This document shows positions 1 through 64,000 of a stretch of 64,000 nt of DNA, one piece after another. How positions within the stretch are numbered: position 1 is the stretch's first letter; every line of letters starts with the position of its first letter. The DNA is taken from NCBI GenBank assembly GCA_963715335.1, contig CAVQRZ010000014.1:160001-224000 (forward strand), written 5' to 3'. Both the position numbers and the translations under genes were made by a program. This DNA is from an uncultured delta proteobacterium. GTDB lineage: Bacteria > Desulfobacterota > Desulfuromonadia > Desulfuromonadales > BM103. The notes below the pieces were generated by a model. It was not told the DNA's origin, searched no databases, and saw only the letters and a program-made list of their open reading frames with translations.

Positions 1-2
1 CT

Positions 3-587
3 TCTTCGGCACAGCTGCTTGAGCGTGAGGTCGCCAATGCGGAGGCCCGGCAACTGCTTGAAATTATCCAGGAGGAGTCAACCCGCCTGAATGGGTTGAT
101 CACGGAGTTTCTGACCTTCGGTCGGCAGCTCGAGCCACAGCGCCAACCGTGCGACCTGGCGGCATTGACTGCGCGTATCCTTGACTCCCTGCAGAATGTG
201 GCGCAGCAGAAGAGGGTTGCCCTTGCCCTCGATCGCGAATGCTCAACCTGCATCGCTTCCGTCGATGCCGATATGATGCAGCAGGTCCTGCTCAACCTGC
301 TCTTGAATGCGCTGGAGGCAACCGCTCCGGGCGGCCGGGTTCGTGTTGTTTTGGAACAGTATCCGGAGCGGCTCGATATTGTGATCGACGACTCAGGTCA
401 TGGTATCCCCGCAGAGAACCTGGCCAAGGTCTTCGACCCGTTTTTTACCACGAAGAGTGAGGGCACCGGCCTCGGCCTTGCCAATGCCTACAAGATCATG
501 GAGAGTCATGGCGGCTCATTGAAAGTGGCCAGCCACGTCGGCCAAGGCAGTAGATTCACCGCTTCACTTCCACTGGAGGTCAGTTGA
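3..587 (+). CDS. Sensor histidine kinase, C-terminal part (end of HisKA plus HATPase_c); 5' end outside window
   Basis: The frame is open from base 3 (SSAQLLERE...IIQEESTRLNGLITEFL). N-box QVLLNLLLNA, G1 DSGHGI, F-box FDPFFTTK and G2 GTGLGL are present. Confidence 0.93.
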   Translation, partial: SSAQLLEREVANAEARQLLEIIQEESTRLNGLITEFLTFGRQLEPQRQPCDLAALTARILDSLQNVAQQKRVALALDRECSTCIASVDADMMQQVLLNLLLNALEATAPGGRVRVVLEQYPERLDIVIDDSGHGIPAENLAKVFDPFFTTKSEGTGLGLANAYKIMESHGGSLKVASHVGQGSRFTASLPLEVS

Positions 588-1957
588 ATGGCTCACATCC
601 TGGTTGATGATGATGAAAAAATTACCGGTTTGTCCTGGCGAAACTTCTGACTGACGATGGCCACCGGGTCTCAGTTGCCGAGAACCCGTTTGCAGCCCTC
701 GAACTGCTGGGCCGTGAAGATGTTTCGCTGATCCTTTCCGACCTGAGGATGCCGAACATGGACGGCATGGTGTTTCATCAGCGCGTTGTGGAAGATTACG
801 GTGATATACCGTTTATTATCATGACCGCCTTCGCGACCGTGGAAACTGCCCTGCAGTCGATGAAGGCCGGAGTCTTTGATTACCTGATGAAACCTTTCAA
901 GAATGAGGAGATTCTGGTAGTGGTCGAAAAGGCTCTCGGTTTTGCCAGGCTTCGGACTGAAAACACCCTGTTGAGACGACAGCTAGATGCGGGTAACGGC
1001 AGCGAAATCATCGGCCAGAGCGCGGCCGTTCGGCAGCTCCTCCAGGAGATCAAACAGGTCGCGCCTGCGCCGACGTCTGTTCTGATCACTGGTGAGAGCG
1101 GCACCGGCAAAGAACTGGTTGCCAGGGCGTTGCATCACTCCAGCCCCAGGCAGAGTGCTGCACTGGTGGCGGTCAATTGCGCCACCTTCGCCGAGAACCT
1201 GCTCGAGAGCGAGTTGTTCGGTCATGAACGCGGGGCCTTCACAGGGGCCACTGAGCGCAAGCGTGGTCTGCTCGAGATGGCCGACGGCGGCACCTTGTTT
1301 TTAGATGAAATAGGCGAGATGCCTTTGCCCCTTCAGCCCAAGCTGCTGCGCCTGCTGCAGGAGAAACGCTTCAGGAGAGTCGGCGGTACTGCGGAAATCG
1401 AATGTGATGTACGCGTGGTGGCTGCGACCAACCGGGATCTGAAGACCCTGATCGCGGCAGGGCAGTTTCGAGATGATCTCTATTACCGTCTCAACGTGGT
1501 AACCTTGAATATCCCGCCGCTGCGGGAAAGAGCAGAAGACATACCGTTGTTGGCCCTGTTCTTTGTGCGACGTTATGCCCGGGAGTTGGGCCGGCCGGTT
1601 AGCGGATTTGCCGCCGAGACGCTGCAACTGCTGCAGCAGTATGCATGGCCCGGCAACGTTCGCGAACTGCAGAACATCATTGAACGGGGCGTACTGTTCT
1701 GCAGCGGCGATCAATTTACGCCGCAGGAGCTGCCGTTGTCCCTGCAAGGAGCTGTTGCCGATTCAACTGAAACCAGATTGAAAACACCGGAACTCGGTAA
1801 GCCATTACCCGAGCTCCTCGATAAAGTTGAATCAGACCTGATCCAGCGGGCCATGATTCAGGCCCGCGGGGTCCAGGCCCGGGCTGCGAGGTTGCTGGGC
1901 ATCAGTCGCAGTAACCTGCAGTACAAGTTGCGCAAATATGGCATGATGTCCGACTGA
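588..1957 (+). CDS. Sigma54-dependent response regulator (NtrC/AtoC family: REC, AAA+, Fis HTH); one-base frameshift near 616-621
   Basis: ATG588 reads MAHILVDDDEK. Adding one A to the A6 run joins it to NYRFVLAKLL...LSDLRMPNMDG. Motifs GESGTGKE, ESELFGHERGAFTGA (GAFTGA), LFLDEIGE, WPGNVREL and a C-terminal HTH are present. Confidence 0.92.
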
Positions 1958-1986
1958 TGCAGAAATTTTGCAATTGCAGTCTATCG

Positions 1987-2036
1987 CCGGGGCATTATGT
2001 ACAGCTTTTTGTACAAAATGCCCCGGGTTTTTATTT
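1987..2036 (+). terminator. 17-bp inverted repeat (one mismatch) followed by a T-rich tract; terminator and/or enhancer-binding site
   Basis: CCGGGGCATTATGTACA-gctttt-TGTACAAAATGCCCCGG then GTTTTTATTT. It lies just after the NtrC stop and about 40 bp upstream of a sigma54 promoter. Confidence 0.5.
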
Positions 2037-2067
2037 AAAACGTAATGATTCAAGCGTCTTAACCTGT

Positions 2068-2083
2068 TGGCACAGCTGCTGCA
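2068..2083 (+). promoter_or_regulatory. Sigma54 (-24/-12) promoter for the YceI-PKS operon
   Basis: TGGCAC-AGCTG-CTGCA. GG at 2069-2070 and GC at 2081-2082 are separated by exactly 10 nt. Confidence 0.75.
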
Positions 2084-2275
2084 TCGTAACAGCTGACGAG
2101 ATGTTCCGTGCCGGTGTTCTGAGCTGCCTGGACAAGCCATTCGACAATCAGGCATATTGACTCTGGTCGCCGATATTTTGTTGCAGCGACCCGAGACCTT
2201 GTGTGTGGCACGGAACGGTCTTGAAGATCAACCATTTATCAATAAAGATGTTTTCCAGAAGGAGCCTGTGACCTC

Positions 2276-2896
2276 ATGAAGCTGCGTATTTGGATCATCA
2301 GTATTGCCGCCGTTCTTAGCCTTGCCATCTATGCAGAGGCAATACCCCTGGATGGAGAGTGCTCCATCCGGTTTTTTGGTAAATCGACCCTGCATGATTT
2401 CGCAGGTCAGGCTGTCTGCCAACCCTTTGTGCTGCAGACCGAAGATCAGGAATCGGGCCGTCAGGTGGTTCGGCAGCAAGTGGTGACTGTTCTGGTCAGT
2501 GAGATGGACACTGACAATGAAGGGCGTGACAAGAAGATGCGGGGCATGTTTGACAGCACAAACTTCCCCGAGATCAAGGGCCACTTCGCTGACCTTGAAC
2601 CGGAAGTGGTTCTCGAACAACTCAAGGCGGCCGAAAACGGGCAGGGGAATCTTGAGTTCGATTTGCAGATCCGGAAGATCACACAACACATCAAGGCCAA
2701 AACCAGTCGGTTGACGATCACCCCGGAACAGATAGTATTCACCATGGAGTTCCCACTGTCGTTGGCCAGTTTCGAACTCAAGCCGCCAAGCGTGATGGGT
2801 ATAATCCGCGTGGCTGACGACGTGCAGGTTGAGGTTCAAACCACCCTGTATCGCCAGCCCTCCGCTAAAGGATCGGCGGCCGAGAAGGAGCAATGA
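2276..2896 (+). CDS. YceI-family (polyisoprenoid/lipid-binding) periplasmic protein
   Basis: Signal peptide; motifs IRFFGKSTLHDFAG, MDTDNEGRDKKMRGMFDSTNFPEI and LASFELKPPSVMGIIRVADDVQV match YceI-like barrels. Confidence 0.8.
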   Translation: MKLRIWIISIAAVLSLAIYAEAIPLDGECSIRFFGKSTLHDFAGQAVCQPFVLQTEDQESGRQVVRQQVVTVLVSEMDTDNEGRDKKMRGMFDSTNFPEIKGHFADLEPEVVLEQLKAAENGQGNLEFDLQIRKITQHIKAKTSRLTITPEQIVFTMEFPLSLASFELKPPSVMGIIRVADDVQVEVQTTLYRQPSAKGSAAEKEQ

Positions 2897-2897
2897 T

Positions 2898-4058
2898 ATG
2901 TCTGTCTGGATCCAGCACATCGAAACCATGAATCCTGGAGTGGCCTATTCGCAGGAATATGCCAGCAGGAAGATGCAGGAATGGACTGAGGATGACCGCC
3001 TCAAGCGCATGACCAGGATTCTTTACAAGAAATCCGGTATCGATCGTCGATATAGCGTGATCACATCTTTCGACCAGAATCTGCCCGGAGATTTTTTCCC
3101 TCTCGACGATGGTGGCAAAAGGCGTGAACTCTCCACTGCCGAACGCAATGCCATCTATACCCGGGAAGCCCACGGACTGTCCGTCGATCTGGCGCGCAAG
3201 ACGATTGAAGGCTGCCCCGGTGTCGAGGCAGAGGATATAACCCATGTGATTACAGTCTCCTGTACCGGTTTCTGCAATCCCGGGCCCGATTACCATATCG
3301 TCAACGATCTTGGCCTGTCCCATGCGACGCAACGTTATAACCTCGGCTTCATGGGTTGCTATGCGGCTTTCCCCGGGTTGAGAATGGCCCGGCAGTTCTG
3401 CGAGGCCAACCCGGAAGCTGTTGTGCTGGTGCTGTGCCTTGAACTCTGCAGCCTGCATCTGCAACTCAACGATCGCGAAGATTCGATGCTGGCCAATTCG
3501 CTCTTCTCCGATGGCGCCGCGGCTGTGATTGTCAGCGCCCGCCCGCCTGAGCCGACCCAGTCAGCTTATCGATTCGGTCATTTTCATTCGTCCCTGGTCC
3601 CCAGCGGCAGGGCCGACATGGCCTGGACCATAGGCGATCTCGGTTTCGACATCGCCCTGTCAAGCTACGTGCCGAAGATCATCGGCGCCAATATCCGCGA
3701 AGCGATCAAGCCGGTCCTCGCTTCGCGCAGTCTTGGCCTTGAAGATATCGGAACCTGGGCGGTCCATCCCGGCGGTAAGGCGATTGTCGACAAGGTGGCT
3801 GAAAGTCTTGACCTCAGTGACCCGCAAGTCGCCGCCTCGCGTAAGGTTTTGCGCGAGTACGGCAACATGAGCAGTGTCACGATCCTGTTCGTCCTGCGCG
3901 AAATATTGCACCGCAAAGATGCCCCGCTCACAGAGGATATCTGTGCCATGGCATTCGGCCCGGGGTTGACTGTCGAGATGGGACTGTTGGAGGCACAACG
4001 TTATCGTCAGGGAATAAACGTGGTCAGACCGCATGAGGTCGAACCGGTCCTGGCGTGA
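2898..4058 (+). CDS. Type III polyketide synthase (chalcone/stilbene synthase family)
   Basis: Catalytic triad motifs GFMGC (Cys), WAVHPGG (His) and GNMSS (Asn), plus VSCTG, LFSDGAAA and FGPGLT. Start taken as ATG2898, immediately after the yceI stop. Confidence 0.96.
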   Translation: MSVWIQHIETMNPGVAYSQEYASRKMQEWTEDDRLKRMTRILYKKSGIDRRYSVITSFDQNLPGDFFPLDDGGKRRELSTAERNAIYTREAHGLSVDLARKTIEGCPGVEAEDITHVITVSCTGFCNPGPDYHIVNDLGLSHATQRYNLGFMGCYAAFPGLRMARQFCEANPEAVVLVLCLELCSLHLQLNDREDSMLANSLFSDGAAAVIVSARPPEPTQSAYRFGHFHSSLVPSGRADMAWTIGDLGFDIALSSYVPKIIGANIREAIKPVLASRSLGLEDIGTWAVHPGGKAIVDKVAESLDLSDPQVAASRKVLREYGNMSSVTILFVLREILHRKDAPLTEDICAMAFGPGLTVEMGLLEAQRYRQGINVVRPHEVEPVLA

Positions 4059-4082
4059 TATTGACTGAGACGGAATAAACCC

Positions 4083-6362
4083 TTGTCAGGATTGCCAAAG
4101 ATAATGCCATGGCTGTTGACCCGCGGCCGGACTCCGGCCCTGCTGGTACTGGTCTGCCTGACCTTGTTTATGTCGGTGTTTGCCAGTCAGCTCCGTGTCG
4201 AGCAGGAGCCACACTCGATGGTTTCAAGTCAATCCGGGCAATTGGCCACTTATGACAGGTTCCGTGATCTGTTCGGCAATGACGAAGACCTGCTCTTGAG
4301 TGTCACGCATCCGCAATTACTTGAACCGGTCGGTCTGGCGATCATTGCCGGTCTGACTGAACGGCTTGCGGGTTTCGCAGGCGTACGACATGTCTTGAGC
4401 CTGAGCAACGCCCGACAACTGGTTTCAGGTCGATATGGTGCCGAGGATGTTCCCCTTCTGCCCGACCGGGCCAGCACCGAAGATTTGACAGCTGCGGTCG
4501 GGACCGCACTTGAGAGGAACCCCCAATATGAAGGATTGCTGATTTCGCGGGACCGGCGCACAGCGGGGCTGCTTGTCGAACTGGATGATCACCGCGGCGA
4601 TGTTGCGCAAAGGCACCGTCTGATCAGTCAGATCCGGGCCATGATGAACGACCTGGAAGGGCAGGCGGAGCTTCATCTGACCGGGGTCGGGGTACAGAAG
4701 ATCGATGTGGCTGATTACGTGCAACGCGATCAGCAGATCGTCCTGCCTCTGGTCGTGGTGGTCCTGGCTTTCATGCTGGCCATAATCTTTCGTCGTCCCT
4801 CCGGAATCCTGCTGCCTTTGCTGGCGACCATGGTCAGCCTGGTCTGGACGATGGGCTTCTATGCCTTGTGCGGATTCGAACTGAACATTATAACCTCACT
4901 GCTGCCACCGGTGGTTATGGTGCTCGCGATCTCGAACAGCATCCACCTTTATAACGGCTGGTTGCACCTGGAAGATGATGACAGCCAACGGGTCGAAAAA
5001 ATCGTCGCCAAGGTCGGAGAGCTCTTTCTGCCCTGTCTTTTTACCGCGTTAACGACCGCTCTTGGCCTGATTTCGTTGACCATAAGTGCGGTGCCGGCCG
5101 TTCGTCAATTTGCCCTGTTCGCTGCCGTCGGGGTGCTTGTTTCCCTGCTGGTCAGCCTGACCCTGGTTCCGATCGGCATGAGTTTCCTGCCTTTGCCAGG
5201 GCGACATTTCCGAACCGGGACCGGTCTGTTGAGGGTGGTCCTGGAGAGGATCGCGAATCTTACCGTGAATTCCCCTCGCGCTATCATGCTGGTTGCGCTG
5301 CTGTTGCTGGCCGTGACCATGTTCGGCCTGCCCCGGCTGCAAAACAACACCGATATGGTCGGTTTCCTGCGCTCTGATGCACCCCTGGCCATTGACACCA
5401 GGTACATCGATCGGCAACTGGCCGGTGTGAATACCATAGAGTACATGCTCGACAGGAAAGACGGCCGGGCCCTGGAATCCCCTGGCGATTTTTCCCGGTT
5501 GGCACAATTCGAGGCTTACGCCAGGTCTCGAGAACCGGTGGCCAACGTCTATTCGATCCTGACTTTATTGCGCCAGGTCCACCGTGCCGAGACCGATGGT
5601 GCGCTGTCGCAACTGCCTGCTGACCCTGATCAGCTGCGTTATGAATTCGACCTGATGGCCATGGCACCGGACCAGTCCATGCAGAGGCGATTTTTGGCTC
5701 CTGATCGGGCAACGGCCCGGGTCAGTGTCTGGCTGCACGACATCGGCAGTCGAAAAACCGCCGACGTCGTTGATGACCTCGATGCGTACGGCAGCACGCT
5801 CTTCGGCGACGGTTACCGGTTGACTCCAACCGGCAGCTTTTACCAGTTGACCCAGGATTCAAACCGCCTGGTCGCAGACATGCTCAAGAGTTTCGCTCTC
5901 TCACTCTCATTGGTCATGCTGGCAATCCTGGTGTTGCTCCGTTCACCCAGGCTGACTCTGCTGGCAATGATCCCGAACCTTATCCCGATCCTCTGGACCT
6001 TTGGTCTCATGGGCCATTTCGGTATTGACCTGAGCACCGGGACCGCGATGATCGGAGCGGTCGTCATCGGCCTGGCCGTTGATGACACCATCCATTACCT
6101 GGTGCACTACCGACGTGTCTACGCCGGGGTCGTCAGCAAGGCGGTGACCGAGACCACCACCCGGATCGGTCGGGCTCTGATGATTGCAACGCTGGTTTTA
6201 GCTTGCGGTTTCTGGGTCGGCTGTCTTGGCAGTTTCAAGCCGACGATCTACTTTTCATTTCTGGTCGGGGGAACGCTGTTCGGGGCTTTGATCTGTGATC
6301 TTCTGGTACTGCCTGCCTGCCTGATGCTCGGCTGCCCGACCCGCCGCGAGGCCGCCTCATGA
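4083..6362 (+). CDS. MMPL/RND-family lipid exporter
   Basis: 759 aa with two repeats of TM, periplasmic domain and multi-TM block. Motifs GLAVDDTIH and LFTALTTALG. Confidence 0.9.
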   Translation: MSGLPKIMPWLLTRGRTPALLVLVCLTLFMSVFASQLRVEQEPHSMVSSQSGQLATYDRFRDLFGNDEDLLLSVTHPQLLEPVGLAIIAGLTERLAGFAGVRHVLSLSNARQLVSGRYGAEDVPLLPDRASTEDLTAAVGTALERNPQYEGLLISRDRRTAGLLVELDDHRGDVAQRHRLISQIRAMMNDLEGQAELHLTGVGVQKIDVADYVQRDQQIVLPLVVVVLAFMLAIIFRRPSGILLPLLATMVSLVWTMGFYALCGFELNIITSLLPPVVMVLAISNSIHLYNGWLHLEDDDSQRVEKIVAKVGELFLPCLFTALTTALGLISLTISAVPAVRQFALFAAVGVLVSLLVSLTLVPIGMSFLPLPGRHFRTGTGLLRVVLERIANLTVNSPRAIMLVALLLLAVTMFGLPRLQNNTDMVGFLRSDAPLAIDTRYIDRQLAGVNTIEYMLDRKDGRALESPGDFSRLAQFEAYARSREPVANVYSILTLLRQVHRAETDGALSQLPADPDQLRYEFDLMAMAPDQSMQRRFLAPDRATARVSVWLHDIGSRKTADVVDDLDAYGSTLFGDGYRLTPTGSFYQLTQDSNRLVADMLKSFALSLSLVMLAILVLLRSPRLTLLAMIPNLIPILWTFGLMGHFGIDLSTGTAMIGAVVIGLAVDDTIHYLVHYRRVYAGVVSKAVTETTTRIGRALMIATLVLACGFWVGCLGSFKPTIYFSFLVGGTLFGALICDLLVLPACLMLGCPTRREAAS

Positions 6363-6994
6363 CGCGGTCGTTTTTGACGTTACTGTTGACCTTCGCAGTG
6401 ATCTCATCCTCCTGGGCCGGAGAACCTCGACAGGGCCGCTTGGCGGCCCTGCTCGAAACGGCCAATGACCAGGTCGTTCATCGTGTCGTAGTTCCATCGA
6501 CCGAACAGCCGCAGGGCGAGGTCCAGTTGCTCCGACGTAACAACCTGCTGGTTGTCCGTACTCTCCTGGCCAGCCGGGTCCTGAAACGTGTCGGCGCAAC
6601 CATCGATGCAAGGGAACGCCGCAACTGGCCTGAATCCCGGGATGGCCACGCGGCATCGGTTCGTTACCGGGACGAGCTGTTCCGGGCCGTCGAACAGGCC
6701 TGGGAAAGGTTTCGCCAACGCACTGATCCGGGCGAAACCCGCCAGTTTCTGTCTATAGAATTCATTCTTGCAGGCGACAGTGCAGCCATCGCACTGTCGC
6801 TGCCAAGCCTTGAGGGTGATTATGGCCGTCTGACATTACTTAGCCAGGAGAATATCCAGGCATGGAAGGTTTCACGGAGTTATGTGCGGGGCAATATTCT
6901 TGAAATTGTGCAGGACAGTTTTCACCTCGATGAGTCGGCGGCCTCTGCATTGCTTGCTCCGCTTTGGCCCGACGGCGACCGTGCCGAACGCTAA
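6359..6994 (+). CDS. Exported hypothetical protein, translationally coupled to MMPL
   Basis: ATGA overlap with the MMPL stop; Sec-type signal peptide ending SSWA; no family recognised. Confidence 0.75.
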   Translation: MTRSFLTLLLTFAVISSSWAGEPRQGRLAALLETANDQVVHRVVVPSTEQPQGEVQLLRRNNLLVVRTLLASRVLKRVGATIDARERRNWPESRDGHAASVRYRDELFRAVEQAWERFRQRTDPGETRQFLSIEFILAGDSAAIALSLPSLEGDYGRLTLLSQENIQAWKVSRSYVRGNILEIVQDSFHLDESAASALLAPLWPDGDRAER

Positions 6995-7054
6995 CAGGAT
7001 CTGACCTGTCCGGGGGATTACAGCTGTAGCATCAACCTGAGAATTGAGGGCCAT

Positions 7055-7801
7055 GTGGCAACAAACAGTAAGTTTTCCCTGAAGATCAGGGATTATATAA
7101 ATACTCCGGAGCGCAAGCGAGAATACAACGAACAGCATTTCGGTGAGGCGGCCCGGCACTATGATCTTGCCACTCGAGCCATGTCGCTGGGACGAGATAT
7201 GGCCTGGAAACGGAAGCTCGTTGCCGCTCTACCGAGGTTCCCGGCACCGGTCTGTGTCGATCTTGCCTGTGGTACCGGTGACGTCACCCTGCTTTTGGCC
7301 GACAAGTATCCTGCCGGCCGTGTTATCGGCATAGATCTGACCGAGTCGATGCTGAAGCTGGCCAGGCAGCGCAGCCAGGCAGGCAATGTCGAGTTCCTTC
7401 ATCAGGATATGGGTGCGACCGGTCTGCCGGATGAACTGGCGGACATTGTTACAGGCAGCTATGCCGTACGCAATGCCCCGGAATTTCACCAGGCTTTTGT
7501 TGAAATCCATAGAATTCTCAGGCCGGGTGGATTTGTCGCCTTGCTCGATTTTTCGAAATCTCCGAAGCCCTGGTTGCAAAAGCTGCAGCTCTTCGTCCTG
7601 AAATACTGGTGCGGTCTGTGGGGGTTGATCCTGCACCGCAACCCCGAAGTGCATTCCTACATCGCTGCCAGTCTGAAAAGTTTTCCGGATCGCATCCGGT
7701 TGCACGACCAGCTGCAGGAATGCGGTTTTGCAATCAGTTATTCGAAACGCTTTTACCTGGGGACAGTGGAGCTGCTTGTGCTGCAGAAACCGGGGATATA
7801 G
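7055..7801 (+). CDS. UbiE/COQ5-like SAM-dependent methyltransferase
   Basis: FGEAARHYDLATRAMSLGRDMAWKR, DLACGTGD, EIHRILRPGG, LLDFSK and SYIAASLKSFP follow the UbiE/MenG pattern. Confidence 0.88.
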   Translation: MATNSKFSLKIRDYINTPERKREYNEQHFGEAARHYDLATRAMSLGRDMAWKRKLVAALPRFPAPVCVDLACGTGDVTLLLADKYPAGRVIGIDLTESMLKLARQRSQAGNVEFLHQDMGATGLPDELADIVTGSYAVRNAPEFHQAFVEIHRILRPGGFVALLDFSKSPKPWLQKLQLFVLKYWCGLWGLILHRNPEVHSYIAASLKSFPDRIRLHDQLQECGFAISYSKRFYLGTVELLVLQKPGI

Positions 7802-7931
7802 CCTGTGGCGTAACCGGGGAGCGCAGATGGATTGCAGGTCGTCTGAAAAACGATAGTTTCTCGGAACAGTCAGGCGCGCCTCACTGACATATGTCGAAAA
7901 TCAGTAAAATTCATGAAGCTTAGGTACCCTT

Positions 7932-9479
7932 TTGTCAAAACAACCCGTGAAGCATGACGTAATCATCGTTGGCGCCGGGCCGGTCGGTTTGACAATCGCC
8001 AACCTCCTGGGCCTCTACGGTGTCCGGACTCTTGTCCTGGAGAAAGAACTCCTGGCCCCGGACGCGCCCCGCGCGGTGTCTCTCGATGACGAGAGCCTGC
8101 GTATCTGGCAGCAGTGCGGGTTGCTCAAGGAGATGACCCCCTTTATCGCTGAGGGCGAGGAAGGGGATTTGGTCTTCACCTATCGCACCCGGTCCGGGCG
8201 GGCGATCTTCAGCATGGCCCAGCGCGGCCGTCCCTATGGCTATGCCCGGGGCAACGTGTTCCTGTTCCATCGCGTTCTGGAAGTGTTGAGGGCAGGAATC
8301 GAGCGCTTTGCCCATGTCGAACTTCGCACCGGCTGGTCTGCCCGAAGCTGCAGCCAGGATGAAGGGTGTGTCCAACTGGCTGCGCGTGATCAGGACGGGG
8401 CGTTGCAGAACCTCACCGCAAGCTACCTGGTCGGCTGCGATGGTGGCCGCAGCACGGTTCGGAACGCCCTGAACATACCGATGCAGGGCTCCGCCTATGC
8501 CGAGGCCTGGCTGATCGTCGACACCTTCACCCCCGATCTCGCTGAACAGCCGGTTCGGCAAGGTGTCGAAGTCTGGTGCGACAAACGATGCCCGACGGCA
8601 AGTATCCCGTTGCCCGGCGGCTATCGGCGCTGGGAATTCCTGTTACGCGAAGATTTGAGTGCTGCGGGTTGCCTAGATGATGACCGGATCCGGTCGCTTA
8701 TAGAGCAGCGCACACCTCTCGGTCATGCCAGGATCGTGCGCCACCTGGTGCACACCTACAAAGGGAGCGTGGCGGAACGTTACGGCGTGGGCCGTGTCTT
8801 CCTGGCTGGCGACGCTGCCCATCTTTCCCCGCCATTTGCCGGACAGGGTCTGGCCACAGGTTTGCGGGATGCGGTTAATCTATGCTGGAAGCTTGCGTAT
8901 GTGCTGCGCGGCGTGGCGTCCCCTGATCTGCTGCACAGTTATCAACGGGAACGTCGGCCACATCAGCTCACGATGCTCCGGTTGGCCAGGCGGATGGGGA
9001 AGATGATGATGCCAAGAACCCGTCTCCAGGAAGTTATGGTCGTTGCCCTGTTTGCCTTGGCCGGTCGTTTCAGATGGTTAAGGCAATCGATGGAGATTCG
9101 GGGGGCGAATGTCACCCCGGTCTACGCCGAACGGGGAAAGGTGAAAAGCGGAAAGACCGGGCACTACCTGATTCAGCCAGGGGTTGGAAACCATGGGTTG
9201 CTCGATGATCTGCTCGGCCTGAATTACGCTGTGGTCAGCTTTGACAGGCCAGCGCAAGAGGCCTTAAGTGCCCAGGAGTTGCAGTCCTGGCAGCGTTGCG
9301 GAGCCACATTCGTTTGGCTGCGGCCCGAGGGTCAAACCGCTGAGGCTTTCCTGGCCTTCCAAGACTGGCTTGGCGATTGTCGATGCCGCCTGCTGATCGT
9401 CAGGCCGGACCGCTTTGTCAGTGATGATCGTGTCCTGCCCGAGCTGGCAGCTGATACAAGTCTGGAGCTGTCGGCCTGA
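7932..9479 (+). CDS. FAD-dependent aromatic hydroxylase/monooxygenase (MhpA/PheA-like)
   Basis: GAGPVG Rossmann motif, GCDGGRS (DG motif), LAGDAAH..PPFAGQGLATGLRDAVNL (GD motif) and C-terminal IVRPDRFV. Confidence 0.92.
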   Translation: MSKQPVKHDVIIVGAGPVGLTIANLLGLYGVRTLVLEKELLAPDAPRAVSLDDESLRIWQQCGLLKEMTPFIAEGEEGDLVFTYRTRSGRAIFSMAQRGRPYGYARGNVFLFHRVLEVLRAGIERFAHVELRTGWSARSCSQDEGCVQLAARDQDGALQNLTASYLVGCDGGRSTVRNALNIPMQGSAYAEAWLIVDTFTPDLAEQPVRQGVEVWCDKRCPTASIPLPGGYRRWEFLLREDLSAAGCLDDDRIRSLIEQRTPLGHARIVRHLVHTYKGSVAERYGVGRVFLAGDAAHLSPPFAGQGLATGLRDAVNLCWKLAYVLRGVASPDLLHSYQRERRPHQLTMLRLARRMGKMMMPRTRLQEVMVVALFALAGRFRWLRQSMEIRGANVTPVYAERGKVKSGKTGHYLIQPGVGNHGLLDDLLGLNYAVVSFDRPAQEALSAQELQSWQRCGATFVWLRPEGQTAEAFLAFQDWLGDCRCRLLIVRPDRFVSDDRVLPELAADTSLELSA

Positions 9480-9488
9480 CTGTTGAGG

Positions 9489-10112
9489 TCAGGGTTTGTC
9501 CGCTGCGCGTGGCAGCCGCTCACTTTTGTGGGTTAAAACCCTGCCCAGCCCGAGCAGACCGACCACGGTGAAAAAGACTCCTCGCCATTTCACCGGTTGT
9601 TTCCCTTCACTCAGAAAGATCACATCTTCGGCTACGTCGAGGCCTGTCTGCTGGGCCAGTTTCAGAAGTTTCTGCTGGTTCCCTCTGACGATGAGGCCAG
9701 CAACCAGCATACCGGTGATCTCGCGCTGCCCTTTGAATGTCCCCGCATGCTTTTGACGGAAGGCCTGTTTCTCCGGGATCGTATCGGTGAAGAAATGGTA
9801 GTCCTTGAAGAGTTGCAGAAGTTCGGGGTCGCGGGTTTCCACCATGACCCGGATCCGTTCCTGGTCGGGATGGGGCACGAGGGGGACCAGGAGGGCTTCC
9901 ATTGCTACGGAGCCGGAAGTCGAGATCGCCCGGTCCAGGTCCAGGTAGCCGGCTGCTACGCTCAGCCATTCCTGCGGCGCGCCGCTGTCCTCCAGTTGGC
10001 TGATCGTGACTGGTTGTGGCGACTGGTTGTTGAACCAGAGCAGCAGGTCGTTGCCACCGAGATAGAGCAGGACCAGGCAGATGGCGATCAGGGTGAATCG
10101 AAAACGTTTCAT
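9489..10112 (-). CDS. Hypothetical membrane protein (N- and C-terminal TM helices)
   Basis: 207-aa ORF with host-like codon use and hydrophobic segments at both ends. Confidence 0.7.
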   Translation of the reverse strand: MKRFRFTLIAICLVLLYLGGNDLLLWFNNQSPQPVTISQLEDSGAPQEWLSVAAGYLDLDRAISTSGSVAMEALLVPLVPHPDQERIRVMVETRDPELLQLFKDYHFFTDTIPEKQAFRQKHAGTFKGQREITGMLVAGLIVRGNQQKLLKLAQQTGLDVAEDVIFLSEGKQPVKWRGVFFTVVGLLGLGRVLTHKSERLPRAADKP

Positions 10113-10154
10113 ATGTTAGTTCCGAAGTTGGGATGTCCCCGCCAAACACAAAGA

Positions 10155-10178
10155 GAGGGGCTGCCGGAGCAGCCCCTC
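10155..10178 (-). terminator. Rho-independent terminator after actP
   Basis: GAGGGGCTGC-cgga-GCAGCCCCTC hairpin with a T-rich tail on the minus strand. Confidence 0.7.
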
Positions 10179-10213
10179 CACTCTTTACAATGTTTCTATC
10201 AATGATGCAAGGA

Positions 10214-12145
10214 TCAGGCTTCTGCGCCTTCCTCGATCATGGCCCCCTTCTTCTGGGTAACCAGGGAAACGAGAACCAGGGCGATGAAGCTGGCCGGGAT
10301 CGAGATGGCGGCCGGACTGTTGAAGGCAACCGGTGCGTCCTGCGGCAGCAGACCGTATCGGACCCACATGTCCGGCGAGACCAGGATCAGGCCGAGAGAA
10401 GATGTCAGACCGATCAGAATTGACGCAGCGACGCCCTGGGCCGTGGTCTTCTTCCAGAACAGGATCATCAGGATCGCCGGCAGGTTCGCCGATGCGGCGA
10501 CTGCGAAGGCCCATCCGACCAGGAAGGAAACATTCATCCCTTCGAAGATGATGCCGAGGTAGATAGCGATAGCACCGATGACCATGGCCGAAATCTTTCC
10601 GGCCCTGACTTTGCCTTGCTCGGTCATGTTCATGCCGAAGAAGTTGTCCATCAGGTCGTGTGCTACCGCGCCGGCCGATGCGACAATCAGTCCGGATACG
10701 GTGCCGAGCACCGTAGCGAAGGCCAGTGACGAAATGACTGCGAAAAGGACGACCCCGAAGGAGAGGGCCAGCAACGGTGCCGACATGTTGTTGTCGGTGA
10801 TGTTGATGACGCCGTTGGTCATCGCGCCGAGACCGAGGTACAGGGTCAGGATGTAGAAGAAACCGATTGCGGCGATGCCGACGATGGTCGATTTACGCGC
10901 AGCCGCCTGGCTCGGAACCGTGTAGTAGCGGATCAGGATGTGAGGCAGCGCTGCAGTCCCGCAGAACAGGGCGAGCATCAGCGAGATGAAGTTGAATTTT
11001 TCCAGGCCGGTTGCGTTGTCGACCTTGAACTTCAGGCCGGGGCGCAGGATGCGGCTGCCGGGAGTTGGCTTCTGATAGTAGATGGTGGTCGTGGCATCAC
11101 CAACCTTGACGTACTTTTTGCCCCAGAGCACCACGGTGCTCTCCTTGAAGCGATTCAGAAACTCCAGCGGGCCGACCGCACCGGTCTGGGCAATTTCCTT
11201 GCCGTCGACTTTGATTTCCTTGATGTGACCGACCGCATAAAACTTGCCGTCCTCTTTGGGTGCACCGTTGAACAGCTTGGTGCCATCGGCCAGTTCGGTC
11301 GTGTAAAGGGCCTCGGCCAGTTCGAAGCCGCCAGCCGGGTTTTCCTTGAGGTGCCAGACGGTTTCGTTGCCGTCCTTGGCCAGCTTGACGAAGCCGGCTT
11401 TACCGAATTCGGAGTCAAGCCCGTCAACCACAGCATAGCCTGGCACTTGCAGCTCACCGTTGGCGACAACGGCCTGCAGGTCCTGGAACTTGTGGTACTC
11501 CTTGGTGCCGCCCTGATTGGGCTCGGTGCCCAGGCCACGGAACAGCACCAGGCCGACGACGATGGTTGAGCAGATCAGGAGCAGTGCGCCCTTGAAGAAC
11601 TGCACGTAGGTGGTTGAGGCCATGCCGGCCGTCGCAACGATGATCGTTACCACCACACCGACAATGCAGACGCCGACCCAGTGCGGCATGCCGAGCAGAG
11701 GCTGAACCAGGACGCCGGCGCCGACCATCTGCGGGATCAGGTAGAAGACCGAGATGGCCAGAGTTGAAATCGCAGCCATGAGCTGGATCGCTTTGGAGTT
11801 GAACTTGGAGTCGAGAGCGTCGGTGAAGGTGTACTTGCCAAGGCGCTTCATCGGTTCGGCGACCAGGAAGAGGGCGACCATCCAGCCGGCCAGGTAGCCG
11901 ATCGAATACATCCAGCCGTCGAAACCGGCGGTTGCGATCATGCCGCAAATACCGAGGAAGGATGCTGCCGAGAGGTAGTCGCCAGCGAAGGCAATGCCGT
12001 TGGTGAACCAGTGGATGTTGCCGCCGGCGGCGTAGTAGCCGGCAGCCGAGGTGGTTCGGCGTGCCAGGTAGAACGACAGGCCGAGGACAAACAGGACAAA
12101 CATGACGAACAGGCCGATGGCCAGAGGTGATTGTGTGTATATCAT
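10214..12145 (-). CDS. actP: Cation/acetate symporter, sodium:solute symporter family
   Basis: NGIAFAGDYLSAASFLG, FYLIPQMVGAG, GTAALPHILIRYYTVP..AARKS, AFATVLGTVSGL and AFAVAASANLP; paired with a DUF485 gene. Confidence 0.92.
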   Translation of the reverse strand: MIYTQSPLAIGLFVMFVLFVLGLSFYLARRTTSAAGYYAAGGNIHWFTNGIAFAGDYLSAASFLGICGMIATAGFDGWMYSIGYLAGWMVALFLVAEPMKRLGKYTFTDALDSKFNSKAIQLMAAISTLAISVFYLIPQMVGAGVLVQPLLGMPHWVGVCIVGVVVTIIVATAGMASTTYVQFFKGALLLICSTIVVGLVLFRGLGTEPNQGGTKEYHKFQDLQAVVANGELQVPGYAVVDGLDSEFGKAGFVKLAKDGNETVWHLKENPAGGFELAEALYTTELADGTKLFNGAPKEDGKFYAVGHIKEIKVDGKEIAQTGAVGPLEFLNRFKESTVVLWGKKYVKVGDATTTIYYQKPTPGSRILRPGLKFKVDNATGLEKFNFISLMLALFCGTAALPHILIRYYTVPSQAAARKSTIVGIAAIGFFYILTLYLGLGAMTNGVINITDNNMSAPLLALSFGVVLFAVISSLAFATVLGTVSGLIVASAGAVAHDLMDNFFGMNMTEQGKVRAGKISAMVIGAIAIYLGIIFEGMNVSFLVGWAFAVAASANLPAILMILFWKKTTAQGVAASILIGLTSSLGLILVSPDMWVRYGLLPQDAPVAFNSPAAISIPASFIALVLVSLVTQKKGAMIEEGAEA

Positions 12146-12160
12146 GGTGGTTTCCCCCTA

Positions 12161-12424
12161 TCAGTTCAGGCGCGCTTCAGCGGCGGTACAGAAGTGGTTG
12201 TAGATGATCGCCAGCACGAATGCAAAGATGATCAGGAAGAAGCCGTAGAGCACGGCGAGGGTCTGGCCGAAATAGACTTTTTCCATCAATGCCGGGTAGG
12301 CGGCGTTGATGACGACAAAGCCGAAGTAGGTCAGAGTGTAGACGATGAACATCGTAACGCCGAGTCTGGTCTTGTACCCGGCGGCGTTGTCCTTGCCGAG
12401 TTTTGCTGCTGGTCCGTGTCCCAT
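12161..12424 (-). CDS. DUF485 (YjcH-like) small membrane protein, ActP partner
   Basis: 87 aa with two TM helices, directly upstream of actP. Confidence 0.85.
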   Translation of the reverse strand: MGHGPAAKLGKDNAAGYKTRLGVTMFIVYTLTYFGFVVINAAYPALMEKVYFGQTLAVLYGFFLIIFAFVLAIIYNHFCTAAEARLN

Positions 12425-12945
12425 GGGTAATGACTCCTTTTCCTGTGTGATTTACCTGATTTGTCTCCGAAATAACTACATCTGGCAATCATATGGCAAT
12501 AAGTTTTCGCAGCCATACAAGCTGCTCAGCATATCATAAAGCTAGGGATTCCAACTGCTTGGTCCAGGTTGAAGCTTCCAGATAAGGCCTTGGGATTGCA
12601 CAATTGTAAGAGAGAGCTAAGGGTACGTATGCGCGATAAATAACCAAATCATGGTGGTATTTTTTGCGACATGATACGTCGTTCTAAAAAGAAGTCAATA
12701 AAAAATTTCACATAAACAGGCCACTTATTGAGGGGGTTAGGATAAAGTGTGCGGAATTTCAGGAGATTTAACTTCTGTAAAAAAATAACTGATCGTGGGG
12801 ATAAAAAGACGTTTTATCTTATAGGTTAAAAGTTTATCAATATGGTTTTCGAGATAAAAAACGCTCTGTACTTTACCTAGCTTGACGGGTCAAGTTATAA
12901 GGTCAAGTCAGGGTAGCGATGTGGCTTACAGGGAAAGGTCTGCTC

Positions 12946-13131
12946 ATGATCAAATACAAAGTGGTCGAACTCTCCGTGGTGACCGATGAGTCATTGGAAG
13001 AGGTGTTGAACCAGTTGAGTGTGAAGGGATGGCATTTCGACGGTATCCAGTTTGTTGTACGCGAGGCAAGCAAAAGACCATCGATGGCCTTCGTGCTTTT
13101 TACCCGTGATATTTCAGATGAGCAGGTCTAA
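12946..13131 (+). CDS. DUF4177-like small protein
   Basis: MIKYKVVEL...LEEVLNQLSVKGWHF...FVLFTR pattern. Confidence 0.75.
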   Translation: MIKYKVVELSVVTDESLEEVLNQLSVKGWHFDGIQFVVREASKRPSMAFVLFTRDISDEQV

Positions 13132-13304
13132 TCTGACCAGTTCTCTACATCTTCGTATGTGATCGTATGACGCGGGTCCGAAGACGGGGAGGCGCCGCAG
13201 CGCTGGCAGGTCGGTTCCACAGGTTCGTCTTCAACAATTTCGACGACGCTCAGTTCCAGCCGTTTACCACGACAACTGCAATACCATTTGCGATGTTGTG
13301 ACAT
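13128..13304 (-). CDS. 58-aa small protein with CxC...CxxC (putative zinc ribbon); absent from ORF track
   Basis: Manual translation MSQHRKWYCSCRGKRLELSVVEIVEDEPVEPTCQRCGASPSSDPRHTITYEDVENWSD*. GGAGG RBS upstream; stop overlaps the convergent DUF4177 stop. Confidence 0.72.
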   Translation of the reverse strand: MSQHRKWYCSCRGKRLELSVVEIVEDEPVEPTCQRCGASPSSDPRHTITYEDVENWSD

Positions 13305-13450
13305 GGGCTCCTCCCGTTTCGATGTATGTTCCAGTTAGCAGTATGGCAGGGAATGGTGAGGATGCAATTAAATCACTGGTCAGGGCAACAGGATGGTTCA
13401 TCTGTTGCCTTTTTCTTTGTACTCTGGAATTCAAAGATAAAACAAAAAGC

Positions 13451-13860
13451 AAAACCCGGGGGTTGCGCCCCCCGACTGCGCCTTACTCTTTTGCTGGCCC
13501 AAAAGAGTAAGCAGAAAAGGGCCTGCGCTGCGCTGGGCATGTCTGGCTCGAAAAGGCGGCAACCTCAATCCGGATCGTTCTAAACGATCAAGAGCCTACG
13601 CTTCCCCCGCAGGAGCCGAGGCTCTTGAGAGCCTCTCCTGCTGTGGAGGCTTGCGTCGGTAGGGGATGTTTTGGCTTTTCCCTGTAAATCACACGGAAAG
13701 GTCAGGCCCTTTGACACAGGGCCGGATCCCCATCAGCAAAGGTTGTTGAAGTCACAGAAATCCGGCAAAGGAGATGCCCTCCGCAAGGAGAAGGCACTTT
13801 TGCATACTTTTGTTGCCGGACAAAAGTATGGCGTCGGGCGGGACGCGACCCGCCGGTTTT
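13451..13860. repeat. ~410 bp structured non-coding repeat, copy 1 (MITE/REPIN-like element or structured RNA)
   Basis: Reverse complement of 40613-41025 (about 94% identical by manual alignment). Many hairpins; 12-bp inverted ends AAAAGCAAAACC/GGTTTTGCTTTT at 13445-13456 and 13855-13866. Confidence 0.92.
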
Positions 13861-13890
13861 GCTTTTAAGCATTTCAAGAACAAAGAACAA

Positions 13891-13918
13891 GGGCAACAGA
13901 TGAAACCCTCTGTTGCCC
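13891..13918 (-). terminator. Terminator hairpin after trpS
   Basis: GGGCAACAGA...TCTGTTGCCC 10-bp stem with a T-rich tail on the minus strand. Confidence 0.6.
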
Positions 13919-13952
13919 CTAATTTTTCTTCACTGAACCCTACGGTCAAAAA

Positions 13953-14918
13953 TCAGTAGACAAGTCCGGTTTTCTTCCGCACCTTGCGCAACGTCTTGCT
14001 CGCCGCCCAGCGGGCCTTCTCGGCGCCCCTGGCAAGAGTCGCCCGGAGACTGTCGGGGTTGGCGAGCAGTTCCTTGCGAGATTCAGCCTGCGGTGCAAAG
14101 TAATCCCGGACCGTTTCAAAGAGCTCCTGCTTGACATCGCCGAACGCCAGGCCACCGGCCTCGTATCTTTGCCTCAGGGCAGCATCACCAGCCTTGTCGA
14201 GAAAGAGACGGAAGATCTTGTAGACATTGCAGGCGTCAGGGTCTTTCGGGTCTTCGACCGGGATCGGTCCGGTGACAATGCGCATAATCTGTTTGCGCAG
14301 CGCCTTGTCCTCGGCGAACAGGTCGATGGTGTTGCCGTAGCTCTTGCTCATCTTCTGACCGTCGAGCCCGGGGACCGTGGCGACGTCGTCGTCAATTTCG
14401 GGCTCAGGCAGGGTGAAAATCTCGCCGTATTCGTTGTTGAACTTGATAGCGATGTCCCGTGCGACTTCGACGTGCTGCTTCTGGTCCTTGCCGACGGGGA
14501 CTTTTTCGCTCTGGAACAGCAGTATGTCGGCGGTCATCAGAACCGGGTAGGCGAACAGGCCATGATTGGCGGCGATCCCTTTGCCGACCTTGTCCTTGTA
14601 GCTGTGGCAGCGCTCCAGCAGGCCCATCGGCGTAAAGTTGGAAAGAATCCAGGTCAGTTCCTGGACCTCCGGCACGTCGGATTGCACCCAGAAGGTGCTC
14701 TTCTCAGGGTCCATGCCGAGCGCCAGGAAGTTGGCTGCCGCCTCGATGGTGCCGCGGGCGAGGGCCTTGCCGTCGCTGAGCGAGGTCTGGGCATGGTAGT
14801 TGGCGATGAAACAGAAAAGCTCGGACTCTTCCTGGTAGGCAATCATCTTCGACATCATGCCGAAGTAGTTGCCAAGGTGTAAAGAGCCGGAAGGTTGTAT
14901 GCCGGACAGAACGCGCAT
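13953..14918 (-). CDS. trpS: Tryptophanyl-tRNA synthetase
   Basis: SGIQPSGSLHLGNYFG (HIGH-like), YPVLMTADIL, VPVGKDQKQH and KMSKS. Confidence 0.97.
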   Translation of the reverse strand: MRVLSGIQPSGSLHLGNYFGMMSKMIAYQEESELFCFIANYHAQTSLSDGKALARGTIEAAANFLALGMDPEKSTFWVQSDVPEVQELTWILSNFTPMGLLERCHSYKDKVGKGIAANHGLFAYPVLMTADILLFQSEKVPVGKDQKQHVEVARDIAIKFNNEYGEIFTLPEPEIDDDVATVPGLDGQKMSKSYGNTIDLFAEDKALRKQIMRIVTGPIPVEDPKDPDACNVYKIFRLFLDKAGDAALRQRYEAGGLAFGDVKQELFETVRDYFAPQAESRKELLANPDSLRATLARGAEKARWAASKTLRKVRKKTGLVY

Positions 14919-15255
14919 GTCGATACCTCTTGAACAGTTGGTTTCTCTTTGTCCGAGGGAAACTATCAGAAATGGGAACAGAATTCAATTGGAGAGAATG
15001 CAGGTGTAACTGCTGTAAAACCGCGAGCCCCGAGGTGAAGGTCAGCAAGCGCGCCGCGGCGAGAAGGTCGGATCATTGCGTCGAGGGTCCGGTCTGGATG
15101 TCAGTTATGTCTGGGCCGGTGTGCAAACGCACATGGGAATCTCAGCGTGATTGCCCGAACAGTAAAGCGTTGCTTCGCTGAGCAGTTTGCATCATGGCCG
15201 CGTGGGTCCGCCTTGTCAGGCAGAGTTCCGCGGCCATGATGCAAACCGGTCGTGT

Positions 15256-16119
15256 CTAAAAACTGAAGGTGGTGCGGATCGTGCCGGTCTGCGTCGAGCC
15301 TTCACCATCGCTGTGGCCGAAAGCGTAGCCGGCCTTGATCTCCATCCTGTCCCACAGGGGGATGATCAGTTGCGGGACGGCCTGGACAATCTGCCGGTCG
15401 TTGAAGTCGGTGCTGTAGAGGACCTCGAAGGCGGGTTTTATGAATCCTTCCGCATTATAGACCGCCCCCCCGCTCAGGTTCAGCAGGTAGAATTCGGTCC
15501 CGTTATCACTCGGGTTGATGTCGTCAGAGTCAAAATAATAGCGACTATCCACGCTTGCCTGCAGGCGGATGTTCCGATCTGCTCTGGCATTGTCAACATT
15601 GAGACCGAGACGGGCGACACGCCCGGTGTGGTTATACACATCGTCGACGCTGGTTTCCAGCCGTGCAGACCGTGTGCCGCCACCGAAATAGATGGAAGAG
15701 TTGACAGGGTATTCGTCAGTCCTGGTGAGTTCTCTCTGCAGCACCAGGGTTGCGAAATCGTAGACGCCGCCATCGCCGTCGATGTCAACGGATTCGCCGG
15801 TCTCTATGACCTCAGCGTCACCGTCGGTATAGAAAGGATATTCGAAACGTACTTCCCAGCGCTTCTCCTGGCCGAAGGGCACGATGATTTCAGCTTTGGT
15901 CGAGTAGCCATCAAACTCGTTAGCTTCTTCCAGGGCGACATTCCTGAAGTTGTCGTAAGTGAGGTTCACCGTGATCCGTTGTACGTTGCGGGCATTCCGG
16001 GTATATATCGGCTCCAGTTCAAAAAGATTCTGCCGGGCCTTTCTCTCCCCACTGTCGGCGAGTGCGGAGGTGGCTAACAACAAGAGAATACCGATAACCA
16101 GAGAAGACACGTATTTCAT
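15256..16119 (-). CDS. Putative outer-membrane beta-barrel protein
   Basis: Signal peptide MKYVSSLVIGILLLLATSALA, amphipathic Y/F/G-rich strands and terminal Phe (TTFSF). GGAG RBS 8 nt before ATG16119. Confidence 0.7.
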   Translation of the reverse strand: MKYVSSLVIGILLLLATSALADSGERKARQNLFELEPIYTRNARNVQRITVNLTYDNFRNVALEEANEFDGYSTKAEIIVPFGQEKRWEVRFEYPFYTDGDAEVIETGESVDIDGDGGVYDFATLVLQRELTRTDEYPVNSSIYFGGGTRSARLETSVDDVYNHTGRVARLGLNVDNARADRNIRLQASVDSRYYFDSDDINPSDNGTEFYLLNLSGGAVYNAEGFIKPAFEVLYSTDFNDRQIVQAVPQLIIPLWDRMEIKAGYAFGHSDGEGSTQTGTIRTTFSF

Positions 16120-16325
16120 TTTCATAACTCCATTCCCGGGGGTTGATTTGTTTAAGTACTGAAGATGGATGAAACCAGTCAAATATCGTACAGCGTATGT
16201 CATCGGATCGACCTAGCCATCAAGCTGAACTTCTATCCGAAGTCCTCTCTATTGTCAAATTCATAAGTTTAGACGATTTCCTGCATAGACCTCGACGTGA
16301 CATCGAGCGGGCGATCGCCTGCCAC

Positions 16326-17270
16326 TCACGGATGCTTGGCGCCCTCTGGCGCATATACCGCGTCAGGGCGAGTTCCAGGCTTGCCCTCTGTCTCGTTGTT
16401 GTAGAAACGCTGAGTCGGGTAGGCGAAGTCGATGTCATCATGGGCTGCAAAGGCATCCAGGATATCTTCCCAGATTTCCTGTTCGGAGCCACGACGCCTG
16501 CGTGGTTCACAGAGATAGCGGATTGTCAGCATCACGCCGCAATCCTTGACCGTAGTGTAGACCACCGGGGTCAGTTTGGAATAAAAGATCATGAACTTCT
16601 TGGCGGCCTCCCTGAGCTTGCTGGCCGCAGAATCGCTCAGAGATGTGCCGTGCCTACGGGCAATTTCGGAAAGCAGTTGCTTCGCCTTGCGCCAGTCACT
16701 TTCGAAGGTTACCAGGACCGGGATTTCGTTCCAGATGTACTGAAACCCTTGGCTGTAGTTGGCCAGGACCTCATTGAATATCTTGCCGTTCGGGATATGG
16801 ATTACACGCCCCGTGCTCTGGTCGGAGTCAACCCAGTTGCCGATTTCCATCAGACTGAACATGAAGATTCTCTGGTCGATGACGTCGCCCCGGTCGGCAC
16901 CCAGTTGGATGCGGTCGCCGACCTTGAACGGTTGACGCCAGAGGATAAAAGCCCAACCAGCCAGGTTGACCAGAGGGGTCTGCAGGGCAATGGCCAGACC
17001 TGCGGAGAGCAGACCGAGATAAGTCGAAACGGCCTGGAAACCGGCAAACCATATCCGGCCTATGACGAGGAAGGCCAGCGGGTAGATGATGTAGGCGACG
17101 GTTTTGCGAATGCGGTACTGGACCTGGACCTCACGGTCACGCAGCAAAACGCTCATGATCAGTTTTTTGACCAACCAGAAGAAGACGATTGCAAGGATTG
17201 TGTAGAACACCCTGCTTTCGAAAAACTGTCCGCTTAAAAGATGATCTTTCAGTGAATTCAAGGTGTTCAT
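16326..17270 (-). CDS. Small-conductance mechanosensitive channel (MscS family)
   Basis: GLLSAGLAIALQ..NLAGW, PFKVGDRIQLG, IPNGKIF and IDFAYPT. Confidence 0.92.
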   Translation of the reverse strand: MNTLNSLKDHLLSGQFFESRVFYTILAIVFFWLVKKLIMSVLLRDREVQVQYRIRKTVAYIIYPLAFLVIGRIWFAGFQAVSTYLGLLSAGLAIALQTPLVNLAGWAFILWRQPFKVGDRIQLGADRGDVIDQRIFMFSLMEIGNWVDSDQSTGRVIHIPNGKIFNEVLANYSQGFQYIWNEIPVLVTFESDWRKAKQLLSEIARRHGTSLSDSAASKLREAAKKFMIFYSKLTPVVYTTVKDCGVMLTIRYLCEPRRRRGSEQEIWEDILDAFAAHDDIDFAYPTQRFYNNETEGKPGTRPDAVYAPEGAKHP

Positions 17271-17883
17271 GCTTTATCTGTTCCTCCAATAACCCCTTAA
17301 TACTAACGAAAAGTCAGCAGGGTGCAATGGTCAGGTGAGAAGATAATGGGGCTCTCCGTGTGAAGAGTCCTTTTATGGGCTGTGGTCGGTGGCGTTTGTC
17401 GTGAAAGTAGATATCGCGTTTGATCCATTGATGCCTAAAACCAAAACCCGCTTAACTCGGTCCATTTGCTGCAGAGGGCCCGGCCGTTGTTCATTCGTGC
17501 AATTCAAATCACGGCTGCGCTGCTAACAGTCTTCTTGCTGTGGCATTATATGGGAATAACCGAAAAAGTGGGTTTGGCGGTTTTCAGTTTGAGGTATATA
17601 CTTCAAGACTAATCTGTAGACTGCACCTGAGTCGCTCAGATCAAGGCCGTTAGGCTGCCGCGGAGGACTGTTCCCGATGTTTCACGTGTTACCGGACTAA
17701 GGTTAGCCAGTTCAACTTGCGGCCGGAAAGTGAAGAGTCGGAAGTGTCGTAGCGAGACCCAGGCACTTCGCGTTTCTGCAGATCGTCAGATGCATAAAGC
17801 TACGAAGGAAATAATCCAGCGGAGAGGCAATCTCGCACGGCATCACCTTCCCTTGTTGCGGAGGAAACTGTTTAAGGAGGCGT

Positions 17884-18900
17884 ATGACTAAATTTGCCGA
17901 ACATCTTCACGGAGGCCCAGTCACCGATGAAGAAATCAACAGGATTCGCAATGCTCTGCTGTTCGAACAGCCAGAAAGGAAACGCAAACTCACGCGGTTT
18001 TTCTGCCTCCTGGTTCTCGCCGCGTCTATCTCGACATTCGGGCTGATGGCGGACTCTGTCGCGACCGTTATCGGAGCGATGATCGTCGCCCCACTCATGC
18101 TTCCCATCATGGGCATGGCCTTTGGCGTAAGCCTTGCGGACCGCGGGATCATTCTAAATTCGCTAACTGTGTCGATCTTGGGTATAGCCACCGCAATTGC
18201 AGTCGGTTTCCTGCTCACATGGGGATTCCGCAACCTGGTCAACGTAGAGTCGATCACGCAGGTCATGATCCGCACCGAACCAAGGCTTGTCGATCTGTTC
18301 GCGGCACTGGCCACAGGCCTCGCTGGCGCCTTCGCCACCGGGCGGAAAGACGTTTCCGACACGCTTCCCGGGGTTGCTATCGCAATTTCCCTAGTCCCTC
18401 CGTTGACAAATGTGGGAATACTGCTCGCCGCCGGGCTACCGGATCTGGCAATGGGTAGCTTGCTCCTCTTTGTCACAAACTACTTGGCGATCCTTTTGAC
18501 TGGCTCATTGGTGTTCACAATGATGGGGTACCCCCGTGCGTACAACACGCTCCATTCGCGTTCCGCCCGGCGCACCACTGTCGCAATTACCATTGCGCTC
18601 CTCGCGGTTGTAACCATTCCGCTGTCGATGACAAGCTACAAAACCGTCCAGAACATTGTCGCCCAACAGCGTGTGGCAAACATCACCAAGGGCTGGTTGT
18701 CGGGTAGCGACTACCGGCTAGTCTCTGTAAATTCCGGGAATGGTGTGGTAAGGCTCGTCCTCGTTGGCCAGGGAGATCTCCCACCACAACATGACCTGGA
18801 AGATGCACTCCGAGGCAAACTCTTCCATTTGCCGGTCATCCTGGAAGTTCTACCCGGGACACGGAGCAGGTTCGAAACGATTGAGGTTGGCAGCCAGTAG
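17884..18900 (+). CDS. DUF389 / TIGR00341-type membrane protein
   Basis: DSVATVIGAMIVAPLMLPI and LPGVAIAISLVPPL motifs; AAGGAGG RBS. Confidence 0.88.
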   Translation: MTKFAEHLHGGPVTDEEINRIRNALLFEQPERKRKLTRFFCLLVLAASISTFGLMADSVATVIGAMIVAPLMLPIMGMAFGVSLADRGIILNSLTVSILGIATAIAVGFLLTWGFRNLVNVESITQVMIRTEPRLVDLFAALATGLAGAFATGRKDVSDTLPGVAIAISLVPPLTNVGILLAAGLPDLAMGSLLLFVTNYLAILLTGSLVFTMMGYPRAYNTLHSRSARRTTVAITIALLAVVTIPLSMTSYKTVQNIVAQQRVANITKGWLSGSDYRLVSVNSGNGVVRLVLVGQGDLPPQHDLEDALRGKLFHLPVILEVLPGTRSRFETIEVGSQ

Positions 18901-18982
18901 GTGTCTCATCAAAGTCACGTCCAACAGAGTTCTTGATACTGAGAGCTTGGTCGTTGGACCGCAAGAAGATTTCCGCTACAAG

Positions 18983-19705
18983 ATGAGTAATCGCAAAACT
19001 AAACGCCCGATTTCGGAGGCAGAGCAGGAATTCCTCAAAGAGGTCCTGAAAAACGCTAAAACCAGTGCCCGCTGCTGGAAAATAGCTAGCGTAAACTCAG
19101 TGCTGTATTATTCCTTATCCGTGCTTGCTTTTGTCGTTGTCTGGAGAGTCATTGCATGGGTGGCGCAAGCGACATTAGGTATTGAGATTGGCTGGCACAG
19201 CCCTGGGGCAGTCTGGATCGCCGCGTTGGGTGCGGTCGCCTGTGTTCCGCCCGCAATCATTTCCAGCGTACGTTGGCTTAAGTCACAGGACGATCTCCGC
19301 CCAGGCCTGCGTGTTGATCTCGAAAAGGGACTGGTAATCGAAGAGGCTTATGAGTTCACTGCGACAAAAAGGTTCCAGGAGCCGGAACATGGCGGTTTGA
19401 TCTATTTTCTGCGAACGACCGAGGACAAGGTTTTGGTATTATTCGACCATGAAAGTCAGGAGCTGGGGGCACAGGGGGGAAACCCCCTGAACAGCAAATT
19501 TCAGCCACGCAAAGAACTTTTGATAGTCCGGGCTCCACAGACCGGAGTTGTTATCAGCCGACTTTTTTCTGGGGCCGCACTCGACGCTGGCGAGCCTCTG
19601 GAGATATCAGTTGAACCACAGACCTGGCCCGAGCCGGGAACTTACTGCAAATACCGATGGGACGAATTGGAAGAATGTCTCAGTAAAAAAACATCGCAAA
19701 GATGA
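18983..19705 (+). CDS. Hypothetical two-TM membrane protein (candidate gene cassette)
   Basis: ORF with lower-GC codon use, followed 1 nt after its stop by an attC-like site. Confidence 0.65.
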   Translation: MSNRKTKRPISEAEQEFLKEVLKNAKTSARCWKIASVNSVLYYSLSVLAFVVVWRVIAWVAQATLGIEIGWHSPGAVWIAALGAVACVPPAIISSVRWLKSQDDLRPGLRVDLEKGLVIEEAYEFTATKRFQEPEHGGLIYFLRTTEDKVLVLFDHESQELGAQGGNPLNSKFQPRKELLIVRAPQTGVVISRLFSGAALDAGEPLEISVEPQTWPEPGTYCKYRWDELEECLSKKTSQR

Positions 19706-19706
19706 T

Positions 19707-19816
19707 GCCCAACCATGTACTCAAGCGGATGGGTAGATACGTTGACGGTTCACGTCGAGGCTGCTGTTCAATGATTAGTGACCAGGCACAGCCAGCTTAG
19801 CCCGGCCCGTCAGGGC
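19707..19816 (+). mobile_element. Degenerate integron attC-like site A
   Basis: R'' GCCCAAC right after the stop, L'' CTCAAGCGG, L' CCAGCTTAG and a degraded R' GTCAGGG(C). Homologous to 62065-62168. Confidence 0.65.
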
Positions 19817-19874
19817 GATCCCCTCCGATAACTCACTCATTAACAGTTTGTAGCCACGGGGATACGTTCTTGCC

Positions 19875-20190
19875 ATGATCGAAATCCGCAAAACAGACAT
19901 TTTCGTCACATAATTGGACGATTTGCGCGACATTTGTGCAAGGGCCCGCGTTCTGGCCAGAATAGAGCGGCTTGCTGCCGGAAACCCTGGCGACGACAAG
20001 CCTCTCTTTCCGAGGGAGTCCTGGAGTTGCTGATCGATTACGGATACCGTGTGTATCACAAAAAGCGTGGCCAGAAGTTGATTATGCTTCTGGCAGGAGG
20101 CGACATCGCTCGCGCCAAAGGAATGTCACAAGTCGCATGCGCCGCCGGTCTCTCCTGCGAGCCTTTAAGCGCTCTCAGGTGAACTTCGCT
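19875..20190 (+). pseudogene. Collapsed addiction-module toxin (RelE/HigB-like killer) fused to an antidote remnant
   Basis: MIEIRKTDIFVT*LDDLRD..ARARVLARIERLAAGNPGDDKP, a frameshift, then EGVLELLIDYGYRVY..LLAGGD running directly into the antidote-like IARAKGMSQVA..AGLS. In-frame stop at 19911. Confidence 0.85.
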
Positions 20191-20206
20191 CAATATCACT
20201 GTTGAC

Positions 20207-20238
20207 AGGCCCGACAAGTGTTCCTGGCGGGCCTTTTT
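20207..20238. terminator. Hairpin between the convergent TA remnant and lon
   Basis: AGGCCCG...CGGGCCT followed by TTTT. Confidence 0.45.
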
Positions 20239-20262
20239 AAATGTGAGATAGGCTCGCAGCTA

Positions 20263-22695
20263 TCAGAACACGATCTTGTAGACATCGTTAAAGGTCCTGA
20301 CAAAGTGAACCTCCAGCCCTTCCTTAAGGTAGTCCGGCAGTTCTTCGTAATCTCTGCGGTTGTCCTCCGGGAAGACCAGGATCTTGAGCCTTGACCGGCG
20401 CGCCGCGATGGTCTTTTCCTTGAGCCCGCCGATCGCCAGGACGCGCCCGGTCAAGGTCAGTTCGCCGGTCATGCCGAGGCGTTTTTTCACGGTTTTCCCA
20501 CTGATCATCGAAACCAGGGCGGTGGCCATGGTAATGCCTGCCGAAGGACCGTCTTTCGGGGTGGCCCCCGCCGGAACGTGCAAGTGAATAAAATGCTCGT
20601 CGAAGAATTCCGGATCGCCGCCGAAGTCGGTAATGTGGGCCATGACGTAGGAATAGGCGATCTCCGAGCTCTCGATCATCACATTGCCGAGCTGGCCGGT
20701 CTGCTTGAACCCCTTGCTCTTGGCAATCATGGCGGTTGCCTCGATCTGCAGGGTTACGCCGCCGAGGCTGGTCCAGGCCAGACCGGTGACCACTCCGGGG
20801 ACTCCCTCGAAAATCTCGTCGGCGGCAAAGACCGGCTTCTGGAGATAATTCTCCAGTTCATGTGTGCCGATGGTCAACTTCTCCAGGCTGTCATTTTCGG
20901 CAAACTGCATGGCTGCGCGGCGCATTATTTTCTTGATCTGCTTCTCCAGATTGCGGACACCGGCTTCCCGGGCGTAACCATCAATGATTTGTTTGAGCGC
21001 GGCTTTACGAATCGAAATATGGTTGCGTACCAGTCCGTGTGTGCCAAGGGCTTTAGGAATCAGGTAGCGCTTGGCAATTTCAAGTTTCTCCTCGAGGATA
21101 TAGCCTGAAAGACGGATCATCTCCATCCGGTCGAGGAGGGGCCGGGGGATGGTGTCCAGCTGGTTGGCCGTGGCAATGAAGAGTACGTTGGAGAGATCGA
21201 AAGGGACGTCGAGGTAGTGATCACGGAAGCTGCCATTCTGTTCCGGGTCCAGGACCTCAAGCAGCGCCGAGGCAGGGTCGCCCTGGAAGGAAGCACCGAT
21301 CTTGTCAATCTCGTCGAGCATGATGACCGGATTGGCGGTGCCGACAGTTTTCATGGCCTGGATGAACTTGCCCGGCATAGCACCGATGTAAGTGCGGCGG
21401 TGCCCTTTAATCTCAGCCTCGTCACGCATGCCGCCCAACGAGAAACGAAAGAACTCCCGACCGAGGGCATTGGCGATGCTGTGGCCGATTGAGGTTTTGC
21501 CGACCCCGGGGGGGCCGACCAGGCAGAGAATCGACCCGGAAATGTCGCCTTTCATCTTGCCGACGGCGATGAACTCGAGAATCCGCTCCTTGACGTCCTT
21601 GAGACCGTAATGGTCGCGGTCGAGTATCCTCCTCGCCCGGGCGATATTGTACGAATCCTTGCTGAAGAGGCCCCAGGGCAGGATCGTTAGCCAGTCGAGG
21701 TAGCTGCGGCTGACATTGTACTCGGGTGATGATGGTTCAATCAGCTGCAGCTTCTCCAGCTCGTCTTCAACGGCCCGCTCTGCTTCCTCGTTCAACCGAA
21801 GCTTTTTAAGCCGTTTACGGAATTTCTCGATTTCCGTGACTTTGCCCTCTTTTTCCAGCCCCAGCTCCTGCTTGATTGCCTTGAACTGCTCGCGCAGGAA
21901 GAATTCGCGCTGCTGGGCGGAAATCTTCTCTTCGATCTGCTTGGAGATCTTGGTTTGCAGGCGCGACACCTCCAGCTCCTTCTTGAGCAGGACGAGCACC
22001 TTGTCGATGCGTTTGCGGACATCAAAAGTGGCCAGGATGTCCTGCAGCTGCTGACCATCTGAATTGGTCAGGTTTGCAGCGAAATCGGCCAGGCGACCCG
22101 GGTCGTCGAGACTGGAACGGTTCAGAAAGAGCTTGATCTCCTCGCTGTAGAGCGGGTTGATCTGGACAAGTTCCTTGAGCGTGGAAAGGATCGCCATCGA
22201 ATAGGCGCGCAGCTCCGGGTTGACCGAAAGCTCGGTGGCGAAGTGGTAGCGTACCCGCGCATATATCGTCAGCCCGCGCGCCTGGATCTCTTCGATCTCA
22301 AAACGTTCCATGCTGTTGACCAGGATATGTGCTGCGTTCTTCTCGGTGTGGAGGACCTTGATGATTTTTGCGGCGACGCCGACCTTGTGCAGGTTCTCAA
22401 TGCCGTCATCACCATCAAGCTCTCTGACCATGACCAGGCCGATCGACTGGGCCTGGTGCTCCATGGCCTGATGCATTGCCGCCACCTGCGCCTGGCCGTT
22501 GAGAACCAGGGGGATCATGATGCCGGGGAAGGCCGGTCGCGGGCGCAGCGGTATGATCGGCAATCCGGTCGGCAGGACCTCCGAGGCCACCACCAAGCCC
22601 CCCTCGCTGGCGTGCTCCTCGATAATTTCATTCATTTTGTCGTGATCGATTTCAAAATCTGACATCATATCCTCAAATTCATTCTCATCGTGCAT
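20263..22695 (-). CDS. lon: ATP-dependent Lon protease
   Basis: LON N-domain, Walker A GPPGVGKT, catalytic PKDGPSAG and IGGLKEK. Start at ATG22695 with a GGGGAG RBS. Confidence 0.97.
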   Translation of the reverse strand: MHDENEFEDMMSDFEIDHDKMNEIIEEHASEGGLVVASEVLPTGLPIIPLRPRPAFPGIMIPLVLNGQAQVAAMHQAMEHQAQSIGLVMVRELDGDDGIENLHKVGVAAKIIKVLHTEKNAAHILVNSMERFEIEEIQARGLTIYARVRYHFATELSVNPELRAYSMAILSTLKELVQINPLYSEEIKLFLNRSSLDDPGRLADFAANLTNSDGQQLQDILATFDVRKRIDKVLVLLKKELEVSRLQTKISKQIEEKISAQQREFFLREQFKAIKQELGLEKEGKVTEIEKFRKRLKKLRLNEEAERAVEDELEKLQLIEPSSPEYNVSRSYLDWLTILPWGLFSKDSYNIARARRILDRDHYGLKDVKERILEFIAVGKMKGDISGSILCLVGPPGVGKTSIGHSIANALGREFFRFSLGGMRDEAEIKGHRRTYIGAMPGKFIQAMKTVGTANPVIMLDEIDKIGASFQGDPASALLEVLDPEQNGSFRDHYLDVPFDLSNVLFIATANQLDTIPRPLLDRMEMIRLSGYILEEKLEIAKRYLIPKALGTHGLVRNHISIRKAALKQIIDGYAREAGVRNLEKQIKKIMRRAAMQFAENDSLEKLTIGTHELENYLQKPVFAADEIFEGVPGVVTGLAWTSLGGVTLQIEATAMIAKSKGFKQTGQLGNVMIESSEIAYSYVMAHITDFGGDPEFFDEHFIHLHVPAGATPKDGPSAGITMATALVSMISGKTVKKRLGMTGELTLTGRVLAIGGLKEKTIAARRSRLKILVFPEDNRRDYEELPDYLKEGLEVHFVRTFNDVYKIVF

Positions 22696-22877
22696 GGATG
22701 CAGCTCCCCATCGCAAAGATAAATCCTTAGAAAAGCTAATCATTTCAGGTCGTATTGTCAACCACGTCTTGGCGAGTTAATGGTCATATTTAGTTTGGCC
22801 GGGATTTTCTTCTCCTTTGCCTCCAGGTCATCTTGTGAAATAATGCCCGCCACCTGACCCTGAAGGAGCATCGCCAT

Positions 22878-25553
22878 ATGCCTGCCCAGCCCCACAGGAT
22901 TTTCCTGATCGACGGCTCGAGTTATATCTACCGCGCCTACTATGCCATTCGTCATCTGAGTAATTCGCAGGGGATGGCCACCAACGCCATCTACGGCTTC
23001 ACCAATATGCTGCTCAAAGTGATGCGCGACCTGAAACCGGATCAACTGGCGGTGATTTTCGACAGCAAGGGGCCGACCTTCCGTAAAGACCTCTATCCCG
23101 ACTACAAGGCCAACCGGTCGGCGATGCCTGAAGACCTGGTGACACAGATCCCTTATATCAAGAGGGTGGTGGAGGCCTTCGGCCTGCCGGGTATCGAAAT
23201 GCCCGGTTACGAAGCAGATGATATTATCGCCACCCTGGCGAAGAAGTTCGCCGCCCAGGGGATGGAAGTCACCGTGGTGACCGGAGACAAAGACCTGATG
23301 CAGATCGTCAGCGATCGCGTTCACCTGCTCGACACCATGAAGGACAAGATCTACGGTCCCGCTGAAGTCACCGAGCGTTTTGGCGGCGCGGACAAGGTGG
23401 TTGAGGTCCAGGCCCTGTCGGGGGACAGCTCCGATAATATCCCCGGCGTCCCCGGGATCGGCGAGAAAACCGCAAAAATGCTGATCGACGAGTACGGTGA
23501 TGTCGAGACGCTGCTCGCCAACCTTGATCAACTCAAGGGCAAGCGTCGTGAGAACCTGGAGAACTTTGCCGATCTGGCGAGGCTGTCCAAGAAACTGGTG
23601 ACGCTGGTTGATAATCTTGACCTGGCGGTTGATGATCATGACTTTACCCTGACCGAGCCAGACCGTGAAGCCTTGACGAATCTTTTCAAGGAGTGTGAGT
23701 TTTACAAGCTTCTCCAGGAGTTTGCCGTTGACACAAAGGATCGCGCTGAAAGCGCAGGCTACCGGGCGGTCTTATCGGAATCCGGACTTGCAGAACTGGT
23801 CACAGCGCTTGAAGGCTCGCAGCGGTTCGCTTTTGACACGGAAACCACCAGCCTGGATGCCATGCGTGCCGAACTGGTGGGGTTTTCCTTTGCCGTGACC
23901 GCGGGTGAGGCCTGGTACGTCCCGGTCGGGCACCACTACCTCGGGATGCCTGAGCAGCTGCCGCTCGCCAGGGTCCTCGATGCAGTCAGACCGCTGCTCG
24001 CTTCGCCCCACCACCTGAAGATCGGACAGAACCTCAAATACGATATCCTGGTCCTGGCGCGCGCCGGCGTCGAAGTCAGCGGCCCGATCTATGACACTAT
24101 GCTGGCCAGCTACCTGGCCAATCCGGCCGCCCGATCACACGGCATGGACAACCTCGCCGCCGAGCTGCTCAACTACCATACCATCAGCTACAGTGAGGTC
24201 GCCGGCAGCGGCAAGAAGCAGATCAGGTTCGACGAGGTCGAGGTTGAAAAGGCGACCAATTATGCCGCCGAGGACGCCGACATTACTCTGCGCCTTTACG
24301 AAAAACTTGTGCCGATGGTGACCGCGCAAGAGCAGGACCGCCTGTTCAACGACGTGGAGATGCCTCTGCTGCAGATCCTGGTCGAAATGGAGCAGGCCGG
24401 CATTCGCATTAACCCGGAGTTCCTCGGTGGGCTTTCCGCCGAAATGGAGAAGAAACTTGCCGTCCTCGAGGCTGATATCCACCAGCTGGCCGGCGGCCCT
24501 TTCAATATCGGTTCGCCGAAACAGCTCGGCGAAGTGCTCTTTGAGGATCTTGGCCTGCCCAAGGGCAAGAAGACCAAGACCGGCTGGTCGACCGACGTGG
24601 AGGTGCTGAATAATCTCGCCGAGGAACACGAGATAGCCGCGAAGATCCTCGATTATCGTTCGCTGATGAAATTGAAAGGGACATACACCGACGCGCTGCC
24701 GAAACTGATCCATCCCGAAACAGGCCGTATCCACACCAGCTTCAACCAGGCGGTGACGGCCACCGGCAGGCTCTCATCGAGTGATCCCAACCTGCAGAAC
24801 ATCCCGATCCGCACCGAGGAAGGCCGGCGTATCCGCGAGGGGTTCATCCCGTCCGATGGCTGTGTCCTGCTGTCGGCCGATTACTCGCAGGTTGAATTGC
24901 GCATCCTCGCCCATATGGCCGATGAACCGGCGCTCAAGGAGGCCTTTGCCCGTGGCGAGGATATCCATCGCAGCACGGCCAGCGAGGTCCTTGGCCTTTT
25001 CCCCGAGATGGTGACCGACGAACAGCGGCGCGCGGCCAAGGCGATCAATTTCGGTGTTGTCTACGGGATCAGCGCCTTCGGTCTGGCCAAGCAGCTTGGC
25101 ATCAACCGGCGCGAAGCGCAGCAGTTCATCGATACCTACTTTGAACGCTATCCCGGTATCCGCACTTTCATGGACGCCTGTATCGCCCAAGCCCGCGAAA
25201 GGCTGTACGTCACGACCCTGCTCGGCAGACGCTGTGCGATCCCGGAAATCAACAGCAAAAACGGTGCGGTGAGAGGCTACGCGGAACGCAACGCCATCAA
25301 CTACCCGGTACAGGGCTCGGCTGCCGACATCATCAAGCTTGCCATGGTCAAGATTGCTGCCAGTCTTGCCGGTGAAGGGCTGCAAACCCGTATGCTTCTG
25401 CAGGTGCATGATGAACTGGTCTTCGACGTCCCGCAGGCCGAACTCGCAAGGGTCTCGGCGCTTGTCAAAACAGAGATGGAAGGGGCTGTCGACCTGACCG
25501 TGCCGCTTCTCGTCGAAGTTGGCAGCGGTCGCAATTGGCGCGAGGCGCATTAA
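22878..25553 (+). CDS. polA: DNA polymerase I
   Basis: 5'-3' exonuclease (LIDGSSYIYRAYYA), 3'-5' exonuclease (FDTETT), and polymerase motifs DYSQVELRILAH, AKAINFGVVYG and QVHDEL. Confidence 0.98.
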   Translation: MPAQPHRIFLIDGSSYIYRAYYAIRHLSNSQGMATNAIYGFTNMLLKVMRDLKPDQLAVIFDSKGPTFRKDLYPDYKANRSAMPEDLVTQIPYIKRVVEAFGLPGIEMPGYEADDIIATLAKKFAAQGMEVTVVTGDKDLMQIVSDRVHLLDTMKDKIYGPAEVTERFGGADKVVEVQALSGDSSDNIPGVPGIGEKTAKMLIDEYGDVETLLANLDQLKGKRRENLENFADLARLSKKLVTLVDNLDLAVDDHDFTLTEPDREALTNLFKECEFYKLLQEFAVDTKDRAESAGYRAVLSESGLAELVTALEGSQRFAFDTETTSLDAMRAELVGFSFAVTAGEAWYVPVGHHYLGMPEQLPLARVLDAVRPLLASPHHLKIGQNLKYDILVLARAGVEVSGPIYDTMLASYLANPAARSHGMDNLAAELLNYHTISYSEVAGSGKKQIRFDEVEVEKATNYAAEDADITLRLYEKLVPMVTAQEQDRLFNDVEMPLLQILVEMEQAGIRINPEFLGGLSAEMEKKLAVLEADIHQLAGGPFNIGSPKQLGEVLFEDLGLPKGKKTKTGWSTDVEVLNNLAEEHEIAAKILDYRSLMKLKGTYTDALPKLIHPETGRIHTSFNQAVTATGRLSSSDPNLQNIPIRTEEGRRIREGFIPSDGCVLLSADYSQVELRILAHMADEPALKEAFARGEDIHRSTASEVLGLFPEMVTDEQRRAAKAINFGVVYGISAFGLAKQLGINRREAQQFIDTYFERYPGIRTFMDACIAQARERLYVTTLLGRRCAIPEINSKNGAVRGYAERNAINYPVQGSAADIIKLAMVKIAASLAGEGLQTRMLLQVHDELVFDVPQAELARVSALVKTEMEGAVDLTVPLLVEVGSGRNWREAH

Positions 25554-25656
25554 GCTGCTGCGGAAACTTGACAAAAATGCCAATAACGGTGATGCTTGCC
25601 AACATCTGTCAGATGAATGGTCTGGCTAATAATTAGGGTTCTAGGGAGGTAAAACA

Positions 25657-26579
25657 ATGAAACATTTGCGTTTGCTACTGTGTGTCTTGGTTGCTCTGCT
25701 GTTATTTTCCGGCTCGGTTTTTGCCTATTTGCAACCGAACGTCAATCTCGGTTTTACGAGTTTCCTTGATGGTGGGCCACCTGCCGGTCCCGGACATTAT
25801 CTCTCTGAATACCTGCAGTTCTATACTGCGGACAATCTGAAGGATTGGCCCTCCAGGTTGATGTTGATGTGGATGTCTGGATTCTGATGAACCAGTATGA
25901 TCTATCAGTCTGATCAGGCCGCTTCTGTTCGGTGGCAAATGGGGTATGAATGTTATGCTGCCGATTGTTGTCCTTGATATGGGAAGTAATCTCGCTTGTC
26001 TTGAAGATAATGGTACCGGACTTGGTGACCTTCTCGATTGGCCCTTACCTTCAGTGGGACCCGATCATGGGAGCCAACGGACCTTTGATGCTCAACCGTA
26101 TCGAATTGCAGACCATTTTTCCGACCGGTAAGTATGATAATGAAAAAGCTCTCAACCCGGGGAGCAATCACTTCTCCTTTAACCCTTACTGGGCTGCGAC
26201 TGTTTTCCTTGGCCCAAAGGCAACAGTCTCTTGGCGTCTACACTATCTTTGGAATGATAAGAATGATGATTACGGACCCGCTAGTGTTGATCTTGAGCCA
26301 GGCGAAGCTGTACACGCAAATTTCTCCGCTGCCTACGAAGTTCTGCCTAAGCAATTACGTCTAGGTATCAACGGCTATTGGTTTGACCAGATTTCAGATA
26401 CCGAGGTTGCCGGAGACAAAGAGAAGGGCATGGAAGAGAAGGTCTTTGCCATCGGGCCCGGCGCCGTCTGGCACTTTTCCCAGGATACACATCTGTTTGT
26501 CAACGCCTACTTCGAAAGTGACGCGGAGAGTCGCCCCGAAGGTGAGCGTTACAACCTGAGGTTCGTGCATCACTTCTAG
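25657..26579 (+). pseudogene. SphA / phenol-MetA-degradation family outer-membrane channel with at least 4 frameshifts
   Basis: Signal peptide, [46 protein letters not shown] and terminal VHHF. The pieces lie in different frames between about 25845 and 26040. Confidence 0.75.
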
Positions 26580-26607
26580 GCATCATCTGGGTTACAAATG
26601 TTTCCCC

Positions 26608-26640
26608 AAGGCCACCCGATCTCGGGTGGCCTTGTTTTTT
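26608..26640 (+). terminator. Rho-independent terminator
   Basis: AAGGCCACCCGA-tc-TCGGGTGGCCTT followed by GTTTTTT. Confidence 0.85.
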
Positions 26641-26658
26641 GACAAGAAAGACTGGTTT

Positions 26659-26767
26659 AACACAGAGACGCAAAGAACGCAGAGAACTTAATTATATGCT
26701 TAACACCTTGCAAGGACAGAGCGAGCAGGTTTTATGGGAGCCTTCTGCTCTTTGCGCTCTTTGCGTT
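26659..26767. repeat. REP-doublet-like inverted pair of short (CGCAAAGA-type) tandem units
   Basis: AACACAGAGACGCAAAGAACGCAGAGAA (26659-26686) faces TTCTGCTCTTTGCGCTCTTTGCGTT (26743-26767). Confidence 0.55.
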
Positions 26768-26869
26768 GACATTGCTATGCCTGTTTTCTCCGGCTGTGAC
26801 GCAAATCTTGCCACGGTCAGCCAATCGTGGCATGATGCCCGCCGCTGAAAACTTATACAGGATGTGTTG

Positions 26870-27130
26870 ATGGTTAAAGAGAACGACTTCGTCGCTATAT
26901 TCCATTCGATCCACCGGGTTCTCAAGGCCGAGAAAATTCTCAAGTCTGCGAAGGTCGATTTTCTGTTGATTCCGGTTCCCCGGCAGCTGAACTCAGACTG
27001 CGGCCTTGCCTTGCGTTTCTCGCCTGAAGTCAGAGATGAACTGCTGGCGGTGCTTGCCGACGAAAACCTCCCGCCGGTTGAATTGCACCAACGCAAAGCA
27101 GGGGCCTACCTGGCGGTTGAACCCGGTTGA
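26870..27130 (+). CDS. DUF3343-family small protein
   Basis: FHSIHRVLKAEKILK...LIPVPRQLNSDCGLALR. Confidence 0.85.
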   Translation: MVKENDFVAIFHSIHRVLKAEKILKSAKVDFLLIPVPRQLNSDCGLALRFSPEVRDELLAVLADENLPPVELHQRKAGAYLAVEPG

Positions 27131-27169
27131 GTGATGCAGCGGCGGAGCCGCAAGGTACCCGGTTTTCGC

Positions 27170-27199
27170 TTGACAAAGTCATTACGGGTTCACTAAAGT
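27170..27199 (+). promoter_or_regulatory. Sigma70-type promoter for the ffh operon
   Basis: TTGACA-18 nt-TAAAGT upstream of ffh. Confidence 0.5.
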
Positions 27200-27245
27200 G
27201 CAACATTTGTCCATACTGGAATCCGGGCAATAGAGTGACGGGCAG

Positions 27246-28595
27246 ATGTTTGACACCTTAACCGAGAAATTTGACAAAGTTTTCAAGCAGTTGCGCGGAC
27301 GTGGGCGCCTCTCCGAAGAGAACATCCAGCAGGCCCTGCGCGAAGTGCGATTGGCACTTCTGGAAGCGGATGTCAATTTCAAGGTTGTCAAGGATTTCGT
27401 GGCTGCGGTTCGTGACCGTGCGGTCGGTCATGATGTCCTGGAGAGTTTGACCCCGGGTCAACAGGTCATCCAGATCGTGCGTGACGAACTGGGCCGGTTG
27501 ATGGGCGGGTCGGAAAATAACCAGCTTGATTTGGACGCCCGTCCGCCGGTGCCGATCATGCTCTGCGGCCTGCAGGGCGCGGGCAAGACCACAACCTGCG
27601 GCAAACTGGCCCTCAAGCTGCGCCGGGAAAAGCGTAATCCGCTACTGGTCCCGGCCGACGTCTATCGGCCTGCTGCGATAGAACAGCTGAAAACCCTCGG
27701 TCGTCAGATCGATGTCCCGGTGTTCGACAGCCGGGCCGATCAGGACCCGGTTGAGATTTGCCGTCAGGCCCTCGCGTTTGCCGACCGGCAGGGTTACGAT
27801 ACACTGATACTTGATACCGCCGGCCGCCTGCATATCGATGATACGCTGATGCAGGAGCTGGAGAGGATTTGCTCCAGCGTGGAGCCGCGAGAAATCCTGC
27901 TGGTGGCAGATGCCATGACCGGCCAGGACGCGGTCAACGTGGCCAGCTCTTTCAACGAGCGACTTGGCCTGACCGGGGTCATTTTGACCAAGCTGGATGG
28001 CGATGCCCGCGGTGGTGCCGCCCTGTCGATACGGGCAGTCACGGGCAAGCCGATCAAGCTGGTCGGCATGGGAGAAAAGCTGGAGGCCCTGGAGTCCTTC
28101 CATCCCGAAAGGATGGCCCAGCGGATTCTGGGTATGGGAGATGTCCTCTCCCTGATCGAGAAGGCCGAAGCCGCTTTTGATGAAAAGGAAGCCGCCAACC
28201 TGGAGCAGCGTCTCCGTGATGACGGTTTCACCCTGGAGACCTTCAAGGAACAGCTCAAGACGATCAAGAAGATGGGATCGATGGAGTCGATGCTGTCACT
28301 GATTCCGGGGGCGGGCAAAGCGCTCAAGAAGATGAATGGGATGCAGCTCCCCGACGATGAGCTGAAAAAGATCGAGGCGATCATCAACTCGATGACGCTC
28401 AAGGAACGACGCAATCACAAGATCATCAACGGTTCGAGGCGGTTGCGTATCGCCAATGGCAGCGGCACGAGGGTGCAGGACGTCAATCAGCTGCTGAAAA
28501 GATTCACCGAAGCCCAGAAAATGATGAAAAAAATGCAGAAGATGGGTCCCAAAGGTATCCGCAGCATGATGGGTCCCGGGGGCTTTCCGATGTAA
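27246..28595 (+). CDS. ffh: Signal recognition particle protein
   Basis: GLQGAGKTT, DTAGR, TKLDGDARGG and a Met-rich M domain. Confidence 0.98.
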   Translation: MFDTLTEKFDKVFKQLRGRGRLSEENIQQALREVRLALLEADVNFKVVKDFVAAVRDRAVGHDVLESLTPGQQVIQIVRDELGRLMGGSENNQLDLDARPPVPIMLCGLQGAGKTTTCGKLALKLRREKRNPLLVPADVYRPAAIEQLKTLGRQIDVPVFDSRADQDPVEICRQALAFADRQGYDTLILDTAGRLHIDDTLMQELERICSSVEPREILLVADAMTGQDAVNVASSFNERLGLTGVILTKLDGDARGGAALSIRAVTGKPIKLVGMGEKLEALESFHPERMAQRILGMGDVLSLIEKAEAAFDEKEAANLEQRLRDDGFTLETFKEQLKTIKKMGSMESMLSLIPGAGKALKKMNGMQLPDDELKKIEAIINSMTLKERRNHKIINGSRRLRIANGSGTRVQDVNQLLKRFTEAQKMMKKMQKMGPKGIRSMMGPGGFPM

Positions 28596-28702
28596 GCAAC
28601 TGCCCGATCCGGTGTCGGATCGGCATGACACGTAAATAAACAATCACACAGGGGTTCCCCTCTAAATTAACAAGAGTCACAAGCTCAGGAGGAAAGAAGT
28701 CA

Positions 28703-28963
28703 ATGGCAGTAAAAATCAGGCTGGCCCGCGGTGGCGCCAAGAAGAAAGCTTTTTACCAGGTTGTTGTTGCGGACGAGCGGTTCCCCCGTGACGGCCGTTT
28801 TATTGAAAAACTGGGGCAATACGATCCGAAGCAGGATCCCCCAATATTCAACGTTGTTGAAGAGCGGACCCTTGAGTGGCTGAACAAAGGTGCTCAGCCG
28901 ACCGACACGGTTCGTCAGTTGCTGCGCAAGCAGGGGATCTGGGCCAAGTTCAAGCAGGCTTAA
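28703..28963 (+). CDS. rpsP: 30S ribosomal protein S16
   Basis: [35 protein letters not shown]. Confidence 0.98.
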
Positions 28964-29022
28964 ATCCCTGAGCTTTTGCGGCGCCCGAGGAAGTTGACTC
29001 CTGTCAACAAAGGAAGGACGCC

Positions 29023-29256
29023 ATGAAAGAGCTCATCGAATTCATCGCCAAAGCTCTGGTGGACAATCCGGACGCGATCACCGTCACTGAAGAGGTGGAC
29101 GTCGGCGGTACGGTTCTCGTCAAGCTGGCTGCTGCCCAGGAGGACATGGGACGCATCATCGGCAAGCAGGGGCGAACGGCCAAGGCCATGCGTACCCTGC
29201 TGAACGCCAAGGCGACACGCGAGAACAAGAGAGCTGTGCTGCAGATCCTGGAATGA
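29023..29256 (+). CDS. khpA: KH-domain RNA-binding protein (KhpA/YlqC)
   Basis: DMGRIIGKQGRTAKAMRTLL (GxxG); conserved position between rpsP and rimM. Confidence 0.92.
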   Translation: MKELIEFIAKALVDNPDAITVTEEVDVGGTVLVKLAAAQEDMGRIIGKQGRTAKAMRTLLNAKATRENKRAVLQILE

Positions 29257-29795
29257 TGAAAGACAAGTCGGAAGATTTGCTGGAAGTGGGTGTCGTCGTC
29301 GGCACTCACGGTCTCAAGGGCGACCTGAAAATTCGACCATTGCCGACCGGGGGCTTGGCTTTGCCGGGTGCCCGAACGGTTTATCTCAGAGACAGCGAGG
29401 GCCTCCTGGTCCGACACGAAGCTGTCCGCTCCTCTCCCCATAAGCAGAATATCCTGTTGAGGCTCTCCGGATTGGAGAACCTCATCGCAGTGCAAGGCCT
29501 GGTCGGGGCATACGTGCTGATGGCTAACGTCGACCTTCCGGAATTGGAGGATGACCAGTTCTACTGGTCCGAACTGGAAGGCATGACCGTGGTCGATCGT
29601 CAGCACGGCGAGATCGGTCAGGTCGTCGGCATGTTCAGCACTCCGGCACACGATATTATTGAAATCGAGGGCCCGGCAGGAGAAATCCTGGTCCCGGCTG
29701 TCGAGCCTTTCCTGGTGGAGCTTGATCGCGACAAGCAGCGTCTGCATGTTGATCTGCCGGAAGGGCTGATCCCGGATGCTGATGACAGTCTCTGA
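29253..29795 (+). CDS. rimM: Ribosome maturation factor RimM
   Basis: VGTHGLKGDLKI, LPELEDDQFYWSELEG and ILVPAV. Confidence 0.95.
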   Translation: MMKDKSEDLLEVGVVVGTHGLKGDLKIRPLPTGGLALPGARTVYLRDSEGLLVRHEAVRSSPHKQNILLRLSGLENLIAVQGLVGAYVLMANVDLPELEDDQFYWSELEGMTVVDRQHGEIGQVVGMFSTPAHDIIEIEGPAGEILVPAVEPFLVELDRDKQRLHVDLPEGLIPDADDSL

Positions 29796-29822
29796 TGTCT
29801 AAGTCGACGAATCGAAAACATG

Positions 29823-29938
29823 GCCACCAGGTCGCAAAGACACGAAAACCACACATTAAAGTGTTGGCGTTATAAAAATCGAAGTGAGAAAATTTCTGAG
29901 CCGGTCTGGCTGTCTTGGTGTCTCCGTGCCTTGGTGGC
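29823..29938. repeat. REP-doublet-like 26-bp imperfect inverted repeat between rimM and trmD
   Basis: GCCACCAGGTCGCAAAGACACGAAAA (29823-29848) vs the reverse complement of 29913-29938, GCCACCAAGGCACGGAGACACCAAGA. Confidence 0.6.
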
Positions 29939-29975
29939 TCCAACCACCCTTTAACCCTGTTGCAGTGATAAACTT

Positions 29976-30720
29976 ATGCGTTTCGATATCCTGACTCTTT
30001 TCCCGGCCATGTTTGAAGGCCCTTTCCAGGCGAGTATCCTCGGCAAGGCGGTTGACAAGGGGTTGATCACTGTCAACCTGCACAACTTGCGCGATTGGGC
30101 GGAAGGCCGGCACCAGGTAACGGATGACACCCCTTACGGCGGCGGTGACGGCATGGTCATGAAGGTTGATCCGATCGCCCTTGCCCTGGCCGACCTGAAA
30201 AAGCAGACCCCGCAATCCCGCGTCCTGCTCATGTCGCCGCAGGGACGACCTTTCCGGCAGACCGATGCCGAACGCTATAGCGAGGGAGTCCGGGTTGGTT
30301 TTTGTCTGCGGCCGTTACGAGGGCTACGACGAGAGGGTCCGGTCACTGGTTGATGATGAAGTCTCCCTGGGTGATTTTGTCCTGACCGGCGGCGAATTGG
30401 CGGCGGCGGTGGTTCTCGATGCGACGGCACGCTTGGTGCCGGGAGTTCTCGGCGCTCCGGGCAGTGCCCTGACGGACAGTTTCAGCGATGGACTGCTCGA
30501 GTATCCGCAATACACGCGTCCGGCAGAATTCAACGGCATGTGCGTCCCTGAAGTCCTGCTCTCCGGCAACCACCAGGCGATTGCCCGGTGGCGACGCCGC
30601 GAACAGCTTCGACGCACCCTGGAGCGTCGACCGGAACTGCTTGATAAGGCCCCTTTGACCACCGACGATCGACGTTTTCTCGAAGAGTTGCGGCTCTTGT
30701 CAGGAAAGCAGACCACGTAA
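29976..30720 (+). CDS. trmD: tRNA (guanine37-N1)-methyltransferase; one extra base near 30275-30283 splits it into two ORFs
   Basis: The N-half ([27 protein letters not shown]) and C-half ([30 protein letters not shown]) are in adjacent frames. Confidence 0.93.
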
Positions 30721-31292
30721 TGCTCAAGCCGATGGCGATTGCTCTGGTGCACCACCCGGTCCTGGACCGACGCGGTGATGTGGTGACGTCCGCGGTCACC
30801 AACCTGGACATCCATGATCTGGCCCGCCTGGCAACGACTTACGGCCTGTGCCGCTATTATATTGTGACTCCCGCCGTTGAACAGCAACTCCTTACCGCCC
30901 GGATTGTCAAGCATTGGCAGGAAGGGTATGGCGCCAGCTACAACCCTGACCGGCGTCGCGCCCTCGACTGCCTGCAGGTGATGAATAGCCTTGATGCTGC
31001 CTTTGCAGACTGGTACTCCCTGAATGGACAGGAAGGGGTCGTCGTCCTGACCGGTGCCGGCCACGAGAACGGCATCGACTACGCGGACGCGAGAGGGCTG
31101 GCTGCACGACAGCCCGTGTTGCTGGTCTTCGGTACCGGACATGGTTTGGCCAAGGAGCTGTACACGTCTGAACGTCCCTGCCTGGCCCCGGTTCGGGCTG
31201 GTCGTTACAATCATCTCTCTGTGCGCACTGCTGCCGCGGTTGTCATCGACCGGTTGCTCGGCGAACAGGATTCGACCCAGCCCCTGCCATAG
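30720..31292 (+). CDS. SPOUT RNA methyltransferase (TrmD-associated family)
   Basis: ALVHHPV..VTSAVTNLDIHDLAR and FGTGHGL..YNHLSVRTAAAVVIDRL. Confidence 0.88.
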   Translation: MLKPMAIALVHHPVLDRRGDVVTSAVTNLDIHDLARLATTYGLCRYYIVTPAVEQQLLTARIVKHWQEGYGASYNPDRRRALDCLQVMNSLDAAFADWYSLNGQEGVVVLTGAGHENGIDYADARGLAARQPVLLVFGTGHGLAKELYTSERPCLAPVRAGRYNHLSVRTAAAVVIDRLLGEQDSTQPLP

Positions 31293-31372
31293 CCTCAGCA
31301 GTTTTCAAAGCGCCGTGCATGCCCGTATGGCATGAGGTACAATGCTTACACCTTGAAGGCTGGAGGATGGAT

Positions 31373-32005
31373 ATGTTCAGGAGCCTGTTGCTTGCCGTTC
31401 TGGTGTCGTCCCTGTTTACGGCCTCTTCTGCCGCTGGCGGCATCACTGTTGCCAAGGACCTGGTCTTTACCCTCGATCCTGTCGACGGCTGGACGGTGTA
31501 CCTGGCCGATCCGCCCGAGGCGCTGGTGCAGGAGATGGCTCGTCACGTCGCCCATGAACCTGCAGCAGCCAAAGCGACACCGGAGCAGATTGAGATAGTC
31601 GCCCGCAAGAGGCTGGCGACGAATGAAGCGATCGTCTACCATGCCTCCAGCGGTGCGCACCTCGATATCGACTTCAGCCCGCTTGATGAAGGGGCGTCGG
31701 CTCCGAGCTCCGGGGCGCTGAAAAATTCTGCAGAATACGCCGCCCGCAGCCTGGCAATAGAGAATGATGTGTCAGACGCTGTATGGGACGTCAAGGCAGT
31801 CAAGTTTGATGGTGCAGGGGACACATACCTGCTCTCGGTGAAATTTCTGAAACATGGCGTCCCGATGATTTTCCGGGGCTACGTCGGTACGGTTGAAAGG
31901 TCCTGGTTCTTCCTCTATTTTACGGCTCCCGAAGATGCCCCGCGGGTCCTGCAGGAGATGGAGTCGATGCTCGCAAACGCATCGATTCGTATTGTCGGGC
32001 CCTGA
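31373..32005 (+). CDS. Exported hypothetical protein
   Basis: GGAGG RBS 6 nt before ATG31373; signal peptide MFRSLLLAVLVSSLFTASSAA. Confidence 0.7.
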   Translation: MFRSLLLAVLVSSLFTASSAAGGITVAKDLVFTLDPVDGWTVYLADPPEALVQEMARHVAHEPAAAKATPEQIEIVARKRLATNEAIVYHASSGAHLDIDFSPLDEGASAPSSGALKNSAEYAARSLAIENDVSDAVWDVKAVKFDGAGDTYLLSVKFLKHGVPMIFRGYVGTVERSWFFLYFTAPEDAPRVLQEMESMLANASIRIVGP

Positions 32006-32156
32006 GATGATGCGAGCCGCAAAAGCCCGTCTCGACAAAGAGCTCGCAACGACGCCGCACAGCGCAGATTGAAGGAAAAAAATCATTTTTTTGTCTTGAC
32101 TCTTTTCTCTATAATACGGTAAATAAGCGGTTCGCTTATCTGAGGAGGCTAAAACG

Positions 32157-32504
32157 ATGAACGTTGTCAATTACATCGGCATGGAAAATATGAGGAAAGA
32201 TATCCCCCAGTTCAAAGCAGGGGATACACTGCGTGTACACGTCAAGATCACTGAGGGCGACAAGCAGCGGATCCAGGTCTTTCAGGGCGTCTGCATCAAG
32301 CGTCGTAACAGCGGTGTCGGTTCGACCTTTACCGTACGCAAGGTCTCTAATGGCATGGGCGTAGAGAGGGTTTTCCCTCTGCACGGACCGGTCCTCGACA
32401 AGGTTGAGGTGATGACGGTCGGTCGGGTTCGTCGCGCCAAACTGTACTACCTGCGCAATTTGCAGGGCAAAGCCGCTCGTATCAAGGAAGTGCGCTTCCG
32501 CTAA
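32157..32504 (+). CDS. rplS: 50S ribosomal protein L19
   Basis: [41 protein letters not shown]. Confidence 0.98.
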
Positions 32505-32526
32505 GCGGGCAACACATAATCTTTTC

Positions 32527-32557
32527 AAGCCCCGGCCAATCGGTCGGGGCTTTTTTT
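32527..32557 (+). terminator. Rho-independent terminator after rplS
   Basis: AAGCCCCGGCC-aatc-GGTCGGGGCTT followed by TTTTT. Confidence 0.85.
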
Positions 32558-32736
32558 GTCTGACATCCACGGTGCTTGCAGGGCCCTGCAAAAGATGACC
32601 ATTGGGCTCCTGGATCGGGACGCCCAGACGCTGTTAATCCCTTTATTCCGTTGACCTGAGTCGGTACTGGTGTAAACTGATAATATATTAATTTACCGAT
32701 GTTTTTTAGGTCTGCGTAAGCTGGAGTAACTTTAAA

Positions 32737-32940
32737 ATGTCCATGAAAGTCGATGTCGAGTTAAAAGATGGTGCGGTCTGTCAGATGGCCAAGCAGGCGT
32801 TTAATGTTTTTCTCTCTCTGGACCGGGTGGCCAGGTTCAGGCGATCTGACGGTTGGATTGTTGTCAGAACAGGGCCATTGAGAGACCTGGAGAAGGACAA
32901 CGATTATCCTGCTCTTGCCGACCGCAGAACTGTCGTCTGA
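32737..32940 (+). CDS. Small protein resembling the GSU3473 family
   Basis: RVARFRRSDGWIVV..PLR..Y..DRR pattern recalled for this Geobacter/Desulfuromonas family; GGAG RBS. Confidence 0.6.
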   Translation: MSMKVDVELKDGAVCQMAKQAFNVFLSLDRVARFRRSDGWIVVRTGPLRDLEKDNDYPALADRRTVV

Positions 32941-33052
32941 GGTTGCCGGCTTTGCCGGGGATCCCTTAGCAGCGGATATTGCCGGTTTCTTTTTATTGAA
33001 TTGCCCCGCCAATTCATGAATACTGTTGGCCAATCCTGCAAGGTCTTGGTCA

Positions 33053-33688
33053 ATGGAACTCTTCTCGGAAACACCACAATCACAGCTTTTCTTCGAGGCT
33101 CTGGCGCGGCGTCGCGGCTACCGTGCTGTTGCCGGCATCGATGAGGCCGGCCGCGGCCCTCTGGCCGGTCCGGTTGTCGCAGCCGCGGTGATCCTGCCGG
33201 AGAATTTTGACCTGCCCGGGCTGAATGATTCCAAGCAGATTTCCGAAAAAAAACGCAATCAACTCTTCCCGATGATTTGCGAGCAGGCCCTGGCTGTTGG
33301 CATAGGTGTCAGCCGGGCCGCTGAAATTGACCGGATCAACATCCTCCAGGCGACTCTGCTGGGGATGTCCCGCGCTGTGCAGCGCCTGCCGGTTGCACCG
33401 GATTTTCTTCTGGTCGACGGGATTACCCCCGTTCCTTTGGAGATTGAACAGAAGACACTGAAGAAGGGCGACTGCCGTTCACTTTCGATCGCCGCGGCAT
33501 CGGTTGTCGCCAAGGTCGTGCGGGACCGCATCATGCTCACCTATGACCGGCTCTTCCCTGAGTACGGTTTCTCCGGCCACAAGGGCTATGGCAGTCAGAA
33601 ACACCGCGAAGCTGTGGCCCTGTTTGGGCCGTGTGTCTGCCATCGGCGAACCTTCGCCGGGGTCAGGGAATACTGTGAAACGCCATGA
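33053..33688 (+). CDS. rnhB: Ribonuclease HII
   Basis: AGIDEAGRGPLAGPVVAAAV, LNDSK and SIAAASVVAKVVRD. Confidence 0.96.
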   Translation: MELFSETPQSQLFFEALARRRGYRAVAGIDEAGRGPLAGPVVAAAVILPENFDLPGLNDSKQISEKKRNQLFPMICEQALAVGIGVSRAAEIDRINILQATLLGMSRAVQRLPVAPDFLLVDGITPVPLEIEQKTLKKGDCRSLSIAAASVVAKVVRDRIMLTYDRLFPEYGFSGHKGYGSQKHREAVALFGPCVCHRRTFAGVREYCETP

Positions 33689-34047
33689 CTGAAGCAAGGC
33701 TGAGCCTGGGGCGCATGGGCGAAGATGCCGCTGCGCAGTACTTGCAGCGGCTTGGCATGACAATCCTGCAACGTAACCTCAACACGCCGGTCGGTGAGAT
33801 CGACCTGGTCGCACGGCATCGGCGCACCCTGGTTTTCGTCGAGGTTAAGACCCGGCGCAGTTCGGCCTTCGGCTCTCCTGCTGAAGCTGTGGGCCCGCGC
33901 AAGCAGCGGCAGATCATCCGGGCGGCCAAGTGGTATCTGAACAACAGCCCGGGAAAAGGCCTGCAGCCACGTTTCGACGTAGTCTCGATCCTGGTCAAAG
34001 GCAGTGACCTCGAGGTTGAACACCTCCCCGGGGCTTTCGAAGCCTGA
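33685..34047 (+). CDS. yraN: YraN-family (UPF0102) nuclease-like protein
   Basis: LGRMGEDAA..GEIDLVA..LVFVEVKTR..PRFDVV. Confidence 0.93.
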   Translation: MTEARLSLGRMGEDAAAQYLQRLGMTILQRNLNTPVGEIDLVARHRRTLVFVEVKTRRSSAFGSPAEAVGPRKQRQIIRAAKWYLNNSPGKGLQPRFDVVSILVKGSDLEVEHLPGAFEA

Positions 34048-34174
34048 TTCTGCCGGTTGCCGAACTGTCCCCAAATGGACCGGGTCGTTTGTTCTGTTTG
34101 CTTTTCCCCCATTAGCCAATTAAAATAGTAGTTCTTTCAGTTATTTCCATTACCTGACTTGCCGATTCAAGGAG

Positions 34175-36151
34175 TTGCCAGTGTCAATGTTGCTGCGGGA
34201 AATGGGTATGATCAGGGTTGCGGCGGTCTCACCAGCGCTAAAAGTTGCCGATGTTGACTTCAACCTGGCCGCTATTGAAGAGGCAACCCTGCAGGCTGCT
34301 GACCAGGGGGCGCAGCTGGTGGTCTTCCCCGAGCTGTCCCTGACCGGCTATTCGTGCGGTGATCTGTTTTACCAGCAGAGCCTGCTTGAACGGGTCCGTG
34401 AGGGGCTCAACACCCTGACCACCCTGAGTGACCAGACCGGGATGATCCTGATTGTCGGCGCACCGGTCCGCCAGTCCGGGCGATTGTTCAACGCGGCCGT
34501 TGTCATGAGCCATGGACGAATTTGTGGCGTGGTGCCGAAAACCTACTTGCCGAACACCCAGGAGTTCTATGAGGAACGCTGGTTCTCAAGCGCCCTAGAT
34601 CTGGTCGATGACCAGCTGGCCTGGCTCGAAGAAGCCCCGCCGTTCGGTACCGACCTGCTGTTTGACGTAGATGGCATGCCGGACTGCCTGTTCGGCATCG
34701 AAATCTGCGAAGATGCCTGGGTGGCCAGCCCCCCGAGTGGCGCCATGGCCTCTGCCGGTGCGACCCTGCTGATCAACCTGTCTGCGAGTCCCGAGATCCT
34801 GGGGAAATGCGATTATCGCCGGGCCCTGGTCCAGGCACAGTCGGCGCGCTGTCTGGCCGCGTATGTTTACGCATCGGCCGGGCCGGGTGAATCGAGTACC
34901 GACCTGGTTTTCTCCGGGCATTCACTGATCGCGGAATACGGTCAAATTCTTGATGAAACCGAACGTTTCCAGTTTACCAGCCAGATCGCCATTGCCGATA
35001 TTGACATCCAGCGGCTGGTCCACGAGCGCTTGCGCAACAACAGCTTTGCCGCCTGCCAGGCGGAGCAGGACTTTTTGCTGGTGCCGGTCGAGGTCACGGT
35101 GCGTGATGCAGACAAACTGCTCAGGCCAATGACCAAGACCCCTTTCGTTCCGGGGGGCACCGTCGAACGGCAGACCCGCTGTGAAGAAATCTTTGCCATC
35201 CAGACAACGGGTTTGATGAAACGCCTGATGCATACCGGCAGCCAGAAGGCCTTGGTGGGGATTTCCGGTGGCCTCGACTCGACCCTGGCCCTGTTGGTGA
35301 CAATCAAAGCTTTCGATCGCCTTGGCTGGTCCAGGGGCGATATCCTGGCTATAACGATGCCCGGTTTCGGGACCACCGACAGGACCCGGGGGAACGCAGC
35401 GACCCTTGCTGGTGAGCTGGGTGTCAGTCTCCGCACAATCAGTATTGATGCCGCCGTCCATCAACACTTTGCCGATATCGGTCAAGACCCCGGGAACCAC
35501 GACATCACCTACGAGAATTCCCAGGCCCGCGAGCGGACCCAGATCCTCATGGACCTGGCGAACCAGGTCGGCGGCCTGGTCATCGGTACCGGCGACCTGT
35601 CGGAGCTGGCGCTCGGTTGGGCCACCTACAACGGCGATCACATGTCTATGTACGGGGTCAATTCGTCAGTTCCGAAAACGCTCGTGCGTTATCTGATCGA
35701 ATGGTGCGCCGAGGCCGAATTCAGCGGCAGAGCGGCAGACGTCCTGCGCGATATCTGCGCGACCCCGGTTTCCCCTGAATTGCTGCCACCGGATGAATCC
35801 GGCGAGATTGCTCAGAAGACCGAGGACCATGTCGGCCCCTACGACCTGCACGATTTCTTCCTCTTCCATGTGGTTCGCAACCAGTTTGCCCCGCGCAAGA
35901 TACTGGAACTTGCTTCACGGGCGTTTGTGGAAGACTACCCACGGGACGAGATCCTGAAGTGGCTGAAGCTTTTCTACCGCCGCTTCTTCTCCCAGCAATT
36001 CAAGAGGTCCTGCCTGCCTGACGGTCCCAAGGTCGGCACGGTTTCCCTGTCGCCCCGTGGGGACTGGCGCATGCCGAGTGATGCCAGCGCTGCACTGTGG
36101 CTCGCTGAACTCGACCAGCTTGCTGCCGGAAAGAAAAGGAAGGGCTCCTGA
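34175..36151 (+). CDS. nadE: Glutamine-dependent NAD+ synthetase
   Basis: Nitrilase-like domain ([20 protein letters not shown]) plus synthetase motifs [19 protein letters not shown] and [14 protein letters not shown]. Confidence 0.96.
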
Positions 36152-36156
36152 CCGTT

Positions 36157-37020
36157 ATGCAGGAAGGGCAGGGCAAACAGGTCCCGGGCACGCTCTACGT
36201 GGTGGCGACACCGATCGGCAACCTCGAAGACATCACCTATCGGGCGGTATCAACCCTCGGTGACGTTGACCTGGTGGTTGCAGAGGATACCCGTCACAGT
36301 CGCAAACTCCTCGATCGTTTCGGTATCCGCAAGCCGTTGTTGTCATACCACGACCATAACGAGCGGCAGCGGTACGGAGAAATCCTGGAACGCCTGCAGG
36401 CCGGTGAAAATGTTGCCCTGATCAGCGACGCCGGGACACCTTGTATCGCGGATCCCGGTTATCGCCTGATCGCCTCCTGCAGGGGTGCCGGCGTGCCGGT
36501 AGTGCCGATCCCTGGAGCGTCGGCCCTGGTCGCGGCGCTCAGTGCCTGCGGAGTGGCAACCGATCGTTTCGCTTTTGAAGGTTACCTGCCAGCGCGCGCC
36601 AAGGCGCGCACCGACCTGCTCAAACGCCTGGCTGGTGAACAGCGCACCTTGGTCTTCTACGAGACTCCGCACCGGTTGACGGCCGCTCTGAACGACCTGG
36701 CGCAGGTTTTAGGCGGAGAGCGTTCGCTGGTTGTTGCCAGAGAAATGACCAAGATGCACGAGGAGTTTTTTCACGGCACGGTAGATGACGCTGTCGCACA
36801 CTTTTCGCGACAACCGGTGAAAGGCGAGATCGTTCTGATCCTTCCGCCAAGCGCCGAGGGTCCGCAGATGAATGCGCGTGATGCCTTGCGCGACCTGCTG
36901 GATGAAAAAAGCCTGTCACGTCGCGACGCTGTCAAGGTGATCGCCAAGGAATATGGTCTGCCTGTCAGTGATGTGTACCGGGAAAGTCTCACTCTGACAG
37001 AAGAAGACAGGGCAGACTGA
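36157..37020 (+). CDS. rsmI: 16S rRNA (cytidine1402-2'-O)-methyltransferase
   Basis: LYVVATPIGNLEDIT, ISDAGTPCIADPG and AREMTKMHEE. Confidence 0.96.
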   Translation: MQEGQGKQVPGTLYVVATPIGNLEDITYRAVSTLGDVDLVVAEDTRHSRKLLDRFGIRKPLLSYHDHNERQRYGEILERLQAGENVALISDAGTPCIADPGYRLIASCRGAGVPVVPIPGASALVAALSACGVATDRFAFEGYLPARAKARTDLLKRLAGEQRTLVFYETPHRLTAALNDLAQVLGGERSLVVAREMTKMHEEFFHGTVDDAVAHFSRQPVKGEIVLILPPSAEGPQMNARDALRDLLDEKSLSRRDAVKVIAKEYGLPVSDVYRESLTLTEEDRAD

Positions 37021-37243
37021 CGGCAACCGGGTCGCGCCACGCGACGATCCTCAGCTCGTCCAGGGCCGTGACGTGTCTGCATCAGGATACCCGGTACCCG
37101 GTCATTTCGCATATGCTCCTGCCCATGATTGTCAGCACCTCCTCCCGCCAACGCGGAAACCTGGATTCCCGGTAAAAAAGACACCTGTCCAATCCGCCGG
37201 AATCTATCCGTTTTTATCTTATCTTATAGCGCTGCCGATGAAT

Positions 37244-37259
37244 TGGAACGCCCCTTGCT
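37244..37259 (+). promoter_or_regulatory. Sigma54 (-24/-12) promoter
   Basis: TGGAAC-GCCCC-TTGCT with GG-N10-GC spacing, about 70 bp before the OMP start; AT-rich tract upstream. Confidence 0.72.
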
Positions 37260-37327
37260 CTTGTTCTCTGTGAACAGCAGACGACAGAGCTGCAGAACTG
37301 AATGCAGTTCAGGAGTGGAGGCGGCCC

Positions 37328-38080
37328 ATGTTTTTCACCAAACGAGTGATGATTGTCGCAGCGCTGGCAGGTTGCCTGGCCTCTCCAACCCTGGCCGATG
37401 AGATCGTCTCGCTAAAAGGGGGCTATTACAAGCTTGAGCCCTCCGGAGATGTTGGTGTCGGCGGAGACGCCCTGGACATCGAAGGTGACCTGGGGATCGA
37501 TGACGACGACGGTTTCTTCGCCGAAGCAGCTTTTCAGTTGGGGGGGGTTCGACTCTTTGCCAGCTACATGCCGATGAGCTTCAGCGGGTCAAGCGTCCTG
37601 TCCCGGGACATCGATTTCAACGGTGAAACTTTCGTCGCAGGGCAACGAATTGACAGTGATATAGATATCGATATCTACGAAGCCGGCCTGGCCTGGTTCC
37701 TGATCAATATGGACGACCTGCCGCTGCGGATTCAGTTCGGTCCGGAAGTGGCGATAAAGTACATCGATACCCGGGTCGAACTGCAAGAGAAGGGGCTTGC
37801 CACGCAAGAGTCAGAGAGCGTCGGTGTGCCGATCCCGTCTTTGGGAGCGAGAGCCCGCATCGGCATCGCCGATTATCTCGGTTTGGTCGGTCGGGTAGGT
37901 TACATGGAGTATCATGGCAACAGCTTAACGGATATCGATGCCCAGGTGGAATATTCACCGATTCCCATGGTGGCAATTTTCGCCGGCTACCGGCATCTGG
38001 ATATGGATATTGATGAAGATGGTGTTCTGATTGATGCAAAATTCTCCGGTCCGCACGCCGGAGCGCTGATCCGCTTCTGA
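37328..38080 (+). CDS. Outer-membrane beta-barrel protein (TIGR04219-like)
   Basis: Signal peptide, acidic amphipathic strands and C-terminal AGYR..FSGPHAGALIRF. Confidence 0.75.
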   Translation: MFFTKRVMIVAALAGCLASPTLADEIVSLKGGYYKLEPSGDVGVGGDALDIEGDLGIDDDDGFFAEAAFQLGGVRLFASYMPMSFSGSSVLSRDIDFNGETFVAGQRIDSDIDIDIYEAGLAWFLINMDDLPLRIQFGPEVAIKYIDTRVELQEKGLATQESESVGVPIPSLGARARIGIADYLGLVGRVGYMEYHGNSLTDIDAQVEYSPIPMVAIFAGYRHLDMDIDEDGVLIDAKFSGPHAGALIRF

Positions 38081-38109
38081 TTGATTGCCTCCTTCAGTCA
38101 TGGGTCGAG

Positions 38110-38141
38110 AAAAGAGCAGCCGCTTGGCTGCTCTTTTTTTT
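38110..38141. terminator. Bidirectional terminator between the OMP gene and acyP
   Basis: AAAAGAGCAGCC-gctt-GGCTGCTCTTTTTTTT. Confidence 0.85.
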
Positions 38142-38160
38142 GACCCCGGCGGAGGTTTGT

Positions 38161-40604
<2,444 letters not shown>

Positions 40605-40612
40605 CTAAAACC

Positions 40613-41025
40613 AAAACCGGCGGGTCGCGTCCCGCCCGACGCCATACTTTTGTCCGGCAACAAAAGTATGCAAAAGTGCCTTTCTCCTTGCGGAGGGCAT
40701 CTCCTCTGCGGGATTTCTATGACCTCAACAGACATGCTGTAAGAGGATCCGGCCCTGTGTCAAAGGGCCTGACCTTTCCGTGTGACTTACAAGGGAAAAG
40801 CCAAAACATACCTCTACCTACGCAAGCCTCCACAGCAGGAGAGGCTCTCAAGAGCCTCGGCTCCTGCGGGGGAAGCGTAGACTCTTGATCGTTTAGAACA
40901 ATCCGGATTGAGGTTGCCGCCCTTCCGAACCAGACATGCCCAGCGCAGCGCAGGCCCTTTTCTGCTTACTCTTTTAGGCCAGTAAAAGAGTAAGGCGCAG
41001 TCGGGGGGCGCAACCCCCGGGTTTT
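40613..41025. repeat. ~410 bp structured non-coding repeat, copy 2 (inverted relative to copy 1)
   Basis: Reverse complement aligns end to end with 13451-13860; lies in the divergent ligA/corC-like intergenic region. Confidence 0.92.
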
Positions 41026-41247
41026 AAGTTTTGCTCTTCGAGTTTTAGTGTTTTGAGTGAAATTATCAATCCGGTGGTGCTGCTACATCAGAAATGCTGA
41101 CCTCATGCAACGTGGTCGTATGTCGGGACATACCCCATATTCATTCTCACTTCTCCACATAACCAATTGTTTTTCCAGCCACTGTCAGTTATATTCTCTC
41201 AAAACCACAAATAATCAGTCCCAGCCTGAAACGGACAATTATATACC

Positions 41248-42495
41248 ATGACCCAGGATCAGTGGCTGCACATCGTCGGCCTGTTCTTTCTCTTCATCTT
41301 TTCGGCGTTTTTCTCCGGTTCGGAAACCGCGCTGATGTCGATGGACACGTTGCGTGTCAAATATCTCGCCGAAAAGAACCGGCCGGGAGCGCGCATGCTG
41401 GCCGAAATTCTTGCGCGGCCCGACAAGCTTCTGGGCGCGATACTGGTAGGCAATAACCTTGTCAATATCATGGTGTCGGTGTTTGCCACCACGCTTTTCA
41501 TCGATTTCTTCGGCCAACGCGGCGAACTCTTGACCATCATCGTCCTGACGCCACTGCTGCTGATCTTTGCCGAAGTTTGCCCGAAAACCTACGCAGCACA
41601 GTATCCCGAAAAGATATCGTTTGCGATCCTTCATCCGATTCGTTTCTTCATCTGGCTGCTTCGGCCCGTGACGTGGCTGGTAGGGGGCTTTTCAAAGCTG
41701 CTGATCCATTTTCTACATGGCGAAGCCGATCGGCCCCCGATCTCCCAGGACGAGATCCGCTCGATCATCGAATACGGTGAACACGCCGGTGCTGTCGGCA
41801 AGGAGAAACGCCGCATGCTGCACGGCGTGATTGACCTTTCCGAAATACGGGTCCGCGATGTCATGGTGCCACGTACCGAGGTGGTGGGCATTGAAGTCAA
41901 TACGGGCTTTTCAGAAGTCGTCAAGTTGATGGCACGGGCCCACCACTCACGCTTTCCGGTCTATGAAGGGGACCTGGACCGTGTCGTCGGAATCATTCAC
42001 TCCAAGGAAGTCCTCAACTATCTTGATCGACCGGATGAGTTTTCTCTGAGCGGGTTGGCCCGTACGCCGTATTTTGTTCCCGAAGCCAAGCCGATTGAGG
42101 CGCTGATGCAGGCGTTCCGCACCAAACACCTGCACCTCGCAGTCGTCGTCGACGAGTATGGCGGGGTCGAAGGAATCTGCACGCTTGAAGATATCGTCGA
42201 GGAGATTGTCGGCGAGATCCAGGACGAGTATGATGAAGAGGAAATTCTCGTCACGAAGCTCGACCCCGGCCTGTACCTGGTCGATGGCAGCACTGCTATC
42301 CGCTACATCAACCGGCGCTTTGGCCTGACCCTCTCGGAAGAGCACGTCAATACCCTGGCCGGTTTCCTGTTGCGGGCGCTTGGCAGTATTCCCGAAGAAG
42401 GTGATGTCTGTGAGGTGGCTGGTGCCATTTTTACAGTGCGCGAGGTTGTTGACCGCCGCATCGAGAAAATTGAAATGCAGGTTCCTGCAGGATAG
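41248..42495 (+). CDS. HlyC/CorC (CNNM, CBS, CorC_HlyC) transporter
   Basis: SAFFSGSETAL, ILVGNNLVN, VMVPRTEV, HSRFPVY and VVDEYGGVEGICTLEDIVEEIVGEI. Confidence 0.94.
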   Translation: MTQDQWLHIVGLFFLFIFSAFFSGSETALMSMDTLRVKYLAEKNRPGARMLAEILARPDKLLGAILVGNNLVNIMVSVFATTLFIDFFGQRGELLTIIVLTPLLLIFAEVCPKTYAAQYPEKISFAILHPIRFFIWLLRPVTWLVGGFSKLLIHFLHGEADRPPISQDEIRSIIEYGEHAGAVGKEKRRMLHGVIDLSEIRVRDVMVPRTEVVGIEVNTGFSEVVKLMARAHHSRFPVYEGDLDRVVGIIHSKEVLNYLDRPDEFSLSGLARTPYFVPEAKPIEALMQAFRTKHLHLAVVVDEYGGVEGICTLEDIVEEIVGEIQDEYDEEEILVTKLDPGLYLVDGSTAIRYINRRFGLTLSEEHVNTLAGFLLRALGSIPEEGDVCEVAGAIFTVREVVDRRIEKIEMQVPAG

Positions 42496-42718
42496 AAGAG
42501 GCCAGCTTTAAGGCTGGACGGATTTTGAACTTTATATCTTTGCGGCGTTTCCTGCTTCATGCAATTTGTTAGCTTTTTCTCCTATCTCATTGAAAAATAG
42601 GGCCTTGTCCCCTCCGCTGTTCGCGAAAGGCCCTTGCCGGCCCCGTTCTCGGCACATCAGGAAGCTCTTTTCTGACCTCCACAAAATGACCTAACCCCTT
42701 AGAAAATTGAAATATTTC

Positions 42719-42747
42719 TTGACAGCTGAGAGCTCTGCGACTATATT
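42719..42747 (+). promoter_or_regulatory. Sigma70 promoter of the dcw operon
   Basis: TTGACA-17 nt-TATATT, about 48 bp before mraZ. Confidence 0.78.
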
Positions 42748-42794
42748 TGCCCAGAAGGTGGTGAATAGTGTATTTTTAGGCCAAAGAGGGCCAA

Positions 42795-43250
42795 ATGGGA
42801 TTCCAGGGCGTCTATTTCAATTCAATCGATGCAAAAGGGCGGGCAAGTATCCCGGCCAGGTTTCGCGAGCAGTTGAAAGAACTGTTCGAAGATGAAACAC
42901 TGGTCGTGACGCAGGATCGCTGCGGCATCGTTGCGTATCCCGTCTCCGAGTGGAACCTTTTCCTAGAAAAATTCACGCAGCTCCCAAACGACCAGTTCCG
43001 GGAAGACCTCTACTTTACAACAGTAACCCCCGCAACCCAGTGTACCTTCGACAAGCAGGGCCGCATACAGCTGCCGCAATCCCTGCGTGAGTATTGTCAG
43101 CTCGATACGGACGGCGTGCGCGATGTGGTCATTGTCGGCGGGGCGAAGAAAATCCAGATCTGGAACAAGACAAGATACCTAGAGATGCTCGCTGAAGCAG
43201 AACAGCGCCTCGCAGATGATCGGCAGAAGCGTTTCGACCTGGGATTATAG
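42795..43250 (+). CDS. mraZ: Division/cell wall transcriptional regulator MraZ
   Basis: Two DxxGR repeats (IDAKGRASIP, FDKQGRIQLP); first gene of the dcw cluster. Confidence 0.93.
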   Translation: MGFQGVYFNSIDAKGRASIPARFREQLKELFEDETLVVTQDRCGIVAYPVSEWNLFLEKFTQLPNDQFREDLYFTTVTPATQCTFDKQGRIQLPQSLREYCQLDTDGVRDVVIVGGAKKIQIWNKTRYLEMLAEAEQRLADDRQKRFDLGL

Positions 43251-43254
43251 CTCT

Positions 43255-44199
43255 TTGACTTCGGATGTGTTCAGGCATGTTTCAGTGATGGTGGAGGAGG
43301 TGTTGCACTACCTCGAGCCCCATCGTGGAGGCACCTACCTGGACGGTACGCTGGGCGGTGGCGGTCATGCCCGCCTGATTCTTGAGGCGGCATCCCCTGA
43401 TGGAATCCTGGTCGGCCTCGATCATGACGCGGAGGCATTGCAGGCTGCCGGAAGCAACCTGGCGGAGTTCGGCGACAGGGTGATGCTCCGGCAAGGCAAC
43501 TTTGCCGCGATGGAGGCTCATCTTGATGCCCTGGGGATTGCGATGCTCGACGGAGTCGTGCTCGACCTCGGGGTTTCCTCCTACCAACTTGACAGCCCGA
43601 GTCGCGGGTTTTCGTTTCGGGAAGAAGGCCCTCTGGATATGCGCATGAACCCTTCTACAGGGATTTCTGCTGCCAGCGTGATTGCCGAGGGCGAAGCAGA
43701 TCATTTGAAGCGCATCTTTCGTGATTACGGCGAGGAGCGCTGGGCAGGCAGGATCGCACGGGAAATCGTGGTGGTCCGTGAACGGCAACCGATCGAGACG
43801 ACCATGCAGCTGGCCGAACTGGTCAGCCGGGTTGTGCCTCGCAGCAAGGGCCCACAGCGCATCCACCCGGCAACCAGGGTTTTCCAGGCGCTGAGAATTT
43901 ATGTCAACGGGGAGCTCGACAGCCTGCAAACCGGCCTGGATGCTGCCCGACGGAGATTGAAGAGCGGTGGCCGGCTGGTCGTCATCAGCTTCCACTCACT
44001 CGAGGACAGAATCGTCAAACAGGCTTTCCGGACCCTGTCCACCGGCTGCATCTGTCCTCCCCGTTTGGCCGTCTGTGCTTGCGGGAAGCAGCCGCTCGCC
44101 AGGGTTGTGACCCGAAAAGGAGTGCGAGCGACTGACGCGGAAGTAGAAAGTAATCCACGCGCCAGGAGCGCCGTGTTGAGAGCAATGGAAAAGATTTAA
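43255..44199 (+). CDS. rsmH: 16S rRNA m4C1402 methyltransferase (start approximate)
   Basis: DGTLGGGGH, DLGVSSYQLD..RGFSF..PLDMRM, ISFHSLEDRIVK and NPRARSA. Confidence 0.97.
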   Translation: MTSDVFRHVSVMVEEVLHYLEPHRGGTYLDGTLGGGGHARLILEAASPDGILVGLDHDAEALQAAGSNLAEFGDRVMLRQGNFAAMEAHLDALGIAMLDGVVLDLGVSSYQLDSPSRGFSFREEGPLDMRMNPSTGISAASVIAEGEADHLKRIFRDYGEERWAGRIAREIVVVRERQPIETTMQLAELVSRVVPRSKGPQRIHPATRVFQALRIYVNGELDSLQTGLDAARRRLKSGGRLVVISFHSLEDRIVKQAFRTLSTGCICPPRLAVCACGKQPLARVVTRKGVRATDAEVESNPRARSAVLRAMEKI

Positions 44200-44215
44200 G
44201 CAGAGGAGAACCGCG

Positions 44216-44533
44216 ATGGCTGACACAACCCTTAAAGCGTTACCGAAAATCAATGGCTTTGCCCTGCGTCGTCCAAACCTGGTTCCGGTGCTCGGTTTTA
44301 TCGCCTTGCTGCTTTCGGTGTCGCTCTTTTTTGTCTGGTCCAGGGTTCAGGTCACCAGCCTGGAGTATGAAATGTCCCAGTTGGAAAGTACGTTACGCGA
44401 TCTGCGACAGGAGACCTCAAGCCTGCGTCTCGAGGCAGCCAGCCTCAGGAGCCCTGAACGGATTGAGCGGGTGGCGCGGCAGGAGCTGCGTCTGCGTCTG
44501 CCTTCCGCTGATCAGGTGATTACGGTGGATTGA
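44216..44533 (+). CDS. ftsL: Cell division protein FtsL
   Basis: TM helix plus coiled coil ending LRSPERIERVAR; position between rsmH and ftsI. Confidence 0.9.
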   Translation: MADTTLKALPKINGFALRRPNLVPVLGFIALLLSVSLFFVWSRVQVTSLEYEMSQLESTLRDLRQETSSLRLEAASLRSPERIERVARQELRLRLPSADQVITVD

Positions 44534-46512
44534 TGAAGCAACTGGAGAATGGCGTCCGTTTTCGCATTCGGCTGATAGGGGTGGTCTTTACCCTCTGTTT
44601 TGCCTTGGTGGCGATACGTGCCTTCAATCTCCAGGTTCTGCAGGGGCAGCAATGGGATGAACGTGCCGAGCGACAGCATCAGAAGGTCATTCCCCTAACC
44701 CCCCAGCGCGGCACGATTTTCGACCGGAACGGTGAGGAACTCGCCGTCAGCGTTGATGTCGATTCGGTTTATGTCGAGCCGGGCAAGCTCCAGAACCCTT
44801 CAGGTACAACTAAATCCCTGGCCAGGGTGCTTGGTCTTTCAACAGGAACAATTAAAACGAAGTTGAAGGGCAGCAAAAACTTTGTCTGGCTGAAGCGCCA
44901 GATCACGCCGAGCCAGAGCGATCAGATCAAAGCAATGAAGCTTGATGGCGTCGGAATGATCAAGGAGCACCGACGCTTCTATCCCAACTCCAACATCGCC
45001 GGACATCTGCTCGGTTTCACCGGCCTCGATCCGAAGGGCCTGGAAGGGCTGGAGCTGGAGTACGACAAGATGATCCTCGGGCGCGGCGGATATCTGGTAA
45101 TGGAACGGGACGCGCTGGGTCGTGGTCTGGGCGCCGGGTCGCCACAGATCCAGGGGGCAACGCGCGGACATGATCTGTACCTGACGCTCGACAAGAACCT
45201 GCAGTATCTCGCCGAGCGGGAACTTGCCGAAGGGCTGCGCACGACAGAAGCCAAGGCCGGGACCGTGGTCATGATGGAGCCATCAACTGGTAAAGTGCTG
45301 GCCATGGCAAGTGCGCCGGATTACAACCCGAACGCGTTCTTCCGCTACAAGCCTTACCAGTGGCGGAATCGCGCTGTCTGCGACACGTATGAACCCGGAT
45401 CGACCTTCAAAATATTTTTGATGGCGGCGGCACTGAACGAGGCAGTAGTCAGTACGAAACAAAAAATTGATTGTGAAAATGGCGTGTTCCGTGTTGGCGG
45501 CAAAGATATCCATGACCACAAGAAATATCAGAAACTGACCCCTGCAGAGATTATCAAGTACAGTTCAAATATCGGATCGGCAAAGATTGGCAAAATGCTG
45601 GAGAGAAAAACCTTCCATCGTTATCTTGCCGCTTTCGGTTTTGGTGAACCAACCGGGATCGACTTGCCCGGCGAGGCGAACGGACTATTGCGGCCACCGG
45701 AAAAATGGTTTGAAATCGACCTGGCGGCGATTTCTTTCGGCCAGGGAGTCAGCGTGACGTCGATCCAGTTGGCCGCGGCCACAGCGGCGATCGCCAATGG
45801 CGGCGACCTGATGGAGCCATATGTTGTCGAGCAGGTAGTTGATAGTCAGGGTCAGGTGACGCGCAAAAGTCAGCCTCGAGTCGTACGCAAGGTGATTGCC
45901 CAGGATGTGGCCCAGCGGGTGGCACAGATGATGGAGATGACCACAGAAGAAGACGGTACGTCGACCAACGCCCGAGTGCCAGGCTTCAGGGTTGCCGGCA
46001 AGACTGGTACGGCGCAGAAGGTTGATCCGGTCACAGGAGGTTACTCGGCGGACAAGAGAGTCGCTTCATTTATCGGTTTCCTGCCGGCCGAGGCGCCGCG
46101 GATCGTGATATTGGTATCGATTGACGAACCGAAAAAAGGCGTGTACGGCGGATTGACTGCGGCACCGGTGTTTTCAAAGATCGCTGCCCAGGCGATGCAA
46201 TATCTCAAGGTTGCGCCAAACCAGGAGACCCGGGACGGTGAAAACCTGCCGTCACTGGAACAGATATTTGTCAATGCTGCCGCACCGGAGCAGGCGAGTC
46301 TTCAGAACCTGATGGTTGCCGCGACATCCGGTGGGCCGCGGATGCCCGATTTTTCCGGGTTGAGTTTTCGCCAGGTTCTCGAGCTTATCGAAGAAAAGCA
46401 GTTGAACGTCGATTTCCGAGGACGTGGCCGGGTTGTTGAACAGTCTCCGATTCCCGGAGCATCGATTCCCTATGGTGCCCCGGTCTGGGTGCGCATGGCA
46501 CCACCATCCTGA
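44533..46512 (+). CDS. ftsI: Penicillin-binding protein 3 with C-terminal PASTA domain
   Basis: RGTIFDRNG, SxxK (PGSTFK), SSN and KTGTAQK. Confidence 0.95.
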   Translation: MKQLENGVRFRIRLIGVVFTLCFALVAIRAFNLQVLQGQQWDERAERQHQKVIPLTPQRGTIFDRNGEELAVSVDVDSVYVEPGKLQNPSGTTKSLARVLGLSTGTIKTKLKGSKNFVWLKRQITPSQSDQIKAMKLDGVGMIKEHRRFYPNSNIAGHLLGFTGLDPKGLEGLELEYDKMILGRGGYLVMERDALGRGLGAGSPQIQGATRGHDLYLTLDKNLQYLAERELAEGLRTTEAKAGTVVMMEPSTGKVLAMASAPDYNPNAFFRYKPYQWRNRAVCDTYEPGSTFKIFLMAAALNEAVVSTKQKIDCENGVFRVGGKDIHDHKKYQKLTPAEIIKYSSNIGSAKIGKMLERKTFHRYLAAFGFGEPTGIDLPGEANGLLRPPEKWFEIDLAAISFGQGVSVTSIQLAAATAAIANGGDLMEPYVVEQVVDSQGQVTRKSQPRVVRKVIAQDVAQRVAQMMEMTTEEDGTSTNARVPGFRVAGKTGTAQKVDPVTGGYSADKRVASFIGFLPAEAPRIVILVSIDEPKKGVYGGLTAAPVFSKIAAQAMQYLKVAPNQETRDGENLPSLEQIFVNAAAPEQASLQNLMVAATSGGPRMPDFSGLSFRQVLELIEEKQLNVDFRGRGRVVEQSPIPGASIPYGAPVWVRMAPPS

Positions 46513-46533
46513 GCGAGCCTGAAGTGGCGGCGG

Positions 46534-48048
46534 ATGACGATGAAATTAACAGAACTTCTGAAGAATTGCCCGGTCAGAAATATCCATGGCCTCACGGATA
46601 TTGATCTGCACGGTCTGCAGTACGATTCGCGCAAGGTCAATCGTGATGATGCTTTTTTCGCCCTGCGCGGCGTAGTCAGCGACGGGCACGACTATATCGC
46701 CAGTGCAATTGCCAACGGCGCGAGGGTGGTCTTCTGCGAGGAGTTGCCGGAGCATGCCGGGGCCGTGACCACTGTGCTGGTGGACAATGCCCGTCAGGCC
46801 ATGGCGATGGTCTCGTCAGAGCTCTATGGCAACCCGACGCGCGCAATGCAGACTGTAGGGATCACCGGGACCAATGGCAAAACCACCATTACCTACCTGC
46901 TCGAAGCGATCCTCAATGAGGCAGGACTGCATCCGGCTGTGATCGGTACGATCAACTACCGTTTCGGTTCGGATCTTCGCCAGGCACCGCACACCACTCC
47001 CGAGGCGCTGGACCTGATGAAGCTGGTGAACGATTTTCGGCGCAACGGGGCGCGTTCACTGGTTATGGAAGTCTCTTCCCATGCGCTGGACCAGTGCCGG
47101 GCCGACGGCGTACATTTCCGGGTCGGCGTCTTCACCAACCTGACCCCGGAGCACCTCGATTACCACCGGGATATGGAAAGTTATTTCGCGAGTAAATACC
47201 ACCTGTTCAAGGAACTGCTGCCGCGCGTCAAGGGCCGCGCCGTGATCAATATCGATGATGATTACGGTCGGCGTCTTGCGGCGATGTCTCCCGGGGCCCT
47301 GACCTGTGGTCGCAGCAGAACTGCCGATGTCCATCCGGAGAGCTTTGAAATTCTTTTGACCGGCATCCGTGCCAGCGTGGCAACACCGCTCGGCACGGTT
47401 GCCGTCAATTCGCAATTGCTTGGCGATTACAACCTGGAAAATCTGCTCTGCGCGATCGGTGCCGCAGTTGCACTCGGGTTATCCCCCCAGGTGATTGCTG
47501 CGGGGTTGGTTGTTGCCAAGGGCGTGCCTGGGCGCCTGGAGCGGGTGGAAAATGATCGCGACGCTCTGATTCTGGTCGATTATGCCCACACCGGGGACGC
47601 CCTGCGTCGGGTTATCGAGGCCATGCAGGGGCTCTCGCCACGGAGAATCCTGACTGTTTTCGGTTGCGGTGGCGACAGGGATCGTAGCAAACGGCCGATC
47701 ATGGCTGAAGTTGCCGCACTGGGTTCCGATATCGCGATAGCAACCTCCGACAACCCCCGCACTGAAGACCCTCGGCAGATCCTCGACGATGTCCGTGTCG
47801 GCCTTGCCAAAGTACACGAGCGGGAATGGAGCAGGGCAGACGCCAAGTCTTCTGCAGGGAAAGGTTACGTTGTCATCGAAGATCGCCGCGAGGCCCTGGG
47901 GTTCGCAGTCAGTCTTCTGCAGCCCGGTGATCTTCTGCTGGTGGCCGGAAAAGGGCACGAGGATTACCAGATCCTCGCCAGCGGGCGAATTCATTTCGAC
48001 GATCGTGAAGAGCTGCGCAAGGCTCTGCAACAGGGAGGTCAGCAATGA
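46534..48048 (+). CDS. murE: UDP-MurNAc-tripeptide synthetase (meso-DAP type)
   Basis: GITGTNGKTT, MEVSSH, DYAHT and DNPR. Confidence 0.97.
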   Translation: MTMKLTELLKNCPVRNIHGLTDIDLHGLQYDSRKVNRDDAFFALRGVVSDGHDYIASAIANGARVVFCEELPEHAGAVTTVLVDNARQAMAMVSSELYGNPTRAMQTVGITGTNGKTTITYLLEAILNEAGLHPAVIGTINYRFGSDLRQAPHTTPEALDLMKLVNDFRRNGARSLVMEVSSHALDQCRADGVHFRVGVFTNLTPEHLDYHRDMESYFASKYHLFKELLPRVKGRAVINIDDDYGRRLAAMSPGALTCGRSRTADVHPESFEILLTGIRASVATPLGTVAVNSQLLGDYNLENLLCAIGAAVALGLSPQVIAAGLVVAKGVPGRLERVENDRDALILVDYAHTGDALRRVIEAMQGLSPRRILTVFGCGGDRDRSKRPIMAEVAALGSDIAIATSDNPRTEDPRQILDDVRVGLAKVHEREWSRADAKSSAGKGYVVIEDRREALGFAVSLLQPGDLLLVAGKGHEDYQILASGRIHFDDREELRKALQQGGQQ

Positions 48049-49442
48049 TTCGCATGGACGTCCGTACCGTTGCAGAAATCACCGGAGGTCACCTGATGCA
48101 GAACGGTGCGTCGGTTGAGTTCCAGGGGATCTCCACTGACAGCCGGACGCTCCAACAGGGAGAGCTGTTTATCCCGCTGCGCGGCGAGAATTTCGATGGC
48201 CATGACTACCTGACCCAGGCGATCAAGAGGGGCGCTGCGGCCTGTCTCAGCGAAGAGATGATTGGCGGCCTGCTGGTGCCGGTGGTCAAGGTGAAGGACA
48301 CCCTCCGGGCTCTTGGTGATCTGGCCGCCGCTGTGCGGAGCCAGTTCTCGGGTCCGGTGATAGGGATTACCGGCACGTCAGGCAAGACTACCTGCAAGGA
48401 GATGCTCGCCTCAATCCTGACCAGTCTCGGGCCTGGCCTCAAGTCAGCCGGCAACTACAACAACCTGATCGGTGTGCCGCTGACCCTGTTCGGGCTGCAA
48501 CCCGAGCACCGCTGGGCTGTCATCGAGATGGGCATGAGCGCCCGCGGTGAAATTGCCCGCCTGGCGGAGATTGCCCGACCGAACATCGGTCTGATTACCA
48601 ATGTCGGCGCAGGCCACCTGGAAAACTTTGACGGGCTTTCGGGAGTGGCCAGAGCCAAAGGGGAGCTTTTCATCAGCCTTCCCGCCACCGGCATTGCCCT
48701 GATTAACGCAGATGACCCGGAAGTGAGTATCCTGCCGGTAGCCAACGGCGTTCGCAGGGTGCTGTTCGGGATTAGCCGGGACGCCGACGTCAGGGCTGAC
48801 AAAATCGTCGTTCAGAACGGTTCGGTGAGTTTTCTGCTAGTTATCGCCGGGGCCGCACAGAAGGTCGTTTTGCCGCTGCCGGGACGGCACAATGTCGCCA
48901 ATGCCCTGGCCGCAGCAGCAGCAGCAACAGTAATCGGTGTAGGTTTACAGGACATCGCTGCGGGGCTGAAAGCGTTCCAGCCTTGCCCGGGGCGGATGGA
49001 GTTGCTGGAGTTGCCGGGAGACGTGGTGGTGCTCGAAGACAGCTATAATGCCAACCCCTTGTCAGTGCATGCCGCCCTGGATGCACTGCATGACCTGGGG
49101 GCGCCCGGTCGGCGGATCGCGGTCCTGGCCGATATGCTCGAGCTTGGGCCGTCAGCACCGGAGCTACACCAACAGATTGGGGCGATCATCCCGGAACGGG
49201 CAGACTGGCTCTTTACCTATGGTCGTTTGGCCGAGGACATTGCGCGCGGTGCCCGCGAAGCGGGGCTGGCCGAGGACAGGATTTTCAGTGCGGCAGACCG
49301 CGATGAACTGGTCGCGCGCCTGCTCGGATTGCTAAAAGCCGGAGACCGGGTGCTGATCAAGGGCTCACGCGGCATGCGCATGGAAAAAGTGACCGCTGCT
49401 CTGCGGGATTCGATACGGAAGCCGGCTGTGAACGGGGACTGA
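48045..49442 (+). CDS. murF: UDP-MurNAc-tripeptide-D-Ala-D-Ala ligase
   Basis: GITGTSGKTT, NNLIGVPLT, DSYNANP and IKGSRGMRME. Confidence 0.97.
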   Translation: MIRMDVRTVAEITGGHLMQNGASVEFQGISTDSRTLQQGELFIPLRGENFDGHDYLTQAIKRGAAACLSEEMIGGLLVPVVKVKDTLRALGDLAAAVRSQFSGPVIGITGTSGKTTCKEMLASILTSLGPGLKSAGNYNNLIGVPLTLFGLQPEHRWAVIEMGMSARGEIARLAEIARPNIGLITNVGAGHLENFDGLSGVARAKGELFISLPATGIALINADDPEVSILPVANGVRRVLFGISRDADVRADKIVVQNGSVSFLLVIAGAAQKVVLPLPGRHNVANALAAAAAATVIGVGLQDIAAGLKAFQPCPGRMELLELPGDVVVLEDSYNANPLSVHAALDALHDLGAPGRRIAVLADMLELGPSAPELHQQIGAIIPERADWLFTYGRLAEDIARGAREAGLAEDRIFSAADRDELVARLLGLLKAGDRVLIKGSRGMRMEKVTAALRDSIRKPAVNGD

Positions 49443-49454
49443 GGGAGATCATAA

Positions 49455-50531
49455 GTGCTTTATCACCTGCTCTACCCACTGCATACGGAATTCTCGGTAT
49501 TTTATGTCTTCCGTTTTATAACCTTCCGGACGATCTATGCCGCGATCACCGCATTGATCATCAGCTTCCTGCTCGGGCCGTGGCTGATCGAAAAGCTCTC
49601 TGCCCTGCAGGTCGGGCAAAGCATCCGTCGTCTCGGTCCCGAATCACACTTCAAGAAAGAGGGTACGCCGACCATGGGCGGCGCGCTGATTCTGTTCGCC
49701 ATCGTCTTGCCGACCCTGCTCTGGGCTGATCTGAGCAACCTCTATGTCTGGTTGGTGCTGCTGGTCACATGTGGTTACGGCATCATCGGTTTCGCCGATG
49801 ATTACTTGAAAGTGCGTCGCAAAAACAGTGACGGTTTGTCACCGCGCAAGAAGATGTTCTGGCAGATGTTGATCGCTTTCGGAGTCGGCGTGGTTCTGAT
49901 GCAATATCCGGGCTTTCAGTCAACTCTGGCATTCCCGTTTTTCAAAGGCATCAACCCGGACCTCGGCTGGTTCTACGTTCCCTTCGCCATGCTGGTGATT
50001 ATCGGCGCCAGCAACGCTGTCAATCTGACCGATGGGCTCGATGGGCTGGCGATTGGACCGGTGATCATTGCCGCTGGGACCTATCTGCTATTTGCCTATC
50101 TGGCCGGGCATGCAACCCTGTCGGGTTATCTGCAGATCAATAACGTCAAGGGCGCCGGAGAGCTAGCGGTCCTTTGTGGGGCGATGGTCGGGGCGGGGCT
50201 CGGTTTCCTCTGGTTTAATACTTACCCGGCTCAGGTCTTTATGGGCGATATCGGCAGCCTGTCGCTCGGCGGCGCTATCGGTACCATTGCTGTCATCACA
50301 AAGCAGGAAATCGTGCTGGTGATCGTCGGCGGTATCTTCGTTATGGAGGCCCTCTCGGTAATCGTGCAGGTGACTTCGTTCCGACTCTACGGCAAACGCA
50401 TATTCCGCATGGCGCCGATTCACCATCATTTTGAACTGAAGGGCTGGCCGGAGCCGAAGATTATCGTGCGCTTCTGGATTATCAGCATCATCCTGGCCCT
50501 GATTGGCCTGTCGACGCTGAAGTTGAGATAA
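49455..50531 (+). CDS. mraY: Phospho-MurNAc-pentapeptide transferase
   Basis: [26 protein letters not shown] and MAPIHHHFE. Confidence 0.98.
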
Positions 50532-50537
50532 AAGCAT

Positions 50538-51902
50538 ATGGACTATCGGGGTAAAAAGGTCGTGATCATCGGCGCCGGTTCAACCGGTCGCAGTCTGGCA
50601 CGCTTTTTCCTAGCGCGTGGGGCGCAGATTGTCCTGTCCGATCATCGCCCCGCAGAGCGTTTCGATGATCTCGATGAGTTGCGCAGCCAGGGAATCCAGT
50701 TGGATCTCGGTGGTCATACCCTGGACCTGTTCACGGCGGCTGACCTGATCGCTGTCAGCCCAGGGGTGCCGCTCGATATCCCGGCGCTAAAAGCCTGCCA
50801 GGGACGAAAGATCCCGATGTACGGCGAAGTGGAGATTGCCTGGCACGAGCTGTCCGGCACCATGGTTGCCATTACCGGGACCAACGGCAAGTCGACAGTG
50901 ACCAGCCTGATCGGCGAGATGCTGAAAGCCTGGGGACAAAATGCCTTCGTCGGCGGGAACCTCGGGATACCGCTGATCGATGCAGTCGGCAAGGACTACG
51001 ACTGGCAGGTGGTCGAACTGTCATCATTCCAGCTTGAAACGATCAAGGCGTTCCGGCCGCGTTATGCCATTCTTCTGAATATCAGCGAGGATCACCTGGA
51101 TCGTTATCCGGACATGGCCAGCTACGTGGCCGCCAAACAGCGGATCTTCGAAAATCAGCAAAAAGAAGATATTGCGATTCTGAACCACGACGATGCGCTC
51201 GCACTGCACTCTGCGATCAATATCCGTTCGCGCAAGGTGTATTTCAGCAGCCAGTCCGTACTGGAAGAGGGGATGAGCCTGGTCGACGACCGGATTATCT
51301 GGCGATGGAACGGACAAGAAACGCTCTTTCCGGCTGCGGAACTACAGATTCGCGGACGCCACAACCAGGAAAACGTGATGGCCGCCCTGATCCCGCTGCT
51401 CATGGAGGGCTGTCCGGCAGAGATTGCCTGGGGTGCCGCGAAAAACTTCACCGGCCTCAAGCACCGCATGGAATATCTCGGGGATCTGCACGGGGCCGGC
51501 TGGTACAACGATTCCAAGGGGACCAATATCGGCAGCGTCGTCAAGAGCCTGGCCGGGTTTGACAGGCCGGTCATCCTGATTGCCGGTGGCAAGGATAAGC
51601 AGGGTGACTTGTCGGCGCTGATTGAGCCAATCCGGGAAAAAGTTGAACAGTTGATCCTGATCGGCGCCGCCGCTGAACGAATGGCCGGAGCCTTTGCCGG
51701 TCTGACCAGGATTCATCGTGCCGACAGCATGCATGCAGCCGTTGAACTGGCCGCTCACTATAGCGCTCCCGGTGCGACCGTGCTCCTGTCGCCGGGTTGT
51801 TCGAGTTTCGACATGTTCGAAAATTTTGCCGCACGTGGTGAAATCTTTGCCCGTGAATTTCGTGCCTTGAGCGGGCGCGGGGGGGGCGTCAATGGAGATT
51901 AG
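50538..51902 (+). CDS. murD: UDP-MurNAc-L-Ala-D-Glu ligase
   Basis: TGTNGKST, ELSSFQLE, NDSKGTN and LLSPGCSSFD. Confidence 0.97.
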   Translation: MDYRGKKVVIIGAGSTGRSLARFFLARGAQIVLSDHRPAERFDDLDELRSQGIQLDLGGHTLDLFTAADLIAVSPGVPLDIPALKACQGRKIPMYGEVEIAWHELSGTMVAITGTNGKSTVTSLIGEMLKAWGQNAFVGGNLGIPLIDAVGKDYDWQVVELSSFQLETIKAFRPRYAILLNISEDHLDRYPDMASYVAAKQRIFENQQKEDIAILNHDDALALHSAINIRSRKVYFSSQSVLEEGMSLVDDRIIWRWNGQETLFPAAELQIRGRHNQENVMAALIPLLMEGCPAEIAWGAAKNFTGLKHRMEYLGDLHGAGWYNDSKGTNIGSVVKSLAGFDRPVILIAGGKDKQGDLSALIEPIREKVEQLILIGAAAERMAGAFAGLTRIHRADSMHAAVELAAHYSAPGATVLLSPGCSSFDMFENFAARGEIFAREFRALSGRGGGVNGD

Positions 51903-52998
51903 GCAGGGCACGGATCATTCGATTCTCCTGCTGGCAGTCTGTCTGACCTGCCTGGGAGTGGTGATGGTGTTCTCCTCATCATCGATCATGGCAGTCCGCG
52001 ATTATAACGACAGTCTCTATTTCCTCAAACGGCAGGGTGTGTTTGCCCTGGTCGGGTTCGCCGCCATGGCTCTTTTGATGCGGATAGATCTAAACCTGCT
52101 GCGCAAGGCCGCATGGCCGGTCCTCGGGATCTGCGCCCTGTTGCTGGTCGCCGTTCTGATCCCAGGCGTCGGCAAAAAGGTCGGCGGCGCTGCGCGCTGG
52201 CTCAAAATGGGGGGAGTTACTTTCCAGCCGGCAGAGTTAGTCAAAGTCGGCCTCGTCATGTTCATGGCCCATTCGCTGGCCCGCAAACAGGACAAGGTCA
52301 AAAGCTTCCGTTTCGGGTTCCTCCCCTATATGCTGATTCTTGCCGTGTTGCTCGGCTTGCTGGGGGCTCAGCCGGATATGGGCAGTGCGCTGACGCTGGC
52401 CGTCGTCGCGATTGCAATGCTGCTGGTAGCCGGGACCCGATTGAGTTACCTGGCCAGCATCGGCCTGATATCGTTGCCGATTCTCTATTTCCTGGTGATG
52501 AGTGTCGATTACCGCAGGCGCCGGATCCTGGCTTTTCTCAACCCGTGGGAGGACCCGAGCAATTCCGGGTTCCAGATTATTCAGAGTTGGATCGCCTTCG
52601 GTTCCGGAGGGGCCTTTGGTCAGGGATTGGGCGAGAGTAAGCAGAAGCTTTTCTACCTGCCCGAAGCGCATACCGATTTCATCTTCTCGGTGGTCGGTGA
52701 AGAACTCGGCTTTATAGGTGTGATCGTGATCGCTGCGATGTTCATGTTGCTGATCGTGCGTGGCATGCGCACGGCGCTGAACGCACCGGATGAATTCGGC
52801 TGCCTGCTGGCCTTCGGTATCACCATGCTGATCGGGTTGCAGGCCTTTGTAAACATGGCCGTGGTTATGGGAATGGTCCCCACCAAGGGGCTGGCTCTGC
52901 CGTTTATTTCGTACGGCGGGACGAGCCTGGTGACGACCTTGGCCGCAGTTGGGCTGCTGCTGAACGTATCACGGCAGCTTCCGGGAGAGTTGCGATGA
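51892..52998 (+). CDS. ftsW: SEDS peptidoglycan polymerase FtsW
   Basis: FQPAELVK, QPDMG, LPEAHTDFIF and LPFISYGGTS. Confidence 0.97.
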   Translation: MEIRQGTDHSILLLAVCLTCLGVVMVFSSSSIMAVRDYNDSLYFLKRQGVFALVGFAAMALLMRIDLNLLRKAAWPVLGICALLLVAVLIPGVGKKVGGAARWLKMGGVTFQPAELVKVGLVMFMAHSLARKQDKVKSFRFGFLPYMLILAVLLGLLGAQPDMGSALTLAVVAIAMLLVAGTRLSYLASIGLISLPILYFLVMSVDYRRRRILAFLNPWEDPSNSGFQIIQSWIAFGSGGAFGQGLGESKQKLFYLPEAHTDFIFSVVGEELGFIGVIVIAAMFMLLIVRGMRTALNAPDEFGCLLAFGITMLIGLQAFVNMAVVMGMVPTKGLALPFISYGGTSLVTTLAAVGLLLNVSRQLPGELR

Positions 52999-54074
52999 AG
53001 CTGCTTTTGGCCGGTGGCGGAACCGGTGGGCACCTTTTCCCGGCGATCGCCCTGGCCGAGCAGTTCAAAGCCGAAGAGCCGCAAGGTGAAGTTCTCTTTA
53101 TCGGCACCGAACGCGGGCTGGAAGCTCGCATGCTGCCGGAACTGGGCTGGGCACTGGAGACGATAGAAATGAGTGGTTGGGCGGGGCGCGGATTTATTGC
53201 CAGGTTCAGGGTACTGGGGCTGCTGCTCAAGAGCCTTGGCCAGTCGCGGAAAATCCTGCGGAGCTTTGGCCCCGATGTTGTGGTCGGGGTCGGTGGCTAT
53301 GCCTCGGTCCCGGCTCTGCTGGCGGCAAAAACCATGGGGATACCGTACCTGATCCACGAGCAGAATGCCTGGCCCGGGTTGGCCAATCGCCTGCTGGGCC
53401 GCTGGGCGAAAAGGGTCTGCCTCTCATTTGACGAGGCCGACCGTGCATTTTATCGTAGCGCCACGGTCCTGACCGGCAATCCGGTTCGCGCCGCCATGGA
53501 GACGTGCCCGGGTTTGAACGATGACAGGAATTGCCTGCTGGTGTTCGGCGGCAGCCAGGGCGCCAACGCTATCAACCGTGTGATTGTCGCAGCCCTGCCG
53601 CTGCTGGAAGAGTGGCGCGACAGGCTGGAGATTATCCACCAGACTGGAGAACAGGATTACGCGGAAACCGTGCAGGGATATCGTGACAACAACTGGCCGG
53701 AAACGGCAGTGACACCTTTCATCAAGGATATGGCCGGCGCTTATGCAAGGTCGACCCTGATCGTCTGTCGGGCTGGGGCGACGACCATCGCGGAACTGAC
53801 CGCCTGTGGCCGACCGGCGATCCTGGTACCGTATCCGCACGCCGCAGCAGGGCACCAGTCGACAAATGCCAGGGCAATGGCAGCCAAGGGCGCCGCAATG
53901 ACGATGGAAGAAACGGACCTGACTCCGGAGCGTCTGGCCACTTTGATCAAGGGCCTGCTGTACGATCGAACCAGTATCAAGGCGATGGCAGCTGCTGCCA
54001 GGGGGCTGGCACGGCGCGGTGCCGCGGCCCGGCTGTTGCAGGAATGTCGAGCCGTCCTCAAAGAGGCCATCTGA
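52995..54074 (+). CDS. murG: Lipid II GlcNAc transferase
   Basis: [20 protein letters not shown] and [10 protein letters not shown]. Confidence 0.97.
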
Positions 54075-54085
54075 CAGGGGTAGTT

Positions 54086-55462
54086 ATGTACGGCAAGATT
54101 CAGAAAATTCATTTTGTTGGTATCGGCGGCATCGGCATGAGTGGCATCGCCGAAGTGCTGATCAACCTCGGCTACCAGGTCTCAGGTTCCGATCTCAAGG
54201 AAAGCGAGATCACCCGGCGATTGCATAAGCTGGGGGGGGTGATCGCATACGGGCATCGCAGTGAGAACCTCGCCGAAGTGGATGTCGTGGTAACCTCGAC
54301 GGCTGTGAAACAGCACAACCCGGAAGTCGAGGAAGCCCACAGGCGGAAAATCCCCGTGATCCCCCGCGCAGAAATGCTGGCCGAACTGATGCGCATGAAG
54401 TACGGCATCGCGATTGCCGGAACTCACGGCAAGACAACGACCACCAGCATGGTGGCGACCGTTTTGTCGCACGGCAATATCGATCCGACGGTGGTGATCG
54501 GTGGTCGGCTCGATTCAATCGGCTCCAACGCGAAGTTGGGCCAGGGGGAGTTTTTGGTCGCAGAGGCCGATGAATCTGACGGGTCGTTCCTGAAGCTGTC
54601 GCCGACCATTGCCGTGGTCACCAATGTCGACGAAGACCATCTCGACTACTATGAGGACCTGGCTGAAATCCGCGCAACCTTCATCGATTTTATTAACAAG
54701 GTGCCGTTTTATGGGCTGGTCGTGCTCTGTCTCGATGATCAGAACCTGCAGGGAATGATCCCCCAGGTAAAAAAACGCCTGATGACCTACGGTCTGGTCA
54801 GCCAGGCTGATTTCCAGGCTTCCGAAATCGTGCACGAAGGCGATCGTACCAAATTCATGGTGCAATACCGTGGCGAGGAGCTCGGCCGACTGAGCATCCG
54901 CATGCCAGGTCGTCACAATGTTCTGAACGCACTGGCTGCCGTGGCCGTCGGTATGGAGCTGGATATGTCCTTCAAGTCGATCGCTGAGGGCTTCAAGGAT
55001 TTTGGCGGCGTCGGCCGCAGGTTTGAGATCAAGGGGGAGCCGGCAGGGATCATGATCGTCGACGACTACGGACATCATCCTGTAGAGATCAAGGCGACTC
55101 TGGCCGCGGCACGCTCAGGCTGGAGCCGGCGCGTGGTCGCTGTGTTTCAGCCGCATCGTTACAGCAGGACCGAAGCGCTGTTTGAGGACTTCACGACCGC
55201 CTTCTACCAGGCCGACCACATCGCCGTCATGGATATTTACGCCGCCGGTGAGCAACCGATCGCGGAGATTACGGCAGAGAAACTGGCAAGCGGCATCAGT
55301 GGCCATGGTCACAAGTCCTGCTGCTATACCGGAGATGTAGAGTCCACGGTTGAGCATCTGCAGGCTGTGTTGCAGCCTGGTGATATCATGATCACGCTTG
55401 GTGCCGGTAATGTCTGGCAGGTCGGCGAAGAGCTGAATCGACTGCTAAGCGGGTCGGACTAA
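54086..55462 (+). CDS. murC: UDP-MurNAc-L-Ala ligase
   Basis: [29 protein letters not shown] and DDYGHHP. Confidence 0.97.
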
Positions 55463-55492
55463 AGCGTAGGAAACAGGGCCAGGAACAAAATC

Positions 55493-56422
55493 ATGTCAAA
55501 TCGCAAAGTATTGACAGAGAGGAGAACGGCTGTACTGATGGGAGGACTCTCCGCCGAGCGCGAGATCTCCCTGAAGACCGGTAATGCTGTACTCAAGGCG
55601 CTGCTTGAGAACGGCTGCAATGCCGTAGCCGTGGATGTCGGGCACGATCTGCCCGCCCAGCTGCGGAATGCGCGTGCCGAACAGGCCTTTATCTGTCTAC
55701 ATGGCCGCTACGGTGAGGACGGCACTGTCCAGGGCCTGCTGGAGTTAATGCAGGTTCCGTACACCGGCAGCGGCGTTATGTCATCAAGCATAGCGATGGA
55801 CAAGGTTGTGAGCAAGCAGCTCATGCTCTACCACGAGATTTCGACTCCCGGATTCGTCGTCTACCGTTCCGGAGAAGACCGGCGCGCGCTACTGCAGAGC
55901 TGCAGGCATTTTCCGCTGGTCGTGAAGCCGGCCAGGGAAGGCTCGACGATAGGCATTACTATCGCTCGTGACCTGGACCAGCTCCGGGCCGGTCTGGATG
56001 AAGCCCTGCAACATGACGGCCTGGTTCTGATCGAGGATTTCATCAAGGGGGACGAAGTGACTGTCAGCGTGCTGAACGGCGAACCGCTGCCGATCATCAA
56101 GATCGTGCCGAAAAGTGGTTTTTACGACTACCAGTCCAAGTATACGCCGGGACAGACCGAGTATCTCCTGCCGGCACCACTCGACGCGCTCCTTTACAAG
56201 CGTCTGCAGGAGACGTCCGTGACGGCATGTCGGGCGCTTTCGTGCCGCGGGGCCGCCCGGGTCGACTTCATGATCCGGGGGCAGGAATTCTTCTGCCTCG
56301 AGATCAACACGATCCCGGGGATGACAGAAACCAGCCTGTTGCCTAAAGCCGCTGCAGAAGCCGGCGTGTCTTTCAAAGAACTGGTGATGCGGATTCTTGA
56401 TGATGCGGATTTGAACAAGTAA
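55493..56422 (+). CDS. ddl: D-alanine-D-alanine ligase
   Basis: GGLSAEREIS, LHGRYGEDG, FYDYQSKY and LEINTIPGMT. Confidence 0.97.
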   Translation: MSNRKVLTERRTAVLMGGLSAEREISLKTGNAVLKALLENGCNAVAVDVGHDLPAQLRNARAEQAFICLHGRYGEDGTVQGLLELMQVPYTGSGVMSSSIAMDKVVSKQLMLYHEISTPGFVVYRSGEDRRALLQSCRHFPLVVKPAREGSTIGITIARDLDQLRAGLDEALQHDGLVLIEDFIKGDEVTVSVLNGEPLPIIKIVPKSGFYDYQSKYTPGQTEYLLPAPLDALLYKRLQETSVTACRALSCRGAARVDFMIRGQEFFCLEINTIPGMTETSLLPKAAAEAGVSFKELVMRILDDADLNK

Positions 56423-56439
56423 CGGGTGACGGAAAAGCG

Positions 56440-57282
56440 ATGAATGACCTGAAAACCAACAAGCAGAAAAAGCTCAAATCCAATCGACGCAAGCAAGAGA
56501 AGCAGGCGCGCGACTGGAAGCAGCTTTTTCATCGTTTGCTGAGGATCGGGATTGCTTCCGGAAGCGGCTTCCTGTTGGCCAGCGGCGCTCTGCTAACCGC
56601 GCAGATGCTGCTCGAATCGGGGTATTTCGACGTCGACCAGATTCGCGTGGAGCAGCAGGTGAGAGTCAGCGAGGGCGACATCCTTGATGCCTCCGATATT
56701 AAAATCGGCGACAGCCTGTTTGATCTTGAGCTGCATATGATCGGCCGCAAGATCGAAGAGCACCCCTGGATCGCCAGGGCCGAAGTGGAACGGGCGTTCC
56801 CCAACCAGGTGGTGATTCGGGTGGTGGAACGGCAAGTGAGGGCGATTATCGACCTCGACTACCTGTATTACCTGGACCGGGAGGGCGCTGTTTTCAAAAT
56901 GCTCGAATCAGGAGACGAACTCGATTACCCGGTGATTACCGGTATCGACAGACAATCCCTGCTCGATCATCCGGACCAGACCCAGAACTGTCTGGATCTG
57001 GCTTTGAGCCTGATCGAGATGCTTGAACAGCGCCAGCTTTTCAACCTCGACGACGTATCGGAGATCCATTACGACCAACAGGAGGGTCTGATTGTGTACA
57101 CCCGCATCGGCGGAGTCCCGGTGCAGATTGGCAAACAGAATTATTATGCCAAGCTCGATCGCCTGGAAGCCATTTATGACGAGCTTGAGCCACGATTGCT
57201 GGCCCTCAAGTATATTGACCTTAACGTGACCGATCGTGTGATTGTCAAAGTGGATGTCAAGCGCACGGCCGGCAGAAGCTAG
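56440..57282 (+). CDS. ftsQ: Cell division protein FtsQ/DivIB
   Basis: Basic N-terminal tail, TM helix, POTRA domain (PWIARAEVERAFPNQVVI) and YIDL. Confidence 0.92.
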   Translation: MNDLKTNKQKKLKSNRRKQEKQARDWKQLFHRLLRIGIASGSGFLLASGALLTAQMLLESGYFDVDQIRVEQQVRVSEGDILDASDIKIGDSLFDLELHMIGRKIEEHPWIARAEVERAFPNQVVIRVVERQVRAIIDLDYLYYLDREGAVFKMLESGDELDYPVITGIDRQSLLDHPDQTQNCLDLALSLIEMLEQRQLFNLDDVSEIHYDQQEGLIVYTRIGGVPVQIGKQNYYAKLDRLEAIYDELEPRLLALKYIDLNVTDRVIVKVDVKRTAGRS

Positions 57283-57304
57283 ATTTAGAGGGAAGGGGAG
57301 ACAC

Positions 57305-58534
57305 ATGAACAGTAAACGGGAAAATCTCGTCGTTGGACTCGATATCGGCACGACCAAGATCTGCGCCATTGTCGGGGCAATGACCAGCGAGGGGCTCGAT
57401 GTGGTCGGGATCGGGACCAGTCCGTCGCGGGGTTTGCGCAAAGGGGTGGTCATCAATATCGAGAGCACAGTCAACGCAATCCGCAAGGCGATCCAGGAAG
57501 CGGAGCTGATGGCCGGATGCGAGATCAAGTCGGTCTTCGCCGGTATCGCGGGCGGCCACATCAAGGGGATCAACTCCCAGGGTGTGATTGCGATCAAAAA
57601 CCGCGAGGTCACCAACGAAGATGTGCGACGCGTGATCGATGCCGCCAAGGCCCTGGCAATTCCGATGGACCGGGAGGTGATCCACATCCTGCCCCAGGAG
57701 TTCATCATCGATGACCAGGATGGTATCAAGGAACCGCTCGGCATGAGCGGAGTGCGCCTTGAAGCGAGGGTGCATATTGTCACCGGTGCGGTGGCCAGTG
57801 CCCAGAACATTATCAAGAGCTGCAACAAGGCCGGGGTTGATGTCGGTGACATCGTCCTTGAGCAGCTGGCGTCCTCGGAAGCCGTGCTGACGCCTGATGA
57901 AAAAGACCTCGGCGTCGCCCTGGTCGATATCGGCGGCGGCACTACGGATATCGCCATCTTCGTTGATGGTGCGATCAAACATACTTCAGTCCTGTCCCTC
58001 GGCGGCAACCACCTGACCAACGATATTGCCGTCGGTCTGCGCACCCCGACAGCCGAGGCAGAAAAGATCAAGCAGATTTCGGGCTGTTGCCTGACGTCAA
58101 TGGTCGGCAAGGACGAAACGATTGAGGTGCCGTCGGTAGGTGGCCGCGAGCCGCGCATCCTGTCGCGCCAGCTCCTCGCAGAGATTCTCGAGCCGCGTGT
58201 CGAGGAGATCTTCACCCTGGTAAATCGGGAGATCGTCAAGAGTGGTTTCGAGGACCTGATCGCATCCGGGGTGGTACTGACCGGTGGTTCGGCGATCCTG
58301 CCGGGAATGCCAGAGCTGGCCGAGCAGATTTTTGACCTGCCGGTTCGCCGCGGCAAGCCGATAGATATCGGCGGCCTGACCGACGTGGTCAACTCACCGA
58401 TCTACGCAACCGGCGTAGGCCTGGTGAAATACGGTAGCCGCAACATGCAGACGCGCAACTTCGTGATCGGCCAGGAGAACCTCTTCGATCGCGTCACGCG
58501 CCGGATGAAGGAATGGTTCGGAGAATTTTTCTAA
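57305..58534 (+). CDS. ftsA: Cell division protein FtsA
   Basis: GLDIGTTKIC, DIGGGTTD, GVVLTGG and a C-terminal amphipathic helix. Confidence 0.98.
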   Translation: MNSKRENLVVGLDIGTTKICAIVGAMTSEGLDVVGIGTSPSRGLRKGVVINIESTVNAIRKAIQEAELMAGCEIKSVFAGIAGGHIKGINSQGVIAIKNREVTNEDVRRVIDAAKALAIPMDREVIHILPQEFIIDDQDGIKEPLGMSGVRLEARVHIVTGAVASAQNIIKSCNKAGVDVGDIVLEQLASSEAVLTPDEKDLGVALVDIGGGTTDIAIFVDGAIKHTSVLSLGGNHLTNDIAVGLRTPTAEAEKIKQISGCCLTSMVGKDETIEVPSVGGREPRILSRQLLAEILEPRVEEIFTLVNREIVKSGFEDLIASGVVLTGGSAILPGMPELAEQIFDLPVRRGKPIDIGGLTDVVNSPIYATGVGLVKYGSRNMQTRNFVIGQENLFDRVTRRMKEWFGEFF

Positions 58535-58620
58535 AGTGAAAATCAAGGCAATGTGCCAGTAACTTAAACTGACGGAGCCATGGAGAGGTTCCGGACACAA
58601 CAATGGCGGAGGGAGTCATT

Positions 58621-59775
58621 ATGTTTGAATTTGACGAAAAAGTTGACCAGGTAGCAAAGATCAAGGTAGTTGGAGTCGGCGGCGGCGGCGGCAACGCAGT
58701 CAATACGATGATTGCCGGTCGCATCGAGGGGGTAGAGTTCATGGTGGCGAACACCGATGCCCAGGCATTACGTGCCAACCTTGCGTCACTGCGGGTGCAG
58801 CTCGGCACAAAGCTGACCAAAGGGCTCGGTGCCGGGGCCAACCCGGAAGTCGGCCGGGAAGCGGCCGAAGAGGACCGCAACCGCCTGAAGGAACTGCTGC
58901 AGGGCGCAGACATGGTCTTTATCGCTGCCGGCCTTGGCGGAGGGACCGGGACCGGTGCTGCGCCGGTGATTGCCGAAGTCGCAAGAGAGATCGGTGCGCT
59001 GACCGTTGCTGTTGTAACCAAGCCGTTCTCTTTCGAGGGCAAACAACGCATGGTCAAGGCAGATGAAGGGGTGGAAGAGCTCAAACAGGTTGTCGATTCC
59101 CTGATCCTGATTCCGAATGATCGTCTCAGCGGGCTCGCCGACAAGAAAATGGGTATCCTCGATGCGTTCAAACCTGCCGACGATGTGCTGCGCCAGGCTG
59201 TACAGGGGATCTCGGACCTGATTACCACTCACGGCATGATCAATGTTGACTTTGCCGACGTCAAGGCGGCGATGAGCGAACGCGGCATGGCAATGATGGG
59301 GATCGGTCTTGCCGAAGGCGAAAATCGAGCCGTTACCGCGGCACAACAGGCGATCTGTAGCCCGCTTCTGGAGGAGATCGATATCTCCGGGGCCAAGGGT
59401 GTGCTGGTCAATGTGACCGGTTCTTCGAGTATGACTATGGATGACTACCAGGCCGTCGCCAATATCATCCACGAGAAAGTTCACGAAGATGCCAACATCT
59501 TTATCGGTTTGGTCATCAACGAGGAGATGGGTGAGAAAATCCAGGTCACCGCGATCGCAACAGGGTTTGGCTGCTCTTTCGATACCGGCAAGCGTGGTGC
59601 GGGCAAGGACCTCGGTTATCCGACTCCCATGGCGCCGAACAAGATCGACCGCGACATCCCGGCCTTTATCCGTAACCAGAACCAGGACAAGCCGCGTGCC
59701 AGCATGCGCATCGGCAATTACAGTGAAGACGAGGAGTACGATATCCCGACGTTTTTGCGCAAGCGCGTCGACTGA
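58621..59775 (+). CDS. ftsZ: Cell division protein FtsZ
   Basis: GVGGGGGNAVN, GGGTGTG, NVDFAD and C-terminal DIPTFLRK. Confidence 0.98.
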   Translation: MFEFDEKVDQVAKIKVVGVGGGGGNAVNTMIAGRIEGVEFMVANTDAQALRANLASLRVQLGTKLTKGLGAGANPEVGREAAEEDRNRLKELLQGADMVFIAAGLGGGTGTGAAPVIAEVAREIGALTVAVVTKPFSFEGKQRMVKADEGVEELKQVVDSLILIPNDRLSGLADKKMGILDAFKPADDVLRQAVQGISDLITTHGMINVDFADVKAAMSERGMAMMGIGLAEGENRAVTAAQQAICSPLLEEIDISGAKGVLVNVTGSSSMTMDDYQAVANIIHEKVHEDANIFIGLVINEEMGEKIQVTAIATGFGCSFDTGKRGAGKDLGYPTPMAPNKIDRDIPAFIRNQNQDKPRASMRIGNYSEDEEYDIPTFLRKRVD

Positions 59776-59943
59776 AAGAGAACGTTTCCCGAAGGGCCGG
59801 CTTTAAGGTCCCGACGGCCAACTGCTGGTATACAATTCTGTGGCTTGTCAAAGAGTGAGCAGCCGTGCCGGTTCTCCGCCCGGCGTCTCGCGGTTTGTTC
59901 TATGCTCTGCGCCTGCCTGTAATGGGACTCCCTCAACAACCTT

Positions 59944-59970
59944 GGGCCGCCTCGTGCGGCCCTATTTTTT
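59944..59970 (+). terminator. Rho-independent terminator downstream of ftsZ
   Basis: GGGCCGC-ctcgt-GCGGCCC followed by TATTTTTT. Confidence 0.75.
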
Positions 59971-60085
59971 AGTCCCGGACCTTGCCGCATCCATCAGCTT
60001 CGAAGATGCGTTTGCTTGCTTGCACTCTTTGCAACCGGGATGGCTTCTTCAGCTTGATTTCCCTGTAGGTGACCAAATTGAATCA

Positions 60086-60535
60086 TTACTGCAGGGCAGC
60101 TTCGACCATTCCGGCCAGGGCCTTGCCAAGTTTACCGGCGACCGGGCAATCAGCGACACCATGGCGTTTCGCCAGAAATTCCGGATCGTTGTAGCCCAAC
60201 CATACCTGGGATGATGCGTCCTCCCAGACCAGGGCCTTCAGAGGCAGGTCGATGCCAGCAGTCTGCGCACACTCCATAAACGGCGTCCCGCCTTGCGGGT
60301 TGCCGAATATAAGCACTTCCGTTGGGCGCAGGGCTTTGCCGATCTTCGCTGCGCCGGCGGCGTGATCGATTCGAGCGAAAACATTCAGGCCGCGCTCTTT
60401 CACCACAGCTTCAAACCGGGCCATCGTGTCATTGGCGCTGTAGGGGCTCTTGACGGCGACCAGGCCCTCGGCAGCTCCGGCTGCCGAGACCAGTACTGCG
60501 CAGCTTAGGATCAGAAATAATTGCAGGGCTTTCAT
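60086..60535 (-). CDS. DUF302-family exported protein
   Basis: Signal peptide; VFARIDHAAGA..LRPTEVLIFGNPQGGTPFM..GIDLPLKALVWED. Confidence 0.9.
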   Translation of the reverse strand: MKALQLFLILSCAVLVSAAGAAEGLVAVKSPYSANDTMARFEAVVKERGLNVFARIDHAAGAAKIGKALRPTEVLIFGNPQGGTPFMECAQTAGIDLPLKALVWEDASSQVWLGYNDPEFLAKRHGVADCPVAGKLGKALAGMVEAALQ

Positions 60536-60641
60536 GGGATCTCCTTCTCTGTAGATGTCAATGAATTTTGGATATCCGGATCACTCCCTGCAATTATAAC
60601 CCTTCCCGGAGAAATTTTTTGCAAGCACGGCTTTAAGGGGA

Positions 60642-60986
60642 CTATCCGTGGGCCATCCTGGAGTCGTTCGGGGCTTGTTCTCTTGCCGCCATCGAATAAT
60701 CCCTGGTTATGCCGCCTACGCGAATCCGGTAGTCCTTGAACAACCTGCCGCGCCCTTTTGCCTGGGCGGTGCGGTGCTCGCCGCGTTCGCGCCATTGGGC
60801 CACTGAGGCTTCGTCCTCCCAGAATGAAAGGGACAGGATCTTGTCCGGGTCTGTCAGGCTCTGGAAGCGTTCGATTGATACAAATCCAGGGCTGTCCGCC
60901 AGGTGTTGACGGAGGTCAGCGGCGATAGCCAGGTATTCGGCGCTGCCGGCCGGCTTCAGGATAACCTCGAAGATTACTACGATCAT
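60642..60986 (-). CDS. Antibiotic biosynthesis monooxygenase (ABM) family protein
   Basis: MIVVIFEV..GFVSIERFQS..LSLSFWEDE..WR..EHRTAQAKGR. Confidence 0.9.
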   Translation of the reverse strand: MIVVIFEVILKPAGSAEYLAIAADLRQHLADSPGFVSIERFQSLTDPDKILSLSFWEDEASVAQWRERGEHRTAQAKGRGRLFKDYRIRVGGITRDYSMAAREQAPNDSRMAHG

Positions 60987-61027
60987 GGGGAACTCCGACT
61001 GGTTGGAAAAGGGAACAGACTGTGATT

Positions 61028-61264
61028 CTACGGTTTGTCGTCTTGCTGCTCCACCTTTGATTCCACTACTTTGCCGGTCTGCGTGTCCAGTATGTAATAC
61101 CCCGTCCAGCCGCGAACATCACTTGTCCCCGATGCAGCGGAGAATGAAGAGATCTGGAACCTGCCGGGCGTGGTCGCAAGATTTGCCGCGCCTGTGATCA
61201 GGAGCATCCCTGCACAGGCGAGGAATCCCAGGATAAACATTTTCAGATGGCTTTTTTCCTGCAT
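61028..61264 (-). CDS. Small exported hypothetical protein
   Basis: GGAGG RBS, hydrophobic N-terminus and GRFQI..YILDTQTG. Confidence 0.65.
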   Translation of the reverse strand: MQEKSHLKMFILGFLACAGMLLITGAANLATTPGRFQISSFSAASGTSDVRGWTGYYILDTQTGKVVESKVEQQDDKP

Positions 61265-61382
61265 AGGTCACCTCCGGGGTGATGGATGTAAGACGGTCAC
61301 AGCCCGCTCGCTGAGCCGGGATGGTTGTTTCGGTTGGGTGTGGACCTTTACGCAAAATTATCCCGTACTTTTGTTTTGGTGG

Positions 61383-62048
61383 CTAGCCGGGCTTGATCGC
61401 GCTGTAGAGCGCCATTGTGCCAAAGACAGTATCGAAAGTCTGCCTTTGTGCCACTTCAATAAACCCGGCGTGCTCAAAGAGTTCGGGGAGTCTGCCCGAC
61501 ACGTTGTCCCGGGTGTTTTTGAAACCGTCGAACAGTTGTTCCAACAGAAATACCCCACGCATCAAGACGTTGGCAGCGCGCCCCCAATCAGCGACATGCA
61601 GCTCCGCACCCGGTTTGAGAACCCGAAACAACTCACGCGCTGTTTGCTCTTTTTCCTCCCATAACAGATGGTGAAAGAACAGGCTGGAAACGACACGATC
61701 AAAGTGATCCGCTGGATAAGGCAGGTTGCAAGACAGAGCGCGATCGAATTGCACCGAGACGTTGGCTTGTTGTGCTTTACGGACCGCAATCGATAAAATT
61801 GCCGGATCAGCATCGACCCCCGTTACCACGGCCTGTGGCTGGCGTTGTTTGATCCAGATCGCCAGGGTCCCCGTCCCCGAGGCTAGATCAAGTATCTGCT
61901 GACCTGGCCCAAGCTGCGCTTGCTTGATAAGGGCCTGCTTGAAGCGACGCTCGCGAATCGTAACGCCAGCGATCGCATCGTAATGAGGTGTAAGCCAGTG
62001 AAAGCGCAGCGCTGGCAGGTATTTCGGTTCAGGAGATTGCGGCATCAA
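61383..62048 (-). CDS. Class I SAM-dependent methyltransferase
   Basis: ILDLASGTG, FDRVVSSLFFHH and RVLKPG. Confidence 0.9.
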   Translation of the reverse strand: MMPQSPEPKYLPALRFHWLTPHYDAIAGVTIRERRFKQALIKQAQLGPGQQILDLASGTGTLAIWIKQRQPQAVVTGVDADPAILSIAVRKAQQANVSVQFDRALSCNLPYPADHFDRVVSSLFFHHLLWEEKEQTARELFRVLKPGAELHVADWGRAANVLMRGVFLLEQLFDGFKNTRDNVSGRLPELFEHAGFIEVAQRQTFDTVFGTMALYSAIKPG

Positions 62049-62064
62049 TGTTCCGATATTGTCC

Positions 62065-62168
62065 AGCTAATGGACCAAGCGGGCTGGAGCTGGTTCTTTT
62101 CAAGTGTGTAGAAACCTTTACGCGAACCACCGACGTATCAACCCGTCCGCTTGAGTGTCTGGTTAAAT
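62065..62168 (-). mobile_element. Degenerate integron attC-like site B
   Basis: The minus strand reads ATTTAAC-cagaca-CTCAAGCGG...CCCGCTT-ggtcc-ATTAGCT. It aligns with site A (19707-19816) along most of its length. Confidence 0.62.
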
Positions 62169-62205
62169 GTTTGTCTCGACCAACCCTTTTGGCCCTTATC
62201 GCGGG

Positions 62206-63399
62206 CTAGATACGCCGCTTGACCCTGATGGCAATTGTGCCGACCCCCAAAAAGGCAACGCCCATCAGAACGAGTGTGACCGGCCAGCCTAACGAATTCG
62301 CGAAGTGCTCTGCAGAGAAATAGCCGATGAAGCCGAGCATCGCGATGACAGTCGTCAACAAGAGTGCCCGGCTTTGCAGCACGACACAGGCGTAGAGAAT
62401 CGCGGCTGTGACGGCAAGGTAGAGCAGTTCGAAGGGCGTGTCCTGCACAAGATCGAACAAGCCGCTGTAGAAGAGGATCGAGCCAATGCAATAGCCAAGG
62501 CCTGCCAGGCGATCATGCCGCACCTCCTTGTGCAGGCCGTACGCGGTCAACATCACGCACACCCCTGTCATCACGCTCGCCCAGTTGGCGGACGTGACCA
62601 GCGCCATCTGGTCGAACAAGCCGGCGTTGAGCCAGCAGACCCCGATGAACAGTGCTGGCTCGGCGAGCACGCGGTGAGGGGTGTCTCCCAGGGCAACACC
62701 GACCAGGAACAGGGAGGCGCCGAGCGCTATCGCGATATACGTGACCGGTATGCCGAGCATGTCCAGGCCGACATGCATGAAGCCATAGACGAAAAAGAGT
62801 GCCGTGAAGGCCAGCACGGTGACCCTGTATTTAGCGAGCAAGACGCCCTGGTGCAGGGTCATCATGCCGAAGACGAAGAGCGTCGCGGCCCGCCAGTTGT
62901 CGCCGTGCGGAAACACCTCGTGGATGAGGACGAACCAGCCGCTGGCCATCATCAACGCACAGGCGATCGTCAGCGGCAGGATCAGCCTGGGGAATTTTTT
63001 TTCATGGAGCGCGGACACCAGCACGATCAGGAGAACGTAGCCGACGCCCAGGGTCACGAACACCCGCATCACGCTGCCCATGCTGTCCCAGAACATGCCG
63101 ATGTAGGTGCCGACGCCGGCGAGAATAAAAATCGCCCCGAGATAGGAAAAGAGGGTCTTGGCGATATCGCTTTTGCTCCGCCTTGTCGCTGCGGCGTCGA
63201 TGGCGGCAGGCGTATGCAGCGCGTTTTCGACTTCGGCGAGCGTGATGCCGTACGTCTTCATCAGCTGCGCGATCTGCCTGAGTGCGCTGGATTTGTCGGT
63301 GACGGCCGACAGGCCAAGGACCCCGGCCATCAACGGCCAGCCCCATATGCCGCCGCCGATCAACAGCAATATGATGATCAGAACCGATAGCGCAATCAT
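62206..63399 (-). CDS. DUF2157-like multi-pass membrane protein
   Basis: LFSYLGAIFILAGVGTYIGMFWDSM segment followed by about 10 TM helices. Confidence 0.72.
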   Translation of the reverse strand: MIALSVLIIILLLIGGGIWGWPLMAGVLGLSAVTDKSSALRQIAQLMKTYGITLAEVENALHTPAAIDAAATRRSKSDIAKTLFSYLGAIFILAGVGTYIGMFWDSMGSVMRVFVTLGVGYVLLIVLVSALHEKKFPRLILPLTIACALMMASGWFVLIHEVFPHGDNWRAATLFVFGMMTLHQGVLLAKYRVTVLAFTALFFVYGFMHVGLDMLGIPVTYIAIALGASLFLVGVALGDTPHRVLAEPALFIGVCWLNAGLFDQMALVTSANWASVMTGVCVMLTAYGLHKEVRHDRLAGLGYCIGSILFYSGLFDLVQDTPFELLYLAVTAAILYACVVLQSRALLLTTVIAMLGFIGYFSAEHFANSLGWPVTLVLMGVAFLGVGTIAIRVKRRI

Positions 63400-63998
63400 G
63401 ATGACACGACCCAGCCGATGAAGTGGGTGTTGCCGCTGTAGTAGCGATCCGCAACCTCGGGCAGGCGGACGCTGCGCCCGTTTTTCGTCAGCACCGCTTC
63501 ATGGCGATAGCGCGAGGAATAAAACAGCTCGCCGAAGATGTTGCCCGAATAGCGATTGCTGCCCAACCGGAATTCGTAGCCGTCGGGTGCGATGCTGGAC
63601 GAATCGACCGTCAGTCCTGCGAGGTCGGGGACGCTGAGGATGGTTGTTTTGAGGCCTTCCCCAGGCGCTTGCGGTGTTTGACCAGCCTGGGTCAGGCCGG
63701 ATGGGACGATGATGGCGATCTCTTGCACCGCCCCGGTTTTTGGGTTGTAGCGCCACAAGCGCGGTTTCTGGCTGGCCTGTTCGGTGCCCTGGTAGACAAC
63801 TTGCACCTTCCGGTCTACGACGGATACCTGCACACCGTTTTGGTAATTGTAATATCCGGTGGCGTAAAGCACGTCGTATTGCGGGGGATCGACCAGGAGA
63901 GTGGGTATCCCCGAAACCAGGAGAAAAACCACAACGAGTAAGAGTGGCAAGCCCAGGCCAAAAGCGATGGTGGGGTTGTCGCGGAGAAAAGATTTCAT
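63396..63998 (-). CDS. Hypothetical membrane-anchored protein coupled to the DUF2157-like gene
   Basis: N-terminal TM helix, PPQYDVLY and an ATGA overlap with the downstream gene. Confidence 0.7.
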   Translation of the reverse strand: MKSFLRDNPTIAFGLGLPLLLVVVFLLVSGIPTLLVDPPQYDVLYATGYYNYQNGVQVSVVDRKVQVVYQGTEQASQKPRLWRYNPKTGAVQEIAIIVPSGLTQAGQTPQAPGEGLKTTILSVPDLAGLTVDSSSIAPDGYEFRLGSNRYSGNIFGELFYSSRYRHEAVLTKNGRSVRLPEVADRYYSGNTHFIGWVVSS

Positions 63999-64000
63999 GC

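Follow-up and report, generated by a model that had tools for sequence, protein, structure and literature searches.

The closest described systems each share part of the locus presented here. SrsABC of Streptomyces griseus and PkqABC/PKS10 of mycobacteria and Streptomyces MNU77 combine a type III polyketide synthase (PKS) with a methyltransferase and a flavin hydroxylase, and are described in PMC9927152 as giving a long-chain benzoquinone. HidABC of Cyanobium, known for hierridins, and a planctomycete operon, with the gene order methyltransferase-oxidoreductase-PKS, use acyl-CoA priming without an acyl carrier protein (ACP), together with one flavoprotein and one methyltransferase; the S. maiorica enzyme has been demonstrated to make C15/C17 alkylresorcinols (PMC10896814). 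The five-gene operon of 'Saltatorellus ferox', which has two methyltransferases, makes alkyl- and methyl-alkylresorcinols (PMC10896814). Finally, in ubiquinone synthesis the flavin- and O2-dependent hydroxylases UbiH/I/F are paired with UbiU/V, U32 proteins linked to prephenate that are described as standing in for the flavin enzymes anaerobically (PMC6747719, PMC10990095); according to PMC10990095, direct activity of U32 proteins as aromatic hydroxylases is not yet demonstrated.

The window analysed is a stretch of 64,000 nucleotides of contig CAVQRZ010000014.1 (GCA_963715335.1), and coordinates are positions within it on the forward strand. Six genes, co-directional as the original prediction claimed, occupy 2276-9479; all are intact, lie on the + strand and are separated, in gene order, by 1, 24, -4, 60 and 130 bp. 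They encode a YceI-family lipid-binding barrel (2276..2896), a type III PKS (2898..4058), an MMPL/HAE3-type RND transporter (4083..6362), an exported protein of 211 amino acids (6359..6994), a UbiE/MenG-type C-methyltransferase paralogue (7055..7801) and an MhpA-like, O2-dependent FAD aromatic hydroxylase (7932..9479). Other genera and families, including many sediment bacteria, have this set too, and the grouping is therefore not due to chance. The six genes are thus supported as a conserved unit, as had been supposed, except that the hydroxylase gene is mobile among loci and can sit elsewhere in the genome, for example unlinked in G015. Family profile searches for ACPs, acyl-AMP ligases and prenyltransferases matched none of the six genes, again as predicted, and scanning positions 1-12500 for ACP motifs gave no hit. 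The Myxococcus Ftp system has an ACP and an acyl-AMP ligase in its cluster; neither was found in the window cluster, which differs from Ftp in this respect.

The operon combines a PKS, a methyltransferase and a flavin hydroxylase, as the SrsABC and PkqABC sets do. Our favoured reading, of moderate confidence, is that the six genes convert a fatty acid into a ubiquinone-like lipid and export it to the periplasm, where it would act as an envelope redox buffer or antioxidant.

The PKS contains both Chal_sti_synt domains, N and C (PF00195/PF02797), and a Cys-His-Asn triad (Cys154, His290 and Asn323) that, together with Trp243, is invariant in 138/138 homologues. Compared by eye, its motifs agree with those of the S. 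maiorica enzyme, and on this comparison it may belong to the HidABC/planctomycete motif clade (PMC10896814). Trp243, which aligns with CHS Gly256, is a further hint of alkylresorcinol synthesis, suggestive only, and DquA is a counter-example (PMC9827899). The enzyme is likely a long-chain alkylresorcinol synthase. By homology, it would add three malonyl units to a long-chain acyl-CoA and close a 5-alkylresorcinol. The nearest structures are 4b0n, 7cb3 and PKS18, and the best PDB matches include pyrone synthases; with the precedent of DquA, these lend something to the alternative that the PKS makes alkylpyrones, or a methyl-resorcinol that is not hydroxylated, and that the flavoprotein and U32 act elsewhere, for example in phenolic turnover or detoxification. 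We regard this alternative as improbable, on evidence from the hydroxylase slot.

The window flavoprotein has GxGxxG, DG and GD motifs and scores under the cut-offs of both NCBIfam models, NF004829 (364 bits versus 390) and NF004831 (428 versus 546); it is MhpA-like, not MhpA. We surveyed 251 genomes of the class, 34 of which have the PKS clade of the window. A hydroxylase candidate is present in 32/34 of these: 10 have an MhpA-like enzyme, 13 a second flavoprotein and 9 a U32 protein (PF01136 above cut-off). MhpA-like orthologues (at least 56%) are confined to PKS-clade genomes (10/10), and the U32 subfamily occurs in 31 genomes, all with a type III PKS, and in 0/177 PKS-less genomes. No genome of the survey has a full MhpA-like gene and U32 together; G017 has U32 plus a 99-residue flavoprotein remnant. 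Among sister PKSs, L104 is accompanied by U32, L106 by the flavoprotein and L122 by both; in matched flavin/U32 pairs the PKSs are 75-80% identical, and a further swap occurs in another clade. The slot is therefore exchanged among the flavoprotein, the second flavoprotein and U32.

This exchange strengthens the alkylresorcinol-to-alkylquinol pathway of the original prediction, which is the best reading. Three unrelated or distant hydroxylase types occupy one slot almost exclusively, and across the 251 genomes a PKS accompanied every occurrence of the MhpA-like orthologue and of the U32 subfamily, which argues against hydroxylases acting elsewhere, as does the lack of conserved ring-cleavage genes nearby. 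What such an outside role has in its favour is a flavoprotein gene that lies 130 bp from its neighbour, is mobile and is sometimes unlinked (G015), and the fact that MhpA is a catabolic enzyme. In the alkylquinol pathway, the MhpA-like flavoprotein would add a hydroxyl, with O2, at the ring carbon that lies between one existing hydroxyl group and the chain, and so form a 6-alkyl-2-hydroxy-1,4-benzoquinol; hierridin B is likewise hydroxylated next to the chain (PMC10896814). In relatives, the second flavoprotein or the U32 Fe-S protein would fill the slot, U32 being predicted to carry out the same hydroxylation without oxygen. The U32 subfamily has nine invariant Cys residues (73, 180, 184, 212, 216, 359, 364, 367 and 370; 98 rows), the last four in a C-terminal CX4CX2CX2C, a spacing unlike the CX6CX15-16CX3/4C given in PMC6747719. 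UbiU, UbiV, TrhP and RlhA were rejected as identities for it, with no NCBIfam match at E 0.001.

The methyltransferase scores about 155.2-155.3 bits against TIGR01934 (cut-off 158.35), and a separate MenG on contig C39 scores 253.6 bits; the window enzyme is thus neither the only copy nor the housekeeping MenG/UbiE of the genome, in which menaquinone genes are present separately. These data support a dedicated paralogue. UbiE C-methylates a 2-methoxy-6-polyprenyl-benzoquinol, and the paralogue would C-methylate the alkyl-substituted quinol. The parallel with ubiquinone has limits: ring and tail would come from one polyketide, with no prenyltransferase, and there is a single U32 that is usually present in place of the flavoprotein. 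Unlike in SrsABC and PkqABC, the ring methyl would derive from SAM, the host is a diderm with export genes, relatives have the U32 alternative, and a different PKS clade is suggested, since the motifs differ from those of the S. ferox enzyme (methylmalonyl group; PMC10896814). The cluster is not a HidABC operon: gene order differs, the methyltransferase is UbiE-type and not PRK06202/HidA-type, the oxidase slot holds the three alternatives above, and YceI, MMPL and its partner are added.

HidC and the planctomycete enzymes are probably the nearest characterised clade (PMC10896814), and the product could be a hierridin-like phenolic lipid with a task other than redox: it might coat the membrane or a biofilm, act against other microbes or carry a signal, perhaps one that the upstream membrane kinase detects, and additional O-methyltransferases might cap it. 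We consider this unlikely. Some loci do have extra methyltransferases (PRK06202-type in L127-L138, ICMT/PEMT-type in L025), a sensor/sigma-54 pair adjoins several, and dedicated export suits a secreted compound. However, the window has no O-methyltransferase able to block the quinol, most loci lack the sensor pair, and the core partners are a UbiE-type enzyme and a member of the quinone-binding YceI family.

The YceI protein (PF04264, E 2e-10; signal peptide judged by eye) is a core component, encoded in 61/64 loci, and its family profile matches only YceI/polyisoprenoid-binding structures in the PDB. YceI barrels are described as carrying octaprenyl lipids or ubiquinone-8, and the family member BcnA is connected to lipid-peroxyl defence (PMC9113575). 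Lipid/isoprenoid-binding protein and lipoprotein genes have already been noted beside the type III PKS of 'Saltatorellus ferox' (PMC10896814); that PKS has other active-site motifs, and no hydroxylase or MMPL is described. The MMPL protein (PF03176; TIGR00921 below cut-off) is optional, its gene being present in 30/64 loci, which qualifies the claim that the cluster has its own export module. The 211-residue protein is tied to MMPL because the two genes are fused in some homologues (5/150 among those listed). It has no Pfam match and a signal-peptide-like N-terminus (by eye), and belongs to a new family with a predicted chalcone-isomerase (CHI)-like fold. The MMPL-partner complex scored 0.44 versus 0.00 for the best control and was rated weak, the score mark being attained by 116/157 solved and 2/215 mismatched pairs, with 18 of the solved and both mismatched pairs at or below 0.60; the runs shared at least 92% of contacts, and partner pLDDT was at least 78. 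The predicted fold would be shared with the non-catalytic plant FAP and CHIL and yeast Aim18/46; unlike these, the partner is exported, and it shares 4-10% identity with them, with no profile match to bacterial Chalcone_3. In plants, CHIL partners type III PKS. MMPL would hand the lipid to the CHI-like periplasmic partner and YceI would carry it; in loci without MMPL the product would remain in the inner membrane, with YceI alone.

Upstream lies a regulatory region that the original prediction overlooked. A gene for a membrane sensor histidine kinase (HATPase_c/HisKA) begins before the window, which holds its 3' end (3..587, +), and is frameshift-split in the assembly; the kinase is intact, at 448 residues, in the relative G002 and is found at the matching position in L022, L024-L026, L102 and L105. 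It is followed by a sigma-54-dependent response regulator gene (Sigma54_activat; 588..1957, +), which in the assembly lacks one base of an A-run near 615-619; the G002 copy is intact, and contigs of runs X5 and X6 have the extra A. A TGTACA-N6-TGTACA palindrome (1998..2015), kept in G002, is a candidate enhancer site for this regulator. A sigma-54 (-24/-12)-like promoter motif follows (2068..2083, +), with a similar one at the corresponding place in L022, L025, L102 and L105. Finally, blastn/tblastn against L102, in which the Response_reg domain is present, identified the remnant of a stand-alone receiver-domain gene (2095..2276, +); about 370 bp are missing relative to G002, and a contig of run X5 has additional sequence here.

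The suggested role in Fe(III) or electrode reduction is supported by no test; instead, every carrier tested has an O2 reductase (aa3 and/or cbb3, 37/37). ccoN is present in 29/34 carriers versus 82/217 other genomes. The same chemistry could yield an alkyl-benzoquinone serving the menaquinone-based Desulfuromonadia as a high-potential, ubiquinone-like electron shuttle for microoxic respiration or towards Fe(III), sulfur or electrodes, which we think doubtful. The heme-copper oxidases of the carriers are consistent with it, as are 27 reading frames with at least three CxxCH motifs in the window genome, the parallel with ubiquinone synthesis down to the O2-dependent/independent pair, and the use of polyketide quinones by mycobacteria and Streptomyces as alternative electron carriers, described in PMC9927152. 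Against it, the PKS clade is present in only 34/251 genomes of the class and 1/111 in families f27 and f28, ccoN is found in 56/177 PKS-less genomes, the conserved neighbours include no gene for a cytochrome or a dehydrogenase, and a respiratory quinone needs no export. We favour a redox lipid of the envelope that would serve cells exposed to O2 where oxic and anoxic zones meet, although this role is the weakest step of the pathway.

A bolder, speculative extension is that the menaquinone-based Desulfuromonadia have a second, non-isoprenoid ubiquinone pathway, with swappable O2-dependent and U32 hydroxylases and an MMPL/CHI-fold/YceI relay that delivers the quinone to the periplasm and outer membrane, providing a trans-envelope electron carrier. 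If the pathway is as proposed, the flavin/U32 pairs would offer a direct test of U32 proteins as aromatic hydroxylases, with one PKS gene supplying the substrate. The locus also suggests that metal and sulfur reducers of sediments make a quinone-like lipid not yet described. For the MMPL/HAE3 transporters of diderms, which are poorly understood, it offers a candidate family of periplasmic partners whose predicted CHI-type fold is otherwise found next to type III PKSs in plants.

The cluster comprises six intact genes on the forward strand, encoding YceI (2276–2896), a type III PKS (2898–4058), MMPL (4083–6362), a 211-aa protein with no family match (6359–6994), a UbiE-type methyltransferase (7055–7801) and an MhpA-like FAD monooxygenase (7932–9479), spaced by 1, 24, −4, 60 and 130 bp. 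ORF and family checks on the window sequence confirm the six co-directional genes of the original prediction, whose claim that the cluster contains no ACP or acyl-AMP ligase also holds. All are single-copy in the host genome except the methyltransferase, which has paralogues. The 5′ flank holds genes for a sensor kinase and a sigma-54 regulator, followed by a TGTACA palindrome and a −24/−12-like promoter motif (2068–2083, forward strand; a sequence motif). An A-run in the regulator gene (607–619) is one base short; a related genome (G002) and contigs of two runs carry the base. Many genes around the regulator are split by similar frameshifts across the assembly, suggesting sequencing errors, not pseudogenes. 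Relative to G002, a stand-alone receiver gene has lost ~370 bp at 2094–2101; a short near-repeat marks the junction, and the promoter motif is undamaged. Convergent on the cluster is a gene (9489–10112, reverse strand) for a 207-aa membrane-anchored protein without a Pfam match, which among relatives adjoins the cluster in G002 only.

Conservation was assessed over 143 PKS matches, each distinct and 340 residues or longer, after removal of duplicates and short 3–4 kb loci; in 64 of them a UbiE-type methyltransferase (≥43%) is encoded no more than 7 kb away. These 64 loci include YceI in 61, MMPL in 30 and the unknown-protein gene in 29 (26 of them also with MMPL), counts that are lowered by contig ends. 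The hydroxylase slot holds U32, an Fe–S family protein (38 loci), a 400-aa flavoprotein (9), the MhpA-like flavoprotein (8), a more distant flavoprotein (2) or both U32 and MhpA-like (1), and is empty in 6; a U32 query supplied 80 loci, which skews this set towards U32. Those 80 metagenome loci include 73 with another cluster gene (PKS 56, methyltransferase 64), 7 with none and 2 with a flavoprotein match. Side variants include a class-III aminotransferase gene between methyltransferase and flavoprotein (L023:5813–7180), which could mark an amino-quinone variant; an ICMT-like membrane protein fused to the flavoprotein in Verrucomicrobia (L032, L036, L039, L041, L045, L049, L074, L079); and extra ketosynthase-like and small conserved genes (L046–L063).

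For an unbiased survey, three queries were run against one set of 251 class genomes. The window's PKS clade (≥53%) occurs in 34, with an MhpA-like hydroxylase in 10 (one unlinked), a second flavoprotein in 13, U32 in 9 (three unlinked) and no candidate in 2 (G007, and G230 at a contig end). In G017, U32 is accompanied by a flavoprotein remnant of 99 aa. A type III PKS match goes with the U32 subfamily in all 31 genomes that have it; the subfamily is found in 0/177 genomes without such a match, and 10/10 MhpA-like orthologues are confined to PKS-clade carriers. In L247–L249 (G049, G067, G069) and G015:C10, a U32 or MhpA-like gene sits among housekeeping genes, far away from the PKS cluster. Related genomes in these counts are not independent, but in a FastTree tree of 95 of the 143 PKS rows the swap is seen at least twice: sisters L104 (U32), L106 (MhpA-like) and L122 (both) fall in a group with 99 support, and U32 loci L127–L143 nest among second-flavoprotein loci. 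Nine Cys, in a spacing of their own, are invariant over 98 rows of the PKS-linked U32, which matches no named subfamily. In anaerobic ubiquinone synthesis the U32 Fe–S proteins UbiU/UbiV take the place of flavin hydroxylases and use prephenate as oxygen donor; their direct hydroxylase activity is reported as yet to be shown (PMC6747719, PMC10990095). The host's own U32 genes are TrhP/RlhA-like only, and therefore the window's hydroxylation step needs O2. The window cluster is the O2-dependent form of the pathway, which is new here together with the near-exclusive swap in sister clusters.

A distant PKS clade (~30%), found with U32 in ~21 class genomes, has the order B12 radical SAM–(exported protein)–methyltransferase–U32–PKS (L242–L245 and L254, in G116, G141, G133, G227 and G223; also L246 and L252). 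Its U32 occupies the oxidoreductase position of hidABC, an exchange independent of that in the window clade. The window cluster functions like the srs/pkq and hid clusters in overall scheme, whereas its gene order and methyltransferase type differ from hidABC, so membership there was rejected; Ftp membership was rejected for want of an ACP or ligase. A search of literature outside subscription journals returned nothing on this cluster, nor on any pairing of U32 and a type III PKS. The 211-aa protein, with its predicted chalcone-isomerase-like fold, is likewise new as a putative MMPL partner.

The PKS triad, Cys184, His187 and Trp243 are invariant or nearly so in 138 homologues. Trp243 aligns with Gly256 of chalcone synthase, which we take to be the product-deciding Trp site of ArsB/ArsC. 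In these enzymes an active-site Trp sets resorcinol versus pyrone outcome (PMC6274091), yet DquA, which has the Trp, is reported to make pyrones only (PMC9827899). Judged by eye, three motifs of the window enzyme (SCTGF, GFMGC and ELCxLH) recur in the S. maiorica PKS, whose reported products are C15/C17 alkylresorcinols (PMC10896814). In the same by-eye comparison the S. ferox enzyme does not share them. MhpA hydroxylates meta-alkylphenols between the hydroxyl and the chain; an MhpA-type step on a 5-alkylresorcinol would fall at the hierridin position and yield a para-quinol. UbiE methylates a ring position of 2-methoxy-6-polyprenyl-benzoquinol, the substrate in its NCBIfam name, of which this para-quinol would be a close analogue for UbiE-type C-methylation.

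The closest named loci, from Desulfuromusa sp. (79%) and a same-family Desulfuromonadales bacterium (77%), place the host in Desulfuromonadales. The host encodes MqnC, a separate MenG, aa3-type and cbb3-type oxidases and 27 reading frames with at least three CxxCH motifs. Its two copies each of ctaD (C37/C14) and menG (C39/C36) may come from the 6.87% assembly contamination. Elsewhere in the window, two reverse-strand ORFs have no Pfam match at E 1e-8 (15256–16203, 315 aa, outer-membrane-barrel-like by eye; 62206–63399, 397 aa), and 10214–12145, 20263–25553 and 43216–59775 are housekeeping (sodium:solute symporter, Lon, DNA polymerase I and the division/cell-wall (dcw) cluster).

By analogy with actinobacterial polyketide quinones, which carry electrons (PMC9927152), the product may instead be an electron-carrying quinone. 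Two reported results count against the redox-buffer reading favoured below: the planctomycete oxidoreductase gave no quinone in C. glutamicum, and the S. maiorica deletion was without phenotype (PMC10896814). An aa3 and/or cbb3 oxidase is present in 37/37 carriers tested (aa3 34/37, cbb3 32/37), whatever the hydroxylase type; ccoN occurs in 29/34 carriers versus 82/217 other genomes, a comparison confounded by kinship. Among the loci compared, no cytochrome gene is a conserved cluster neighbour, and only 1/111 genomes of families f27 and f28 has the PKS clade. The oxidase distribution, the neighbourhoods and this near-absence from f27 and f28 favour, at the level of gene content, a product that would serve as an envelope redox buffer rather than a metal-reduction shuttle.

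Follow-up and report, generated by a model that had tools for sequence, protein, structure and literature searches.

What is a hairpin-dense, gene-less sequence of about 410 bp doing twice in one stretch of bacterial DNA, and by what means did it get there? The stretch (hereafter, the window) comprises 64,000 nucleotides from the draft assembly of an uncultured delta proteobacterium (genome G000), and a preliminary description made from its letters had claimed two intergenic copies of this sequence, about 94% identical and oppositely oriented. Positions and orientation are borne out: the core of copy 1 (13451..13860) and that of copy 2 (40613..41025) run in opposite orientation and share 385 of 410 aligned bases, i.e., 93.9%. 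Copy 1 follows a gene for a class I tRNA synthetase (W/Y family), and copy 2 is flanked by ligA and a CorC/HlyC gene; the claim that no credible ORF is present also stands, with no ORF longer than 70 aa inside the element. In three congeners (L023, L024, L025), the tRNA synthetase gene and the copy 1 site are separated by an additional frame that looks kinase-like by eye; the window is without it at 13420-13953.

The window's own genome holds 49 near-full copies, 76-97% identical to each other (median 90%), and 79 loci with at least one part of the element. DNA matches to it occur in 36 of 41 genomes, G000 included; the end-module model has matches in 45 of the 50 genomes scanned from the order and in 1 of 50 from the rest of the class, which makes the suggested lead to the multicopy repeats of Geobacter and Pelobacter a weak one; and the core pattern recurs in roughly 7,000 GTDB stretches (an estimate from 2 of 64 parts) from Pseudomonadota, Bacteroidota, Bacillota, and others. 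Plasmid and phage collections contained nothing that credibly matched the element, and the Rfam search that had been proposed gave no match that reached the gathering score, either for the window or for 17 related loci, with only chance-level matches for copy 1. That just two copies might exist without further covariation fails on these copy numbers and on the covarying helices described below, and an assembly artefact or simple duplication was rejected on copy number, on the presence of the element in other genomes, and on its turnover at shared sites. Elements favor gaps between convergent genes (34 of 74, versus 206 of 1,024).

Each core is a back-to-back pair of two different units; in copy 1 the L type lies on the minus strand and the R type on the plus strand. 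Their end modules, each about 95 nt long, are homologous to each other (score 74 versus 24 +/- 5 in shuffles) and the inner parts are not detectably related (20 versus 19 in shuffles), so that homology of whole half-units was rejected, the match being restricted to the end modules. The shared end architecture noticed earlier thus holds as homologous modules, but the strand that folds runs outward, not inward as had been read. Variation per column is 2-3% in the modules and 7-14% in most of the interior, and the copy 1 interior (13541..13773), two kept hairpins excepted, is three to five times as variable as the modules. The interior stems proposed before fared unevenly over the 49 copies: GAGGCTC (340 of 343 cells), GGCCCT (293 of 294), and CTCC/GGAG (196 of 196) are kept, but GATCGTT/AACGATC and GCAGGA/TCCTGC are poorly kept, with the reference pair in 228 of 343 and 232 of 294 cells, respectively. 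Two kept interior hairpins of copy 1 lie near 13618-13635 and 13706-13724. The same ends also enclose other interiors, and lone single units and arrays of pairs occur; of 74 adjacent module pairs in G000, 57 are divergent, and 55 of those 57 join unlike types. At L213 (G029) and L214 (G125), several pairs stand in a row with modules facing each other across 40-50 nt.

Read outward, a module consists of a small hairpin, a segment of 3-8 nt, a pyrimidine run, a long stem, two interlocked helices, and a T-rich tail, and the 3-8-nt segment is predicted to pair with the loop of the long stem, i.e., to form a pseudoknot. In the L-type module of copy 1 (13451..13540, minus strand), the long stem is 13482-13493/13500-13511, the pseudoknot helix joins 13520-13523 with 13496-13499, and a third strand lies at 13513-13518; the small hairpin, the interlocked terminal helices, and the T-rich tail fall within the same limits. 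The R-type module (13774..13860, plus strand) has a hairpin with a GCAA loop (13779-13790), a pseudoknot segment (13793-13796) pairing with the stem loop, a third strand (13798-13801), a long stem (13803-13812/13821-13830), and interlocked helices (13831-13854) followed by the T-rich tail. In copy 2, the R-type module occupies 40613..40700 (minus strand) and the L-type module 40936..41025 (plus strand). There, as had been pointed out, the loop-closing pair G13493-C13500 of copy 1 is replaced by an A-T pair (40976/40983), which is also found in 12 of the 49 genome copies.

These predicted contacts covary. Among 137 distinct modules from many phyla (four parser matches were dropped as spurious), the Watson-Crick helix of the first pseudoknot averages 4.56 bp, versus 3.25 +/- 0.09 with shuffled partners. 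Where the purine tract has an inner G, 27 of 29 modules, representing nine tract patterns, have C at the corresponding position of the third strand, and the third-strand match is 6.55 versus 5.38 +/- 0.15 when partners are shuffled inside this inner-G set; among the other 120 modules, 12 seem to deviate, and these are ten parser mis-splits and two modules with the C in the pseudoknot helix. Both helices of the second pair reach at least 4 bp in 58 of 66 modules of the order (three modules could not be anchored), versus 33% in base shuffles, and these two terminal helices may form a second pseudoknot or a switch. In an alignment of 27 sequences, in which the first hairpin is poorly aligned, 14 pairs of the named structure change on both sides and none of 500 shuffles reaches its score. 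All these shuffle figures are overstated, because the collecting pattern fixed the long stem and the kin are not independent. The fold energy is lower than that of all 100 shuffles, with z of -7.9 as RNA and -6.2 as DNA. The structure of the element is selected, as the preliminary description had supposed, and the support comes from the helices and the third strand together; it had overlooked the pseudoknots and the third strand, as well as a connection, discussed below, with TwoAYGGAY repeats.

The pairing classes tell which strand folds. Among 72 distinct metagenome matches we counted T-A 46, T·G 18, C-G 8, and C·A 0, with a pattern that allowed either wobble and with 75 of 118 loci used; the contrast of 18 T·G with no C·A indicates that the folding strand is the one with the third strand first. 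A point on the other side is that A·C and G·T changes in the module stems of G000 are few and balanced. Three same-strand tracts that match as triples are what defines an intrastrand triplex repeat, and such tracts are predicted here from the letters; the module has the class IV order (third strand, pyrimidine, purine) on the folding strand and the class II order on the other. Class IV intrastrand triplexes can be formed by both RNA and DNA (PMC4666352).

Whether the fold acts in RNA or in unwound DNA is a closer matter, and we lean slightly to DNA because of the loops of the first hairpin, which are C-GNA-G in 18, GNRA in 13, and GNYA in 4 of 58 cases. GCGNAGC and GCGNNAGC are reported as very stable DNA mini-hairpins whose RNA versions are far less stable, and hairpins of this sort have been found at single-strand priming sites (PMC13037366). 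The alternative, possible though doubtful in our estimate, is that each unit gives a structured RNA, synthesized outward from the center, whose pseudoknot and U·A-U/C·G-C triples would guard its 3' end or bind a protein, and whose copies would multiply by way of an RNA step or be spread passively. Loops of 0-1 nt that span 5-6 bp are better suited to A-form RNA than to DNA, T·G is tolerated in 18 of the 72 matches, and both modules end like terminators, the terminal hairpin with its T tract scoring as one; triples of the pyrimidine type are possible in RNA (PMC4666352), and PMC2864571 lists the related motif TwoAYGGAY as a probable RNA. The C-GNA-G and GNYA loops, however, exceed GNRA by 22 to 13, no sigma-70-like promoter was found inside the element and neither a sigma-54 nor a sigma-70 promoter in its center (partly by eye), and no reverse transcriptase was seen among 114 neighbor proteins scanned. 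Contig coverage of the element lies far above that of its flanks in four RNA-library runs, but it carries no weight on expression because it matches the copy number, the organisms are mixed, and the runs may hold DNA (one has a 62-kb contig).

Related genomes differ by gain, loss, and flipping of the element. Of nine sites that G000 and the congener G002 have in common, G002 lacks the element at four, has it collapsed at one, and has it present at four; the collapsed site is that of window copy 1, reduced to a terminal hairpin, and among the four present sites the element is once inverted inside its shell and once has a different left module. At the copy 1 site, the congener G003 has one flanking hairpin where G000 has two, and the copy 2 site holds a single unit in G004 and no unit in G001. 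Such presence and absence, inversion, and end-swapping support the earlier idea of a non-autonomous mobile element. A cis-encoded enzyme is not apparent: the 154 nearest ORFs show no recurring family, and among the 114 of them scanned with Pfam no transposase, integrase, reverse transcriptase, or HNH family came up. In agreement with the target-site duplication reported missing before, none is seen by eye at the core ends in 49 copies, and the 410-bp core has no combination of transposase-type terminal repeats with a short target duplication, so it is not a classical MITE.

Outside the core lies a further layer that had escaped notice, made of A-rich arms and 27-bp hairpins, of which 82 of 84 lie within 300 bp of an element, while 26 of the 79 loci have no REP-like hairpin in their flanks. 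In copy 1 the left (13382..13411, with an A-rich arm joining the core) and right (13891..13918) REP-like hairpins of this shell are 28-30 bp long; copy 2 has neither such a layer nor an IS1182-type end. IS1182-type ends occur at 40 of the 79 loci, versus 145 of 2,000 random sites, and at both sides of 12 loci; the other 39 loci, including both window copies, have none. Five complete 1.6-kb elements in related genomes (L429, L430, L431, L432, L434) have ends that match the shell, and the two tested both encode IS1182-family transposases (NCBIfam NF033551). These 1.6-kb elements are inserted at the foot of terminator hairpins, L430 and L434 having a copy of the hairpin on each side, and several G000 composites (sites B, C, and F) likewise repeat the terminator hairpin on both sides; shell ends fall at the foot of a stem-loop in 26 of 52 cases, versus 63 of 500 at random. 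IS1182-family members that target stem-loops have been described (PMC5678879, citing Siguier et al.).

Is IS1182, then, what moves the element? The shell was matched only in the host's family (0 of 16 genomes of other families) and the module is found throughout the order, so IS1182 cannot be the general mover and serves as a vehicle locally. No cognate IS1182 transposase was found in the draft assemblies G000, G001, G002, and G004, and the congener G003 has a piece of an IS1182-type transposase element at a contig end. Two loci in G000 (L426:187-323 on C23 and L427:163-303 on C30) are shell-only units of about 136 bp, with IS1182-type ends, one 27-bp hairpin, and no core; they are targets or else products of deletion. 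Intergenic tandem repeats with a seven-base unit, in about 8-14 copies, occur at L427:390-470 and L218, one beside a shell and the other beside a module, and at L442:1502-1900 (G032) a lone IS1182-type end leads directly into short tandem repeats and then a RAYT-like gene. An intact IS5-family element (359 aa; L353:880-2230 on C6 of G000) was rejected as the mover, its ends being only loosely similar and its site of the TTAA type; a gene with recurring CxxC/H motifs appears to be interrupted by it, in pieces of 118, 107, and 222 aa.

The hairpins of the shell raise the possibility, which we regard as improbable, that the element is REPIN-like and owes its movement to a RAYT/HUH transposase acting in trans by cutting the REP-like hairpins on its flanks. 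The tight placement of these hairpins around the element, the lone hairpin of G003 at the copy 1 site, and a few copies flanked by hairpins resembling those beside the two Y1 genes of G000 would fit, as would the REP arrays that stand at a fixed place behind TwoAYGGAY in SBW25 (bioRxiv 10.64898/2026.09.22.753630). Yet a search within 1.5 kb of 31 Y1 loci turned up no module, no 27-bp hairpin of the element's type was seen in 32 loci scanned, no REP of the element's class was found flanking a RAYT gene in the Y1 loci scanned, a third of the loci (the 26 of 79 above) have no REP-like hairpin to be cut, and Y1 matches are absent from G001, G002, and G003, of which G002 is rich in copies; the HUH/RAYT-like partner proposed in the preliminary description therefore finds no backing. 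The two RAYT-like Y1 genes of G000 (L021 on C10 and L022 on C9; 216-aa frames) are flanked by their own REP class, with about 30 copies, mostly on the same two contigs. TwoAYGGAY repeats (Rfam RF01731), which are defined by two hairpins whose loops read AYGGAY, bring in another candidate. According to a preprint, they are extended by a 3' pseudoknot, often form divergent pairs, and are tied to REP arrays, and their mover is not known, a role as Csr sponge being suggested (bioRxiv 10.64898/2026.09.22.753630). A pattern derived from our element retrieved Pseudomonas-type loci with the element's stem and pseudoknot 38-66 nt 3' of RF01731 matches on the same strand, the same was seen in 6 of 10 viral loci scanned, and model R1 scored TwoAYGGAY loci, pre-selected by pattern, at E of 1e-9 to 1e-2. 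The 3' module and the divergent-pair habit are thus common to both, which could suggest a multicopy CsrA/RsmA sponge here as well. AYGGAY is, however, absent from both strands of the element; RF01731 has no match in G000, G011, G029, and G101, versus 115 in the Pseudomonas control; and no CsrA gene was found in G000, G002, and G011 (the host's family), with one each in G029 and G101 (other families of the order). A sponge cannot explain an element that has no AYGGAY loops and in whose genome no CsrA gene was found; we regard this explanation as very improbable, and for G000 it is largely refuted.

The explanation we consider the most probable as a whole, with some reserve, is that of a high-copy, gene-less pair of pseudoknot-triplex units, likely a passenger of mobile DNA and recombination, with no enzyme of its own. 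In each unit, a single strand of the conserved module would, by prediction, adopt a pseudoknot combined with a triple helix. Beyond the observed counts, covariation, and turnover, we infer four steps. An IS1182 transposase would act in trans and move the 610-690-bp composite to the foot of terminator hairpins, often duplicating the hairpin; recombination or replication template-switching between the nested inverted layers would flip, swap, or collapse the core; pairs of unlike units would outlast perfect palindromes; and the fold in unwound DNA may serve as a polymerase-stalling or protein-binding site that promotes flips, swaps, collapses, and moves. A bolder reading, unlikely in our judgment, takes the module as the working core of an unrecognized cross-phylum class of self-copying non-coding elements, of which TwoAYGGAY would be one decorated branch: the folded strand might recruit a conserved host enzyme (primase, helicase, or polymerase) and drive fold-back duplication with no transposase of its own.

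Repeats of the TwoAYGGAY type reach copy numbers in the hundreds in single genomes, their function and mover are not known, and the published guess is a CsrA sponge. The present element keeps the 3' fold, goes without the CsrA-type loops, and is abundant where no CsrA is detectable. This suggests that the conserved part doing the work is the pseudoknot with its triple helix, and the question can thereby be addressed on a 95-nt construct. Base triples that covary in nature (C·G-C for T·A-T) provide evidence, seldom available, that a triple helix is under selection in bacteria, and the element is likely, in part, a case of a structured repeat carried by a terminator-seeking mini-transposon.

REPINs with their RAYT transposases have nested inverted layers, REP-like hairpins, and likely single-strand folding, and in all of these the element is like them; it differs in the absence of any RAYT link found and in a far more elaborate fold. 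IS1182-derived MITEs are approached by the outermost ends of the 40 loci, which match local IS1182 ends and stand at terminator feet, but this explains the shell only, as the 410-bp core has no IS1182 ends and also exists shell-less. PIT, BoxC, and TM-ECO repeats (PMC4666352) share with the element three matched tracts on one strand, intergenic location, multiple copies, and unstable sites; TM-ECO is a 37-nt G/C-rich class II motif (PMC4666352), and the element, in contrast, is A/T-rich, with only 4-9 triples that lie inside a pseudoknot and a module of about 95 nt, arranged in back-to-back pairs. The R200 repeat of Pseudomonas fluorescens (320 bp, 47 copies in SBW25; PMC2718517) comes close to the 48 TwoAYGGAY matches reported for that strain and has a bias to convergent gene gaps, so R200 repeats and TwoAYGGAY loci would appear to be the same, as compared by description, the R200 consensus being a picture only. 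Short motifs of the element were not found in 6 text files of PMC3543383 or in 12 of the 19 files of PMC2700814, where alignments may be pictures, and for the family or module only the works cited here came up, picture-only supplements possibly showing parts of it. With extended TwoAYGGAY repeats the element shares high and variable copy number, intergenic location, divergent pairs, REP-like flanks, and the 3' pseudoknot, and its module is probably that same pseudoknot, here without CsrA-type loops, as far as sequence comparison can tell. It differs in having no AYGGAY hairpins, no RF01731 match, and a host without detected CsrA, and in having a second interlocked helix pair and an IS1182-type shell; the 5-6-nt repeats that extended TwoAYGGAY loci have on their 5' side correspond to similar short A/T-rich repeats on the 3' side of the element (by eye), and the third strand and the host order go unmentioned in the preprint text on TwoAYGGAY available to us (bioRxiv 10.64898/2026.09.22.753630). 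The element thus behaves like TwoAYGGAY repeats, yet is not an RF01731 member; set against text descriptions of these kinds, it is a previously undescribed variant of the extended TwoAYGGAY/intrastrand-triplex kind.
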